From Blastocystis sp. subtype 4 (lineage: Eukaryota), in the NCBI RefSeq assembly GCF_000743755.1, contig NW_014569539.1, forward strand, positions 1-64,000: DNA of 64,000 nt. The letters run 5' to 3'. The position numbers and the translations under genes are program-made. Of the stretch, positions 1 through 64,000 are shown piece by piece. The notes under the pieces were generated by a model. It was given only the letters and a program-made list of their open reading frames with translations. It was not told where the DNA came from and did not search any database. Position 1 is the first letter of the stretch. Each line of letters begins with the position of its first letter.

Positions 1-948
1 AACCCTTGAATTCATCACCCAAGGAGTCACCCTCCACTTCCTGAGACATTCTCTTGTCCATGAACACACGGCTACACATCAGTCTCTCTTTCACACTCTT
101 TACAGCTTGTTCTCATCATCAATGTCAATTGGCTTCTGAGAACTAAGAGCGGGATAGCAAATGTTAAGCTACAACGAAATCAGACTTCCGTCATTAAAAT
201 AGAACAAAACACGGAGACTAAGAAGCACAACGTACCTTCATTCCAATTAACTCTTAAATAACCACAGTAATTTGGTTTATGAGTCAGTGGAGTCAATCTA
301 GGAATAGGAGAGACTGGTGGGGAAACTTTCGGAGTCACTTCCTTAGAAATACAGGTATCCCCATCCCCTGGATTCATACTTTTTGGTTGTTTTCTTCTTG
401 AATTCTATGTTTATGGCAATGTTATTGATTCTGACCAATGAATGAATTGTTATTAACTCATTTTCGAGTCTTGGGTAAAACTGAAGATCAACTCTGTTGC
501 CCAAATTGGTGTTGTTTCTGTTGTATTATTTCCTTCAATCCTTTCTGATTCTCTTTTCCGTACAAAGAAGACGAAGCGTATTGACAGTATCCCAGTTTTT
601 GACAATCCAGGATGTCTTCCGAGTCTTCATCATCGTCAACAGGGTTTTCTGCAAATATTAAACAAGAACACTTATGTGGACACCCATCTTCGGTGCTTGC
701 TAGTGTTGAAGGTTGTGATCATAATGTCTCTTGATTGTAGATACTCGGCAATACCAAGAAAGTAAACTGGAGCGGTTTTTCACTCCAGATCCTGTTTCTA
801 GATGTCATTTCCGTTTCCATGATGTCATTTGGACGCCTCGAACAAAGCGTTCATTGTTTCGAAAGAAGAGTGAAAAATCAAAATACGACAGACTCTTTGA
901 ATTGGTATGTATGAAGGGGACTTGATGATGTAGATTGAGGAAGAAGAG

Positions 949-3172
949 ATGTCCATCAACACATATCTTTCTTCTCATGAATCTGAAGTTTTCTCTGAGA
1001 GTGTTGCTTTGACTCCACAGACGTCAAGTGGATCATCGGCAAAAATGTCAACACATGGATCAACACCTGCATCTACGCAATCATCCACACACGTATCAAT
1101 CGAAGAAACAGGACGTCCATCACAAGAAGACACAAATCAAAAGATGATTCTAAAACATATTGATGGTTATGCATCCACTGGTGAGATGACTGCTATTCTA
1201 GGAGCAAGGTTACACTACAATTTCTCTTTGATCCCTAGTGGAGCTGGTAAAACAACCCTCCTATCCATTCTCTGCGGTCGAAATAGTAATTTCACTGGTC
1301 AATTCAGCATCAATGGAAGAGAGGTTGGTGCCTCTTCTCTAAGGTCTTTTCAGTCTTTCCTTATCACAAATAGAAAGGTATGTCGGTTCGTACGACAACA
1401 TGATCTCTTCTATGAGTTTTTGACTGTTCAAGAACACTTGTATTATCAAGCAATTCTTCGTCTTGGTGATAAAGGAGAACAACAAATCCGAGATCGTCTT
1501 GTGTGGGTATGTCTTTTGTGCCTTCTCTCATAATAGCTGGTGAAACATTTCAACCTCTCCAAATGTCTGCATGTAACAATCGGAGGAAGTCATACGAAAG
1601 GTATCTCTGGAGGAGAAATGCGACGAGTTACATTAGCAACCGAACTCATTAACTATCCATCCATTCTGTTCTGTGATGAACCAACAAGTGGATTGGATTC
1701 CTATATGGCTGAAACTGTAATCAAAACACTCCGTATTCTTGTAAGTCTTATTAGTACAATTGATTGTAGGCAGATAATGGAGTGACAGTTATTTGTACTA
1801 TTCATCAGCCACCAACGGAGACTTATGCATTATTTGATCGAGTCATGTATCTAGCTGATGGAGAGGTTGCTTATTTCGGTAAACGAGAAGATGCCCTGGA
1901 GTACTTTGAATCAATTGGAATGCCTTGTCCTCCGTATTACAATATGGCAGGTACTCTCAATTCTCGTATTCCACGTAGATTTCGCTATTCACACCATGGC
2001 TATTGATAATGAGTTGGAGGACGAGCAGAAAGCAGCTCGTATTCAAGAAGTTCATCAACTCTGTGAAACGTTCAAGAAGAGTGAGATGAATCAGAAGAAT
2101 ATAGAGATTGCAGATCACATTCCACTATCATGTGAAGATCAGTCCATTATCGATGAGATTGATTCTATTGAATTCTTTGAGAAACGCAACATTGTTTACA
2201 AATTCTGGAAGAGCATGTTTGGTCACAGTTATCCCACTTCATGGTGGGTTCAGTTCCGGACACTCACTTCGCGATGCTTCACCGTTCTCATGCGGGATTC
2301 GCGTCTAACAGTTGCTCGTTTCATTCAAACTGTTGTGCTTTCGACTCTCATCGGTCTCGTGTTTATTCAACTTAGTTTTTCCCAATCTGTATTATCTTGT
2401 CTCCAGTTTCATGTAGGGAATCACCAATCGAATCTCTGTGATTTTCTTTGTAATGATGACCGAGTGTTTTTCTCTCCTCTTTTCTGAGATTCAAGTCTTT
2501 CCCTTTGAACTACCAATAGTTTACAATGAAGTTGCTTCTGGTCTCTATAGGATCGATGCCTATTATCTTGCCAAAACCATTGTGGGTCTCCCAATGTCAC
2601 TCATATTCCCTATTATCGGTGCCAGTATCAATTATTGTATTATTGGACTCGATCCTGCACCACAGCGATTTTTCGCCTATATTGGTATCCTTCTCCTTGT
2701 AACAAATGCTAGTACAATTCGTTGAACGGGCTCACAAATAGCTGTGGCACTAGGCCATTTTATTTCGGCACTTACTGGAGACTTTGTTCTTGCAAATGCC
2801 ATCTCTGCGATGCTCCTTTTGCCTTTTGTTCTTCTCGGCGGCTTCTATCTACAAGACCAATCTGTTCCTCCCTATTTGATATGGTTAAAAGAAACAAGCA
2901 TGTTCAATTGGGGCTTCAAGTTGATGATTATTGATCAGTTTAAGGGGAAAACCTTTGAGTGTCCACCTGCTCCTGCTGCTTGTGCATTTCCAAATGGAGA
3001 GGCTGTATGATCTATCGATACTTGTTAGAATTAGGTCATGGCCTATACTAAAGTGTCGATGGCAGATATTCCTTTAGGTATTTCCATTCTTGTAACCATT
3101 AACATTGTATGGCGAGTAGCCGCCCTCGTTTGTCTGGAAATCCATGCCTATCGTCATCTTAGCAAGATTTAG
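949..3172 (+). CDS. ABCG/White-family ABC half-transporter (multi-exon)
   Basis: Walker A GASGAGKTT after removing the in-frame 30-nt intron 1209-1238; signature ISGGEMRR; Walker [14 protein letters not shown]-loop TIHQP; ABC2-type TM domain ([24 protein letters not shown]); TAG at 3170-3172. Confidence 0.95.
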
Positions 3173-3184
3173 CAACAAACAGAA

Positions 3185-3418
3185 CTACTCTTGGGAGAGG
3201 TGTTGGTCGTTCTTTCTCTTCTTGTTAATTACCAACCCAACTAAAATGACATTTGTTACAAGCAGGAGGTAAACCATGTTCTTCACAGAGATCTTCTGAG
3301 ATCCTCGTTTCAGTTGGTCAATTACAGGAATTTGTCGCTTTACTCCTTTTGTACTCTTAGAAGCAATCACCTTCTCCTTTGATTCGCTGAATGAACGGAT
3401 GCGTATCGTTCGAGACAA
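3185..3418 (-). CDS. Small hypothetical single-pass membrane protein
   Basis: 77-aa ORF with a basic N-terminus and a hydrophobic helix (MVYLLLVTNVILVGLVI); the stop is followed by TGTTTGTT (3174-3181, minus strand), like other gene ends. Confidence 0.5.
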   Translation of the reverse strand: MSRTIRIRSFSESKEKVIASKSTKGVKRQIPVIDQLKRGSQKISVKNMVYLLLVTNVILVGLVINKKRKNDQHLSQE

Positions 3419-3528
3419 AGACGATGATAATCTGAATGATGAACCTCTTTGTAATCAGTACACAAGACTTCGAACAAATGAATTCATTCTTTATGATTCC
3501 CTTAATAGTGTAACAAACACTCTTGTGT

Positions 3529-4945
3529 TCACTGTTGATTGAAAAATAATATACAAATCGAAACGTCATCATCCTCTTTTCGCAAACGGTATTGCTTATC
3601 ATAGACTCTATGCATTACTTTCCTATGCCTCTACTCACGATCTCACCATCTGTAAGACTTCACTACAAATAGCCTCTCCTGTCAGTCCTTTAGCAATACC
3701 TCCACTAATCGTAGACACTAGTACTTCTTTCTTTAACGCATTAAACAATCCATCACTCCCTAAAACACAATACTGAAGATCTAAAAGTCAACTCTCTCTT
3801 AGATTTCTACCATCGGTCAGTTCTATACACCGTACTGCAGGCGTAGGTACTACGATATCCTCACTGGAATGCAAACGAGATCTCTCTCTATTCTCATACT
3901 CTCCTTTTACTCCTACGACATGTTATAATACGACTCCTTATACGAAATATCGCCAAATGCACGCGATACACCCAAGATTCCACTAATACTATTCTTGTGA
4001 ACATGTCCTCCAGCCTTCTCAATACGTTGCTGTTCTTCCTTCTCTTCAGGCCAATGTCTTGGAAGCATATCTTCCCACCCACTTAGTCGCTTGAGTAACA
4101 CACCACAATCTCCTAGCCCAGATACGAGAATCCAAGAGTTAACGATAGCAATACTTGCACAGACACATCCAGAACCTCGAATTCGACGTGTAGGACCGTC
4201 TGCTTGAGAATCCATCCGAACACTCTAAATCTCATTGTCTGAACTAACAACCACTTTAAAATGTTTCTCTACATTGTGGCGACTCGCTTGTCGTTGTCGT
4301 CCTGTTAACCATGTTCCTTGCTGATAAAAGGATACTGGAAGCAAATGGAAGATAGAATAACAAAGCATCGAATCCACCAATGAAAATGCGTCTTTAATTG
4401 CCTGACATAACTCTTCCTTGGTGGTACCAGATGGAGAACACAAAATCGAACGTAATTTTTTATCTATTGTGGTCCCTAATACTGACTTCACAAAATCTGC
4501 AGCATATTCGCCTGCATGACCATCTACACTAACGATCAATCCATTTTATCACTACCTACACACATCCAACTACGACAGGCAACGTATCATCTGAAAAATC
4601 ATCTACCACCACCTTATCCTCGTTAGTCTTCTTATCACTCCGATAACGACTCTACCAATATCACTTACGATTTCCATCATACGCATTCCAATAATAGACT
4701 CCAGGAAAGATGAAGGGCTGTGTTTCGATGATTGCAAGGCACATTCACAATCTTTTCATCTTTTACTCCATCTTGCATGAACTTTGAGTGATCTATACCA
4801 AAAATGGATTGAAGACTCCCTATTCCCTGATCTCACCTCATAACGACCTACTTGTCTCGTTTTCTTGATCCGACTCATCTCCTACATCTTCTAGCTCCTG
4901 ATTTAATCACTTCAACACAAGATGTACCTCAGGCGTCTTTGACAT
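3529..4945 (-). CDS. Protein phosphatase 2C (multi-exon)
   Basis: DGHAG, GSGCVC, GLGDCG, LGVSRAFGD, LGSDGLFN and DDVSICIL motifs across exons; TGA at 3529-3531 followed by TGTTTGTT. Confidence 0.9.
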
Positions 4946-5633
4946 ATCTTCTGTGTTCCTCCCAATCTTTGATGGATTGGAGGTTATATTCATCGAAAAA
5001 TTAAACACACAATCACTTTTGAAGATTAGTATCGTTCACATATTGTTGAGTCCGTTTCTGTTTCCAGTGATAAATTCTTCTGTGACTGAAGACCAGTCTG
5101 GAATCGTCTACATCGGATCCCCCATTTTATGTTTGTAGTCTTTCTGTACTTTGGATTTCTACTGTCATCGCCTAACAGGTCACTGTCATGTTTTGAAACG
5201 TTGAATCGATTCTTTGTCGTATTCACTCATATACCTGTGGAAGGAATGGGGAGCACCACCACTGTTTATATCTGCTCGTTCACTGTAAACCATTTCTGAG
5301 ATATGCTACCGATATATAGAATACGCTTTCTGTTTATCAGATTGGCCCTTAGTATACTTTTTAGCGTCGAAAACATGCGAAATGAGAAAAAACGTCAATG
5401 TGAATAATACCACTTAGTACCTCACTAGATACACCTAGAAGGGAGTTTCCAAAAGAAAGGATCCCAATTGGCGTCAATAATGAATCTGTTTGTTATTGAT
5501 ATGTAAGGCTAACATGGGAATATAACCGTTATTCATGAGATAGTGTTTTTTCATGATTCCTTTCAGGATTCTAACTCCTGTGTCGGTATTTGCTGTAGCA
5601 CAGAAAGTACTACTCGACAGCAAACTAACGTGA

Positions 5634-7143
5634 ATGAATACCAACCAAGAAACAGGTTCAGCTGTGGAATTTAGTCCATTGAATTATTATTAGGTGGATA
5701 CAGGTGTTCCATGCGATAACACGGTTGCAAAAGGAAGTCATTGTGATGAGTAGATTCCTACAGAAGAGTCTGTGAACAAACGAAAAAAGGGTTGTCTTAT
5801 CTCTATTAAGGAGATATTTGGAAAGAGACGAGGTACATGAATGTGCTGTTCTCGAGTGTAGATGTTGAAATCGGAAAGCCCACCAACTTCTTGAATATTT
5901 TACATATTTCCGTAGATCCAACTGTTCCAGGAGGTATTTCTTTTCAGTTTTGTTTCCTGTAGGCTTGCGCGGACTTCCTAAAGAGTGGCAAGAAGCATTA
6001 CAGGAATCAGCGATCGAGAAGGATATGGTAGCCGAACAATTGCCGGCTGTGATCGATGTTCTTCAATATGTATTCCAAGAAAAGCTGGGAAATGATCCGT
6101 CCATGGAGAATGTTGATGATGTGAATCCAGAAGAAAGTAGCTATTTTTGTAGTGGTTTAGTCTAGAACTGTATATCATTCGCGATGATCCCATGAAATAC
6201 TACTCCGAAGTATCTACACAAATTGGTGAAGGTGGATTCAGCAAAGTGTAAGAATGTGATTTTTTAAGGAGATAGATATCGTGCGCGCTCCAAGGAAACG
6301 AATGAAGAAGTAGCCGTCAAAGTCACAGGGATGGCAGAATTGAGACAAATCTGTACTGAACTTCTAATGCAGAAATCGACGCCTCATGAGAATATTGTGT
6401 CGATTAGTGATTGTTACTGTTGGAATGATGAACTCTATGTCCGTTTCGATTCTTCTTTTGAGTGTAGATTGTGATGGAGTACATGGACCGCGGAAGTTTG
6501 GCAGGTGTGGTTGGGAAAGAAATCCACTGGGAGGAAAAGTATATTGCATACGTATGTAAGTGTATTCTCCAAGCAATGTGTGTGATTCACAACACTCACC
6601 ACATTCATCGAGGTTAGGATGGATTCCTTCTTATTGACTTCTAGATATCAAATCTGACAATATTCTCATCAACGGAAACGGTGAGGTCAAATTGGCAGAT
6701 TTCGGTTTTGCCGTTCGTGTTACTTCCCAAAATGAACAGCGCAAATCCAAGGTGGGAACTCCTTTTTGGATGTCTCCTGAACTCATTCAAGGAGAGGGAT
6801 ACACAAATAAGGTTGATGTGTGGTCACTCGGAATCACAGCTATTGAAATGGCTGATGGAGTGCCTCCTCACTTCCACGAACCTCCATTGAAAGCTCTCCT
6901 TCTTATCCATACTGGTCCATCTCCAACCTTGTCGAAACCAGACAATTGGTCGGTGATGTTTAACGACTTTTTATCAAGAGCCCTAGATGTGAATGTTAGT
7001 GATGAAAGAGTGGTGAAGTGTAGGCGGACACACGTGCTACTGCGAACTTCCTGTTGAATCACCCTTTTATACAATCTGCATGTGAACCTGGTGACTTCCT
7101 CCATAAAGTGGATGAAATTCTTGCGAAACAGAAGAATCTGTAG
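5634..7143 (+). CDS. PAK/STE20-family Ser/Thr kinase with CRIB domain (start approximate)
   Basis: CRIB-like IGKPTNFLNILHI...GLPKEWQ; IGEGGFSKV, VAVK, HRDIKSDNIL (split by an intron), LADFGF, VGTPFWMSPE, DVWSLGI. Confidence 0.9.
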
Positions 7144-7227
7144 TCCTTTGCCTATTTGTACACTTGTTGTATAACTCTGTTCCATAATCTTCTTTATTGC
7201 TATTGTTTTTTTTATCGAATCTCTAGT

Positions 7228-9515
7228 ATGCTGATTTTACCATTGCTTCTTCTGCTTTCGAGTGTTCATGCAGATCCGTTCTTCTCAACACTTCTCTATC
7301 AGGATATCCCAAACCAATTCTGTAGTAGATTCTATTATCGGAATGGAGGAGTGGGGTGTCGAACACCTATGGCTGGTATTCGCGGAATTGCCGTTCCCGT
7401 TCAGCAACTTGTTGTTTTGAATCCATTTACTTAATCGTATAGGGTGACTTGAAGGAGAATCTTGCCAAAGTTAATGAAGATGATGTTGTTCTTGTTGTAA
7501 ACTCAACAATTCTGACCCGTTGTGATTCCTATTGTTGGTTCATGCATAGGAGATCTGGTTAAAGAAGCTGTAAAAACAAAAGGAGTTGTTGGCATTGCCG
7601 TCTGTGGATATCTTCCATCTGTTGTGTTTTCTAGTTTTTTTGACCTGTAGGAAGAGGGATATTCACCATCATCTGTTTGTCCAGATGGATTGGGAACTCC
7701 TTCTGTGAATATCACATTGCATCCAGAGTACGAGTGGAATCCATCAGGCTCGGGACTATTCTATGATGATCTGCCAATTGCACTTTCTTATGTGACTGAT
7801 GAAGCTACAATTGAAGAAGTGGAGATAATGGATTTCCTTAATTGATAGCTATTCTCCAAGGCCTTGCAGAATGTGAATGGAGTTACTCATAACCCCTATA
7901 TTGTGGAGATGAATTCATATATGGGACCAGATACAATGGATTCAATAACATGCTTACGAAGAGGAAATTGTATGCCAATTGGTGGCCAATCGGTCTGGGC
8001 ATCCGAATCACCAATAGCCAGTGATCGGCCGATTGTTTTGATTGCCACGAAGATGGATAGTATGAGTGATGCTTATGAGACTGATGATGGACGGGTTGGA
8101 ATTACCGTCTCTATCCTCCTTGCAGCCATCAAATCCATTCGTGCTCTCTCTTTTGATCATATTAATCAGTTTGTCGTTGCATTCTTCCAAGGAGAATCAT
8201 GGGGACGTGGTGGAAGTCGATTGTGGGTAAGTGAGATTCAATCCTTCTCCTGTCTTCAAGCTATTGAACATGCTCAGTCTCCTTTTAATGATCGTATTTG
8301 TACAAGTCCTCTCAAGGTACTCTCAGTTGGTTTGATTGAGGTTCTAGTTATCACTTCATTTCACGAATTTGTCTCTAGATCGTTTCAAATATGTCATTGT
8401 ATTGGATCAACTCTTCCCTTATCAATCTTCTCTATATCTCCACAGTGAAGCTGCGGCTGCCCCTCTCAATCTTCCTTCCATTCTCCCTTCATCTGTACAG
8501 GGTCTGCCTCCTGGTCCTGCCCACACGTTCTTCCAAGCAGGCATTAATGATACATATGTGATAAGTGGATATGATGCTACCTTTGCTCCTGGATATATGA
8601 GTGCTCTCCCTCTACGAATCCAGCTTTCACAGGCTGTCGAGGTGGCAAATACTCTGGCCGCAGGTATTGTATCTTTGTTGGAACCCACAGAGCCTGTGGA
8701 GGTTCATGTCAATTCCACCTATCTCGATGACTTGCTATCCTGTTTTGCTGTGAATGGTCAGTGTGGTATAATGGAAGAGATGCTTGGATTGGATGTTGAT
8801 TCTATCACCAATCGTCAGGGTAGCCATGAATAAGTGGTTTCATTACTTAGCTGGAAAAGCACTGAATCTGTTTACAGGCACATATTCAGTCCTTTTATGT
8901 TCGTTCTTTCATCTGTAGGCTGGTCGTTATCCACTGTTCTCTCCTGAAGGATCATCATATTCTGTGAACTATACTGGTCCTGTAGATCCAAAGAAGGGTT
9001 TGTATCTCATCTTGTGTGTTCCATAGATGGAATCTACTTCACACCTTCAGTCATTGAGAGCTTTATCCACAGTACACTGACTCTCCACTTCCATCAGAAT
9101 GCGACTGGAGTATCTTGTTCCTCATGGACAGATTGTCGAAGTATCGAGAATGGTTATTGTGTGAAAGGTCATTGCTACGCATCTAATGCCTATTATCATG
9201 ATGCATTGGATCCAGCAATTCATGGTAACAGATTAAGGAGAGGTTTGATATAGTGATTGATCGTGATTCATTTACTGTTGATAAGGAGAGTTCAAGCCCT
9301 ATCTATGCTGAACCATTCTGGGGCGGATATTATGGAAAGGAACCCTATGTGAAGGTGTATCAAGTATGAAGAATAAGATAAAGATGATGAATAGCAAATA
9401 TCTACATGGGTGGAATGGATAACACTTCTTGTAGGGATTATTCTGTGTGCTATAACCTATTACTTGACCACTCTTCTGTATTCTGTATATGGTCAACAGC
9501 TCAAGTTAAATAAGT
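7228..9515 (+). CDS. NCSTN: Nicastrin (gamma-secretase subunit)
   Basis: Signal peptide; CSRFYYRNGGVGC, WNPSGSGL, CMPIGGQSVW, FFQGESWGRGGS, LPPGP and YAEPFW motifs; C-terminal TM helix; stop probably formed by poly(A) after T9515. Confidence 0.85.
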
Positions 9516-9537
9516 ATTGTGTTTCTTACAAACATAT

Positions 9538-11819
9538 TCAAATCATCTGACCCTCATGATACATTTCTTTGATGATCTCTTTATACATCTCTTGGGTAAC
9601 ATGACGCTTCATCTTCAATGAAGGTGATAATACATTGTTATCAACTGACCACTCTGTTGGCTCCAAATGGATATTGCGAACTCGTTCAAAACCAAATAAC
9701 TACACTTCATTCTCATACCTATCTCTACGTTTGCTGCCAATGCAGTCTTGTTCAACTCCTCCAATAAGATCTTCCTTACTTCCTTATGTTCACACATCTT
9801 GGCATACTCTAGCTGTTTCACTGCATCAGAAACAGAACTTGCATTCATAAATGCAATCAATTTCTTCTGATTTGGCACCACCACAGCCACAATGTAGTTT
9901 TGGTTACTGTCTCCGTAAACACAGATCTGATCAATGAGATCATTCTGGAGATACACATTTTCAACCTTTTCCACAGCTATGTACTCACCCTGAGACAGTT
10001 TGAATATGTTTTTGATACGATCAATCACCTGAATAGCATGGTTATCAGATCGAATGAAACCAATATCTCCAGAATGGAACCAACCATCTGAATCCATACA
10101 AGCTGCTGTTGCTTCTGGATTCTTGAAATAACCGCGGAACACACCAGGACCACGGAAACACAATTCTCCCCTTCCACAAATTGGTATTCCAACTTTATCG
10201 TCTATTTCTGAGTTCTATTATCTGTCCTTACCAGCATTTACATAGTGAATGGTATCTGTCACATAGTATTTCTTCTCAGGCACAGACACAAGTTTCCCTT
10301 CAATTCCACACACAGGACCTCCACAGTGACCCACTGTCTGAACATCTAGAGAGGAAGAACAACAAGTGCCTCCAGCTGTTTCTGTCATTCCATAGCCATT
10401 GAGAACAGCACATGAGAAAACACACTTGAAGAAGTTCACAATCTCATCAGCAATAGGAGCACTTCCCGTAAGAATCCAACGACATCGATCCAATCCAACC
10501 TTCTTCGCAATAAGATTGAAGACTACATCATAGAACCAATGATGGCAAACATTTCGTTTTAATCCTTCTTCTTTTGCTCGCATTCCACTCTCAATCACCC
10601 ATCGTAACATTCCATTCATGGCTTGGATCTTATCTTGTAAGGCTCCATATATTCGTTGCATGATTCTTGGCACAGCACAGAATGCTGTTGGTCGCAGAGC
10701 TTGAAGATCACTCATGAGAGAGGAGGTGGAACCTTGCCAATATCCAATACACGCTCCGTTAAACAGAGCATTCGCTTCTACAAATCGTTCGAACATATGA
10801 GCCAATGGGAGATAAGCAATTACTACATCCTTCGGAGTGAAGGAGATTTTGTAATGCTGGTTAATACTCAGTGTGAGACTTAATAACGTCTGATGAGCTA
10901 CAATCACTCCCTTTGGATTGCCTGTGGTTCCTGAGGTGAAGCAGATGGTGCAAATGTCATCTGGTGCAGGATTGTGAGCTGGCAGAATGGATTCACACTA
11001 GACTCAAACGTGATATTGCATCCTTACGTTGGAAATAAGATCATGAAGAGAATAGAAACGGATCTGGGAGGCTGTCAATGCATCGATCATGACTTGATCA
11101 ACAGGCGAAAACTAGAATTACACGAAAAAAGGATTGCATACACTAATAATCGATTTTACAAACACTTCTTCTGGATATTCCTGCTTTAATTCTAGGAGAT
11201 TGCGAATCTCGGATGATCCTCCACAAAACACGGTTTCCATTCGTGAAAGATTCAAAATGTATCTTGTAGCATCTTTACCAAGAGAATCATACAGTGTAAC
11301 AACAGTAGCATTGCAACGATAACTTGCATACTCGGCAACCACCCACTCATATCCTGTCTTTGCATAGATACCGACAAGACGTGCTTCTTTTCCATCGGAT
11401 ACTTTCAATCCACATCCAGCTGTTTCTTGACATAGTTGATTACGCATCATTTCACTTGAGAGTTTGTCAATCATCTCTCTCACATCCGTATAGCTAAGTC
11501 TTATTTCTTTCTTGAGATACTACCTTAACCAAGTATATGGGCCTGCTTTTCCATCTACAATAGGTCTGTATCCTAGACAGTTCCCTGTTTCTGTTAAATT
11601 GCTTCCTCGTCTAGGATGAACAAAAGTTCTCAAACCTACAAAAATCCGTCGTACATCGATCTTTCGGGGCCTTCTAATCCCGTTTTCAGTCCATCGAGAG
11701 CAAGTAAGTGACGAAATACAGGTCCCTGTCAATGATAACACAACCGCGATACATACAGATTGGGAAGCTGGATCTTCGCTGTTATCAAGAAATGCAGAAT
11801 AAATTGTTAGATCACTCAT
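9538..11819 (-). CDS. Long-chain fatty acyl-CoA synthetase
   Basis: FTSGTTGNPKGV, YLPLAHMFER, GYGMTE, GWFHSGDIG, IDRIKNIFKLSQGEYIAVEKVE. Confidence 0.95.
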
Positions 11820-11855
11820 GTTTAAATGGAAATACAGATTTCTCAACAAACATCA

Positions 11856-13590
11856 CTAAAAGAGTACAGGAGGTTTTTCCAATGTAATATTCTTTATATC
11901 CTGCACTTGCCTTACACTCCAGGTATTATAGTCATACACTTCATACTTATCCTTCTACTCATAATAAGACGTTTCACTCACTCACTTCTACTTCTCGGTA
12001 CCACATTTTCTGTTCTTTACTGAATCTCCAATCCTTCTCACTCAACACTCTGGCTGCAGCTTCGTGTTGATTCTCATCCACTGGGTAAGCAAACAGAAAC
12101 AAGAGTTCTTCGTCATGCATTTGTCTCAAACCACTCCCTTCCAAGATCTCTCGTAACGGTGTCTGGGGGAAGGAATCGGGAATTCCCGTAGGACATGACG
12201 GATAGTAGAGTTTATCACAGTGAGAACAAGGAGTTCGCGCTGCATACGCGGTCGTAAGCATTTCCAGTACTTCGCTTGTGCTCCACAGAGGCGCCTCTGC
12301 AGGATTCAATGGTGGAGGAATGAAGGAAGGTGTAGGGTTGGTTACTGGAGTCGGATGGGATGCTGGAGTAGGATGCATTGATGCTGGCGCAGAGGCAGAG
12401 AGTGGGTGGGGAGTGGGAATGGTTTGAGTAGGTGCCAAAGGAGTAGACTTGACAAGAGGTGATGATTGAATGCGAGGTGATGTGTTGGGAGCTGCAGATG
12501 CTGATACTGCTCGTTGAAGAGAGATATCCGGCGAAGGAACTGTTCGAGAGGAGTTTCTTTGGACAACATATGCATAGTTGATAGGTGGCGATGTGACAAC
12601 CTTATTAGGTGATGAGATTTGTTTGGCTGGTTGAGAAATGGTTGGAATAGGTGGAACGATAACTGGAACTTTCTTTGGAGGAGGAGGCACTTTGGGAACT
12701 ACGGTTTCTTGCTCAGCTTCTTGTGTTGGCTTTGCATCTTCTGATGAAGAATCTGAGGATAGATCAACATCCAAATCGAATTCTTCATACAAACTATCAT
12801 CAAATATATAGCCTTTATCTCGATAGGATGACAGATATTCCTGTACACCATCTAAAACTGCCTCCAGATCATAAGGATCCAAGATCTCATTATCAATCTG
12901 ACGTAAAACCAATTCTAAATGAGCAATATGCCAACGGTGATTCTTTAAATATCCTTCTAGCTTCGAGATAAGCGCTTTATTGGTGTTCCGTTTCTTGTTC
13001 TTTTCTCGCTTCTCTTCCACCTCGCAATCATCAATTTCTTTATGCAATTCACTCAAATACTTGTTGATACTGGAAACCACTTCTTCTCGCTTTTCCTATT
13101 CATCAATCCTTTCTAAATCTTTTTACATCCTCAGGATTCTGTTTATTTGGTAGTTTTAGTCCTTCTTTTGAGAATGCCTTGGTTTTGGTTTCCTTCTCAC
13201 ATTCTCTAAACTTTTGCATTCGATCTTCAATCTCCTTTTTAGCATCTGCAATCTGATTGCTGAATTGCTACAACATGAACCCATACCATTCATGTCCCTA
13301 CCACAATCGTCGAATCGGTACTTGTTGTCCATAGCTTTAAACTATCTCTATAACGCTGCAATTTCTTGATTTGTTTCTTCAAATCCTCTTCATTCTTTTC
13401 CTTCTGCGCTTGTGTTGTAGCATCATATACCTGAACATGAAATAATTGTATCTATCAACTACTTTATCCCATATAGTCTCAAATTCCTCAAGTCCTTCCT
13501 TGATCTTCTTTAATGTGGACTCAACTTGAGCTACATATTAGTCCTTTTCCATAGATTCAAATTACCTTTGATCTTTCGATTCTGACTCAT
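11856..13590 (-). CDS. CNOT3: CCR4-NOT complex subunit NOT3/5
   Basis: N-terminus MSQNRKIK..., QKEKNEEDLKKQIKKLQRYRD, KTKAFSKEGL, HRWHIAHLELVLR; Pro-rich middle; NOT box (LFLF...AARVLSEKDWRF). Confidence 0.9.
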
Positions 13591-13690
13591 TTTGAAAGAA
13601 TGATTGTTGTCTTTTCTAGTTGCAATTATTACAGTAGATTCGTGACACAATATACTATCTTTTCTTTCAATGAGAGTAACAAAAGAATAG

Positions 13691-13771
13691 TACACAAAGA
13701 GGGACTCGAACCCTCGAGTGCGAACACATTACGGCCTTAACTAACCCCTTGGACCACTCAGCCATCCATGC
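13691..13771 (-). tRNA. tRNA-Leu(AAG)-like, probably degenerate or a pseudogene
   Basis: Minus strand GCATGGATGGCTGAGTGGTCCAAGGGGTTAG-TTAAGGC-CGTAAT-GTGTTCGCAC-TCGAGGGTTCGAGTCCCTC-TTTGTGTA. A-box, B-box, T arm and long variable arm are intact; the anticodon stem lacks one base and the acceptor stem has four G-U pairs. Confidence 0.75.
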
Positions 13772-13861
13772 ATAACATTCAGTTTTTTGAGAGGCCTAGT
13801 GTGCTCATGGGTCAAAGTGATGTTTAGAACACTCATAGGAATCCAACAAACAGTCACACGA

Positions 13862-15976
13862 TTAATCCACTTTGATGTTTTTAAAGATGCGACGGACAAA
13901 TACCTCACTTGCCGCTGATGCAATATATCCACAGAATAAGGAAACAACACTCACCAACAATAACTAGATATCATTCCCTACAATAATCACTCACCGATTC
14001 TGCGAAGAAGTATGCTGCTTGAACAACTCCATTCATCTCCGTCTTGTATAGATAGAAGTAGATACAATACAAAAAGAGATAAATACCAATAGATGCTCCA
14101 CTACCAAATGACACCCATCTCCACTGATAGTTTTCTGCATTCAATAAGATATATGTACCCACAATGCTGACACATACTTGAATGATGATCAGAATCACTA
14201 CATCTTATTCTGTATTATACTCCTCACATAGCATGCAAGCAAGGAAACCATATACGTAATAATACTTATATGACCATATCGAGGCAAAGATAAAGAAGAT
14301 TTCAATGAATATGGACCCAAAGGGCAACAAGCCACTTACCAGACAAATGAATCGTGGTCGTGCATAGAAGGCAGCAGGAGGAATTGGACTTGGTAATGAG
14401 GCTACTCGACATGGATTATTAGGATTCCCTTTGAGAGAACGACCAAGAATAGTACCAAGTGTATGAAGAGGAAGACCAAGGAATAGAAGTGATACAAATA
14501 ATGTCAGGATATTCCGGAACGGGAAGTGTTCTAATGCTCCATAAGCCATTGAGACTAAACACAAGAACGAATATGCGATAATCACAATCACTAACAAATC
14601 ATGATCACAATTCTCACTTACAAGGAATGGAGAAACAGCCTTCCATCATCACACGTTGCCATAAAGGCGATGTTCGTGGGAAGAAGGCTTGCTTGTAGAT
14701 AGAGCCAGCAACATATCCATTGACAGCAAAACCAATCACGTACACCACAATTGTGATGGTAAGCACACTATCGTCTACTGATTAGAATCATTCTTGTATC
14801 TCTCACGTCCTAAATAATGACCAGCTATCAAGATGCATAATAGAGAGACAATCAATGTAAAAGACACATGGGCTCCGTCCCCCATCAATATGGCATACAT
14901 ACGAAGATGTGAACAAGGTCGAAAGACATCTCCATGAATTCGTTTCCAACCACTATCATCACGCATTGTCATATCAATTGAATCTTCATCATACTGTTGA
15001 GAATACCGGACATAGTCCAGACTTAGTGTACGCATCATGATTAGAGCAACAAGACCAGCTAAGAACACAACAATCATAAAACTGTTGAAAATACTGAACC
15101 AATGAATTTGAGACTCGAAGAAGTTGTATTCCAGATATCGATTGAATCGATCTTTGAAGGGAATAGTGGACTTGATGAAGGTGATGGATGTAGTGATCTT
15201 TAGAGGTGTACCTACCTCTACCACACGTGGATTAGACGAAGTCATATTCACCTCCACGATCTGATCTCCATTATAACCCAAAGTGAACAGACGATGTGTG
15301 TAAATACGTGCTTTTCCTGGAATCACTTCATGATGACTCTACAACTTCAATGTGAGGAATATCATATACTCCCTTCTTTTCCATCTCTTCGATTTCCTCT
15401 TCGGACATATTCAGATCTCCTACTTTGGCCCAGATCGGAAGACCATCAATCTCCAACTACAGTCCATCTCAAGATAATGCCATACTTGGTACCAGTAATG
15501 GTTAAAAATCGCCTTTTGCAATCTATAAGCACCATCTTCTGACAAGTTCCTATTTGTCAATCAGTTACACAACTACCACATTTCACATAAAAACTCATTT
15601 TCCGTATTCTTAAGGAAGGAGAAAACAATTCCAGAGTTCTGCAACTGCGTTCCTTCAATTACTTCGGAAATACCTCCCTTCTATTCAGAATCAAAAAATC
15701 CTTAGAATAACTAACCTTTGTCTTCAATCCTTCAGGAAGATCAGGTCTGCAGAATGGAAGAGAAAAGTAGTCATATGTTTCATGAGGGTTGTGATAAGGA
15801 CCAATCTACAATTCACTATCGAGATATTTCACGAACGCGGTTTGTCCAAGCATAGAATTGATCACCAGGTTTGTACTAATCGTCAATTTTACACAACCCT
15901 TTCATACGACATGTGAAGCCTCATTACAGTTACACACTACGAGCACAAGGCCCAGTAAAACAGGAAACGCGCTCAT
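13862..15976 (-). CDS. Transmembrane 9 superfamily protein (nonaspanin, TM9SF3-like)
   Basis: Signal peptide; GPYHNPHETYDYFSLPFC, IHWFSIFNS, SGWKRIHGDVFR, GLLPFGSIFIE; C-terminal NIKVD*. Confidence 0.95.
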
Positions 15977-16069
15977 TTCCCTCTTTCTTTGCCAAACAAC
16001 TTCAACTGCAGAAATAGTTCCTATTTCCGCTCCACTTACAGTATGATCCCAATCGAACAAACAAATGTA

Positions 16070-17097
16070 TTAAGGACATATAGACTCATCTGAAAGCGAT
16101 TTCGAACACTTCTCAGTCACATAGCGTAGGATTCCTTCATTCACAGTACTAACAACATCATCGCCACATTCTGGTTCTTCTGGCCTAGTATCCCACTCAA
16201 TTTCCTTGGACTCAGGAATGTACATGATACTCGTTGAATGAAAAGAATCGAATAGATATCGAAGTTTATCATCTTTATATGTGGATTCCATAATAGGAAT
16301 GTCCTCAAAATATGCAAGTAATCGGAAAATGCAATTTGAAGGATGCTTTCGTTTCTCTTCATTGAGAATTGTACTTTCATAACGCGAAAATGAGTTTCCA
16401 ATGATTGTAACCATTTTTACTGTTGATCCCCAATTACTCCAAAGTAACGAATTATATCTATTTGTTACTCTGTCATAATCATACAAGTCAAAACTACAAT
16501 GAGGCATAAAGAACAGGGTTTCTTCGGCCACTTTTCGCTTTCCTTTTTCATTAACGGTGAGGATAGTATTTCCAAAGTGACTAACTATCTTTGCATCCAT
16601 CTACTTCACATCTGTAATCATTGTACAATACATAGTCCATAGCAGGATCAAAGATCTCAATAGGTTTTGATATTTGAAGAAGAGAGTGGATCTCTAGAAT
16701 ACAAGCATATTGATATTGTGAGACTAATGAGTGATGAATACAACCAATACCCAGTGCAACAATAGACTGAATCACGGGTCTCTAGAGTTCATCAGTAACT
16801 GGAAGTCTCACTTTCTTCAATTCTTCAACCATTTTGCGAAAGAAGTCGTATTCAACGAATACACGTCTGAGAGAGCTAATAGTGTTGATACATGCAGTAG
16901 TGTCAACTGTTTCATCATCAGGACTATTTCTTCACTCAAATATACAATTTGTACCCAAAATAATTATTGACCTTGGCTTTTAACCCAGCAAACATTGCAT
17001 TGGTCGATGATGGACATCTACAACATAACCATTTATTCCTCATTTCTTTCTTGTTTTTGTTTCCTCTCTTCGCCTTCACAACAACAAAACCATCCAT
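16070..17097 (-). CDS. SRR1-domain protein
   Basis: IVALGIG, YQYACIL, IFDPAM, TLFFMPHC, LLWSNW, IIGNSFSRY. Confidence 0.85.
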
Positions 17098-17127
17098 CTT
17101 GAGAACAAATGTGGCAACAAACAGACG

Positions 17128-18202
17128 TACCAATATTTCTTCGCTATCCATATTCCAAATACAAATGCTATTACCATTCCTACCAACAGCTGAAACATCG
17201 TGATTCCAGTATAAAGAGGCAATGGATCCTTCAGAACCGTTTTGCTGTCGTGAAGATGATCGCTTTCATCATTTGAAAGGTGTGTATCTGTATGGAGGAT
17301 TTCCAGTTGCTTTTGGGAAACCTGATATTTCTTCAATAATTCATCTGCAAATTCCTTCAATTTGGTATGAGCAATGGTGAGTTTCTTGAATTCATCTTCC
17401 AAAGAGAAGTATTGGGCACTCTATTTATTCAAAATACACTATTGATAGTAACTGTTGGAGTATCTGCAGCAGATTCTGCAGGTTGATTAGGAACAGAAGC
17501 GAGATTCGAAGGATCATCATTGAATTTTGGGTGTATTAATGAAGGAAACCTATGCAGCATACTGTGTGGATATAGATTAGTCGTACAGATAGAAGGAGTT
17601 GCTTAATGGATCCCTTTTCTTCCATATTCCACTATAAATCACAATCTAAAGCTGATTCATACTCGTTTATTCAAAAGATCCATGAGTTCAGCTTCAGGAG
17701 CATCTTTGACTTTGTCGAAAAAGAGTTGAGAAATCTCCAATATATTAAATTGGAGTTTAAAACTACAAATAATGAGAAAATGGAAGCCCCACTGTTCTTC
17801 TTTTCGTTTCATGTTCTTTGCTATAGAGATCAGGGTATCCACATTAGCAGAACGGATTGAAACTACTACTAAATCCTTTTCAACAGATTCACCTTCAATG
17901 TCTCTGGTATCGTTGCTTCCTAGCACAAACAGAGATGGGTTAGCAATGATGTGCTTTCCCGCATTTGATTTCATTTTGATCACCATCTACACATAACTCT
18001 AGCTTGACAATCATCCACAATTTTTCCACTCACATTTGTTGCATGGATAATGCCTGTACTGGAAGATCCACTTTCCACTACTCTTCATGTCACGAAAGCA
18101 CATTTCACGTTTCAGTTCAAGTACCTTATCTGGGCTAAGCTGTAGAATTTGGTTTCCTTCCGAATCCATTGTTAATGAAGGATTGATTGACCTCAATCCC
18201 AT
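17128..18202 (-). CDS. VAP-like protein (MSP domain, coiled coil, C-terminal TM anchor)
   Basis: LQLSPDKVLE and IKMKSNA..IIANPS beta-domain, coiled coil, tail anchor FQLLVGMVIAFVFGIWIAKKYW; start may instead be 18169; stop probably formed by poly(A). Confidence 0.65.
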
Positions 18203-18341
18203 GATTCTTTTCTATCTCTGAAGATATGTAGAGAATGTCAATAAGCAAGTGGATTTGTAATCCATATCAGTTGGTTTCTTCTTCTCAATGGAACCATCAG
18301 AAAGAGAACAAATGGTAATTGAAACAAATATACAGTAGCAA

Positions 18342-18653
18342 TTACTTAAGACTGGGATCATCCTCCTTGGCATGTTTGCACCACTTCTGACTGAGGATAT
18401 GACGGGTAGGAGCGATAGGTCTTCTCTACGAAAGATGAGACACATTCACAACCTCAAAGCTACCTCCAGATTGATAGAAGCCATGAACACAGGAATGCAA
18501 CAGGCAAACGCAACTACTGCAGCTATCTTGGTATTGCGCTTCCAATTGACATTTTGGCCCCACCAACCTCCAGCGGGAGACCAGACATACTTAGGATAAC
18601 GGAAAGGCTATAACATGATCAAACATAAACATTCCAACAGTTCCTCCACTCAT
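18342..18653 (-). CDS. Complex I accessory subunit (NUUM-like)
   Basis: Spliced MSGGT-PFRYPKYVWSPAGGWWGQNVNWKRNTKIAAV...RRPIAPTRHILSQKW; resembles the fungal YPKxVWSPxGGW small subunit; absent from the ORF track. Confidence 0.75.
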
Positions 18654-18829
18654 TACTTGCGAATTAAGTGAGTATGTTGAGAACGAATGATTTCCCGAAA
18701 TAGTCGCTATTACGTATTGACACTCATTTCGACTCTCTTTCGCTTTTTATTGTTAGTGGAACCGCTTGGACACCATTGTAAGGTTCCAGTCTTATTCATT
18801 CCATTCTTGTGTTTTGGAAGAGAGTGCCC

Positions 18830-19585
18830 AATGAATGCTTCTTCAGGTGATTTCGAGCTTCCAGCTTCATTTGGAGTACAAAGACAACAGATGCGTTGAT
18901 TTCGTGATACTCTCTGTAATTCGTAGGAACTCCTTCTAAAACGAACTTAAATCAGATTCATTCGATAAAAGAAATAAAAAACAATCATATCAAGATCATG
19001 GAAGCGCACAAGTCTATCTGGTTTCAACTGAATGTATTCGAATTCTGTACTCTATCAGTAATTATTTAGGAATTTGGAGCTGAGAATCTACTTCGATTAG
19101 AGGAGTTAGGTCATTCTACACTTGAAGTGGTATCGGGTAGTTATTTTCACAAACGATGGCTTGAGGTAGAGATGTGGAGGAATTGAAATCTCTAGTTTAA
19201 GGAGTACATGGATTCGTATGATGAAGAAGCTGATATGGTAGAAGAAAATAGTACGGAAAGAGATTCTAGTAAATGTGTAGAAGTCGTTACAGTAACAAAG
19301 ATGGATGTGATCCAAAAACAATTAGATGATTTGAAGGTTCTGATAATGTACTGTGTTAAGTTGTAGGCTCGAATGGACATGATTCATAAAGATTTGGAAA
19401 GGAAGAATGCACAAATCGCTGCTTTCAAAGAAAGTGTCGAACAGGAGAATCGTCGAACTTCAATTGCTCCTGCTGAACTCGATGATGAGAATGATGCTGT
19501 AAAGAAGGAAGCAGCAGCAAGGAAAGCTGTTCTGGAAGAGATGATGGCTCGTCGTCATCCAACAGGACTCGATGAAAATGACTAG
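18830..19585 (+). CDS. Hypothetical coiled-coil protein (exon structure uncertain)
   Basis: Last exons encode a charged heptad-rich segment (DMIHKDLERKNAQIAAFKESVEQE); GT-AG intron-like spacers upstream. Confidence 0.4.
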
Positions 19586-19612
19586 TGTTTTCTCTTTCTT
19601 AACAAACAGGAA

Positions 19613-20625
19613 ATAGCGGATGAGCAATCATATTCGATAATGAGAATTCACAATTGGAATCTGGAAACAACTCAAATGGACGTCCAGTTTCAGTCTCACA
19701 CAATACATTGGCGTTTTCTGTCAATCCAACAATCCGTAACTTACGAACTCCATTATTGATATCAATACAATCAATGACACTCTGGTAATGTGCCCATTTT
19801 TCATAATATTTAGACAACAGGAATGTATAGTCTCCGCTGTCGAACATGTCCACAAAGGATCGAATATACCTCAGGCATGCTACTAGAACAGGCGTTCGAG
19901 GAATCATTTTGTTCCATTGAAGAAGTGTCTTCAAATTTGGTTTGTTTGTATTGTTCATGTTAATTCCAATACCAACAACAACATATGTATCATCCATCCC
20001 CTGTGAAGTTTCACTCAGAATACCACATATTTTATATTCGTTCGCATATACATCATAGGGCCAATGAATGCTTATTTCGAATCCCTATTTCTAAGTATAT
20101 TACTCAAATTGTACTGGGTGTGGAATAGTTTCATCTAATGCGAGTGCAACAGAGAGAGCACAGATATGTGGAGCGAATTCAACTAGATTTTTCGTCGTAG
20201 CCAGTTTAATGGAGAATGTCAATCCACCAAAAGGAGAGTCCCAAACATCCTTGTTACGACACCGGCCTCGAGTTTGCAGTTCTGAGACACATACATTGTT
20301 CGTTACAGGTCCTTCATGTTCAAGTAGAAACTTCTGGGTTGTCTCCAAACACTTGAAATAGGATAATGTATACGGGGCAAAGGAATCTCGTTGTCTGGAT
20401 AACTCCTCAATGCAGATCTCTTCAGGGTTTTCCATTCGATTCACGAAGTTTGTTCCATCTCTCTCAACAACGATTGCTGTCAATTCTTTTTCTTCTAGAA
20501 GTTGATGGACAATCTTTACAAATACTTGTTCTACTCAGAATCTTTCTCATTTCAAAGTAGCGAGTCATTTCTTCTTCTTGTTGCTTTGTTTGCCCGATCT
20601 AGGTAATGACACCTCTTCTGGTCAT
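19613..20625 (-). CDS. Biotin-protein ligase (BirA/HCS family; start approximate)
   Basis: QTRGRCRNKDVWDSP, I-WPYDVY...KICGIL, VVGIGIN, C-terminal SH3-like GLTENANVL. Confidence 0.85.
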
Positions 20626-20721
20626 CTTACAAAGAGAAATGAATCTGAATCACTTAAACAACTCATGATTAATTCATGAACAAACAACCAAACCTTGAAT
20701 GATCCTCAAACAAACAGTTCC

Positions 20722-23071
20722 TTAGAGTTTTTCATTTAAACGAGATATCTTTATGCGGACATCACGCAATTTATTCTTCAATTCGGTGACCTGTAGTTAA
20801 GTTCCCTATTCATCCAGGCTTAAGGATATCTTTCTATCATTTGCAGTGTTCCACCGCAACATACTCCGAGAGAGAACACGATCCAAAGACTCCTCCAAAT
20901 CCCATAATCTATTTGTTATTGTTCCTTTTCTCACTCACTTGCTAAAGAGATCTTCTATACAACCGTCATTCATCACTGAGGAAGTGCTCGAAGGAGTGAT
21001 CTGGCGAGATGCTGTGTGACTCCGAGGAAGAGTCGTTACAGGTAGTTGATTACGAGTCACAGTGACTGGTATACGTTCGGTTCCTACAGATCTGGGTCGA
21101 GGTTGTTTCGGAACCAGATTAAAACAATACTTCATGATACCATCATAGACAATAGTATTTGGCGTATCACATTTTTGATCCATTCCTCGCATGGTCACAC
21201 CTTCTTTCATATAATGCTTGACAACAATTGAGGGAGATGTGTTGTAAGGGGGAAGACATGCTACTAATGTAACATGAGCATTCCGAATGAAAGGACGTAA
21301 ATACAGAGTCAGTTTACTATCACGGAATGGCTTGCGCATACCAGGAGCTAACAAATGATTTAGAGTCTGCGATCAGAAAGGAATAATCATACATACCATC
21401 AGAGATGTAGTAGATTCTGGATTACGCGTAAGAGTAATGGAAGGACTAACACCAGAAGTTGAAACAGTAGGAAGGAAACGATCACATGGTGGTAGGAGAA
21501 CAAGTGAAGTACGAGCCACCTACATCAGAATCATAATAAGTTCCTACAAATTGTCCTTCATAGTTAATGATCTGACCCACACATACAATAGCATCCTTCC
21601 ATCCATTTCCTCGATTCTTCATTGCCACATGTAGTACACTCCGTATATCATTCTTGTTACAAACACGATATGATTTGATACCTCGTCCAAAGATAATTGT
21701 TCCACTATCAATCATTTGTCGTTTAGCTCGATCTGATAGCATATCATACACACATCCATCACATATACTCCATACACTCAAACACAAACTCCAACCATCA
21801 TTCTGCTTAATAACACTCAGAACATTTGAAAGGACAGTCACACAAAGCCCATCCTTCTCACTCATCGAATCTCCTTGCAATACATCTTCTGAATGACCAC
21901 AGAACACTTCAGATGCCCGAGAAGCCAGTGAATGATACAAAAGATAAGTCAGATGGCCTCCTGACAGTAACTTAGTCAATTGGGGAGTAATTGCAGTTGT
22001 TATATCTGAAACTCCCTGTTCGATATTACAAGCAGGTAGAATGGAAGCAAATGAATATGAATATTGTGATGAAGTGACAACAGAGTGATGTAAGTCGATT
22101 GATGGTAAGGATGCAGCTCCCAATAACATAACTTCTACTACCTGATAGATAAACCCAGCTCCTTTCACCTACACTCTGGTTCTGAGGGTCCTCATACACA
22201 CCACCACTCATCTCCTGTAAACCATCTAAGATCGAACACTCGCAAATTGGTTCGAGGGTAGTTGACTTACTTTCATTACCTTGATTAACAGTCACTAGGA
22301 CCGTAGAACGACCTTGAGAACCTATAGTCTGCTTCATTACAGAAGGCGTCGGATGAAATTGGGAAGAAGACGTAACTGCCACTGTACTCCTACTACAAAT
22401 TATGAGGAATGAGGAATGATACTAGAATTTTGAAGAATTAGGCCTTCCATCTTTCTTATTCGCAACATCAAACGTTGTGAAAGGAGCATCAACTTCAATA
22501 TTCACCGTATTCATTCCATAAACGGACTGATTTGTTTTAGAGACTATTTGGAGAATGTTACTACTGTCCAAGACTTGATTTGTATTATGCGACATCATCA
22601 GAGATTTACGTAGTCGAACTGTATTGGGCCGTTCCAAGATGCTCTCTCGTCTATGAGTCATCGATTACTACATTCCACTCACACTTCATTAGGAGAAGCG
22701 CTAGAATTCTCTTTAATCTACGATATTACTCTTAGCTATTCCATTACAAAATCTTTTGCTGAAGCAAATACTTCCATCATGTCATCGTAATCAACTTCAC
22801 AAATGATATCATCTATCCTTCATAGATTCAAATTATGCTCACAAGCCATGATTTCTTCTTTCGAAGTATGCAAGAAATCATCAATCGTGTATATCCCATG
22901 ACTGTAGAACTTGTCTTTGTAGGAAGTGAGATCTATGTTTTACATTTATACATGAATTGTACTAATTGTGCTCAACAAGATTAGGAACATCTCCTTTCCA
23001 TTTCCCTCTGGATCTACATCTGGAGAGATGTGCTCAACAGAATCTTGAAGAAAGCTCTGCTTCTCTTCCAT
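20722..23071 (-). CDS. Divergent kinesin-like protein with N-terminal SAM-like segment
   Basis: KPFRDSKLTLYLRPF..VTLVACL matches the kinesin L12/alpha5 motif; LSVWSICDGCVYDML; no GxxxxGKT. 5' exons give LTSYKDKFYSHGIYTIDDFL. The single-gene model is inferred. Confidence 0.5.
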
Positions 23072-23133
23072 CGCTTTATAATAATCATTCAGGATTATAA
23101 AACCCCGAGCATGTTCAAGAAACAAACAATCCA

Positions 23134-25222
23134 CTACCTCTTTCGTAATAACAACACAACAAAACCAATATTCAGAAGAGAAAAATAAAGTAAGATAATA
23201 AGTCGGAAGGTAGGAGAGCGTAGCATCAACTGAATAGCCGACAGACTCACCTCGTCACAGTCATCAATTTTTGACAATACAATACTTGGAAGACCATCAG
23301 GAAGAATCCTAGAAATGCTTCGAGGATGTGCCTTCTCCTCACTATCGCCCTCCTCCACATCTTTCCAGCCATCATCTTCTCTCCTATCACTCATACTCTC
23401 CATCCACACTTACCAGCTGCGCCGCATACTTTCACTCCTTGCTTTGTCTCTTAGCGCATCAGCCAAGCGATACTCCAATGCACTCTTCTCACTATTCACT
23501 GCATCAAGCATCAACTGTTTCTTTAACACAGTCTGCTGTAGTTGTTCAAGTTGAGACTGAAGCAGATTCAACCCATTCTCTTTGGTCTGTTGTCGCTGTG
23601 ATTCCTGTTGTTCCAGAGAATCAATCTGATCTTGAATTCAATCATTGCAGCTACCTTCTGCTGTTGTGCTACAAGCTTCTCTTCATATTCCTGGATCGTA
23701 GTTCTCATTTCCTCCTCTATGGAGGTCTTGGCATGCTGTAGTTGTGTATTCTCTCTCACAATCCGTTCCTTTTCACCTCGCACTTTCAGTAATTCACGTT
23801 CTGTAGTCGTCAAGCGATCTTCCATTTGCTGGGATGAATCCATGTGTGAATCCAAACGAAGCTAGATATTATGACTGAGAGACTACAGTACACTCTCGTC
23901 CAACTGTTTCTGAGAAGCCGTCAATGAGGCAGTGAGTGAACTAATCGATGCCTCTTGGTCTTTCAATTGGCTTCGAAGACGATCCTCCTGCTGCTGATGT
24001 GTTGACTGTTGCTGTAATAACTGATTTCGAAGAGATTCATTCTCTTCCATCAACCGTTTTAGCTGCTCCTGAATAGCACTAGCTTCCTTCTCACTTTGTT
24101 TCAGTGAGCGTTCTCGCTTCGCCTTCTCTTCGCCAATACTCAGTTGGAGCTTATAGTACTCTGCCTTGTTACTCTCAACTTGAGATTGAAGTTGCATGAT
24201 CAGTGCATCTTTCTCATCTAACAAAGTCTCTGTTTTGTCTTTATCTCGGTCAATCTAAATTTCATTTTATCTTCACTTTCTTACTTCAATTCGCATCACT
24301 TTGATCTTATTCTCCAATAAATCGATCCGATTCTCTTTCTCTTCCAACGACTTTCTCAATAAACGGCAATCTTCTTCTCGAACACTCAATTCCTGCTCCA
24401 CTTCCTCCAACTGGTGACGTAGCTCTTCAACATCACTATCTATCATAGAACTGCACAAAAAACAACATATCCGATATTGGTGGTAAGTCTAACTGGGCAT
24501 TTTCCAATAGAGTCACTGCTAAAGGTGACTCTTCCGGAACATCACGGGGTTCTACACTCGCTGTTATATGGAGTCCAACTTCTCCTTCAAGTTCTCCCCA
24601 TTCGTGAGATCCTCTTTTCCTTTCCTCGAATACTGGAGGAACGACAGCAAGTTGCGATGGTTGAGGAGACGGAGTTGGATGTGATGTGCTGGAACCGGCG
24701 TCTGGTCTCTCACCCTACACTTAACAACAACAAGTGAAATCACATTTGGCAATTGTTCTGATGTACAACGTTTGTGCGATACCTTTATCTTACAAACGAG
24801 TTCATACAAATTACATTGTCATCCGAGTTTAATGTTGCCATCAACGAAGCAACATCTATATCAACACGTTTCGTTTCTACAGGTGGTGTATATGTTACTG
24901 GTTTTATCGAATTCACAGTTAGCTGAGAAGAAACCGGTTTTCTTAAACGCGGCTGCCAATGATGAATGTTAATGAATCCTACATTTCTTGTAGAATATCG
25001 CTCTCGGTCACGACCAGTACTCAAAGAAGTATCATCAGTATTGCGATTCTCGGAGGATCTAGCTACTAATAGATAGGATCTAAATTACCTTGGCTTATAT
25101 GATGTTGAAGTATTTGAAGCTAACTCTTACGAGTAAAGGCAATCCTTACCATTTACAGATCGGTCTGCACGTTGATCTACACTTTCCAAAAACTCTCCAG
25201 CAATCTGAAAGATACGATTCAT
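23134..25222 (-). CDS. Golgin-84-like tail-anchored coiled-coil protein
   Basis: N-terminus MNRIFQIAGEFLESVDQ; long coiled coil; C-terminal LRSPTFRLIILLYFSLLNIGFVVLL typical of golgin-84/CASP. Confidence 0.75.
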
Positions 25223-25506
25223 AGGATTAAGTTGTATCGATTCCAAATTCTGCCTATTATTAGGAATCATAATCCTCTCATTATTTGGAATCAACTACTC
25301 TTTGTTGTTTCAAGTGAATGTGGAATTCTGTTTGATATTGATTCCATTGACTCAAATCATAAAAAGAAATAATAACTGAGAATAGTACTAGAGTATTGTC
25401 AAAAGAATGGGATCCCGCGGGAAATTGTAATTGAGGGGGGAATTGTCAAGCCAGAAATCGTGCCAATTATTCTGTTATTCTTTTAGTTAATAAACTGCAA
25501 ATACGA

Positions 25507-28500
25507 ATGATACCAGTATCATTCACTGTGGACCAGACTTCATTTTCTCTGGAGTTTGATGCTGTTATAACAGTGCAGCAATATAAGACATATTTCACTG
25601 TAATGACGAGAAACAATATTGATTGTTAGAAGGTTACTGGTGTTAGGTTCGAGGAGTTAATCTTCCTCTCTGGAAAGAAGCAGTTGAATGTATCGGTTCC
25701 CTTATTGACTCAGTTAACTACTGGATCTGAAATTAGGATTGGCCGTGCTTTGACACAGTCTGTAACATGGGATAATCATGTCTGTGATGTCCGTTGTTAT
25801 TCAGGATTCACTGTTAGTGAATTCATTTTGTACTGTATCCAATCTCTGAAATTGTCTGGAAGTGCTGATTGCTATTCTATTCAGCGTAAGGATGGAACTG
25901 AATTACCATCATTGACACCGATTCCCTTCAGTGGCTTTCAAGAAAAGATAATGCTAGTGAACAAAAATGCTCTTAAGAAACCACCTCCATATGTGCGCAA
26001 GCCTGCTAATCCAGTCTCAGGCATTGCGGGATGTCCTCCTGTTTTCACAATCGAAATCGGTATAAGTGGTATCTATAGCAACATGGTTGTAAAGAAAGAT
26101 GATTCTGTTGAAACAGTACTACGGCACTATCTTCAGGATACTCTGAAGGACAAGTATAGTGAAGACCTTGTTAAGAACGCTGTATTGCAATGTAATAACC
26201 ATGTATTGAATAAGGGGTTGAAGATGTATCAATGTGGGGTTGTTCGCAAGCGACTTGATTGTCCTTCTTATTGATATCATTGACATTTAGGTATCTTACC
26301 TGAAAAATCCAATACCTTCCTGGTGGATATTTCTTATATGAACAGTTTCAAATATTCCATTGAAGTAACTTCAGAGTTTTATGTTGGCAGTGTTCTTAAG
26401 CAATATGTTCAGGTATGTGGTTTCCGATCATTGAGATCTAGATGTTATACAGAACCCAGTACAATGATTCGTTTTTGGATAAACTTGCACTGTCATCATC
26501 GAATCAGATCCTCCTGAAGGATAGGACACTTGCAGATTATCACATTTTCTCTTCTTGTTCCCTTCTTTGTAGGTTCATATCTTTACTATGATAATCAGGT
26601 ATACTGTATTCCTGGTCAAATTCCAGTACATCTAGAATAACAATCATTGTTGTTCAAGGTCCAAATACCTACAAATATGAAGTGTCTGGTAATATGACGA
26701 TTAAAGCAGTTCTTGAGCTCCACTTGAAGGTCTGATTGTGTATATGACATGATGATTAGAATGCTTATGGTAGTCAGTTTCAGGATCACTTCACTTCTCT
26801 CTTTTCTTTACTAAGAGATGGAACTGTTCTTTCTCTAACGAATACATTGACTGAGAACGGGATTACTTCCTCTACAACACTTATCTGTGAAGAAACAAGG
26901 AAAATCCAAACTATAATCGTGAAGGTGTTTTCTGAAGGTGAAAAAACTGAAGAATACACTGTTCGATTGTCTGATACACCTATGGATGTAATTCAACAGT
27001 ATTGTGGTCAGCGTGATACTATGCTTTGCTTGAAAACTTCTTCTCAAATACTGAATAATGATAAGACTCTTGGTTCTCAAGGTGTTACTGCGGATTCTGT
27101 TCTTGAAGGTAGGAATAGAAAGGTTTGTTGATTTTAGTGGTGTTGAAACCTGATTCAGCTATTTCGATGACAATAAGAATCATCTTTACTTTATCTTCTT
27201 TGAATCAACAGATGTTTGAAGTACTCTATTCCCTTTCCTTACGGGATGCTATGATCCAATACTTGAAGGCTATTGGTTATCCCCACCCTTCACTTCAAAT
27301 GAAAACACTTGTAGTTGTTCTTCATGGATCCTCTTCTGCTCTTTCCAATCTGGATGTTTCTGTTGGCTCTCTGGCTAAGAACTTCCAACTTCATATTGAT
27401 TGTTGGTTGGATGAATGAATGTTGATGTTATAGTATGGACTAGGGAGGAATATGCAAAACTAATTCGTGTTCCTGTAGAACCAACTGTTAATCCGACCAT
27501 ACACCCGAATGGAAATAATGCACCGAAGAAGCCACCTGGTCTAACTATGAATTCATCACCTGGTATTACTCTAAACCCATCACCTGGTCTAACTATGAAT
27601 TCATCACCTGGTATTACTCTAAACTCATCACCTGGTCTAACTATGAATTCATCACCTGGTATTACTCTAAACTCATCACCTGGTATTACTCTAAACCCAT
27701 CACCTGATCCGAGTCCTAAACCATATCCAACACCAACATATATGCGTTCTCTCACCATCGTGTATTTGCATAAAGGTATGAAAGTGGATTATTCCATTAA
27801 TTCTTGGGTACAGACATCTCTAGAGTATTATATCAATGTTCCTATTCGTGTTTCTATTGATTCGTAGAAGTCACTCACTGACACCGAAAGGAAAGATGTT
27901 TTCATTCTCAATACTCAGGGACAATCTATCACTCTTTCTGATCTCGAACGATCATCTAATCAATCTACCAGTGTTTTTATTCTTCCTGTATTGAATTTGG
28001 TTTTGCTCTGATTTAGAAATCGTTATTCACTCTTTCTATGATGAAGGTTGAATCTATTTCTGCTTCTTCAGCTCTCTCTCCTTTATGTTTTGATACTCAT
28101 TCCATTTCACTTCCTCTCTTTACAGTGACATGGTCAATTACGAATTTCAGCAAGTCGCATTTTCGTAATATCATCAAAGCACCACTCTTAAGTAGAGTCC
28201 AAGTCATCAAAGTGTTGAGTCAGAATCCTTCGCTTCTTCTGATGAATAGGTGAAATCAAGAGAGCTCAAGGAGAAATGCAAATTGAGAATCGCACTATGA
28301 CATTGAGTTCTCTTTCTCTACCATACTCAGTCGTCAAATACCAGGGCATTAATGAGATTGTGGATATCGTGTGTAAAACAGGAATGAAGATTAAGGAGTT
28401 GAATATCGAGTTGGATGATAAAGCTACGAAAACAGACAAAGGACGTATTGAATCCAATTGTGGTCAGTTGATACGTCAGTATCAACTCAGTTTCCCTATC

Positions 28501-31500
28501 ATTTTGAATGGTCTAGTTATTGGTCAAATGGAAGGTCCAAAGATTCTTAAGGAAGAAGAGAAGAAAGACCGATTGGTCACAATTCAACAGAAGGATTTTG
28601 ATGGACAGGAATATGAGTTGGATTCCAATCCCCATCGTCACTATGACAATGAAGAATCCATTCTAGTTGGCTATTTCAATAAATCTAATGAGAAATCAAC
28701 ATTAGCCACTCAATCATTTGACTCTCTGATTATTCATTACTTTGCTCGAAGAGAGATTATGGAGAAAAGGAAGAAGAATCAGAATTTAGTACAGAGAACT
28801 ATGCAGTGGTTTACAGCTACTGATGAGTACGAATATGTCTCTGTTGAGAAAGAAGTCACTGAATCCTTTTATACTCTTGCTTCTGCACTGACAGATGGTT
28901 GTGAGTATCTTTATCTTGGTGATCGTCTTTGCTTTTCAGGTCAACCACATTTAGAGAAGATAATTAAAGACTTCTATCTTCCATTATTACCTCATGATAC
29001 TTTCAATCACAATCAAGTGACTGAAGAGATGCATTTCTTTGTAATCCATAATGTCAAGCATGCTACTTTGGCTATTCTCTCTGGGGACAATTTCTGTACT
29101 GTTCTCTGTGAATCGAAATCACTCATCTTTCATTCTCCTTCTTCGAGTGTTAGAGTTATTGTAGCTAAGTCTCCGTATTCAGAAGACTGGAAGTATTATG
29201 AACTGACTCCATATATGACTCGGAAGGCTACAACAGAACAACCTCCATTCATGCATAATACAGAGATGACTGTGAAGCGAAATGAGGTAGTGGAAGATTT
29301 GATTCGCTACAACATTCCTACTCTTATTGAAGGTGTTACATCGTCTGGAAAGACGTTCACTGTGGAGCAGTATTGTAGAAAAGCTCAATTGCCTTTAGTT
29401 CGTTACAATTTCAGTCCTTCGTCGACAGTAGAAGAGTTACTTGGAGATCTTGTGATAACAAATAATGAGAAGAATAGAATCATGTTTAAGGATGGTCCTT
29501 TCACGGATGCTTTCATTCATGGCAAGGTGATTCTTTTGGATGAAATGTCACTTGCACCTCCTCCAGTCATCCAGAGTTTGTTGTCATATCTCTTTGGTAA
29601 AAAGATCCAACATGAAACAACAAAAGGAAGTGAAGAGTGTTTGATGCATCCCTATTTCCGTGTGATAGCAACACAGAACCCTGCTGGAAGTGATTACAAA
29701 CGAAGTGTGATGTCAAGTAACATAAAGGATTGTTTCCGTTTAATTGGACATGCTGAGTCAAAGCGATATTTCCCAAAAATTGATTCAGCAGAGCGACAAG
29801 AGATTATCTGTGGCATGCTTCATGATGATTCTCTTGGGAAACGTGTTGCACAGATTCATGAGAAAGCAGAAGAACGAACTCGTGTTCATGTGAATCCATG
29901 TGATAAGGGAAAGGATTATACACTTCGTGATTGTTCTCGTGCCAAAGCCATTATGAGGGTTTGTCAGAATCTAGAAAGTGTTCCTGATGGACGACGATGC
30001 TTGGATCATGCATTAGAGATTGCATACAATGAAAACTTACGAATTGGACCTTTTCTAGAAGCTCCAGAGGTGACCTTTTCTGAAGATCATTTAGACTTAA
30101 CCTGTTGGTCAAATGTGTATGATCGAGTTCGTCTCGGATTGGATGCTGGTTGCCATATTCTCCTTATTGGAGAGACTGAGTATGCTGCAAGAAAGTATTG
30201 TCGCGCTCTTCTACAGATTCTGGCGGAAGATGGAACGGTATCTGAAATCGTTCATTGTAGCAGTTCATCATCTACAGATAGTGTCATTGGAGGTTATGCA
30301 TTGGAGAAGGATGATAATGATAATCCTGTTCCTCGCTTTGTAGCTTCTCCTTTCCTGAACCGAATAGAGGAGGGTGGAATCTGTGTTCTTCAATCGATGG
30401 AGACAATGAAATCGAATGTAATTGAACGACTGAATTCGGTATTGGAGTTATTGCCCGCAGATGGTCGAACCCACATTATTCGTTTTGATGAACGTAGGGA
30501 AAGCCCTAATGTGATTCTCCATTCATCTTTCCGTGTGATAGCGACTACCTCAGAGAAAGGTCTTCAATCCTTCTCTCCAGCATTACGAAATCGTTTTCTT
30601 GAGATTATGATAGGTTGTGAGTCATCGGTGAACATGAATGATGACTATCAAGGTCAATTCCAATATGATTATGGATTGAGTGAAGAGAGAGAGGCATATG
30701 AGTGTATGGTCCGTTATTCTCATGATTCTAGTTTCTTCTTCAAGCAACACGTTTTAGCAAGTCTTATGTTCATTCGTTATATGACTACAATTCCTCTCAA
30801 TTCTGCAATTGTTGATTCTATTTGTAAGAAATCTCCACTATCTCAATTGAAATCTCTTGGATCTCTGTGTTCTCCAATTTCTAATCTCTTTTATTCTATT
30901 TGTAAGAATAAGGCAACTGCTCTGTATGGACGGAAAATGTGTGGGAAAACATATCTAACTAGACAGATGATCTCTCTCATGTCAATTCGTGAGCATCAGA
31001 TCATTCAAGTGTCCACAGAAACGGACTTTGTAACCTTAATGGGAAGTACAGATATCAAAGGGAATTTCAATCCTGGTGTTTTGATGGATGCGGTAGAAAA
31101 GGGATATCTTGTGATATTTGATAATGCAGAGAACATGTCAATTGAACTGTTGGAACAAATGGATACGATTCTGGATCCATTTACTCATGATTTTACGTAT
31201 CCTATTGCTGAGCGTCATCAGATTCATCCTGCTTTTCGTGCTCTTTTCATATTCACAACACGACGAGATACACTCACAGTTCCTCTTCCTGCCTTTTATG
31301 AAACTGTCAAGTTGCCTGCAATTACTGGAGCAATTGCAAAGTCTTTTATTCAGAATTCGTTTTGCAAAGTATTGTGTGACCATATGGATTCGGGTGAGAT
31401 CTCATTAGGTGAGATCATGATGGTTGAGAGAATCAATACAATGGATTCATCAAAGAATACTATGCTTGTGACTGCTGCGTTATTCGCTGATAGACCTAAG

Positions 31501-34500
31501 AAGAAGGAGGTTTTGCAAACAATTCTTGATAAACACAAAAGTGAACTTAGTGAGAAGGATATGAAGGAAACAGAAGTGATTCTCGAATCCAAAGAGGCGG
31601 TAACATCTGAATCTACGACACATTCTGGAGCCACTCGATTCTCCCGAGGTACTCTTATTGTGGAGAGTTCGCTTCCTTACAATTCTGTTAAGGATACAGA
31701 TTCTGCAGTCAAAACTGCCCTCTTCACCGCCCTTCTAACCAAGTATTCTCTGTTGCGTACTCCACTTCTTCTTGTAGGAGATCCAGATGTGACTAGTGAG
31801 GTTTGTAAGTATCTTGAACCCGATGCATTGCACATGGAAATGTCGAGTTCTATGGAGATGAGTCATGTATTTGGTGAAGTATCTGTATGTCATGAAGAAG
31901 ATATTGAATACATTCTGCGTTCAGTACGTACTTCCAACTTGGATGGAACTCCACTTCAGTTCTATGTTAGTTATCTGGAGGATCAATTAAAGGAGATCAA
32001 AAGTCAAGCAGAGATGTTACATAATAATGGACAATCAGATTCCCATGGAATTACTTCATCAAAGAGAAGTGAAGAGAAACCATCAGTAATTTTGTATCGA
32101 CCTGGTCCACTTCTTCGTGCTATTATGGGAGATCGATCAGTAATTCTTAATAATATCAATCTTCTTAGTGAACATTTGCGACCTCGTCTTTATGCTCTTC
32201 TATTCAATCTTGGAAATGGAGAGTTCACATTGTTTGAGAACAATACTTATCATGATCGACATATTGTTGGAAACAAGCTCAACATTCTGACTACATGTGA
32301 ACCTCTGGATATCAATAGAGTGGAGAATAAGGACGCATATTTTCAAGTGTTCTGTCAATCGTTCTCTTCTAGTGAGATTAGCAAATATGACTTTAAGAAC
32401 AATGATCAATATCCTCTTCATGTACTACGTAAGGCTGATAAGATGAGAGATGCATTCAAGAATCCTCATCTGTATACTCCTCTTTATATCACATACTTCC
32501 AATCAGAAGCCAATAAACGTCAAGAAATGATTGAAATACTTGAGAATGATGAATCCATGAAGTCATTCATTCAATTCTTGCAGATCACAGAAAAGGATGC
32601 TGAAATGAATGATACAAGTCTGATGAATACCTTCTTTCATTCAATACTTCTCAAGAAAGTGATATCAGCTCTTCGTGCAGAGACAGATGATTTTGATAAG
32701 AAGAAGCGAATGCGTTCTCTCCTTCCAACCAAGACTACTCTTCAATTACTCACATCAGTAGCTATTGCGGACTTTAGTCACATCCCGCTGATTCTTGAAG
32801 GTGATCCTGGAGTGGGAAAGACGGTAGCAACAGAAAACTTCTTCCTTTGTCATGATTTTGTGTATAAGCGAATCAGTTTCTCCAACAGTACTACGATTGA
32901 CAGCATTTTTGGTTGTTATTCGTTAGTGAATGGTAATCTTCAGTTTAAGAATGGTAGTATCACAGATCTTCTGGTATCAGGCCCTCAAACAGGAAAACGA
33001 ATAGCACTACTTCTTGATGAAGTGAATTTGGCTCCTTGTGATGTGCTTGAGGTGTTACTATCTTTGGTTCGAGCGTATTGTAATCATGAACGTTTCCAAG
33101 TGCCAGGAAGTGAAGAGATATCAATTCCAGAAGATATGCTTCTTATTTGTTGTATGAACCCAGCTGCAATGTCTGCTAATCGAAGTACTCTTCCTCGTCA
33201 GTTCTATTCTTTCTGTTTACATCATCGTGATATCAAGTATTCAATCCAGGAACTCTTCCTTACTGCTACTTCGATTCTTGCATCTGTTCCAGGAAACTCA
33301 CCAGAAATGACAGACACAATTATGAGTCTTTTCAAGCAATCTTTCTTGTCTTCTCAGAAGACATCCATTCCATTCTCACTTCGTGATGTATTGAAAGTAC
33401 AACAGATTTGTAGTGCTAATAAGACCATTTCTCTTCAAGCTGCTTTGTGGCTTGTATTTGCTTGTCGTCATGAAGAGTCAGAAAGAAGGATTGTTGAGAA
33501 GATTCTTGGTCAGGAAGAACAGAAGAATGTGACGATTGTGAAACGTGAAGATCATTGTGTGGTGACAAGTTTCTGGGAAGTTGTGATTCCTACAACATAC
33601 AATGATTGTTTCCATGAATGGTGTTTCACCACCTCTGAGTTGTTTACAGTATTCAAACTCTCTTTGGCTCTTTTGAGTAAACGAGCTATTCTAGTGTATG
33701 GTTTGTCTCCCTCTGGAAAGAGTTATACGATTTCTTCTATTGCTGATATGTGGGGTATGAGATGTCGAACTGTATATCTGAATCATGAGAGTACTCCTGA
33801 TTCTTTTATTGGTCGTTCTTCTCTAGCAGTAGATGAGAATGGAATAGACCACATTGTATTCCGAAAAGGTCCATTGTTGGAAGCTATGGAAGAAGGTCAA
33901 TGGATTGTGATTGAAGACATTCATTTGGCAAACAATGATGTGATGGAATCTCTTAACTCTCTTTGTGAAGAGAATCCGATAATGAAAGTGGTAGCAGGTG
34001 ATCAAGAATGGACATATGTATCTCATAAGTCATCAAAATCTGGTGGAAATGAAAAGCAGATTCATTCTGACTTCCGAATCTTCTTTACCATTTCAGAGAA
34101 CACCTTGAAACACTTTACTGGACCATTCCTGAGTCGATGTGTGATTATCTACAGTGATCCCATAGCCAGTTCAAAGTCAATCCAAGAGATTTGTTATATT
34201 GTGGGTAAGACTGGCAAACCAGAATGGTTTGGAGAGAAAGAGGAACACCAATTCCGTCGTTGCATGCGTGTGATCAATAGTGGAGATGAGAAATCCTTTG
34301 CTATCGAGTTTGGATATGAGCCACGTCTCAACGAGCGATTGGTAACATTTGAGATCCCTCATTCGATTGAATCGGACCTGGAGGATCTGATTGAATCAAT
34401 AGCAAAGATATCTGATGAGGAACGATTTAATCAGACTCGAAAGGTGTTGATGCGTATTTGCGACTCTACACCCATGTCATTCAATCGTAACGATGTTTGT

Positions 34501-37500
34501 CAGCATCTCTCACAGTCGAAGCAGTATTTAGAATCTTCATTCATCTATTACATTGTGGATGTACTTACTAGGTTCCTTGACTCTACAGAGACATTTGAGA
34601 ATAGTGTGATTCGAAATCAAAGTGGTGATTTGGCTTCAATTCTTCATCGATGGTTCATCTTGAGTGATATTCATCCTCCTCTGTATCCAAGAAAGAAAGC
34701 TTCAGATTTCTGTTTTAGCAAAGGTACTCAATTGACATACTTCTTCAACATTTCCCAAGAAGACAATAATCAGTTGTATCTTCTATACTATATCTGTGGT
34801 CGAACTGCAGAACTAATTGATACTCTTGAGTATGATGAATTGAAGTCTCTATTCGAATCAATATTTGTGTATATGGACAGTATGATGAATGAACAGATGA
34901 TGATTACTTGTACTTGTGCTGTTGACAAGATTCGTACTGAGTTTTTGTTGGCCAAGAATAAGGAACGTGATTTCACGAGGACACCAACATTGGACAATGT
35001 GTTAGCAACACGTACTATTCGTGAGGCAATTGAGAATGAAATGAAGAAACTCCCTGAATCAGTTCAACACTGTGATGGAATGAAACTTATATCAGGATTT
35101 GTAACAGAACTAGACTCTAAAGTAGCTAAAGATTATTTGGATAAGAAGAGTGATTCTCTTGAAGATGATCAGACTCAACAGTATCGATTCCGTGATGTGC
35201 TTCATCACTGTGGACCCAACAAGACCCTTCAGGATAACATCAAGAAGGCTTTCGATGGTCGAATTGATAGTACTACATTTAATCAGTTGGGAATTAATGG
35301 AGATGTGGAGAAAGAGTACCATGAATATGAATATAAAGCTCCTTATCAAAAAATGATTGCAAAGACTTCTCATTGTCTGTATAAGTTGAACAAATTCCAT
35401 TGTCAAGCAGTGATTCTGAATGAATATGCTGATGTTTTAAAGGAATTGAAGATTGATATTGTGGATGCATTACGTCATTTTGGAAACTATGAGAGTGACG
35501 TGAAAGATTCTTTGATCATTCTTCTGAATGCCTTGTTATGTGTGTATAGGAAGAATATTAATTGGAAGGAATTCGTTAATAACTATCACATGTATCCTTT
35601 CCTAATGCCCCGTCCTCAGACAGAACAAGCAATCCAAGAAGCCATTGATATGTTGAATGAGAATGACTGGTTTGAATCACAAGTGGGACAGGTGAAGGAT
35701 AAGTATAAATACAAGAAGAAGAAGGATGCCTATGAATCTATTAGAAATGATCTGATACGAAGATTGAGCGTAACAGACATGGAACCTATTCACTTAGAAT
35801 CTATTGCTATTCTTCAGACTCTAGATTCTGATAACAAGAATGAGATTGTTAAATTGTCATATTCAAAGATTGCGAAAGTTCAGTCACTATGGAAGTGTGA
35901 TATGTCAGCAGATGTGGAAGAGGGAATGGAGATTCCTGCTCGTGTATTAGGATACGAAGTGGAATTACAATCATCACTGTCAAAGAAGGAAGATGAGTTG
36001 TTCCACTTGGTTTGGTCATCTTCTTGTAAGTTGAGTTTTGAGGAAAAGCTTCGAGTTGTATGTCCAAGAGAGCGATCATCATTGGAAGAAGTGGTGATTG
36101 ATATGTATAACAATGAGATACTTTGCTATTCCCTGAAGAAAGCATTAAGAGTTGCATCATCGATTGATGAACTGATTGAGAAGGTCCAAGAGGAACTACG
36201 TGAACAGACGAAGAACAAGATCGTTGTAAAGGATAAAGAGATCCAGAGAGTGTCCGAAGGGTTACGTATAGCACGCAATGAGTTGAGAGAGGCTGAAACC
36301 TCGCTTTCGTTGAAGAAGACTGATATCATTGATAAGTATACAAGAATTGCTGATGACTATAACAGACAACACTTTGGGAAGACTTCTGATGATTTAATTC
36401 GTAATGATACAGCGATTCGTGTGTATGCATATCTGTTAGCATTCAATCAACTGAATCAGGGTATGTTTCAACCATACTGGTCAACTCCCACGAAGAATCA
36501 ATTTTCCTTTAGTCCACGAATACCATCTCTACGAAGTGATTATTCTCCTTTTGCTTTCCAAATTGTTCTAGTTCCCAAGGATGCCAAGTTTTTGTCAAAG
36601 AAGAATGGTACTCTAAAACTGACGTTAAGTCCTCCAGAAGGATTAGAATTCTTACTGAATAGAATTGATTATGTGATAACTAAGGATGGATTTCTTCCAG
36701 AATCCCTAACACAGCACCATCTGATGGTGGTACTTCCTCTGGCTCCATGGAAATGGTATGTTGAGACAAAGGATAAAGTGGAGTTTGAACTTCGATATTA
36801 TCAGAATACTATGTCTATACTATCATCAGCAAAGAAATCAAGTAGAAGCTATAGTTATGGTTACTATAATTCGATTTACTATGATGGTAACATATATCTC
36901 AGTCTTGTTCTCTTCTTAACAATGTTGAAACTACGAGACTATAATGGTTTTGCTTACAACGTACAAGGTCGTCCTGAAGACTTCTATGTATATGGGCTTT
37001 CTCATCGTCATACTGGTTCTTGGTCAAGTTCTATAGTGTCATTAAGTCAGAATGAATGTCCTTCATTCTATTCAATGCATAGCCATATTAATTTGTTATG
37101 TTCTGAGATCACATCAGCAAGTCAGATTGTGGATCTATATGTTCTTGATTATTCTGTAAAAGGAAATGCAAGACGGTGTGATCAGTATGTGAGTATTCCT
37201 CGTGACAATAATGCTAGAATGGCATATTATGATTCCAGTTCTTCTAATGATGTGTATGCGTATAATCAGCTACTAGATAAGAAGATCAAGAAGAATCAGG
37301 TAGTAGGAGAGTTGGAAACACAACTGAAAACCAAGGAGGATGAAAGGAGGAATCTAGTTCAGAGTAGTTCCAGTGCTTCTCAATACTTCTTCCCAGATAT
37401 CACAAGCAGTTCAAAAGAATTTGTTGCTCAGACTACGGAATTGAATGATGTTATTCTGATGATTATGGATGAAAATGAAGTCTCACTTTGTCTTCCTAAG

Positions 37501-40500
37501 AAGGATACATTCTATTTGCCAACACGTTATATTGGTGTGGATGGTAAGCAAATAAGCATACCTATAATCAAAACACATGATTCATTGCAGTTAGTTGTAA
37601 CAAGCAAAGATCCTTCTGTGGATGTTATTGCTGATACTACACGAGTATCATTAATATTGAATACAACAGAGGAGGGAAAGAAGATTGTTGAGTTGAAGGC
37701 TGAAGTGATGATTGATACTAATAAGGAACCTGTATTGGTGAAATCGATATTCGTTGTATTCACAGTGAAACGTCTTGAGTATGTTCGTACCTCAGAACCT
37801 TGTTTTAACTATTACTATTATCTGTATCCTCCACATGATAGTCTAGATGTCTGGTTCAGTGATAGTCCAAACCCAGTTCATGTTTCCTCTAGGTATGGAT
37901 ATAGTCAGTCAATTGGAAAGACTCGTAGTGTATATGTTAACTTTGGAACAAGATATGGTGAAAAGCCTCATTCTCTATTTACATTCAATAAGAATACTCT
38001 TGTTCCATTCGAGCGTGGCAAGTCTTCATCTAATCCTATCAGCATATCAAAGAGTGTTTCTGCGAATACTGATGCATTAATAGAACAATTGAAGTCAGAA
38101 ACCATGTCAGTATTCTTGAATGCTCTCAACAATTTATGTCTTGGAATTCTATCAGCAGACAAGAAACAAAGAGCAGAGATTCAGTTGATTCTCAATGCCT
38201 GTGAGTCAAGTCATTATTTGTTGCCTTGTATCCGAAATCGAACTTATACCATGTTATGTCTGATAACACAAGGTAGTTCATCTCTTCAATGGAATACAGA
38301 AACAGTGATAACTCATAGAGTTATTGAGGAGAATGTGGTGATCGATAAGGAAGTAAGTGGAACAAAGACAACAGTTATGTTGGATACTGAAGCAAGTGAT
38401 AGTTCGAAAGGAGGATATCGAATCTCAGATGATGTGAAGAGTAAGGTGTCAGCTGCTGTGAATGCAGTGATCATTGATACTGGTGTATCTCAGGAAGAAG
38501 AGAAAAAGAGGGATAAGAAGAAAAAGAAGAAGAAAGATGACAAAAAGGTCGATGAAAACGAAGAACGATATCGTGGTGAAAATTACAAGAACTTCTTAAA
38601 AATGATGGAGAAGAAGAAGATGGATGAATTGTATGAGATGATCAATAATCGTCGATTGAAAGAACGATTCGTTACTCCAACTGCAACAGCATCAACTCTT
38701 ACAAAGGAGTCATTTAAGAAGAAGACAAGGGATATTGAAGAGAAGTTACTCCTTCCAATTCTAACAACTAGTTCTCAACTGGTTGCATTGATGTCAGAGA
38801 GTTCTGCCTTATCAAGGGAGCCATCATCAACTGTAAATGTGATTATTGATACAAATTGTACTCACAGAACAAAGAAGAGTCGAATACGTTCTATTATCAC
38901 ATCAATCCTGGTGACAGTAATGAAAGAGATTGGTATTCATTGTCGTCTCTTTGTATCATGTGGTCGTTACAAGGGAGTACTCATTCCTATTGAGGATCAG
39001 TCTCTAACTGATGTGGTTTCTTTCATCTTTGATACAGAATTGATAGTAAAGCTTCCTTCAACACCTCTAGACCTATTGATGGTGACAGGACAGTTCAATG
39101 AGAAAGATCCTATTGTGATTGTGGGAGATGGAATGAGTGAACAGTTGATATCCTCTTGTGCATCAGTGAAGGCAGTCTTTGATAGTCATAAGGACCAAAT
39201 GTATCTATTCTGTGTGATAGGGAATGAAGAAGAAGCTTTGTTGAAGAGCAATCAACAGTCACTTGAGAATCAGCTCAAAGCAAACTTTGGAGAGGGATAC
39301 ATTGCAATTAATAAGGTCAGTGATCTCTTACATAACTGGGAAATCCTTAAGGGAATCATGTTCACCAAGGAACCAATGAACATAGTGAACTGTTCTGAAC
39401 CAATGAATGTAGCTACAATTGTTGATTCGATCGATGAGGATCTAGAAGCAACATTCTCCTCCAACAAATCAGTAACATTCCAGTGTATCATTACAAGTGA
39501 ACAGAATGCAAAGTTTGTGGAGATTCTGGATGCAGATTTGACGGTAACTCCATCAATGTCGACTTCTTTGACACTTAACGATCTGAATGTATTGATCTCA
39601 GCCGATAATCTATTTGATGCTTTGAGTTCGAATCTCTTTGTACCCAACAAGTCAACTGGATATGTTGCAAGCACTTCAGGAACCTCAATTCACATTGCTA
39701 ACTATATCAAGTATATTGTAAGCAAGGCAGGTGATGGAAAACTATTCAAGAAGCTCGGATCCGATAAGGTTCGTTCGTATTGTGCCTCAATTGTCATTGA
39801 CTGTTCATCACTTGCCTTCAGCTACATCAATCGAGTACATTCCCTTTTAACAGTTCTATCATTGCTCCGAAATATTAGCAATCTCCAATTACCATGTGTC
39901 GATATATGGGTTGCCGGTTCCACAGTAACTCGTATCTGTACAGGGTCTCCATCAGGTGATTTGTGGGAGTCCAATGTGATCCTGAGTCTGCTTTCTACAC
40001 TTCATTCACCTTGTCATAATACAACCCTTCCTGATTGTATTCGCTATGCCTGTTGTACGAGTAATTGTCGTTCATTTTCTTCTCTGATGATTGTTCTCAC
40101 AAATGGTGTGGTGTCTGAAGCAGCTCGTAATGAGATTCGAGCCATTGTCCATGGTGTAGAAATGACATACATTGGAATAGGTCTTGGTCAGTATTTGAAT
40201 GGATTCAAAGATTTGTTCCCCACAATGTTATGGTCTGCAAATCCTGCTCTATTGAATCAAGCAATCATGAATATCAGTAATCCTTCAGACAAAGCAGAAG
40301 TCTGTTATGCAGTTCCTGAGCATGAGATCACTCCTGAGATAAAGGAAATGAAACATGCTACTTGTTTTGATGATATGGTGAAGAACATCTCGGCAATTGC
40401 TAGTACTTATGAGATTGCATTGAGTAAGAACCGTATTCTTGATAAAACTGAATCTGGAAGTATGGAGGTTGGTCAGTACAACAGTAGTGTCAATGATCTT

Positions 40501-42156
40501 GGTGAAGATGGTGGTTTTGGTGAATACACGATTCTGTTTGTGATTCTGTATCTGCGTCGAAGTGATGAAAAGGATGAAAATGGGAAGATACAAGATGAGT
40601 TCATTACTGAAGATGTGTTACGTTATGGAAAGGACCCTATAAAACCATTTTCCCCAGTTATCAAGTTGGGTCATGGTAAGGATCATAGTGGTAATCCTAT
40701 TGGAAAGGGATTCAACATTTTGTATGCTTTTGATTATGAGACTGCAATGGAGATTCTTCGAAGAGGAAACATTCGTGTGATATTTATCACTTGTTCTCCT
40801 GGAGATGGAGAGTTCCCTTCACAAGGAAAGAGTGGAAAACAGGACTTCTGTGATTCTTTCTTGGATTGTGTCTACACATTCAGTGAGAATGGAGGAGGTG
40901 TGTTCTGGTTCCTTGAGAATATGCCTTATACGTATGAGGCAGATCGTTATTTTCAACGCTTTTATGGCTTTGAAGCTGTAGGTGATAAGGAGAAATCGAT
41001 TCAAGGAGGAAATATGATGATACGGACAAAGAAGACTGTTCCAAAAGCAGGCCATTTCATTACAATAGGAGGTGATGTGACGGACTTTGATCAGTTATCG
41101 AAGCTTGATTTTGGTATTAAGGAGATCTCAGAAGGAACAACACTATGTAAGTTGAATGAGAAGAGATTGGAAGAGAATGGATTCGAAGTATTTGCTATGG
41201 AGAGTGAAGGAAATGCTTCGATTATGGTTCGGAACAATGACTCAGTTGATACCAGAGGTCGAATGATCATTGATACAGCTGCTTCCAAGTTATTCCTGGA
41301 GTTCACCTCAGAGGGAACAGCTCGATGGATAAGTAATGCTGCAGTTTGGTTGTGTAATGTGGAACAGTTCTCAGATGCGAAGGCAAGAGATGAAAATGCA
41401 AAGTCTGGAATCGATATGAGTAATTTTGGAACTGATAAGATGAAGAAGCGGCCATTTGAGAAACGTGAATTTGTGACAAAGGTTATTGATTTCTGTGTCA
41501 CAATTATTATGGACACTACAGGATCTATGCATAGTTACATTGAAGCAACCAAGAACAACATCATGAACGTATTAGAAACACTTCAAGAAGAAGAAAGGCG
41601 ATTAGTTAAGAGTGGGAAGATCAAGGGAAGTCACATTGTTGGTCAAGTGGTTGAGTACAAAGACTTTGGCGATACAATCAACAGTTCAGAGTTTATTACT
41701 GAAGATTTCAACCAACTTAGGAGGAAGTTATTTGCATTTACAGCAACTGGAGGGTGCGGATGTAATAGTTACTGTGAAGATATGCAAAGTGGATTTGAAA
41801 GAGCAATTAAGGAGATGAAGAAGTATAGAGATTACAATCATATGATTCTTGTGTGTGGAGATTGTCCCAATCACTCAGATGGAGGATGCAGTCGCAAAGA
41901 AAATCCACGTCATCACAAGAGTTTCAGTTTTGTATGGGAAATGATCTATCAAGATCTTCGTATGTTCCCTTCCTTAAAGGTAATGTTTATGCCAGTAGAT
42001 GGAGATGATATGCTTAAGACTGCTCGTGTTATTGAGAAGGGACTTGGACATGATATTGCTCAGTCACAAGCAGTCTCAAATAATAGTAAAGAGTTTGCAA
42101 ACTATCTAATAGAAACGATTCGGGATGGGTTCAGAGGACTTCCAGGTATTTCATAA
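25507..42156 (+). CDS. Giant (~5449 aa) multi-UBL / six-AAA+ (midasin-like) / vWA x3 / GATase-1-like protein
   Basis: Frame-consistent introns 25600-25629, 26261-26290, 26413-26441, 26569-26598, 26730-26759, 27109-27137, 27402-27433, 27838-27867, 27988-28016 and 28219-28249 join the UBL exons to the 4626-aa ORF. Walker A motifs GVTSSGKT, GRKMCGKT, GDPGVGKT, GLSPSGKS; terminal MIDAS DTTGS. Confidence 0.85.
27535..27702 (+). repeat. Coding minisatellite, 7 x 24 nt (PGLTMNSS / PGITLN[P/S]S)
   Basis: Units cctggtctaactatgaattcatca and cctggtattactctaaac(c/t)catca in the order A-B-A-B-A-B-B. Confidence 0.95.
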
Positions 42157-42379
42157 GTTTATTTTGGATGTTATATTTGTTATCATGTAACAATCGTCTT
42201 TCCATTCATTTTTTAAAATCATTCCAATCATTTCTACTGATAATCTGAGAGGTAATAAGCTACATTCGGATTAGCATGGATCAAATCAACAAGCAGCTCT
42301 ATGAAAAGTATCTCTGATTTTGTAATTCCATTGTGTAATCAATCTTCATCCTGGAACAGTTATCTTCACACTATTGTTG

Positions 42380-43310
42380 ATGTCAGTGTCCAAGCTTGCA
42401 ACTAAGCTTGATATAACAAAAGTCATTACAAAGTCATCCAATTCTTTCAAGTATTTAATAGAAGAGGAGTAAACAATAGATCTCATCTTGATGATTCGCT
42501 TACAAAGCATTATGCATCAGTTACATCCATATTATCTGTTGTTTCAGAAGGAAGAGGGTAGTTGTAGAGTCTGTTGATTTGTAGGTTTTTCCAGTTGGAG
42601 GCAGAAAATAGTACTCGATTCGTATGCTAAGCAAATCATGTTTACACAGAAGAAGCAAGTAGGACTCGAAACAATCAATCATTGACAGCCAAATCGTGTG
42701 TTTTCGAAAGATGACTTAGATTTTATGCGACGAGCGGCTGAAAGTGCACCATCTGAAGGTAAATGTGATGGATTCATGTGATTGTAGAGCTTCGAAAGAG
42801 TGGGCTATTTGGAAGTGAAGTACATGATATTCTAACTAAGTTGATATCAGGTCAAACCGTCAAAGAAACGCCCAACACAAAAGCATTGATTTCTGGTTAT
42901 CGGTTGTGGAAAAAGCAACACTCTATCGATATTTACTTTACAGATGTATTCGTTCAACATCCAAAGTACGAATGGGGGACGGTTGACAAGTAGATATCAG
43001 TATTCTGGATTTGTCGATGCAATAGGAATGAATCATGAAGGCGATCTAATCATTATCGATTTTAAATCAGGTAAATCTGTCTATGAGTACTATGCACTCC
43101 AATTGGCAGCATATTGCAAAGCAGTTGAAGTGACATGTAACTGTAAGGAATCTATTCAGCACGCGTATGTATTACGATTTAATCGTGATAATGCCAATTT
43201 TGACTTCCTGAAGGTGATTGACATTGATAAGTGTTTTACATATTTTCTAAACTGCATTGAGCTAACAAAGATGAGAAAAGAAAAGAATGGCTTCTTTGAA
43301 GAGATTCTAT
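42380..43310 (+). CDS. PD-(D/E)XK exonuclease (RecB-like / MGME1-like)
   Basis: YASVTSILS, GSEVHDIL, YSGFVDAI, IIIDFKSG, YALQLAAY; ATG 42380 joined by intron 42433-42461; genomic TAG at 43324 but a poly(A)-made stop is predicted at 43310. Confidence 0.85.
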
Positions 43311-43314
43311 TGTC

Positions 43315-43322
43315 TGTTTGTT
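43315..43322 (+). terminator. TGTTTGTT 3'-end/polyadenylation element (example)
   Basis: The same motif follows gene ends at 3174, 3512, 11845, 13845, 16056, 17116, 19601, 23121, 48957, 49024, 51576 and 55434. Confidence 0.85.
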
Positions 43323-43330
43323 AGAATTGT

Positions 43331-44112
43331 TTATGGAGACAGTCGAAGAAGATAGTTCTGTAGTTCGATTGTTTCAGCGGTACCTTGCTCAGTTGAATTT
43401 TTAGTATAGAAAGAAAGTCTCCTTCCAAATGCTACGATCGCAAATGGCGTCAATCCTAGATTTGATATTATTTCTCGATCAACAATATCCATGGTTTGTT
43501 GAATATGTAGTGTGTTTGATGGATAGTCTACCCAGAGAGCTGGAGCAGAATCTACAACAAATATACAAATCAACACGAGAGTAAAGTGATGAAGAACTCC
43601 TTTAGTATAGAGTCCAGTTGGCAAAACGTTCCTTCAAACAGCGATTAGAATTACAACAGTTGATTCATTCTATCGACTCCAATATTCGACAATGTTATTA
43701 TATCAAAGAATGGATGAATTCTAGTTGTCATTCTGATTGGTGGAACTCCTCTATCAATTGATTTGTCCATATCATTCTGCTTTTCCAGTTGTCAATCTAG
43801 CAATAGCAACGAGAGTGAGAAGGAGAATGGATTTCTGACTTCTCGTGACTTGTTAACATTAAAACAAGTAATATCAACATCTGATGTGTTTTCTGTAAAG
43901 TATGTACTAAGATTATCTAATAATCAGATCTGTCACAACTAGGAAGAAGATGTGGATATACATAGATACTAGCTTGGGATTGGTTTGGGATAGTCGGTTA
44001 GATGAATTATAGGAAGATCCCAATTGGGTTTTTGATCGACGGTTTAAGCTTCCATCAGGGCAGAAACAGTTGTCAATCTTTGTTGGTCAACAGGAAAATC
44101 AAGAACCTCATT
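43331..44112 (-). CDS. Hypothetical multi-exon protein (bounds uncertain)
   Basis: Coding-like terminal exon (IFVVDSAPALWVDYP...) and intron-like spacers; no family recognised. Confidence 0.35.
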
Positions 44113-44171
44113 GGTATAAGTGTTCTGTGGTAGTGGATAGCTGCCCGATAATTAGTAACGAATAAACATGT

Positions 44172-45032
44172 TTACAAGTATACATTCGAGAAGGCACTTA
44201 CAGAAGCTTTCCTCCTTAGAATCCGTAGGATGTAAGTGGAAACTTCTTCTTTGAATTCCTTTCCACAAAGAGAGATCACTTGTTGATAGAGTGCAAAAAC
44301 AGGTTCCACTGAAAATGCTTGTTCCGGACAACAGCACAACAAATGAACTTCCTTCCCTATAACTCTCAACTACAAGTGAATAGAAGGAGTTAAAACTACA
44401 AATGTAAACAGTTCTGCGCCGAATCCAGTGATGTAATTGGGTGATGGTAAAAGAGGAATATTGTGGAAGAAACGCATGTTGTTAGAAGAAGAGATTGTAA
44501 AAAGCTGCATATTAGAGATGTTTAACCCTGCCCGCTGACTCCACGGGAACGAATCAAGAAGAACACATTTCTGGAAGCGAACACTTTGAAGGAGTTCTTG
44601 AATGACATGAAACTGAAGACTCGATTCCACTTCCACATCAAGCCAGGTGATGATGACATCAGCTACAGAATAAAGAGGCATTTGGTACTCATTAAAATAT
44701 ATCTAAAGTGAATAAGGAAGAGAATAGATACGCCATCCTTGAGTTCGGTGAAATGAATGACATTTGATTGCTGTAAATCATAAAGTGAACAAACGGCTTC
44801 ACAACACCATGATCCCTGATTCTTCATTCCGATAATAAGACACGAACAATCCAGAATCGTTGAGTTATCTTTCTAATCAAATTACTATATATGGGATAAC
44901 ACGTACCTCAGTTTGTAAGGAAAAAGAGTGAGATGATGGTAGGAGTGAGAAATGATTTCTTGATTCCTTAAAAATCAATTCTCCGTGACGGTAGTAACTC
45001 TAGGAATGAATAACCACAAAAGACAATACCAT
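44172..45032 (-). CDS. Proteasome assembly chaperone 1 (PAC1/PSMG1)-like
   Basis: LPSPNYITGFGAELFT motif and C-terminal SNVYL* (HbYX-like). Confidence 0.6.
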
Positions 45033-45269
45033 GATGAAGACAAATGTGACTAAAATGGAATAATCAAGATCATCAAGTCAATTTTCAATCAATAGAAAGC
45101 AAATATGAATTAAGTATCAAACACGCTTTTGTTCATTTCTTAGAATAATCCTTAGTATGGTTAAACGAATCGATTTGGGATGTTTGAAAGGAAAAACACT
45201 ATCAGACCTTGATGACAGAAATCGCTTGTTTTTTTGTCATAGTGTCATATGCCATTCTTTTCTTCTACC

Positions 45270-48200
45270 ATGAGTATTGAGATGGTCGATTCATCAACGA
45301 AGCCAGAGAATGGAGGGGCTTCTGAAAAGTAAGTGTGTTACTTCTTTTCGAACATAGTATGATTGAGCACTCTACCCAGGAAGTGGGAACAACGGGTAGT
45401 CTCCCACGACTTTATTCTGTGTATTGGTATTTCTAGACTCTAAACTGTAGTTCTGGTCGCTATGAAGATAGTTTTGTGGGTAATTTGTAATTGTATATTC
45501 ATGGTCTTTATTGTAGCGATACGTATGGAAGTTATTCGGCTAATGGAATGTATGGAAATCATGCTTCTCTGAACTATTTATTTGGTAACTTAGGATCGAC
45601 GACAAAGAATACGAAGGTAACTAAATGGATTGTTTCTAATGATCAGACACGACGAGCAGAGATTCGTTACGATGGAAAGGGAACCATTCTGAATTATACT
45701 TCGTTAGTTGCCGTTGTTAACTGGATGATGAATTAATGTTTAGGAAATGTTCCTGTTGAAAGACAAGGAAGGATTTATGGGTGATAATATTCTGAATCTT
45801 GTGGGTAGGATCAAATTTGAAGATATGACAATTAGATCCTTCCTTTGTGAAAGAGAAGGGAGAGAAAGCAGTTCAAGAAGCCTTTGGACTCTTTCAGGAA
45901 GGTGCATCAGGCTCTCCTGAAATCCAGAAGGAACAAGGAGCTTCGAAACTTGTAGGAGTGAAGACTAATGGAGCATCGTTTGAGTTATCAGTAACCTTGG
46001 TGAAAGTGAGTAGCAATGTAATAACTGCGCGTCTATCCGATGGATCAGAAGTCACAGTACAGGCACCTCACATGTTATCATCTTCGTCATTCAGTAGCTA
46101 TGCGGATACACTGAGTCACTCTCATACTTACAGTGTGGGATCTGTGGGACAGAGTTCATTCTATGGTCGTGACTACACATCATCTATTAACCAGTTTGGT
46201 GGTCTAGTTGTTGACATGGCTGAGATTGGTACTGATAACGAGGAATGGGTTGGAACAGGTCGGTATTGTGAGGGACAAGAGGAAGTCTTTGAAGAAGGAG
46301 ACACTCGTTTTGGTGGGATAAGTGCTGTGTCACTAACAGCTTTCTCAGATCTACGTCGTGGACTGGAAAATGGTGTGATATTATTGGATACAGAAGCAGA
46401 ATCACTTACGGATGTGGTGAATGCAATGTTAGACGATGTGGAAATGAGACAGATCGCAACTCCAGAAGTCCGAGATCCCTTAGTTCAACTCTTCTCAAAG
46501 AAGGATGAATCTCTTCCCCTTATCCAAGAAGGTGAACAGAGAGAGGGTTGTAAGGTGTATGTTGCGAAACTCTCCTTTTTAACAAAGCCAATCATTGCTA
46601 TGGTTCGTTTGAAGAGTCCTATTGTGGTTCAAGAACAGTCACCTCTTCTCATTCGGTATTTCTTATTTGTATTGGGTTCGAAGACTTGTACTTCAACAGC
46701 TCAGTACTTCTATTGGAATGGGATCATTTGTAGGCTTCATGAAATGGGTCGTGCCTTCTCGTTAATGATGTCTCAGAACTGGTTTAGTAGTGCTGCTCGT
46801 AAGATCAACACAGATCGTCTCTTCTTAAAGTTGATGGATAATTTTATGACTCGATGTACCATGCTTCCACCACCTGATCCTTACGCTGCTAATCCATTCC
46901 AACGTCGGAATGTTATGGGTCAGACACATGGCTGCTGTGGAAAGAAGGATCAACAAACGATCACAGTATTCATGCCAAACACGACATTCCAGAGAACCAA
47001 TCACCAGTTGCGCAGACGTCAGAGAGTCTTGAATGAGCATGACAATGTGTTGAAGACAGAAGCATTACAGAAAGAGCCAACAGTGGAAGAACTGGAGAAG
47101 GAGAAGCCATCTCTTTACATCAGTCATTTGACAGTACGAGACTGGATCGTGGGAGGTATCACCATTGCTTGTTGTATTGCAGTGTTAGTACTATTGTTGG
47201 CCCATCATTTCGTACCATATGATGATGGCAAGCACGTAGTTCCCATGCTTGGTTACTCAATGTCTATTTTTGGAGGACTCAAAGCTATCACTAGTGCTGA
47301 ACCTGCATACTATGCGTAATTCCCGTGATTTAGGATTATCTTTAGTTTACCAGATTCCCCGCGGGGATTGTATGAAGTACGTACAGCCATTCAAGCTAGT
47401 CCGGAGCCCTATACCTTGAAATTACAGTTATTTGAACGAATTGGTGAAGAGGAGATTCCTCATGGCACACTAACAGACATTATCTCTGCTGCTGAGACTG
47501 AGACGGAGTCTCTTCAGGAAATCGATGTGGCTTCGGAGTTGAAACCAGCAGGAGAGAGTGCCTTGTTTATGAAAGTAACTACAAATAGTACCGCTCCAGT
47601 GAGTTTCGTGTTGTATGCTGATCCAATGAATCCTATTGGTCGATATCGTATTCTGCTGGGTAGTATCATTCTTGTTGGAGTATATGTGCTTCTCCTTCTT
47701 GAGGTGATAAATCGTGCAGTGGTTGCATTCATCGGAGCATTCTTAACTCTCCTTCTCATCAGTTTTGTTCATGATGCTCCTTCTCTATCAACTGTTATCA
47801 GTTGGATGGATGAAAGTACGTTGTGTCTTCTCTTTGGTATGATGATCATGATTCAAATGTTATCAACCACGGGAATGTTCGAGTTTTTGGCAGTCCAGAT
47901 GTTAACCCTCACCAAAGGTCATATTTTGGCCCTCAACATCTCTCTATGTCTGTTAACAGCCTTGTGTTCAGCATTCTTAGACAATGTGACCACAATGCTG
48001 CTAATAGCTCCTGTTACAATAGAGTTGTCTCGAATGATGGAGGTAAATCCAATTCCATTCTTACTACCTGAAGTAATCTATTCAAACATTGGAGGAACTG
48101 CTACTCAGATTGGGGATCCCCCAAATTTGATTATTGGTAACATGCTGAAAGAACATATTGGATTTGTTGACTTCATAAAGCATGCCACTCCGTGTGTCCT

Positions 48201-48954
48201 GATCTGTCTTATCGTTGTATATCCCTTCGTGCTGTTTTACTATCGAAAAGATTTATTGAAACCAAGAGTTCAGGTTGATGAGTCACTGAAGGAGAAATAC
48301 CAGATAAAAAATAAACCACTTCTCTTGAAATGTGGAAGTGTCCTAATCACCGTCATCATCCTGTTTTTCTTACACTCATTCCATCATATCGATACTGCGT
48401 ACATTGCTATTGCAGGCGCATTTGCTTGTCTGTTCTTAGGAACAAATGAAGACTTGCATACAACATTTGAATTGTTGGAGTGGGAAACCTTAGTCTTCTT
48501 TGCTGGTCTTTTTATCATGATTGAAGGAGTGAATGAGTTAGGTGTTATTCGAGCTATTGGAAATGGAGTTTCAACACTAATTATGAGTTCACCTCCTAAG
48601 TATCAATCCTTATTGGCTCATATGTTGATTCTATGGGTATCAGGTTTGGCATCGTCGATTTTAGATAACATTGCATTCACAGCTACCATGATACCAGTTA
48701 TTCGCATTCTAGGTGAACACCCTGAATTGAGTCAAAGAATGGACATCTATACGTTAGCTTGGGCACTTGCTTTTGGTGCTTGTTTTGGTGGTAATGGAAC
48801 CTTAGTAGGTGCAGGAGCGAATCTGGTAACGGCTGGTATTTGTGCAACAAATGGTCATCCAGTCAGTTTTGGTCAATTCTTCAAATTCGGTTTTACCTGT
48901 ATGATGATCACCATGATAGTCTCTACAATCTATGTATGGATCCGATATGTTTGA
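45270..48954 (+). CDS. Band-3/SLC4-type cytoplasmic domain fused to an OCA2 (P-protein)/ArsB-NhaD permease
   Basis: SLC4-N motifs DLRRGLENGVILLD, KPIIAMVRL, RYFLFVLG, HEMGRAFSLMMS; 30-nt intron 47316-47345 joins in frame to the permease with SAFLDNVTT, NIGGTATQIGDPPN, LDNIAF, GGNGTLVGAGAN. Confidence 0.85.
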
Positions 48955-49033
48955 ACTGTTTGTTTGAAACAAGTTGATAGTATTGTGTAAACGGATATTT
49001 GATCATACGAATCATTCTATTCTAACAAACATA

Positions 49034-51254
49034 TCACAATTGTTCATAATAAGAGGGCCGTCGACTATAACATACTGGGAAACGGTCATTCCTTTCATAC
49101 CGCCGATTATAATACCTCTGAACCTTGTTATAAACGTCTTTCATTGTTCTATCAGCTATTTTTGATCCATGCAATGCATTATGATATGAGATTCGGAATG
49201 TCGAACTATGGGTCATTCACTTCAATCATTCATACTCAGGATGAGGAAAATCAGTAGCAAACACATGATTCAGAATGAAGAACTGATAACCAGCTTGTCG
49301 CAGATTCTCAAAGTACTCGACTTTGTTGTATCCGTAATCCACAAATTCTTCTACAAAGAGAGGTGTATCAGCATTGTATCGAACCATCACATATGGTTCC
49401 ATGAAGTTTGTAATGAAGCAACGTATTCGAGAGAAATGGGATGTTTGATCTGTTACATACCACTCAGGCATCACGTACATCTAATGATCACTCTCTTCAT
49501 TATATCACTCACATGGGTTCGAACCAATCGTTTGTTACTGAAACAGTTCAAACTGTGCATGCATGCTATCAACTCTGCCTTGTTCTCTGGTTGATACCAA
49601 GCAGTTCTATTGTTCACATTCAATACAAAGCATTACAGTGCAGCACAAGACTCAATTGTGTGACATGAACGAAGAATTGTAGTATGATTGAAAAAGAAGA
49701 TTGGTAGAATAACCGCGGTTTTGTTACTATCTGTAACATACGAAGGAAGAGAGCGTATTTCTTCATAGGTGTTTGCTAGGTATAATTATCATGATGATTT
49801 GATTACTGGTCATACGGAGATCCATATCCAACACCAAAAAATGCGTAGTTCGAATATTTCGAATCGCAAGATTACGTAAAAAATTCACGGGAAAATGAGA
49901 ATAATGAGGATGCATCCTATCGACAACATACAGAAGAATGGTTAATCTCGTGGGCAAATACCGTTTCTGTAACAGTGTAACGATCTCCAATTCACTTGAA
50001 TCATTACATAAAAAAACCACAACCAGTTTGCTACAAAATCAGACCTATTTCTGTCATCTACCCATGCCAACGATAGAGTATTTGACGTAAGGAGAAGAGT
50101 CGATTCCATGTAGCTGCGGCAATGCCTGTGACATCGAATGAAGCTCTGGATGATGCATATCGTGCTAATGATTACCCGCCAAAATTTGAATTACGATTCG
50201 TATTGGTTGAAATATCCTTAACTTCTTTATTCCCAATCCACTTACGAATTTTGAAGTGTTCTGGCAGTGAGGAGGCTTTCCCTGGTTTGGGCCATCGCAG
50301 ATTACACATGTCACAATATGATTGGTTTGTATCGGAATAGTATTTCACACTTCGAAATGCCAACATTTTCTGTTTTCGTGCCTCCTCTTCCCTTCGAGTC
50401 AATTCCGAATTCACTTCTTCATCTGTCACAACCAGGTTTTTGTATCTCGCTCTGTTCTTTCGTCGCGAAGCATAGATTTCTGCTCGAATCTTTTCCAATC
50501 GCTCCGTTTGCGTTGGAAGCAATTCCTCATTCATTCGAATATATTTGTCGTCAATGGACTTAAAACAGGGTGACTGTTGCATACGTTGATACAAGGTATC
50601 CACCACCATCGATTCAAGATTGCGAATGTGTAGATACACATTGCGCGTATAGCCATAATCAAAATGGTCTGAGGGATACATTGCATTATCCTCTTCCATC
50701 ACCACACTCCGCATTTTGTCAAATTCCTTGGTAGAACGAATCCATTTCTCTTGAGCCAACATTTCAGCATCGACAAGTTTATTTCGCTCTTGAAATGTCT
50801 TATCAGTCCAATTTGAACTTTTGGGCCATGCTTTACGAGGAGAAAGAGGACCTGGAAGAATGTTTGCTACATCAACCATACAGGATTCGTCTGTCATATT
50901 CGGTAACATATTGATGTAAACAGGTAATTCTGCAGGATACTGACCCATCATCATCGGATTTGAAATATCCAATTCTTCGGGAGTAAAAACATGATATGAA
51001 GAGGAATCATTATCTACACTTTCAAAGGCAAATGAAAATGAGTACACTTAGTTTCTGTACCCAGCATGTAACCACCCTTGGGATCTAAACCTAGCCACTG
51101 AATTAAGCAGTTCCACCAATAGCGTAAGTATGAAGTAGATTTCTTTAACGAGGAAGCAAGGTCCATGTCCACTTCTTTCAGAGACTTACTGTAAACTGGA
51201 ACATACTCCTTAACTACACTATTCTTTAATAAAGTACTTATATCTAGAGGTCAT
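49034..51254 (-). CDS. GT49 (LARGE/B4GAT1-like) glycosyltransferase with long N-terminal stem (start approximate)
   Basis: [31 protein letters not shown] (DxD), [25 protein letters not shown]. Confidence 0.8.
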
Positions 51255-51585
51255 GAATTAAACTGTCACACACTCATTGGAGAATAATGCTTCTCTACAA
51301 AACTATAAGAATAAGCATCTACTGAATTATGTTTGAACCAGGACATATTACTCTCCTTCTTCGAGAAGGACGAAATATGCGTTGATGAGCTGTAAGATAG
51401 TATACATTTCACTTCTCTAGACGCTAGTGCAAGAGGAAAATGGTTACGGTGTTTCTCTGATGCAATAGTTAAAAAGAAGGAACAATAGGATACAAAAGAA
51501 ATAAACAGATGAACCAGTCTTAGTTGATTCGACCCACCTCATTCTTGCATTTGAAAAAGAATGAAATGACTGAGTAACAAACAAC

Positions 51586-53041
51586 TTAATTCCATTCAAC
51601 TGGTTTCTCATGTGGATAAAGATACTGAGCTTTTCCAGCAGCCACCGACTCCGGCCCATGATCTCGACAATGATAATCGTAAATGACATCTTGGGGTTCT
51701 CGAATTCCCATAGCATAACGGACTTCATTCATGATATACAATGAACCACAAATTAACAGAATGTCCTTCGGACCACATTCATCTAAAACTCGATGAAGAT
51801 TGTTCGGAATAGTATCAGCAACTCCATCTCTCTCTATGTATAAGTCCATTTATCCACTGTAACCGTCATTCCATTGCCTTCCCAGAGCATCATTGCAACG
51901 ATGGAGAGCATCTCGAAGACATTCACATTTCATTGCTCGAGGGTGGCTGCTGTTTATCAAACGCATCTTATCCACTGTTGTATGCTGTAAAATCACATTC
52001 AAACAATCGGATACGTTCTTATCTGCACAGAATCCACAAATCATCTAAATGTCAATCTCACATCTTTCTTACTCGAATCGTTCGATCTCCGTACAATTTC
52101 TTCATTGTTGCATACATTGCGTGGAATCCAGGTTGATTGTGACATACATCCAGAATCACTTTCACCTGCTCTCCACGGCTGTTTGGAAGAGTGAATTCTT
52201 CAAAACGGCATATCGGACGTTCCTTGGTTGCCGAGAGAATCACATCTTCAGGAACATGGAATTTTCCGTGGGAATACTCATTCAGAGTACGAAGTGCCTG
52301 ACATGCGATTGCCGTGTTTATTGCATCATAGGTCTCTTCCTGATAGTTAGGAACCATCACAGGAACATAGGGCGAATGATGACTGCCTGCGATGTTGTAG
52401 ATCTGTTGGTGAGGACAGTTTGGGCCTACAACCACAGGCTTGTTATCCTTAATAATGCCAGCCTTCTCGCGAGCGATGTCAGTAATGGTGTTTCCCAAAA
52501 TGCCCTGGTGATCGAGTCCAATGGATGTAATCACACTCAGTTCGGGAGTGATGATGTTCGTAGAGTCTAAGCGGCCTCCTAGACCAACTTCGATAACAGC
52601 TACATCCACTTGCTTTTCTCTGAAATAGTTGAATGCCATTCCAGTCACACTCTCAAAAAAACTCAACGAAGTAGGAAGTGTCGGCTCAATCTCGTTGATG
52701 AGTTGGAGGTTTTTCACCACATCTTCCTCTGAGATCATTTCTCCATTGATTGTGATTCTTTCACGGAAACTGGAAATATGTGGCGAAACATACATTCCCG
52801 TCTTGTATCCAGAAGCCTGAAGTGCCTTCGCAATTTTGTAGACAACCGATCCTTTTCCATTGGTTCCTGTGACATGAATTGTAGTAATTTGGTTCGCAGG
52901 ATTCCCCAGTTTCTGATTAAACAGTATCATATTCTCTAGACCCATTTTCACTTTGAAATTCAGGTTCTTAGAGTACAGAGTTCGTAGCAGATCTACAAAT
53001 CGGTTCTCATCCACAACATTACTCGTATATGTAGGGTTCAT
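51586..53041 (-). CDS. folC: Folylpolyglutamate/dihydrofolate synthase
   Basis: HVTGTNGKGS, YVSPHI, EVGLGGRLDSTN, GLDHQGILG, IAREKAGI, LDVCHN, ICGSLY. Confidence 0.95.
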
Positions 53042-53262
53042 TCTGCAGCACAACGATTCAAGAAGTCGAAGTGAATGTCAAAGCAAACCGAATTCAACTA
53101 TCCAGCGATTAATCGTTCCCAAAAGTCCATATGATGAAACTTCCGATCTGTTTTGTGGAATTGCAGAATTCATTGATTCTCGATAACCCAAAAGTGAGAA
53201 GAGATTTCCTGATTTTAGAATTGATTCGTTGTGCTACAGTCCAATTCTGATTCACTGGAGAG

Positions 53263-55428
53263 ATGATGGAGTCTGACAACATCATTGAAATCTTATCTTC
53301 TGATAGTGATGGCTCTTCTTCTTCTGTATGTTTCAAATGGATTGCAATATGTAGTTGGGGAATTCAGTGACTATCGTGGAGGATTCATTTTTATCTCGAT
53401 ATATTAAGAAGGTAGAGCAGGAGCACTCCTCTGTATTATTTGAAGAGAGTTCTGTAGATGTTAAAAGTGATGATCATCCAAATGAAGAGGAGAAACCGAA
53501 TTTAGAAGTTGGAAATCGCTCTGAAGACTATTCTGGGACGATGTTTGATCTGATTGGTATTCGGAAAGAGGATGATGAAACAGCGACTAGGATGGTTTGC
53601 ACGTTCTTAGATGATTGTGAAAAGCAAATTTCTCCTCCTTGCTTGAATAATCCCTCTCCCGCCGTGTCTCTCCTTCAGGATGAAATACCAATGAGTTCTT
53701 GTGATGTTTCTGTTTTGTGTCCCCAAACTGAGAAGAACAGTAAGGAGAAGAGTGTGTTCGAGGTAAATGAGTCGCCTCGCAGCATCCAGGAAACTTCTCG
53801 AAGTCCTAATATTTGCTCCGAGAGTGAATCATTGGTCAGAGGAGGATCGCCTGTGGCTGATACTTCGGACGCAGATTCGGTTTGTATCTCGATTGAAGAT
53901 TCAGACACTGAGCAGAGATGTGAATCGCCTCTTTCCAATGATCACAGATCACAGCAAGAGACAGCATATCCATCAATATTAGAAGTGTCTTCTGATTCGA
54001 GTGATGTGATTGTGAGTGTAGGGCATAGTCAGAATGACTCTCCTTATTGCAGTCAGAGTAGTGAGGAGGATGCAATGATTGCCAATTATGTCCTTTCTTG
54101 CTCTCAGAACACTCCTCTTCACTCTCAACCAGTATGGGAGAATCACAGTAACATTGTGTTGTCCAAGCGACCGTCTACAGGAGATGTGCAGGAGTCAGCA
54201 GCCAAGCGATCAGAGACATGGGAACGTACACTTTTCAGTCAGTCATCTGACTCTAATGAATGTGAGAATCCTCAGAATTTCGTTCCAACCCCTGACTCAC
54301 CGCCTGAGGTGAGAGAGAGTCAGCAGGATGAATTACCCTGGAGTTCGCCTGAATCAGATAATGGAGACAACGTGCCCCTCTCTCAGTCTACTAGACCTCA
54401 CAACACTCGCTCTCATAAGGTGAAATTTCTTCATTGCATTGACATCTAGCGTAATCGAACTCTTCTGGTGGCTCTGGAGGAGAAGTTAGGTCAGAATGAT
54501 GTTGGAAAGGCTGTTTTGGCCTCACTCCGACCACAGTTTGTGATTGGACCATTCATTCGTTGTCCTGTTCATGGTGTGATTATAGCAATGCGCCAAGTGG
54601 ATGGAGTAAGAATGAGGGATTACTGGGATGTAGAGATACGTGCCTATTCATGATTGTGTGATGATGGTGATGAACGGTCATGTGATCATCAATATGATAA
54701 AAGAACAGGGATTAGATGGTGCTTTGAGTAGTATTCGTGAGATCCGAGATAGAATTCTGGAATCTTCGAAACAACGAATGATTTTACTTTTGACAGAAAT
54801 GCAGGGAATTATTGCAGAACAGAAGCGGAAACGACGTGTTGGTGAATCCCAGCAGATTCATGAATAGGAATCTATTCAATCTTTCACTCGTGACTTTCTA
54901 ACGGAACTATACATTCGATTACGATTGTAGTGGTTAGTTTTAAGGCTAACTGATAGTGATTGTGCTATTGATTGTATTCCGTGTGAATGCAATGCGGCAG
55001 TTGTTGGTTGGGTGATGAAGATTCTCTGTGCTATTCGAGAAGGCCCTTATCAGTACGATTTTTGGGATTTGTCTTATATAGACAGCCATTGAGCGAATTA
55101 GGTGTAATGAATCGCATTCGGATTGCCAATCAGGATACTGGGAACTCGACCTCTCCGACAGTCATCTGGAATCGGTTTCTCCAATGCATTCCAGGAATTA
55201 GCGCAGTAAAAGCAGGGGAGATTGTTCGACATTATCCGACACTCTCTTCGTTGCTTCATGCATATGCCTCTTGCAAAGATGAAGAGTCGAAAAGGGATTT
55301 GCTTTCAGTATTTAGCTGCTGTTTTGTATGATTGATAGGACAAGTTCGGAGGGAATTCACGACAACGACAGTTGTCAAGGAAAGTATATGAAAACTTGAC
55401 TGTGGAAGGCCCTACTGTTTTGTTGTGA
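53263..55428 (+). CDS. EME1/Mms4-like crossover-junction endonuclease subunit
   Basis: Long S/E/D-rich N-terminus, degenerate ERCC4-like region, C-terminal HhH WNRFLQCIPGISAVKAGEIVRHYPTLSSLLHAY...LSRKVY. Confidence 0.65.
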
Positions 55429-55551
55429 CGTATTGTTTGTTGTCTATAATACCTAAGATAGAGGAAATATCTCCATTTCCTGTCATTCAAACCAAAATCG
55501 AGTCGATTTCTGTCCTTCGGTTGTCATTATTCTTTATTACGAGATTCTATC

Positions 55552-58349
55552 ATGCAAGGTATGTCCCATTCTCTCTTTTACATACAGGTTATGCTATTGT
55601 TAAATCAGTTTTGTCCGGAGATACTGTTTTGTTAATGGGCTCTGTTGCTGTAGGAAGTGGATCATGCCATTGAGTTGCTAGAAGGGAGTAGCTCCAGAAA
55701 TGCAGTTATCATTGGCGTATTGTCAAGCTCCTCGTGTAGCCAGAACAGCCGAGGGAGTTGAAGAGTACTTTGGATGGGAATCAAGAGAATATCTGCGTAA
55801 AATGATAATTGGACAGGTTGTCAAATTCAAAGTGTTGTACAAGGTGGATGTGATCAGCCGTACGTTTGGAACAATCGAACTGAAGGACAAGGATGTCCTC
55901 CGAGATATGGTTTCCAGTGGATATGTTTCCGTTCGTTCAGAGCGCGATGAAAAGGGAAGTCGCGAATTGTACGAGGAGTTGCTGGAACTACAAGCAGAGG
56001 CACGTGATAACCACAGAGGTATTTGGAGTCCAACGAAAACACTCCGTCATGTGAGTTGGACACTAGATGATCCCGAATCTTTCTTCCAAGCCAACAAAGG
56101 GATGCCAATGGCTGCTATTGTGGAGCAAGTTCGTGACGGAAGTACACTTAAGCTGTATCTTCTCGAGACGGGAGAGATGATCTCGCTTCGTCTTGCAGGT
56201 TTACAAGCTCCCCGAATTGCTTATTCAGCTGATGGTAAAGCCACATATGATGCTTTTGCTGCGGAATCTCGGTGTTTCTCTGAACTCCGATTACTGAATC
56301 GTTCCGTGGTTATTATTATTGATGGCATGGACAAATTTAATGTATTCCCGCAGTTGTCGTCTCACCTCTAGAATTTCTTCGGTCGTGTGGAACACCCCAG
56401 TGGATCCCTTGCTAAGGAGCTCTTGGGAGCTGGTTTGGCACGTGTGGTTGACTGGTCTCTAAATTTCCTTCCCGTTGAAGAAGTGTCGATTTTGCGTGGA
56501 GCCGAGTTAGAAGCAAAGAAACAGCATTTGCGCTTATGGAAGGACTGGGTAGAAGTGATGATGAGTAGTGATTAGTAGAAGGCAGTGAACACGACATACG
56601 CTGCCATTCAGGGTCAAGTGTTGCAGGTGATGAGCGGTGATACACTGATCATTTTGCTAGACGGAAAGGATCCATTGGTACCTTCTTCTCAACGTCGTGT
56701 GAATTTAGCAAGTGTTCGTGCTCCGAAGTTAGGAAATTTGAAGAAGAATGTGGCTGATGAGGCATGGGCACAGGAAGCGAAAGAGAAACTGATTCATCTG
56801 GCAATTGGTAAGAAGGTGAAAATTGTGGTCGAATATGAGCGAACGAGTCTGGTAGGAACAGAAGAACAAACGTTTACGTACTGTACAGTGGAGCTGATGA
56901 ATGGAATGAATCTGGCAGAGGAACTGGTAAGTGCTGGACTAGTGTCTGTGGTGAGGCATCGTGATGATGAAGCCAGAGCTTCAAACTATGATCAACTCTT
57001 GTTAGCAGAGAATCAGGCGAAACAGGCGAGAGTGGGCTTGTTTAATCAGAAGAAACCCTCAATACGTCATCGTGTTGATTTCAGTGAGACACCAGCCAAA
57101 GCAAAAACGAATCTTCATTTCCTTAAACAGAAATCACGGTATCATGGTTTTATTGAATATGTGTTCTCTGCTAGTCATTACCTGGTACATATTCCTGAAG
57201 AGAACTGTCAATTCTCATTCAACTTACAAGGTGTAAAGGCTCCTCTCTCTTCAAGTCGAGGGAAGGGTGAATCATTTGGTGATGAGTCCTTGATGTATGC
57301 CAAACTTCATTTCCTGCAACGTGATGTGACTGTTGAAATTGTGAATGTGGACAAAGGAGGTAGCTTCATTGGTGATTTGTATATGGGGAATAAGAAGGAG
57401 TCAATTGGATTGGAGTTGCTACGTGAGGGTGTTGTGTTTATTAACGAGACTTCGATCGATTTCTGTCGTCAGGCTGAACTCATGGAAGAAGCAGAGGAGA
57501 CTGCGAAACAGAACAAGAAGGGATATTGGAAGAACTACGTAGAAGTGAAGAAGGTCGGTATGGATGATGAGAATCATGATTAGCCTAAGGAGTTAGTGGT
57601 GACAGGTGAAATGAATCTGGCTATCACTTCAGTTGTGAGTGGTGATACTTTTTATGCTGTTGCTGGTACAGATCATGATGCGTTGAGTACTGTGGATGCT
57701 GCATTGAAAACACTACCTATTCCTGTAGCGATTGAGGGGATCCTTTAATGATAGAACAATCTTGCTGTTGTAGCACCAGTGAAGGGTGGCGTGTATGCAT
57801 GTCTGATTGGAAGTGAGGCAGGACGACGATGGGTTCGAGTGTAATCTGATTTCAATCGAAATGATGAATAGACGTCTGATCAGCTCCAAAGGAGGATCCT
57901 GTTCTGTGTATTGTATGGACACAGGCGTTACACTTACAGTTTCATCGAATCAACTTCATGATCTCTCTGAGTCGATTCAACAGATTCCTGCACTTGCGCG
58001 TGCCTGCCGTTTGGCTGGTATTGAAGCTCCTACAACAGGTGAGTGGGGAAAATTGAGTCGTGACTGTCTTGACGACTTGGCTGATACGGAATTCTATCGT
58101 GCTCAGGTTGTGCTGAGAGATAGTGAGAACAGACTGGTACTGTTCCTCTACCGTGAAGACGACCAAAAGATTAGTATTAACGAAATGATGCTAGCAGAGG
58201 GATGGGCCAGAATTCAGAAGAATGCAGGTGTTCGATTGGCATCCTATTCTTCTATCTTACAGAGTATGCGGAAGTATGAAGCTGACGCTAAGGAAGATCG
58301 TGTGGGTATTTATATTCATGGGGATATTGGGTTTGAGACGGATGAGTGA
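55552..58349 (+). CDS. SND1: Tudor staphylococcal nuclease
   Basis: Repeated SNase domains (VKSVLSGDT, VEQVRDGS, VMSGDT, EYVFSAS) plus a Tudor/SN5 C-terminus (GIYIHGD). Confidence 0.93.
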
Positions 58350-58446
58350 TGAACAGTTTTGGTGTGTTTTTTTTACTCACACGTTGAATTTTGTTTTTGG
58401 CAGACTTCTCTTTTTGTTTGTGTGTTAATATCTGAGGTAGTTGGAG

Positions 58447-58854
58447 ATGAGCCGATCTCCGTCTGGTTTGCTTTTCTTTCTGGTATATTAGTTGATAGTA
58501 AAAAATGAATCAGATAATGTAGAATATGAAGTCGTTTATGAAGTTGTGGAAGTAACCGACTCCGATGAGGAAACTAGTTCCAAAAATGGGAGTGATGAGG
58601 AAGTGGAATACGAATATATTACAGAAGAAGTAGAAGAGAGTAATGACAGCAAGGAGGCAGAAACTACAACAGAAGACGGAGTTAAAATTGTAGTATCACC
58701 TACAAAATCAGGAGAGAAAGATTCTCCAGTTCCGATTCTGATGCGTCAACCCTCAGCGGTAAGAAAGAGTGTAAGCTTTTCATCTGTTCATTCTATTCTG
58801 ACTGAAGATGATCAAGTGATCTTTGTGGATAGTGAAGATGATATCTTCAGCTAG
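58447..58854 (+). CDS. Small acidic hypothetical protein
   Basis: ATG 58447, short intron, E/D/S-rich ORF with two EYEV/EYEY motifs. Confidence 0.45.
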
Positions 58855-59245
58855 TTGTTAAATCCTTTTTGTTTCTTTTGAATATCCATTGTTCCATATC
58901 AATTCCGTATGTCTTGGTGATTATTAGTATTGTTTATGTCTAACGAAAATGAAGTTGGAAATCAGGATACAGAAGTGTGTATGACGAATTACATTGTATT
59001 TCATTCGGAATAAGAGGATCTATGTGTCGCTAACTAAGTTGTCACAAACTATGTATAATATTGATCCCATTAATTTTGTGAAGGAATAGGGACATTCCCT
59101 ACCTTTTTCGTTTGTTCCTAGGGAAATGCGCTTGCAGGCTAAGGGAAATACTAAATTGTACATCACACTTATGTGATTACTTCTTGTTTGTTGCTATTAT
59201 TCTCATTGCTAGACTCAATTTGTTCTACTCAATACTTTGCTTTCC

Positions 59246-59943
59246 ATGAGACCTCTCACAGAAGAAGAGACAAAGGTGTTCTTTGAGAAGCTTACGAAAT
59301 AGTATGAGTTGGAGTGTAATCTTACTCTTATAGCCTTGGACCTAATGTAGAGCAACTAATCACTCGTACAGATGATCCTCATTGCTTTCGATTGCATAAG
59401 GATCGTGTATACTACCTCAGGTTTGTTCTTTGTGTATTTGGCTTACTGAAAGCGAAAAACTGTTGCGTATTGCTGGCAACTTTAGTAGAGATAATTTAAT
59501 AAGCATTGGAACTAAGTTTGGCCGTTTCAACAAGAATCACAAGTTCCGACTTCATATCACGGCTCTGGATTATCTGGCTAAATATGCACAAGTGAGTTGT
59601 TCTATTTAGTGATGAATTATAGTACAAGGTGTGGGTGAAACCAAGTGCTGAAATGACCTTTTTGTATGGTAATCACATTACAAAAGGAGGTTAGATCGAA
59701 CTAGTCTGGTGATTTCTAGGTTTGGCACGTATTTCAGAGAGTGTTCCTCAATATGGTGGTGTGATTGTCTACAATATGAATAATGTGGCTTTGGGATTTG
59801 GTGTAACTGCAAAATCGACAGAAGAGATCCGATCTCTAGATGCGGCTGTGGGGTCGTGCTGTGTTGATCATGAGTAGAGTATTGTCGTATTGCACCAGTC
59901 AGATGTCGGAGAGTATCTTCGTGATGAAACGATTCTTTCTTAA
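59246..59943 (+). CDS. NIP7: 60S ribosome biogenesis protein NIP7
   Basis: Spliced [16 protein letters not shown]...[10 protein letters not shown]...[12 protein letters not shown]...[16 protein letters not shown]...[12 protein letters not shown]; absent from the ORF track because of short exons. Confidence 0.95.
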
Positions 59944-60099
59944 GTTCCTTTATTCATTTGTTTGTTGCAATATGTAATTGGGGGATCCCTGTCTTTGGAT
60001 GATCAGATATAACCACAGTCTGTCGCACAAAATAGGTGTAGAATCGCGGTATTTACATGATGTGTTTTTCATCATCAATTCTCTTCAGATCCACTGGAT

Positions 60100-63000
60100 A
60101 TGAATGAAGAAGTGTTAAAAATCATCAATGAGTCAGATCAACAGTTTGACTCGGATATCGACCTTTCCCTTTATGACATCAACGATCTTCTGGAAGAAGA
60201 GGAGGTAGAAATCGAGTAACGACAAGTTGAGTTGTTTATTTTTAGGTTTCTTTTCCCTGACCAGTATGAGAAGAACTTGCGTTCTAGACGTAATCGACGT
60301 GCTTCTACATGGATGGCTGCATCGAAACGAGATATCGAAGAAGATGGAATTCATGGTTTCAAGGATCCTATAAAGAAAGAAGGTGTAGTAGCTCGTGCTA
60401 AAACTATTGAGTTGAATTACAACGATTACAAAGATGTATTTTACTTGAAGAAGCTGTTATCTGAAAATCGTCGTCCAGAGCCTTCGTTTTCCTTATCGGA
60501 TTACAATTTCAATAATTCAGACTTTGAACCTATTGAGATTGGTACTGTTGAATACAAAGATTTCAATCCCCCTGAGATTAGTATCAATCATCCTTATATG
60601 GAGCGTTTCTCTCAATACTATGATCTTTTCAGCAATAGACCGGTAATTCCGTCAAAATGGACGTTACAGACGGCTCTTCAGTACAAGAAGGAACAATCTC
60701 CTTCCATTCCTGAGCCCCAAGTTGAGAGTTCGATTACGTTAAATGTAATTAAATCATATCAATCTCCTGTTCCCAAAAATGATTCTGTTGTGATGGACAT
60801 GTTCCTAACCATTCATGAGGATAGTCATGCTTTCCTTCAGGAGAATATGAGGACATACAAGACTTCAGGGAAGGGTCTTCCCAATGCGTTGTGTATTTCA
60901 GATGATCTGGTTATTGTTGGTATGAGTAAGTCACAACTTATGTGTTACCCACTACATTCCAATTCTTCCCCCACCCCTGAAGACCCCTCTCCTTTTATGA
61001 TTGGTAGTCCTGATAACAGTGATGAACTGGAGAGTGTACTGTCATTGAGTATGGATTTGAGTGGTCAGTACTGTGCTGCTGGTTACAGTTCAGGCATTGT
61101 TGAAATAATCTCATTGGAGAAGCGAGCATCTGTCAAGTCCATTTCCTCTGTTCACAACATAGCTGTCTTGTTTGTTCGTTATTTGAGTAGTGGGAATCTC
61201 CTTTCTGTTGACTATGACGGTAACGTCGTTATTTCATCATTCTCAAGGAAGCTATTTGCGGTCACCGTGACATCAACTCGAATTCTCAATAGCTCTCAGT
61301 ATGGTCAGATTCATGATCTTTCACATGTTTCATTCTCAATTGCAATTCGACCTGAAGTCACGGAATCTGGGTCTGAATCCTCATCAAGTCTGGATCTAGT
61401 AGCTCTGACAACAGAGAAAGCCACTGTGATTCTTTCAGTTGATGATACTCAGGTATCTGTCCTCTTCTCCTTACCACGCACATCATTCACTGCTTCTAGA
61501 GAGAGTCCTTATTATGACAAGAAGAGTAACAGTGTTCAGCGTGTGACTTCAAGCAGTTGGCAACGATGTGAAGGCAACAGTTTCCTGTTTGTTCGTACGG
61601 ATGACACATTGATTGAATGTTGGAGTATTGAGGTGAAGTATGAATGAGAGAATGATCATTAGACTCACTTAGATGCATCAAGACATGTGAAGTATTACAT
61701 GAAACAACTGATTTCTCTTCAAGTCTCTTCCGTGGTGTGTTCATGTTCTTTCCTGTCTTCTCGATATCTCATTATTGTCACACAGGCAGATGGCTTCATT
61801 CTGATAGATCTTATTAAGGCTCAAGTGGTTCGTTCAATCTTACCAGAAGGGAAGTTACGTCTTATTTATGGTAATGTGAATTTACGACTTGGTAGAGCTA
61901 TGCGAGGTGCTGAAGGAGTATCAGAACTCATTGATCAGAATGGTCGACTTTATGCAAATTGTATCCGAAGTTGCAATCATGGTATTGCTGTTCTGTGCTT
62001 TGATCGATTGATGGTCCTACGAGAGAGTGATATGGAACAGAGGTTTATGGCTGCTGTGAATACCGGGGATCTGTTGAATGCTCTTCAAATCGGTACGTAT
62101 TATGCCAGGACGCTTCATGATTCATTGAATGCGGTAAGTGGAGCTGATACGAAACATGTAGAGGGAGAGATCCGACTTCAGTATTATTCCTTTGTCAACC
62201 GTCTTTCCTCAGTAATTGTCCGATTTGCTGAATGTGATTCATCATTACCAGCAGAATTCATTTGTGGATCATGCTTTGATGCTCTCACACAGATTGATCG
62301 TACTGACCTTCTCTACAGTTCTGTTCAGAGTGTTTGTGAACGAGGTACAAATGGTCTAACGATGGAGATATTCCTTCGAGTTCTTGCTTCGTATCTCCTT
62401 ACAGGAGCGATTACGATGGTTCCATATACTCTTCTCTCACCTTTGATTCTCTCTGTTCCTGATTCTTCTCAACTGTATTCTCTGGAACAGGCTCTCACTC
62501 GTATTGCTACTGATGACCTTACGGCCGCCTTGACTGTTCTGGCAGAGAAGGAACTGTTCCTTGCTTATGCTGCTCTTGCTATTCGAGAGCGGGGTTGTTA
62601 TGCCATACCTCTTGGGGTTATTCATACTTGTCTTCAGTCGGATCGAAATAAGGACTATTTCAGTCAATATCCTCAGATCCTATCACCTACTGAACAGGCT
62701 TCTCGTCATCTCTCTGCAGGAGCTGCTGGCCTGCTCGGCTTTTTCTACTTCCTTCTTCAGGCGAATGTGTTTGGTACGACTCTTACAGGGACATCACTCA
62801 ATACATTGGGTCGTTGTGCCAACCAGGGTGACTGTTTCCGCTTCCTGCGCTGTGGAGCACTTCCAGGTGAACCTTCTTGTGACACAGATGTGTCACCAAT
62901 TGGTGCATACACGAAGAGTGATGGCACCTTCCTTCTGGGTCTCTGTTTCTACGCATTGACAGTACGAGTGATTGCTGATGGAGCTGTTGCTACAACAGCT

Positions 63001-64000
63001 GATTCAGATGAGGACGATGAGTCAACTCGTGTCGCTGTTGAGAATGAGGGATATCGAGAACTGAATCGGATCACAAGTGATCAAATTGCTGGATGTCTTG
63101 TGTGGATGATCACTCATCCAACAGTACTGCAAGAATCAGACCTTCTTTTGGCATCGTATTTATTGCTCGTATTTATGGAATCCCATTATTCGCCTGAAGT
63201 CACATCTCAGGCTCAACTTCATTGCTATTCGTTCATTCATGAGCACAGTGAGTGTATTCGTAGAGAGAAGCTCTTAGGTGTTCTTGAGAACTATCCACTA
63301 ACTGAATCGTTGCGATCCCAAGTTTTGCACTTCCTGCTTGATTTGGGTTGTTTGCAGGAATGTGTACGAATTCTGGAAACGGCGAATGCGGTGTCTGAGG
63401 TAATCAGTATGTTGGTACGTGTGGCACGAAGTAGTGACCAGATGCAGGCCTGGAAAGAATGTGAGGTGTATTTGTCAAGAGTAAGAATTCCCGTGGGAAT
63501 GATATGTAGATTATCCGAACTGTAGCTGAGAGTAACGGGAATATGGATCAATTAGCGGAGCAGATTGCTCCTTTCTTTAATCTGCTTTTATTCTGGAATG
63601 ACCAAAAGAGTCCCTATTATTTGTTAATTGTTTGTAATGGGGATCATCAAAAAGTATTGGCTCATCTGGAGGAGAAGGCATCTTACATGTATCTGCGTCG
63701 CTTCTTGCTTCCAAGCACAATACCTTCTCTAGCCATCGGAACCAGTCTCTTAGAGGCAGTTCAGGTGAATTCACACACATCGATTACTCCCGCAGTTTTA
63801 TCACAATTTGCTCGAAGTTTGATGGAATGGGATAGGAGTCGTTTGGGGGAGTTTTTGCAGTCAAATACGATGTATGGAGATGAGATGGTTAATGATCCGT
63901 AGTTCAGAAGAACTGGCGAGAGAATTACTTTCGAAGTTGACCGAGAATGATCTGGAAAGTTCATGTTTGCTTCAAATCCGAGTGGGAAATGATGAGAGTG
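60100..64000 (+). CDS. VPS8-like CORVET subunit (WD40 plus alpha-solenoid), 3' partial
   Basis: GLPNALCISDDLVIVGMS WD40 start, AAGYSSGIVEI; solenoid IFLRVLASYLLTGAI...LEQALTRI...ELFLAY. Confidence 0.65.

Follow-up and report, generated by a model that had tools for sequence, protein, structure and literature searches.

In the sections considered here, a paper on Rea1 from 2024 lists no proteins with six AAA modules in one chain other than dynein, RNF213 and Rea1 (PMC11603028). In Rea1 (midasin, MDN1), AAA2-5 are catalytic and AAA2 carries an inhibitory insert, and in AAA1 and AAA6 the Walker B glutamate is missing (PMC6286127). The ligands of Rea1 are UBLs, which are anchored by a hairpin termed element III (PMC6624252). 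Coupling of a MoxR-clade AAA protein to a vWA gripper is described, in the parts of the sources used here, for the pairs NorQ-NorD, CbbQ-CbbO and RavA-ViaA (PMC7159879, PMC3495828).

Here we analysed a window of 64,000 nucleotides from Blastocystis sp. subtype 4 with a locus whose predicted product shares with midasin a ring of six AAA modules in one chain, belonging to the dynein-midasin-MoxR clade, a long linker and a C-terminal vWA domain of the Rea1-MIDAS type with an element II loop. It also resembles the MoxR-vWA pairs, and the NorD vWA was among the top Foldseek matches; in these pairs, however, the AAA ring is a homo-hexamer and the vWA domain belongs to another protein, whereas in the window protein all parts, three vWA domains among them, would lie in a single eukaryotic chain. 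RNF213 (mysterin), the ring of which is linked to ubiquitin, and dynein heavy chain likewise contain six AAA modules in a single chain; neither is known to have vWA domains.

Structure of the gene and its introns

According to the spliced model, the join controls and the orthologue alignment, the whole gene spans 25507..42156 on the plus strand in 11 exons and codes for 5449 aa; all features described below lie on this strand. Removal of ten GT-AG introns of 29-32 nt yielded a stop-free frame of 5,449 aa, and ten was the minimum number of introns needed for a continuous frame. They are located at 25600-25629, 26261-26290, 26413-26441, 26569-26598 and 26730-26759 (introns 1-5) and at 27109-27137, 27402-27433, 27838-27867, 27988-28016 and 28219-28249 (introns 6-10). 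The large ORF (28246-42156) comprises 4636 codons from stop to stop and 4626 aa from its first Met. The first-pass annotation had proposed that these ten introns join the upstream exons to the 4626-aa ORF, giving a protein of about 5449 aa. We reproduced this model, and none of 100 dinucleotide-matched controls and none of eight antisense chunks could be joined with GT-AG introns of 26-36 nt. An eleventh in-frame intron of 39 nt at 28087-28125 is possible. In three sequencing runs of one sample the contigs were almost identical, had low depth and contained no splice joint; they speak neither for nor against the model.

The junction intron, which connects the UBL exons with the large ORF (28219..28249, 31 nt, phase 1), occupies the same alignment column and phase in three diverged Blastocystis loci (L002, L005 and L006), where the same UBL exons are joined to the AAA frame in gene models built under the same short-intron assumption as that of the window. 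Five of the ten introns, including intron 1, were found at an identical column and phase in all three loci, a sixth was matched in two of the three, two more lie 8-9 columns off in the same phase, and nothing in the orthologues corresponds to introns 4 and 5. Homology between the window and the three orthologues is continuous across the junction. Since three further introns interrupt the stretch of L002, L005 and L006 that matches the start of the large ORF, an equivalent of its first Met (28276) is lacking there. Between L005 and L006, 50 of the codon changes in the UBL1-7 exons are synonymous and 26 non-synonymous, and 53 of 80 base changes fall on third positions. Moreover, no exact TGTTTGTT is present on the plus strand within 25507-42156. 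Based on this absence, the joinability controls, the shared introns and the codon-change pattern, the UBL exons and the AAA ORF very likely form one spliced gene for one 5,449-residue protein.

Directly 3' of the stop codon we identified a Blastocystis polyadenylation motif with one mismatch (42174..42181), the motif being that given in the part of the source used here (PMC5608401). One-mismatch motifs also occur within the gene, 12 of them inside the large ORF and four in the UBL part (25620, 27122, 27397 and 27401). Owing to these four, which do not lie at places shared with the orthologues, a short UBL-only isoform is possible. The neighbours of the gene are housekeeping genes, and the genes upstream of it differ from those at L002, L005 and L006.

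The ring and the tail compared with midasin

The six AAA modules differ in their catalytic residues. AAA1 (29299..29757) and AAA5 (32767..33231) have an intact Walker A, Walker B (DE) and sensor-1 and are predicted to be catalytic. AAA2 (30136..30618) has lost its Walker motifs, kept its arginine finger and lacks the helix-2 insert, AAA3 (30898..31320) has kept Walker A with a D-N change in Walker B and is predicted to be non-hydrolysing, AAA4 (31750..32361) has lost both its Walker motifs and its arginine finger with the insert present, and AAA6 (33667..34161) has retained Walker A and the arginine finger with an E-D change in Walker B. In the family described below, the AAA1 Walker B DE was found in 16 of 17 rows and in none of 11 midasins, whereas that of AAA2 and AAA4 was found in all 11 midasins and in no family row. 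The AAA2 arginine finger is kept in 17/17 family rows, and the AAA4 finger in 12/12 other family rows but in none of the five from Blastocystis, which have also lost the Walker B glutamate of AAA3 (DE kept in 0/5). The AAA2 envelope measures 155-185 aa in the family (161 aa in the window) compared with 234-284 aa in the 11 midasins. The predicted active sites are thus AAA1 and AAA5, in contrast to AAA2-5 in Rea1, and the inhibitory AAA2 insert is missing.

In a single-sequence search the nearest PDB relative of the ring was midasin (135 bits), CbbQ reached 25 bits, and RNF213 was not among the 15 PDB matches. The ring gave weak dynein P-loop matches in Pfam, beyond which we found no PDB sequence match to RNF213 or dynein. 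Pfam searches of the ORF, with RING/RZ at E <= 1, revealed no RING or other E3, nuclease or effector family, and the midasin lid family was absent from it as well. For modules 3-6 of the family the highest-scoring midasin modules are likewise 3-6, but for modules 1 and 2 they are 3 and 4; therefore, descent of the modules in register is not clean.

The linker (34201..38757, about 1500 aa) has a Lys-rich run near 38500 and no PDB sequence match under E 0.1. It lacks the D/E-rich spacer of midasin, as its maximum D+E content per 200 aa is 0.195 compared with 0.34-0.54 in all seven midasins measured. Two vWA domains follow. The first, vWA1 (38815..39375), has a degenerate MIDAS (D-T-N-C-T) according to the secondary structure of the model and column counts. 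By structure match and alignment, vWA2 (39553..40284) is of the midasin type: its model matched Rea1-MIDAS (6qta, Z 17.1, rmsd 3.0, 203 aligned) and MDN1-MIDAS (8ql1, Z 15.8, rmsd 3.0, 197 aligned), and the family profile recognised the C-terminus in 11/11 midasins (per-sequence E from 1e-12 to 7e-5). A loop similar to Rea1 element II is kept, but its Pro-Tyr is found in none of ten family rows compared with eight of ten midasins, and the region matching element III is absent from the alignment. In place of the intact DxSxS...DG motif of midasin, vWA2 has D-C-S-S-L and T-N-G, with the second Ser and the second Asp lost. Family-wide, these positions are S in 58% and D in 67%, and degeneration has gone furthest in Blastocystis, which is the lineage that carries the UBLs.

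Downstream of vWA2, and thus between two vWA domains, we identified a GATase-like domain (40519..41388, pLDDT 90) by fold search. Its model matched IFT52-N (Z 14.8, rmsd 2.9, 199 aligned) and ThuA-like proteins (Z 14.5, rmsd 3.1, 211 aligned), Foldseek supported the GATase-like fold with E 5e-5, and no Pfam family was matched. The domain has its own conserved motifs. It shares its fold with class I glutamine amidotransferases but not their active Cys-His-Glu triad, as no His column reaches >=60% and at the sole Cys column (60%) the window has Val; likewise, ThuA-like and IFT52 GIFT domains combine this fold with the absence of the catalytic Cys-His pair. The canonical MIDAS (D-T-T-G-S ... G-D) is kept only in vWA3 (41479..42132), a generic vWA domain recognised by column counts, fold search and Pfam VWA_4 (E 0.013). 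Accordingly, the six AAA modules, the GATase-like fold and the three vWA folds occur in the order that had been read from the sequence (six AAA, vWA, vWA, GATase-like, vWA), and the protein differs from midasin by vWA1 before and the GATase-like domain and vWA3 after its midasin-type vWA.

UBL units and the region before the ring

In contrast to midasin, the window protein begins with a UBL array. UBL3, UBL4 and UBL5 (26041..26894, aa 169-413) are firm, since they scored 19.3, 39.4 and 20.5 bits on a cross-lineage UBL profile built without the window sequence (shuffle maximum 5.0), and the orthologous exons reached 32-40 bits against the Pfam ubiquitin cut-off of 25.4. UBL6 and UBL7 (26904..27435, aa 417-573) are probable. 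UBL6 gave a sub-threshold Pfam ubiquitin match (E 0.0041; 0/200 shuffles in a leave-one-out test) and UBL7 was placed by collinearity; on the cross-lineage profile they scored just 1.1 and -0.5 bits. UBL1 and UBL2 (25507..25965, aa 1-143, including intron 1) had no direct match in the window to Pfam or the cross-lineage profile; they are collinear with the orthologues, with which they share intron 1, and the orthologous exon gave a weak Pfam ubiquitin match (E 0.0088). After a Pro/Ser/Gly-rich linker with 8-aa repeats, seen directly in the sequence and different in allele L008 (27533..27706), follows a possible eighth, divergent beta-grasp unit (27745..27987, aa 677-747), which is collinear with the orthologues, has introns 8 and 9 in common with them and scored 11.9 bits on the UBL profile in its L005 copy. 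Units 1, 2, 7 and 8 are thus assigned less firmly than units 3-5, with 1, 2 and 8 placed by collinearity. Seven to eight UBLs had been counted before; three of these are firm, and up to five more depend on weaker matches or collinearity.

Among PDB sequences, the repeat profile agreed best with the integral-UBL adaptors Rad23, OASL and ISG15 (E 0.006-0.013), from which the array differs by its seven to eight divergent tandem units on a 5,400-aa ATPase. No unit ends in a terminal Gly-Gly. The UBL profile found nothing above shuffle level in the other scanned family members of 3000 aa or more, and in a weak test no standalone UBL-array protein of 369-2000 aa was detected at E <= 0.01 among 7995 candidates. 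UBLs suggested by eye in the tortoise-isolate paralogues P0005 and P0054 had no profile match and were rejected.

Two regions between the UBLs and the ring were absent from the earlier domain list. An LRR-like stretch spans the junction intron (28017..28580, aa ~748-925); its pattern was recognised by eye, it aligns continuously with the three orthologues, and neither the window nor the orthologous exons gave a Pfam match. The pre-ring domain (28618..29250, aa ~930-1140), of unassigned fold, is common to the Blastocystis members, including the tortoise isolate and the second paralogue; it matched neither Pfam nor PDB sequences.

Family relationships and possible function

The same core is also present in Tritrichomonas, Kipferlia, Aduncisulcus, Dysnectes and Chilomastix. 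A vWA2-GATase profile matched 1243 representatives at E <= 0.001, and 22 of 36 long matching proteins contained six AAA modules and the full vWA2-GATase part. On this constant core the N-terminus is a UBL array, a kinase plus Sel1-like region or almost nothing, the latter two in metamonads. T. musculus has at least three paralogues, and T. foetus, B. hominis and Blastoise have at least two each. In a mixture-model tree of AAA3-6, which has no outside outgroup and is unrooted as to branching order, 17 family rows with long branches split from 11 canonical midasins with 100/100 support. The parts of a survey used here list InterPro Midasin in four of eight Blastocystis strains and NLE domains in all eight (PMC10690189). 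Midasin descent follows from the best PDB relative of the ring and the match of vWA2 to Rea1-MIDAS. With the tree split and canonical midasin known from other Blastocystis strains, the comparison supports the earlier view that the window protein is a midasin-derived paralogue and not the ribosomal Mdn1. Blastocystis grouped with two T. musculus-type rows with 100 bootstrap in two plain-model trees, but support fell to 76/85 under the mixture model and these rows are biased in composition; lateral transfer from a parabasalid is thus not established.

The architecture had been noted as unfamiliar. We found no published description of the family in the open-access literature searched, and this family of oxygen-avoiding protists is apparently undescribed. 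One table row in the part of PMC9896827 used here names a 'Midasin-like protein' of unclear identity.

Sequence, comparison or fold search shows the gene structure, seen in four lineage samples, the domain order, the separation from canonical midasin and the catalytic-residue pattern. For function, we give about even chances to one spliced gene for a single-chain six-AAA midasin-derived ATPase that acts as a Rea1- or NorQ-NorD-like extractor of non-ribosomal targets, with the UBL array as a lineage-specific docking module and not its own substrate. Because it is wired differently from midasin, it would probably pull on other targets. The array may bind ubiquitin-system or other adaptor proteins and thereby place the motor; lacking a terminal Gly-Gly, its units would be neither cut off nor conjugated. 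We infer that vWA3, through its intact MIDAS, could grip an acidic residue of the target, whereas vWA2 may dock its Rea1-like loop on the ring, transmitting force and no longer binding a metal-bridged ligand. ATP would be hydrolysed at AAA1, with AAA2 supplying the arginine finger, and at AAA5, with that of AAA6, which would remodel the long linker and pull the target off its complex, and the GATase-like domain might serve as a non-catalytic binding platform.

The first-pass annotation had proposed that MIDAS grippers and UBL handles occur in one chain; a vWA domain might then grip one of the chain's own UBLs, leading to autoinhibition or head-to-tail polymers. UBLs and a midasin-derived vWA are both present, the MIDAS of vWA3 is intact, and some other brake is plausible since the AAA2 plug is missing. 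The last loop of UBL2 carries an acidic residue in the window, L005/L006 and L002, presumably near the site where Rsa4 and Ytm1 donate theirs. However, this shared residue is absent from most repeats, the midasin-derived vWA2 has lost two MIDAS ligands along with the region of element III, its decay being most marked in the UBL-bearing lineage, and the core is kept in metamonad and tortoise-Blastocystis members without a detectable UBL of this type. Although UBLs are the ligands of Rea1 (PMC6624252), we consider such a self-substrate machine unlikely. A cell-autonomous defence or sensing ATPase similar to RNF213, whose variable N-termini would detect invaders or stress and whose ring would set off a ubiquitin-system response, is also unlikely. 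The exchangeable N-termini, the paralogues and the long branches would suit it, as would the bacterial MoxR-vWA conflict systems mentioned in the part of PMC7159879 used here; the lack of effector families in the Pfam search, the absence of RNF213 among the 15 ring matches, the housekeeping neighbours and the orthologues and intron positions well kept across Blastocystis subtypes argue against it. This reading overlaps with the extractor, which could itself act in defence.

It is very unlikely that the protein is a second midasin specialised for ribosome biogenesis: its nearest solved relative is midasin, the element-II-like loop is kept and the Lys-rich run ahead of vWA1 might act as a nuclear signal, but Blastocystis has canonical midasin and NLE proteins, and the D/E spacer, AAA2 insert, element III and Pro-Tyr are missing. 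Blastocystis gene callers tend to invent introns and fuse genes, according to the parts of two studies used here (PMC5608401, PMC10690189), and the public database versions P0002, P0003 and P0004 begin at or after the pre-ring domain. Nevertheless, the conserved junction intron with continuous homology across it, the unmatched Met 28276 and the failure of all 100 controls make it highly improbable that a gene for a UBL array and a neighbouring one for an AAA-vWA giant were joined in the model only. In a broader scenario, anaerobic protists alone would have a fourth class of single-chain six-AAA machine, besides dynein, midasin and RNF213, perhaps acquired by Blastocystis from a gut parabasalid, with exchangeable N-termini as sensors and, in mammal-associated Blastocystis, vWA3 gripping the chain's own UBLs and so switching off or chaining motors in innate defence; this appears quite unlikely.

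To the named single-chain six-AAA proteins the family adds a further one with several paralogues, in which the predicted firing pattern differs, a plug of its own is lacking and the tail has three vWA domains. It can be read as a natural experiment in force production by the Rea1 ring, plug and MIDAS loop. Some Blastocystis AAA_5 proteins counted under 'Dynein' may belong to this midasin-derived family. The N-terminal part is missing from the database versions, and the UBL array it contains would connect a six-AAA motor with the ubiquitin system of the most common protist in the human gut.

Gene model and neighbouring genes

The gene at 25507..42156 (+) had been proposed in the first-pass annotation to consist of upstream exons joined to a large ORF by ten introns. 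Our analysis agrees with this, since the predicted splicing (introns of 29-32 nt) led into the ORF of 4636 codons and gave 5449 aa with 0 stops. Ten was also the minimum intron number in a shortest-path search that joined 0/100 Markov controls and 0/8 antisense chunks. The window has a GC content of ~39%, its closest named homologues are Blastocystis proteins and TGTTTGTT motifs are present at gene ends; a modal intron of 30 nt and the TGTTTGTT motif have been described for Blastocystis (PMC5608401, PMC10690189). A scan of metagenome contigs yielded ten loci: two near-identical to the window, three diverged ones with 10 kb upstream (L002, L005 and L006; 58-59% identity in AAA1-2) and five others. 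Intron models were built for L002, L005 and L006 only; upstream DNA was too short in five loci. UBL exons were matched upstream in all three (tblastn E 6e-11 to 5e-9) and could be joined to the AAA frame via 15 introns of 29-31 nt, which were of our choosing. Five of the ten window introns, including the junction intron 28219-28249, occurred at the same column and phase in 3/3 loci, and one further intron did so in 2/3. For two, the orthologue introns lay 8-9 columns away with identical phase, and two had no counterpart in these loci. The UBL exons of L005 and L006 differed by 50 synonymous and 26 non-synonymous changes, a coding pattern. An exact polyadenylation motif was found nowhere within the gene, and one-mismatch motifs occur in four copies in its UBL part. 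We regard it as most unlikely that the UBL array and the AAA-vWA ORF are separate genes; a single gene with the predicted splicing is highly probable.

Intron 1 is GC-AG in L006 (6112-6142) and L002 (6198-6227); L005 and the window have GT-AG there. A possible eleventh intron is a 39-nt, in-frame, pyrimidine-rich GT..AG stretch (28087-28125) near the site of a phase-1 intron in the orthologues. The gene is followed by a PD-(D/E)XK nuclease-like ORF (42890-43324, +) and, at a greater distance, by a Mur-ligase-like ORF (52058-53077, -). At 45829-48954 (+), a Band_3_cyto ORF (496 aa) lies 9 nt 5' of a CitMHS/ArsB-type transporter ORF (541 aa); the two are probably one gene combining an SLC4-type cytoplasmic domain with an ArsB-type carrier. 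The rest of the neighbourhood consists of housekeeping genes (Tudor-SN, Vps8, Not3, EMP70, acyl-CoA synthetase).

UBL array and AAA ring

Pfam ubiquitin gave a sub-threshold match in the window, at exon 6 only (E 0.004); orthologous exons scored above its cut-off (37.8, 40.4, 32.4 bits), and their profile led to Rad23, OASL and ISG-type UBLs in a PDB search. The earlier count of about seven to eight UBLs stood in part. On a profile without window sequence, units 3-5 reached 19-39 bits, with 5.0 bits as the highest score among 200 shuffles. Units 6 and 7 gave 1.1 and -0.5 bits, and an eighth is only possible. Among 64 targets, every family member beyond these Blastocystis orthologues scored <=1 bit, and one midasin reached 6.1 bits. 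No UBL unit has a Gly-Gly ending. The array is followed by a Pro-rich linker, the possible eighth unit, an LRR-like stretch (a pattern seen by eye) and a pre-ring domain common to Blastocystis members only, the fold of which was not recognised. Array introns (window 25507-27435 and the three long loci) recur at the same two repeat places, phase 0 after the helix and phase 1 at the last strand, which suggests that the array grew via duplication of an intron-bearing unit.

Six AAA modules, as originally noted, were detected at aa 1165-2785, with midasin (Rea1/Mdn1) as the nearest relative among solved structures. We compared ring residues between 17 family rows and 11 midasins. Walker B DE was present at AAA1 in 16/17 family rows versus 0/11 midasins, and at AAA2 and AAA4 in 0/17 versus 11/11. 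The arginine finger of AAA2 was retained in 17/17 family rows, as would be predicted with AAA1 as the main site. In the five Blastocystis rows the AAA3 Glu is gone, as is the AAA4 arginine that would serve AAA3; the DE of AAA5 and the arginine of AAA6 are retained. For Rea1, hydrolysis at AAA2-5 and a brake formed by an AAA2 insert are described (PMC6286127). The window protein lacks an insert of this type and also a D/E spacer of midasin type. The best-scoring midasin modules were 3-6 for family modules 3-6 and 3-4 for family modules 1-2.

Family and relation to midasin

A vWA2-GATase profile retrieved 1243 representatives at E <= 0.001, the best 150 of which were itemised. Among 30 proteins looked up, 14 are assigned to a named organism, in each case either Blastocystis or a metamonad (Tritrichomonas foetus, T. 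musculus, Kipferlia, Aduncisulcus, Dysnectes, Chilomastix). Since only these 14 are named, the range may be wider. Six AAA modules with a full vWA2-GATase were found in 22/36 long profile-matching proteins. N-termini in the family range from ~20 residues up to a kinase plus Sel1-like repeats. Within the library searched, we found no description of the family. In an AAA3-6 tree, with midasin as the only outgroup and P0070 and P0097 excluded for want of six detected modules, midasins and family split at 100/100. In the supplement of PMC10690189, InterPro Midasin is recorded for 4/8 strains and NLE domains for 8/8; therefore, a canonical midasin pathway is present in the genus. Both results favour the earlier proposal of a paralogue rather than the MDN1 orthologue.

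A second Blastocystis paralogue (P0006, P0169, P0215; B. hominis CBK22547/CBK22548 cluster) ends after vWA2, without GATase-like domain and vWA3, and has decayed Walker motifs; it is possibly an inactive partner. P0070, P0199 and P0205 (4500 aa) have only two detected AAA modules and are probably truncated calls; their cluster also contains a 6023-aa protein with six. One of 68 members of alignment A7 also matches Hsp70 (E 3e-165), through either a true fusion or a chimeric gene prediction. In PMC10690189 (supplement file 7, row 487), AAA_5 (IPR011704) is counted 17, 12 and 11 times in tortoise Blastocystis and 19 times in Proteromonas, versus 1-3 times in human strains; the row is labelled 'Dynein', and some of these proteins may be paralogues of the window family.

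C-terminal tail and proposed mechanism

A structure model covering the C-terminal 1132 aa (113 sequences, pLDDT 82.5, pTM 0.51) contained four alpha/beta domains whose placement relative to each other is unreliable, and the predicted order of vWA, vWA, GATase-like and vWA was borne out. In fold searches with the model, vWA2 matched Rea1-MIDAS at Z 17.1 (rmsd 3.0, 203 residues aligned) and the human MDN1-MIDAS at Z 15.8. The GATase-like domain resembled IFT52-N (Z 14.8) and ThuA-like proteins (Z 14.5), a match that held in a separate model (pLDDT 90); its alignment columns show no conserved Cys-His pair. Rea1-MIDAS is described as requiring DxSxS...T...DG and an acidic residue from the ligand, with element II as a ring-docking loop bearing a PY-NLS and element III as a UBL-anchoring hairpin (PMC6624252). 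The vWA2 loop matches element II in length and register and lacks Pro-Tyr. The element III stretch is missing from vWA2, as judged by length difference because the automatic alignment is loose there. The MIDAS is degenerate in vWA1, reads D-C-S-S-L and T-N-G in vWA2 and is canonical in vWA3 (D95%, S94% across the alignment).

MIDAS grippers and UBL handles had been proposed to act in one chain. A gripping role is plausible for vWA3 and weakened for vWA2. The idea that the chain grips its own UBLs, possible via vWA3, can no longer be modelled on Rea1, as it is in just the UBL-bearing lineage that the vWA of Rea1 type has decayed. We consider such self-binding improbable. The first-pass observation stands, and its interpretation is borne out in part. 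A defence or sensing ATPase, which would overlap with extraction, is a doubtful alternative. The ring is closest to midasin among solved structures, and the protein did not qualify as a midasin on five tested features; a ribosomal role is very unlikely.

The best reading, with about an even chance of being right, is an ATP-driven extractor, by analogy with Rea1 and with MoxR-vWA pairs, which serve as comparison systems (PMC7159879, PMC3495828). The protein would dock via its N-terminal module and grip the target with vWA3, the vWA2 loop would engage the ring, and ATP would be hydrolysed at AAA1 and AAA5. By this analogy, the window protein may work like midasin in outline.

Follow-up and report, generated by a model that had tools for sequence, protein, structure and literature searches.

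The locus considered here raises the question of which gene a row of divergent ubiquitin-like (UBL) domains belongs to and what such a row could do in it. An earlier note on this DNA, made from its letters, had described an array of about 7-8 units at 25507..28000, hidden by micro-introns. In what follows the window is the whole stretch of DNA that was analysed (64,000 nt of Blastocystis sp. subtype 4, contig NW_014569539.1), and coordinates given without a locus name refer to it; all the features of the predicted gene are on the + strand.

The window has a GC content of 35-46% in 1-kb steps, is intron-rich and carries ordinary eukaryotic genes throughout, with a Pfam family (e.g. Not3, EMP70, Tudor-SN-type nuclease, Vps8) in 15/20 of its ORFs. 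Directly downstream from the giant gene described below, the exon at 42890-43324 had a PD-(D/E)XK nuclease match (25 bits, above the cut-off); at 45829-48954 an exon for a Band-3 cytoplasmic domain precedes one for a CitMHS/ArsB-type transporter, the two probably forming one fused anion transporter gene. No upstream synteny of the window with the related loci L005 or L008 was found by tblastx, and the neighbours differ. In these two loci, a kinase-like gene (judged by eye) is divergently oriented upstream, on the minus strand (L005:4800-5520 and L008:4800-5730).

The spliced gene model and its joint

A frame starting with the ATG at 25507 reaches a stop at 42156, and is stop-free once ten GT-AG introns of 29-32 nt are removed. 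The whole predicted gene (25507..42156) has therefore 11 exons and 10 micro-introns and encodes 5,449 aa, a layout repeated in L005 and L008. Precisely, introns 1-5 are at 25600-25629, 26261-26290, 26413-26441, 26569-26598 and 26730-26759, and introns 6-10 at 27109-27137, 27402-27433, 27838-27867, 27988-28016 and 28219-28249; any single one of them, if left in, gave a premature stop. Exactly 10 introns of 28-33 nt were required for an open path through the 2,745-nt stretch. When any GT-AG intron of 28-33 nt was allowed, an open path was found in 0/300 dinucleotide shuffles, the furthest of which reached 609 of 2,745 nt. These results bear out the claim that micro-introns hide the units. The modal length of Blastocystis introns is given as 30 nt in passages of PMC5608401.

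A TGA located 7-13 nt before the intron 3′ end was present in 10/10 window introns, in 78/384 decoys and in 17/31 introns of relatives, the 7-13 nt interval having been picked after these introns had been seen. With a splice matrix trained only on the introns of relatives, 4/10 window introns ranked above 97% of the decoys and one was below the decoy median. A gene finder recovered all 10 introns, but it had been trained on those introns and was not counted as support. We infer from the DNA that the ten micro-introns would be removed. Low-depth contigs of two sequencing runs, which may come from the source sample, showed neither joints nor differences from the window. At one and the same site and phase, intron 1 is GC-AG in L005:6216-6245 and L010:6130-6160, but GT-AG in L008 and in the window. 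The exon at 28250-42156 is 13.9 kb long and intron-free, and the front end has an intron every ~270 nt, in a genome that is intron-rich.

The array had been considered as an entity ending near 28000. This had to be abandoned, as the frame does not end there but continues through intron 10 into a 4,636-codon ORF at 28246-42156. The ~420-aa region that includes intron 10 and hence the joint to the giant exon (28017..29310) had no Pfam match, and the related protein P0020 crosses the joint in one ORF. Of the 12 members of the closest protein cluster, which have 69-77% identity in the aligned part, 7 have their start at model aa 755 and read through joint 10 in a single ORF. Among 12 related loci, all three with 10 kb of upstream sequence matched the UBL region ~3 kb before AAA1. 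Open spliced frames with the same domain order were obtained for L005 and L008, in models hand-adjusted by adding in-frame 30-nt introns and one GC-AG intron, and 6/10 window introns were at the same column and phase, including introns 8, 9 and 10 (from the linker to the giant exon). The exact Blastocystis 3′-end motif was absent within the window gene and in 7/7 loci scanned.

Given the P0020-cluster ORFs across the joint, the L005 and L008 frames and the missing exact 3′-end motif, we considered the array as joined to the giant ORF. On sequence grounds, it is highly probable that the two are one fused gene, and the array is, very likely, no independent gene but the N-terminus of a giant six-AAA/vWA protein. 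From the N-terminus, the model predicts seven UBL units and an eighth one separated from them by a Pro/Ser linker, then six midasin-type AAA+ modules and a long stalk, followed by up to three vWA-like domains. No spliced model of 318-2,000 aa containing the array was found among 7,987 candidates, which is weak evidence; among shorter proteins bearing an AAA domain, 19 matches came up, none with a name. For L003, L011 and L012 the gene finder returned unreliable paths with negative scores, and for L001 no path.

The region after unit 8 (28017-29310 in the window, L005:8662-9353 and L008:8649-9338) may be a repeat domain. It has five phase-1 introns, 24-56 codons apart, in L005 and L008, one intron in the window and none in P0020, a case of lineage-specific intron loss or gain.

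The ubiquitin-like units

The five motifs quoted in support of UBL domains were all found in the sequence (5/5), the last one spanning intron 6. We compared three-lineage profiles of the units with a generic UBL profile by HHalign, obtaining for units 1-8 probabilities of 96.4, 5.3, 23.0, 96.8, 96.1, 38.3, 7.5 and 0.8%, respectively, the best of 58 control blocks reaching 11.2%. We also built an HMM from units 3-7 of the relatives only: each of the window units 3-7 scored above all 200 shuffles, and units 1, 2 and 8 did not. Against Pfam, the window exons alone were below the cut-off (best 17.3 vs 25.4 bits), and the matching exons of L008 and L005 passed the PF00240 cut-off with 37.8 and 32.4 bits. 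A profile of 26 unit or half-unit rows gave 22/22 PDB matches to ubiquitin or ISG15/17. Single exons searched against the PDB with phmmer gave nothing relevant, and a unit-2 profile gave 0 PDB matches.

Unit 1 (aa 1-69; 25507..25743) is split by intron 1, whose site is common to L005 and L008, and is among the units with a high HHalign value. Unit 2 (aa 72-142; 25750..25962) lies in one exon and was undetected by sequence profiles alone; its AlphaFold2 (AF2) model is a beta-grasp, with a Z of 9.8 to RA/FERM-type UBLs. For unit 3 (aa 168-244; 26038..26298) the AF2 model was also a beta-grasp (Z 11.8, rmsd 1.5 over 70 aa), and the relatives-only HMM scored 32.8 bits against a shuffle maximum of 5.4. 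Unit 4 (aa 249-327; 26311..26606), split by introns 3 and 4, scored 52.6 bits with the same HMM, and unit 5 (aa 336-413; 26631..26894), split by intron 5, is the one carried by the exons of the relatives that passed the Pfam ubiquitin cut-off. Unit 6 (aa 417-488; 26904..27148) reached 85.1% in HHalign with the window sequence alone, and its Pfam ubiquitin match (E 0.004) was below the cut-off. Unit 7 (aa 494-575; 27164..27441) is a probable UBL: its score of 12.4 bits with the relatives-only HMM was reached by 0/200 shuffles, and its HHalign value is inside the control range. After a Ser-Pro-Gly-Thr-rich linker made of a 24/48-nt tandem repeat (27533..27706), one 48-nt unit shorter in L001, comes an eighth unit of ~72 aa (27742..27987), kept in the relatives and with introns 8 and 9 common to L005 and L008, for which the UBL fold is unproven.

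The AF2 prediction for exon 2, run with 23 rows, had a pLDDT of 86.7, and Foldseek with this model placed tandem-UBL structures at the top (E 3e-8). Fold predictions with a beta-grasp outcome cover units 2 and 3 only; a single-sequence fold of the exon at 26760-27107 had a pLDDT of 46. The Atlas neighbours of exon 2 were ubiquitin-family clusters with a score <=0.87, a lead only.

From the Pfam, HMM, HHalign and AF2 results, units 1-6 are directly supported as UBL domains and unit 7 through its sister units, and unit 8 lacks UBL support. The proposed number of about 7-8 units thus becomes seven, with support of unequal strength, and a doubtful eighth. Two of the checks that had been proposed gave answers in favour of a UBL array, the search with ubiquitin-clan profiles for units 1, 4, 5 and 6 and the fold prediction for units 2 and 3.

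The units had been described as highly diverged from each other, and this was correct: their identity is 4-25%, with a mean of 14%, and they are spaced by linkers. Likewise, residues 1-800 of the window model contain no Gly-Gly and no unit ends in di-Gly, in agreement with the view that the array is not polyubiquitin. Introns recur at two sites of the unit, one following the helix (phase 0) and the other where the last strand ends (phase 1). These recurring sites point to tandem duplication of one intron-bearing module, and suggest that units 3-7 derive from it. In unit 2 an Asp or Glu precedes the last strand in 5/5 aligned rows, and in 3/3 lineages the corresponding loop of unit 6 carries an Asp; no conserved acidic residue was found in the same loop of units 3-5 and 7. 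This loop may correspond to the position of Rsa4 E114 and Ytm1 E80.

The motor and its relatives

Downstream from the joint, six AAA+ modules of the midasin/MoxR type (AAA_5, aa 1169-2781; 29311..34149) were identified by Pfam (PF07728, 194.8 bits), by motifs and by a PDB match, the best being midasin (E 2e-33). Walker A and B are kept in modules 1, 5 and 6, also in 4/4 relatives; module 3 is without the Walker B Glu, and modules 2 and 4 are degenerate. A long variable stalk or linker follows (34504..38676), with no Pfam family. Two vWA-like segments with degenerate metal motifs (38824..40296) were recognised by motif only; these motifs are kept in 4/4 relatives, and HHalign to the midasin MIDAS gave 1.9% and 0.7%. 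The lead-in of the second segment aligned with the midasin MIDAS over 44 ungapped columns, but with a probability of only 0.7%. A conserved domain of ~330 aa (40414..41406) had no Pfam match, and its Atlas neighbours (GIFT/ThuA/DUF4960, 0.92-0.93) are a lead only, for a possibly glutamine-amidotransferase-like domain. The predicted C-terminal vWA domain (41488..42153) has a DxTxS metal-site motif, kept in the Blastocystis and Tritrichomonas relatives, and its Pfam VWA_4 match (E 4e-4) was below the cut-off. A quick tree was built from 84 module rows. In it, modules 1, 2, 4 and 6 each grouped with their positional counterparts in Tritrichomonas-type giants (SH-aLRT 94, 97, 81 and 85, respectively). 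Modules 3 and 5, in this tree with long branches, were not paired by position, and none of the six was inside a midasin module clade.

Blastocystis hominis CBK22809.2, the closest relative with a name, has 42% identity over 93% of the giant exon; its model begins at ~aa 1126, just before AAA1, and is annotated without the UBL front end. In L003, 93% identical to the B. hominis protein, the upstream exons had a weak UBL signal only. The Tritrichomonas relative P0006 has a different N-terminus, kinase-like by eye.

The comparison of unit numbers gave 7+1 units in three lineages and a haplotype of the L004 type without units 6 and 7. In the L004-type exon (P0070 and P0229, 9 cluster members), unit 5 is followed by a short linker and then by unit 8. 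L004 and L012 are 90-99% identical to L005 from about L005 position 9500 onward and 49-61% at 8400-8900, and the L004 and L005 motors have 94% identity over 8.5 kb; the two types may be alleles or else paralogues. Units 4-7 were present in further divergent forms, with ~25-60% identity to L005 or L008, in P0066, P0067, P0069, P0078 and P0101; these imply more haplotypes, paralogues or subtypes than the loci compared. A nonsense change in unit 7 (window position 27240) was seen in L001, a low-depth contig from a near-identical strain; it may be a sequencing error or a null allele, and all exonic differences of L001 in 27023-29789 are protein-changing.

Between L008 and L010, two alleles of a relative, pN/pS was 0.15 over units 1-7 (595 codons), 0.07 in the ring and 0.23 in the stalk. 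The value of 0.15 indicates that the spliced array is under purifying selection. The units had been proposed as non-cleavable binding or decoy modules: that they are non-conjugatable stood, and the decoy part was not supported, there being no sign of positive selection between these loci, though whole N-terminal blocks differ between haplotypes.

Possible roles and known systems

We consider it moderately probable that the array is the N-terminal, non-cleavable docking module of a single-chain midasin/MoxR-type AAA+ remodelling ATPase; for the docking role of the UBL row, argued by analogy, the chances seem evenly balanced. The row would recruit partners or clients to the motor, each of the differing units presenting a separate binding surface, as passages of PMC6502913 describe for USP7. 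The six AAA modules would form a ring, in which modules 1, 5 and 6 would turn over ATP, thereby shifting the stalk and driving the last vWA domain; with its metal site, this domain would hold the client and detach it from its complex. All these steps are modelled on passages about midasin (PMC6624252) and MoxR-vWA pairs (PMC7159879). By the same analogies, the array likely serves as an exchangeable docking platform.

Other readings of the same gene were weighed against this one. The fused gene, as modelled, could be a defence-type sensor or decoy, in which the UBL row baits ubiquitin-directed enzymes of viruses or bacteria and their engagement triggers the motor. N-terminal blocks exchanged on a near-identical motor (L004/L012 vs L005), the absence of units 6 and 7 from the L004 type, the different N-terminus of P0006 and the MoxR-vWA pairs of conflict systems in passages of PMC7159879 would all suit it. 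We hold it unlikely nonetheless, as pN/pS over units 1-7 carries no positive-selection signal, 7+1 units are retained in three distant lineages, the units are distantly ubiquitin-like only, no effector domain was identified, housekeeping genes adjoin, and L004 and L005 may be paralogues, not alleles. If instead the UBL units were ligands of the vWA metal site of their own or of a second copy, as Rsa4 and Ytm1 are for midasin, the array would be a built-in handle for auto-inhibition or self-assembly. The kept metal motif of the last vWA domain, the acidic residue of units 2 and 6 and the binding of UBLs by the midasin MIDAS through an acidic residue (in passages of PMC6624252) agree with this; units 3-5 and 7 lack such a residue and seven handles for one metal site are hard to account for, which makes it decidedly improbable in our judgement.

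A reading with two genes would make the fused model a chimera, in which a stand-alone UBL-array gene ends at a stop made by polyadenylation and an AAA gene follows. According to passages of PMC5608401, Blastocystis stop codons can arise by polyadenylation upstream of the TGTTTGTT motif, and the same source cautions that such stops lead to chimeric gene models with false introns, which are thus documented in this organism. One-mismatch 3′-end motifs do occur at 27122, 27397 and 27401, and the sole named model starts just before AAA1. The exact motif is missing from the gene, however, a cut 5 nt before both motifs after unit 7 gives no in-frame stop (read from the sequence), joints 8-10 are kept in three lineages, joint 10 is intron-free in P0020, and an intergenic spacer would not fit; two genes have accordingly a slim chance. 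We give a slighter chance still to the reading that this is simply the divergent midasin of Blastocystis, stripping UBL-bearing factors from pre-60S ribosomes. Its six AAA_5 modules, long linker, C-terminal vWA, similar size and best PDB match speak for it, as does the 44-column alignment at its low probability. On the other side, the midasin lid families PF17867 and PF21108, listed for 10/10 midasin-type matches, were absent here at E up to 1, and the D/E-rich tail before the MIDAS was absent as well (maximum 22 acidic residues/100 aa vs 41-51 in four midasins). Moreover, the modules are outside the midasin clades of the quick tree, and identity to midasins is 22-33% over 3-11% of the query.

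The docking module therefore remains our preferred reading. More tentatively, and rather doubtfully, gut protists could have a family of midasin-like single-chain AAA+/vWA motors, so far undescribed, whose N-terminal recognition modules are exchangeable; in Blastocystis, strains would swap the number and sequence of the UBL units, and the array, bounded by introns, would act as a variable head for sensing or targeting, perhaps in a cell-defence machine. In the literature searched, no description of a UBL-array/AAA fusion or of the family was found, nor a function described for CBK22809.2, OHT04875.1 or KAK8886455.1; genome-paper supplements may list it. A 'midasin-like protein' is among the SNP-rich Blastocystis genes in passages of PMC9896827 and may or may not be this gene.

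Single-chain motors with six AAA modules are few in eukaryotes: midasin, dynein and RNF213. The gene points to a further family of them, common to two unrelated gut protists, in which public annotation truncates the protein. A vWA metal site and UBL domains, which midasin brings together in trans, would here be parts of one chain. The front end varies between strains on a near-identical motor, and through it subtype differences of a very common gut eukaryote could be put to the test.

By itself the array is ordinary, as divergent multi-UBL arrays are common, and the fusion and its variability are the finding. The UBL unit profile matched 351 cluster representatives, and arrays of 4-14 matched stretches were frequent among the 150 listed. 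Among these 150, 36 long multi-UBL proteins were scanned, 5 with a kinase, 1 with a DNase II and 0 with an AAA domain; the last is a weak blank, since intron-rich giants are poorly called in these collections. In P0124, P0131, P0140, P0141, P0205 and P0149, proteins of eukaryotic type, long divergent UBL arrays are joined to a protein kinase in five cases and to DNase II in one; the Paramecium protein P0068 has 14 matched UBL stretches. Polyubiquitin, ISG15, the OASL di-UBL and multi-UBL proteins have the same fold as the units. Unlike polyubiquitin, the array has no di-Gly, its units are ~14% alike and separated by linkers, and near-identical head-to-tail repeats are absent. The C-terminal five-UBL array of USP7 likewise consists of tandem, diverged, di-Gly-less beta-grasp domains on an enzyme, and in passages of PMC6502913 these bind separate partners and regulate it. 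In this case there are 7(+1) units, N-terminal and on an AAA+ motor, not a protease, a likeness that does not imply homology.

MoxR-clade ATPases generally pair with vWA domains according to passages of PMC7159879. As in those systems, a MoxR-clade AAA+ is coupled here to a putative MIDAS-type vWA, whereas they are mostly prokaryotic and multi-gene and here one eukaryotic chain holds six fused modules and a UBL array. The Tritrichomonas giants OHT04875.1 and KAK8886455.1 share with this protein six AAA modules and a C-terminal vWA-X-vWA, and have other or short N-termini, unlike the UBL array. Like midasin (Rea1/MDN1), this protein combines in one chain of ~5,000 aa six MoxR-clade AAA+ modules, a long linker and, as predicted, a C-terminal vWA. 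Midasin binds UBLs of other proteins, whereas here the array is carried by the protein itself, which also has up to three vWA-like segments, an extra domain and AAA modules that group apart. According to passages of PMC6624252, the midasin MIDAS grips the UBLs of Rsa4 and Ytm1, which are then removed with ATP. Since the lid families and the acidic tail are missing and the modules are outside the midasin clades in the quick tree, we do not file the giant protein as midasin, but by analogy it likely works like midasin.
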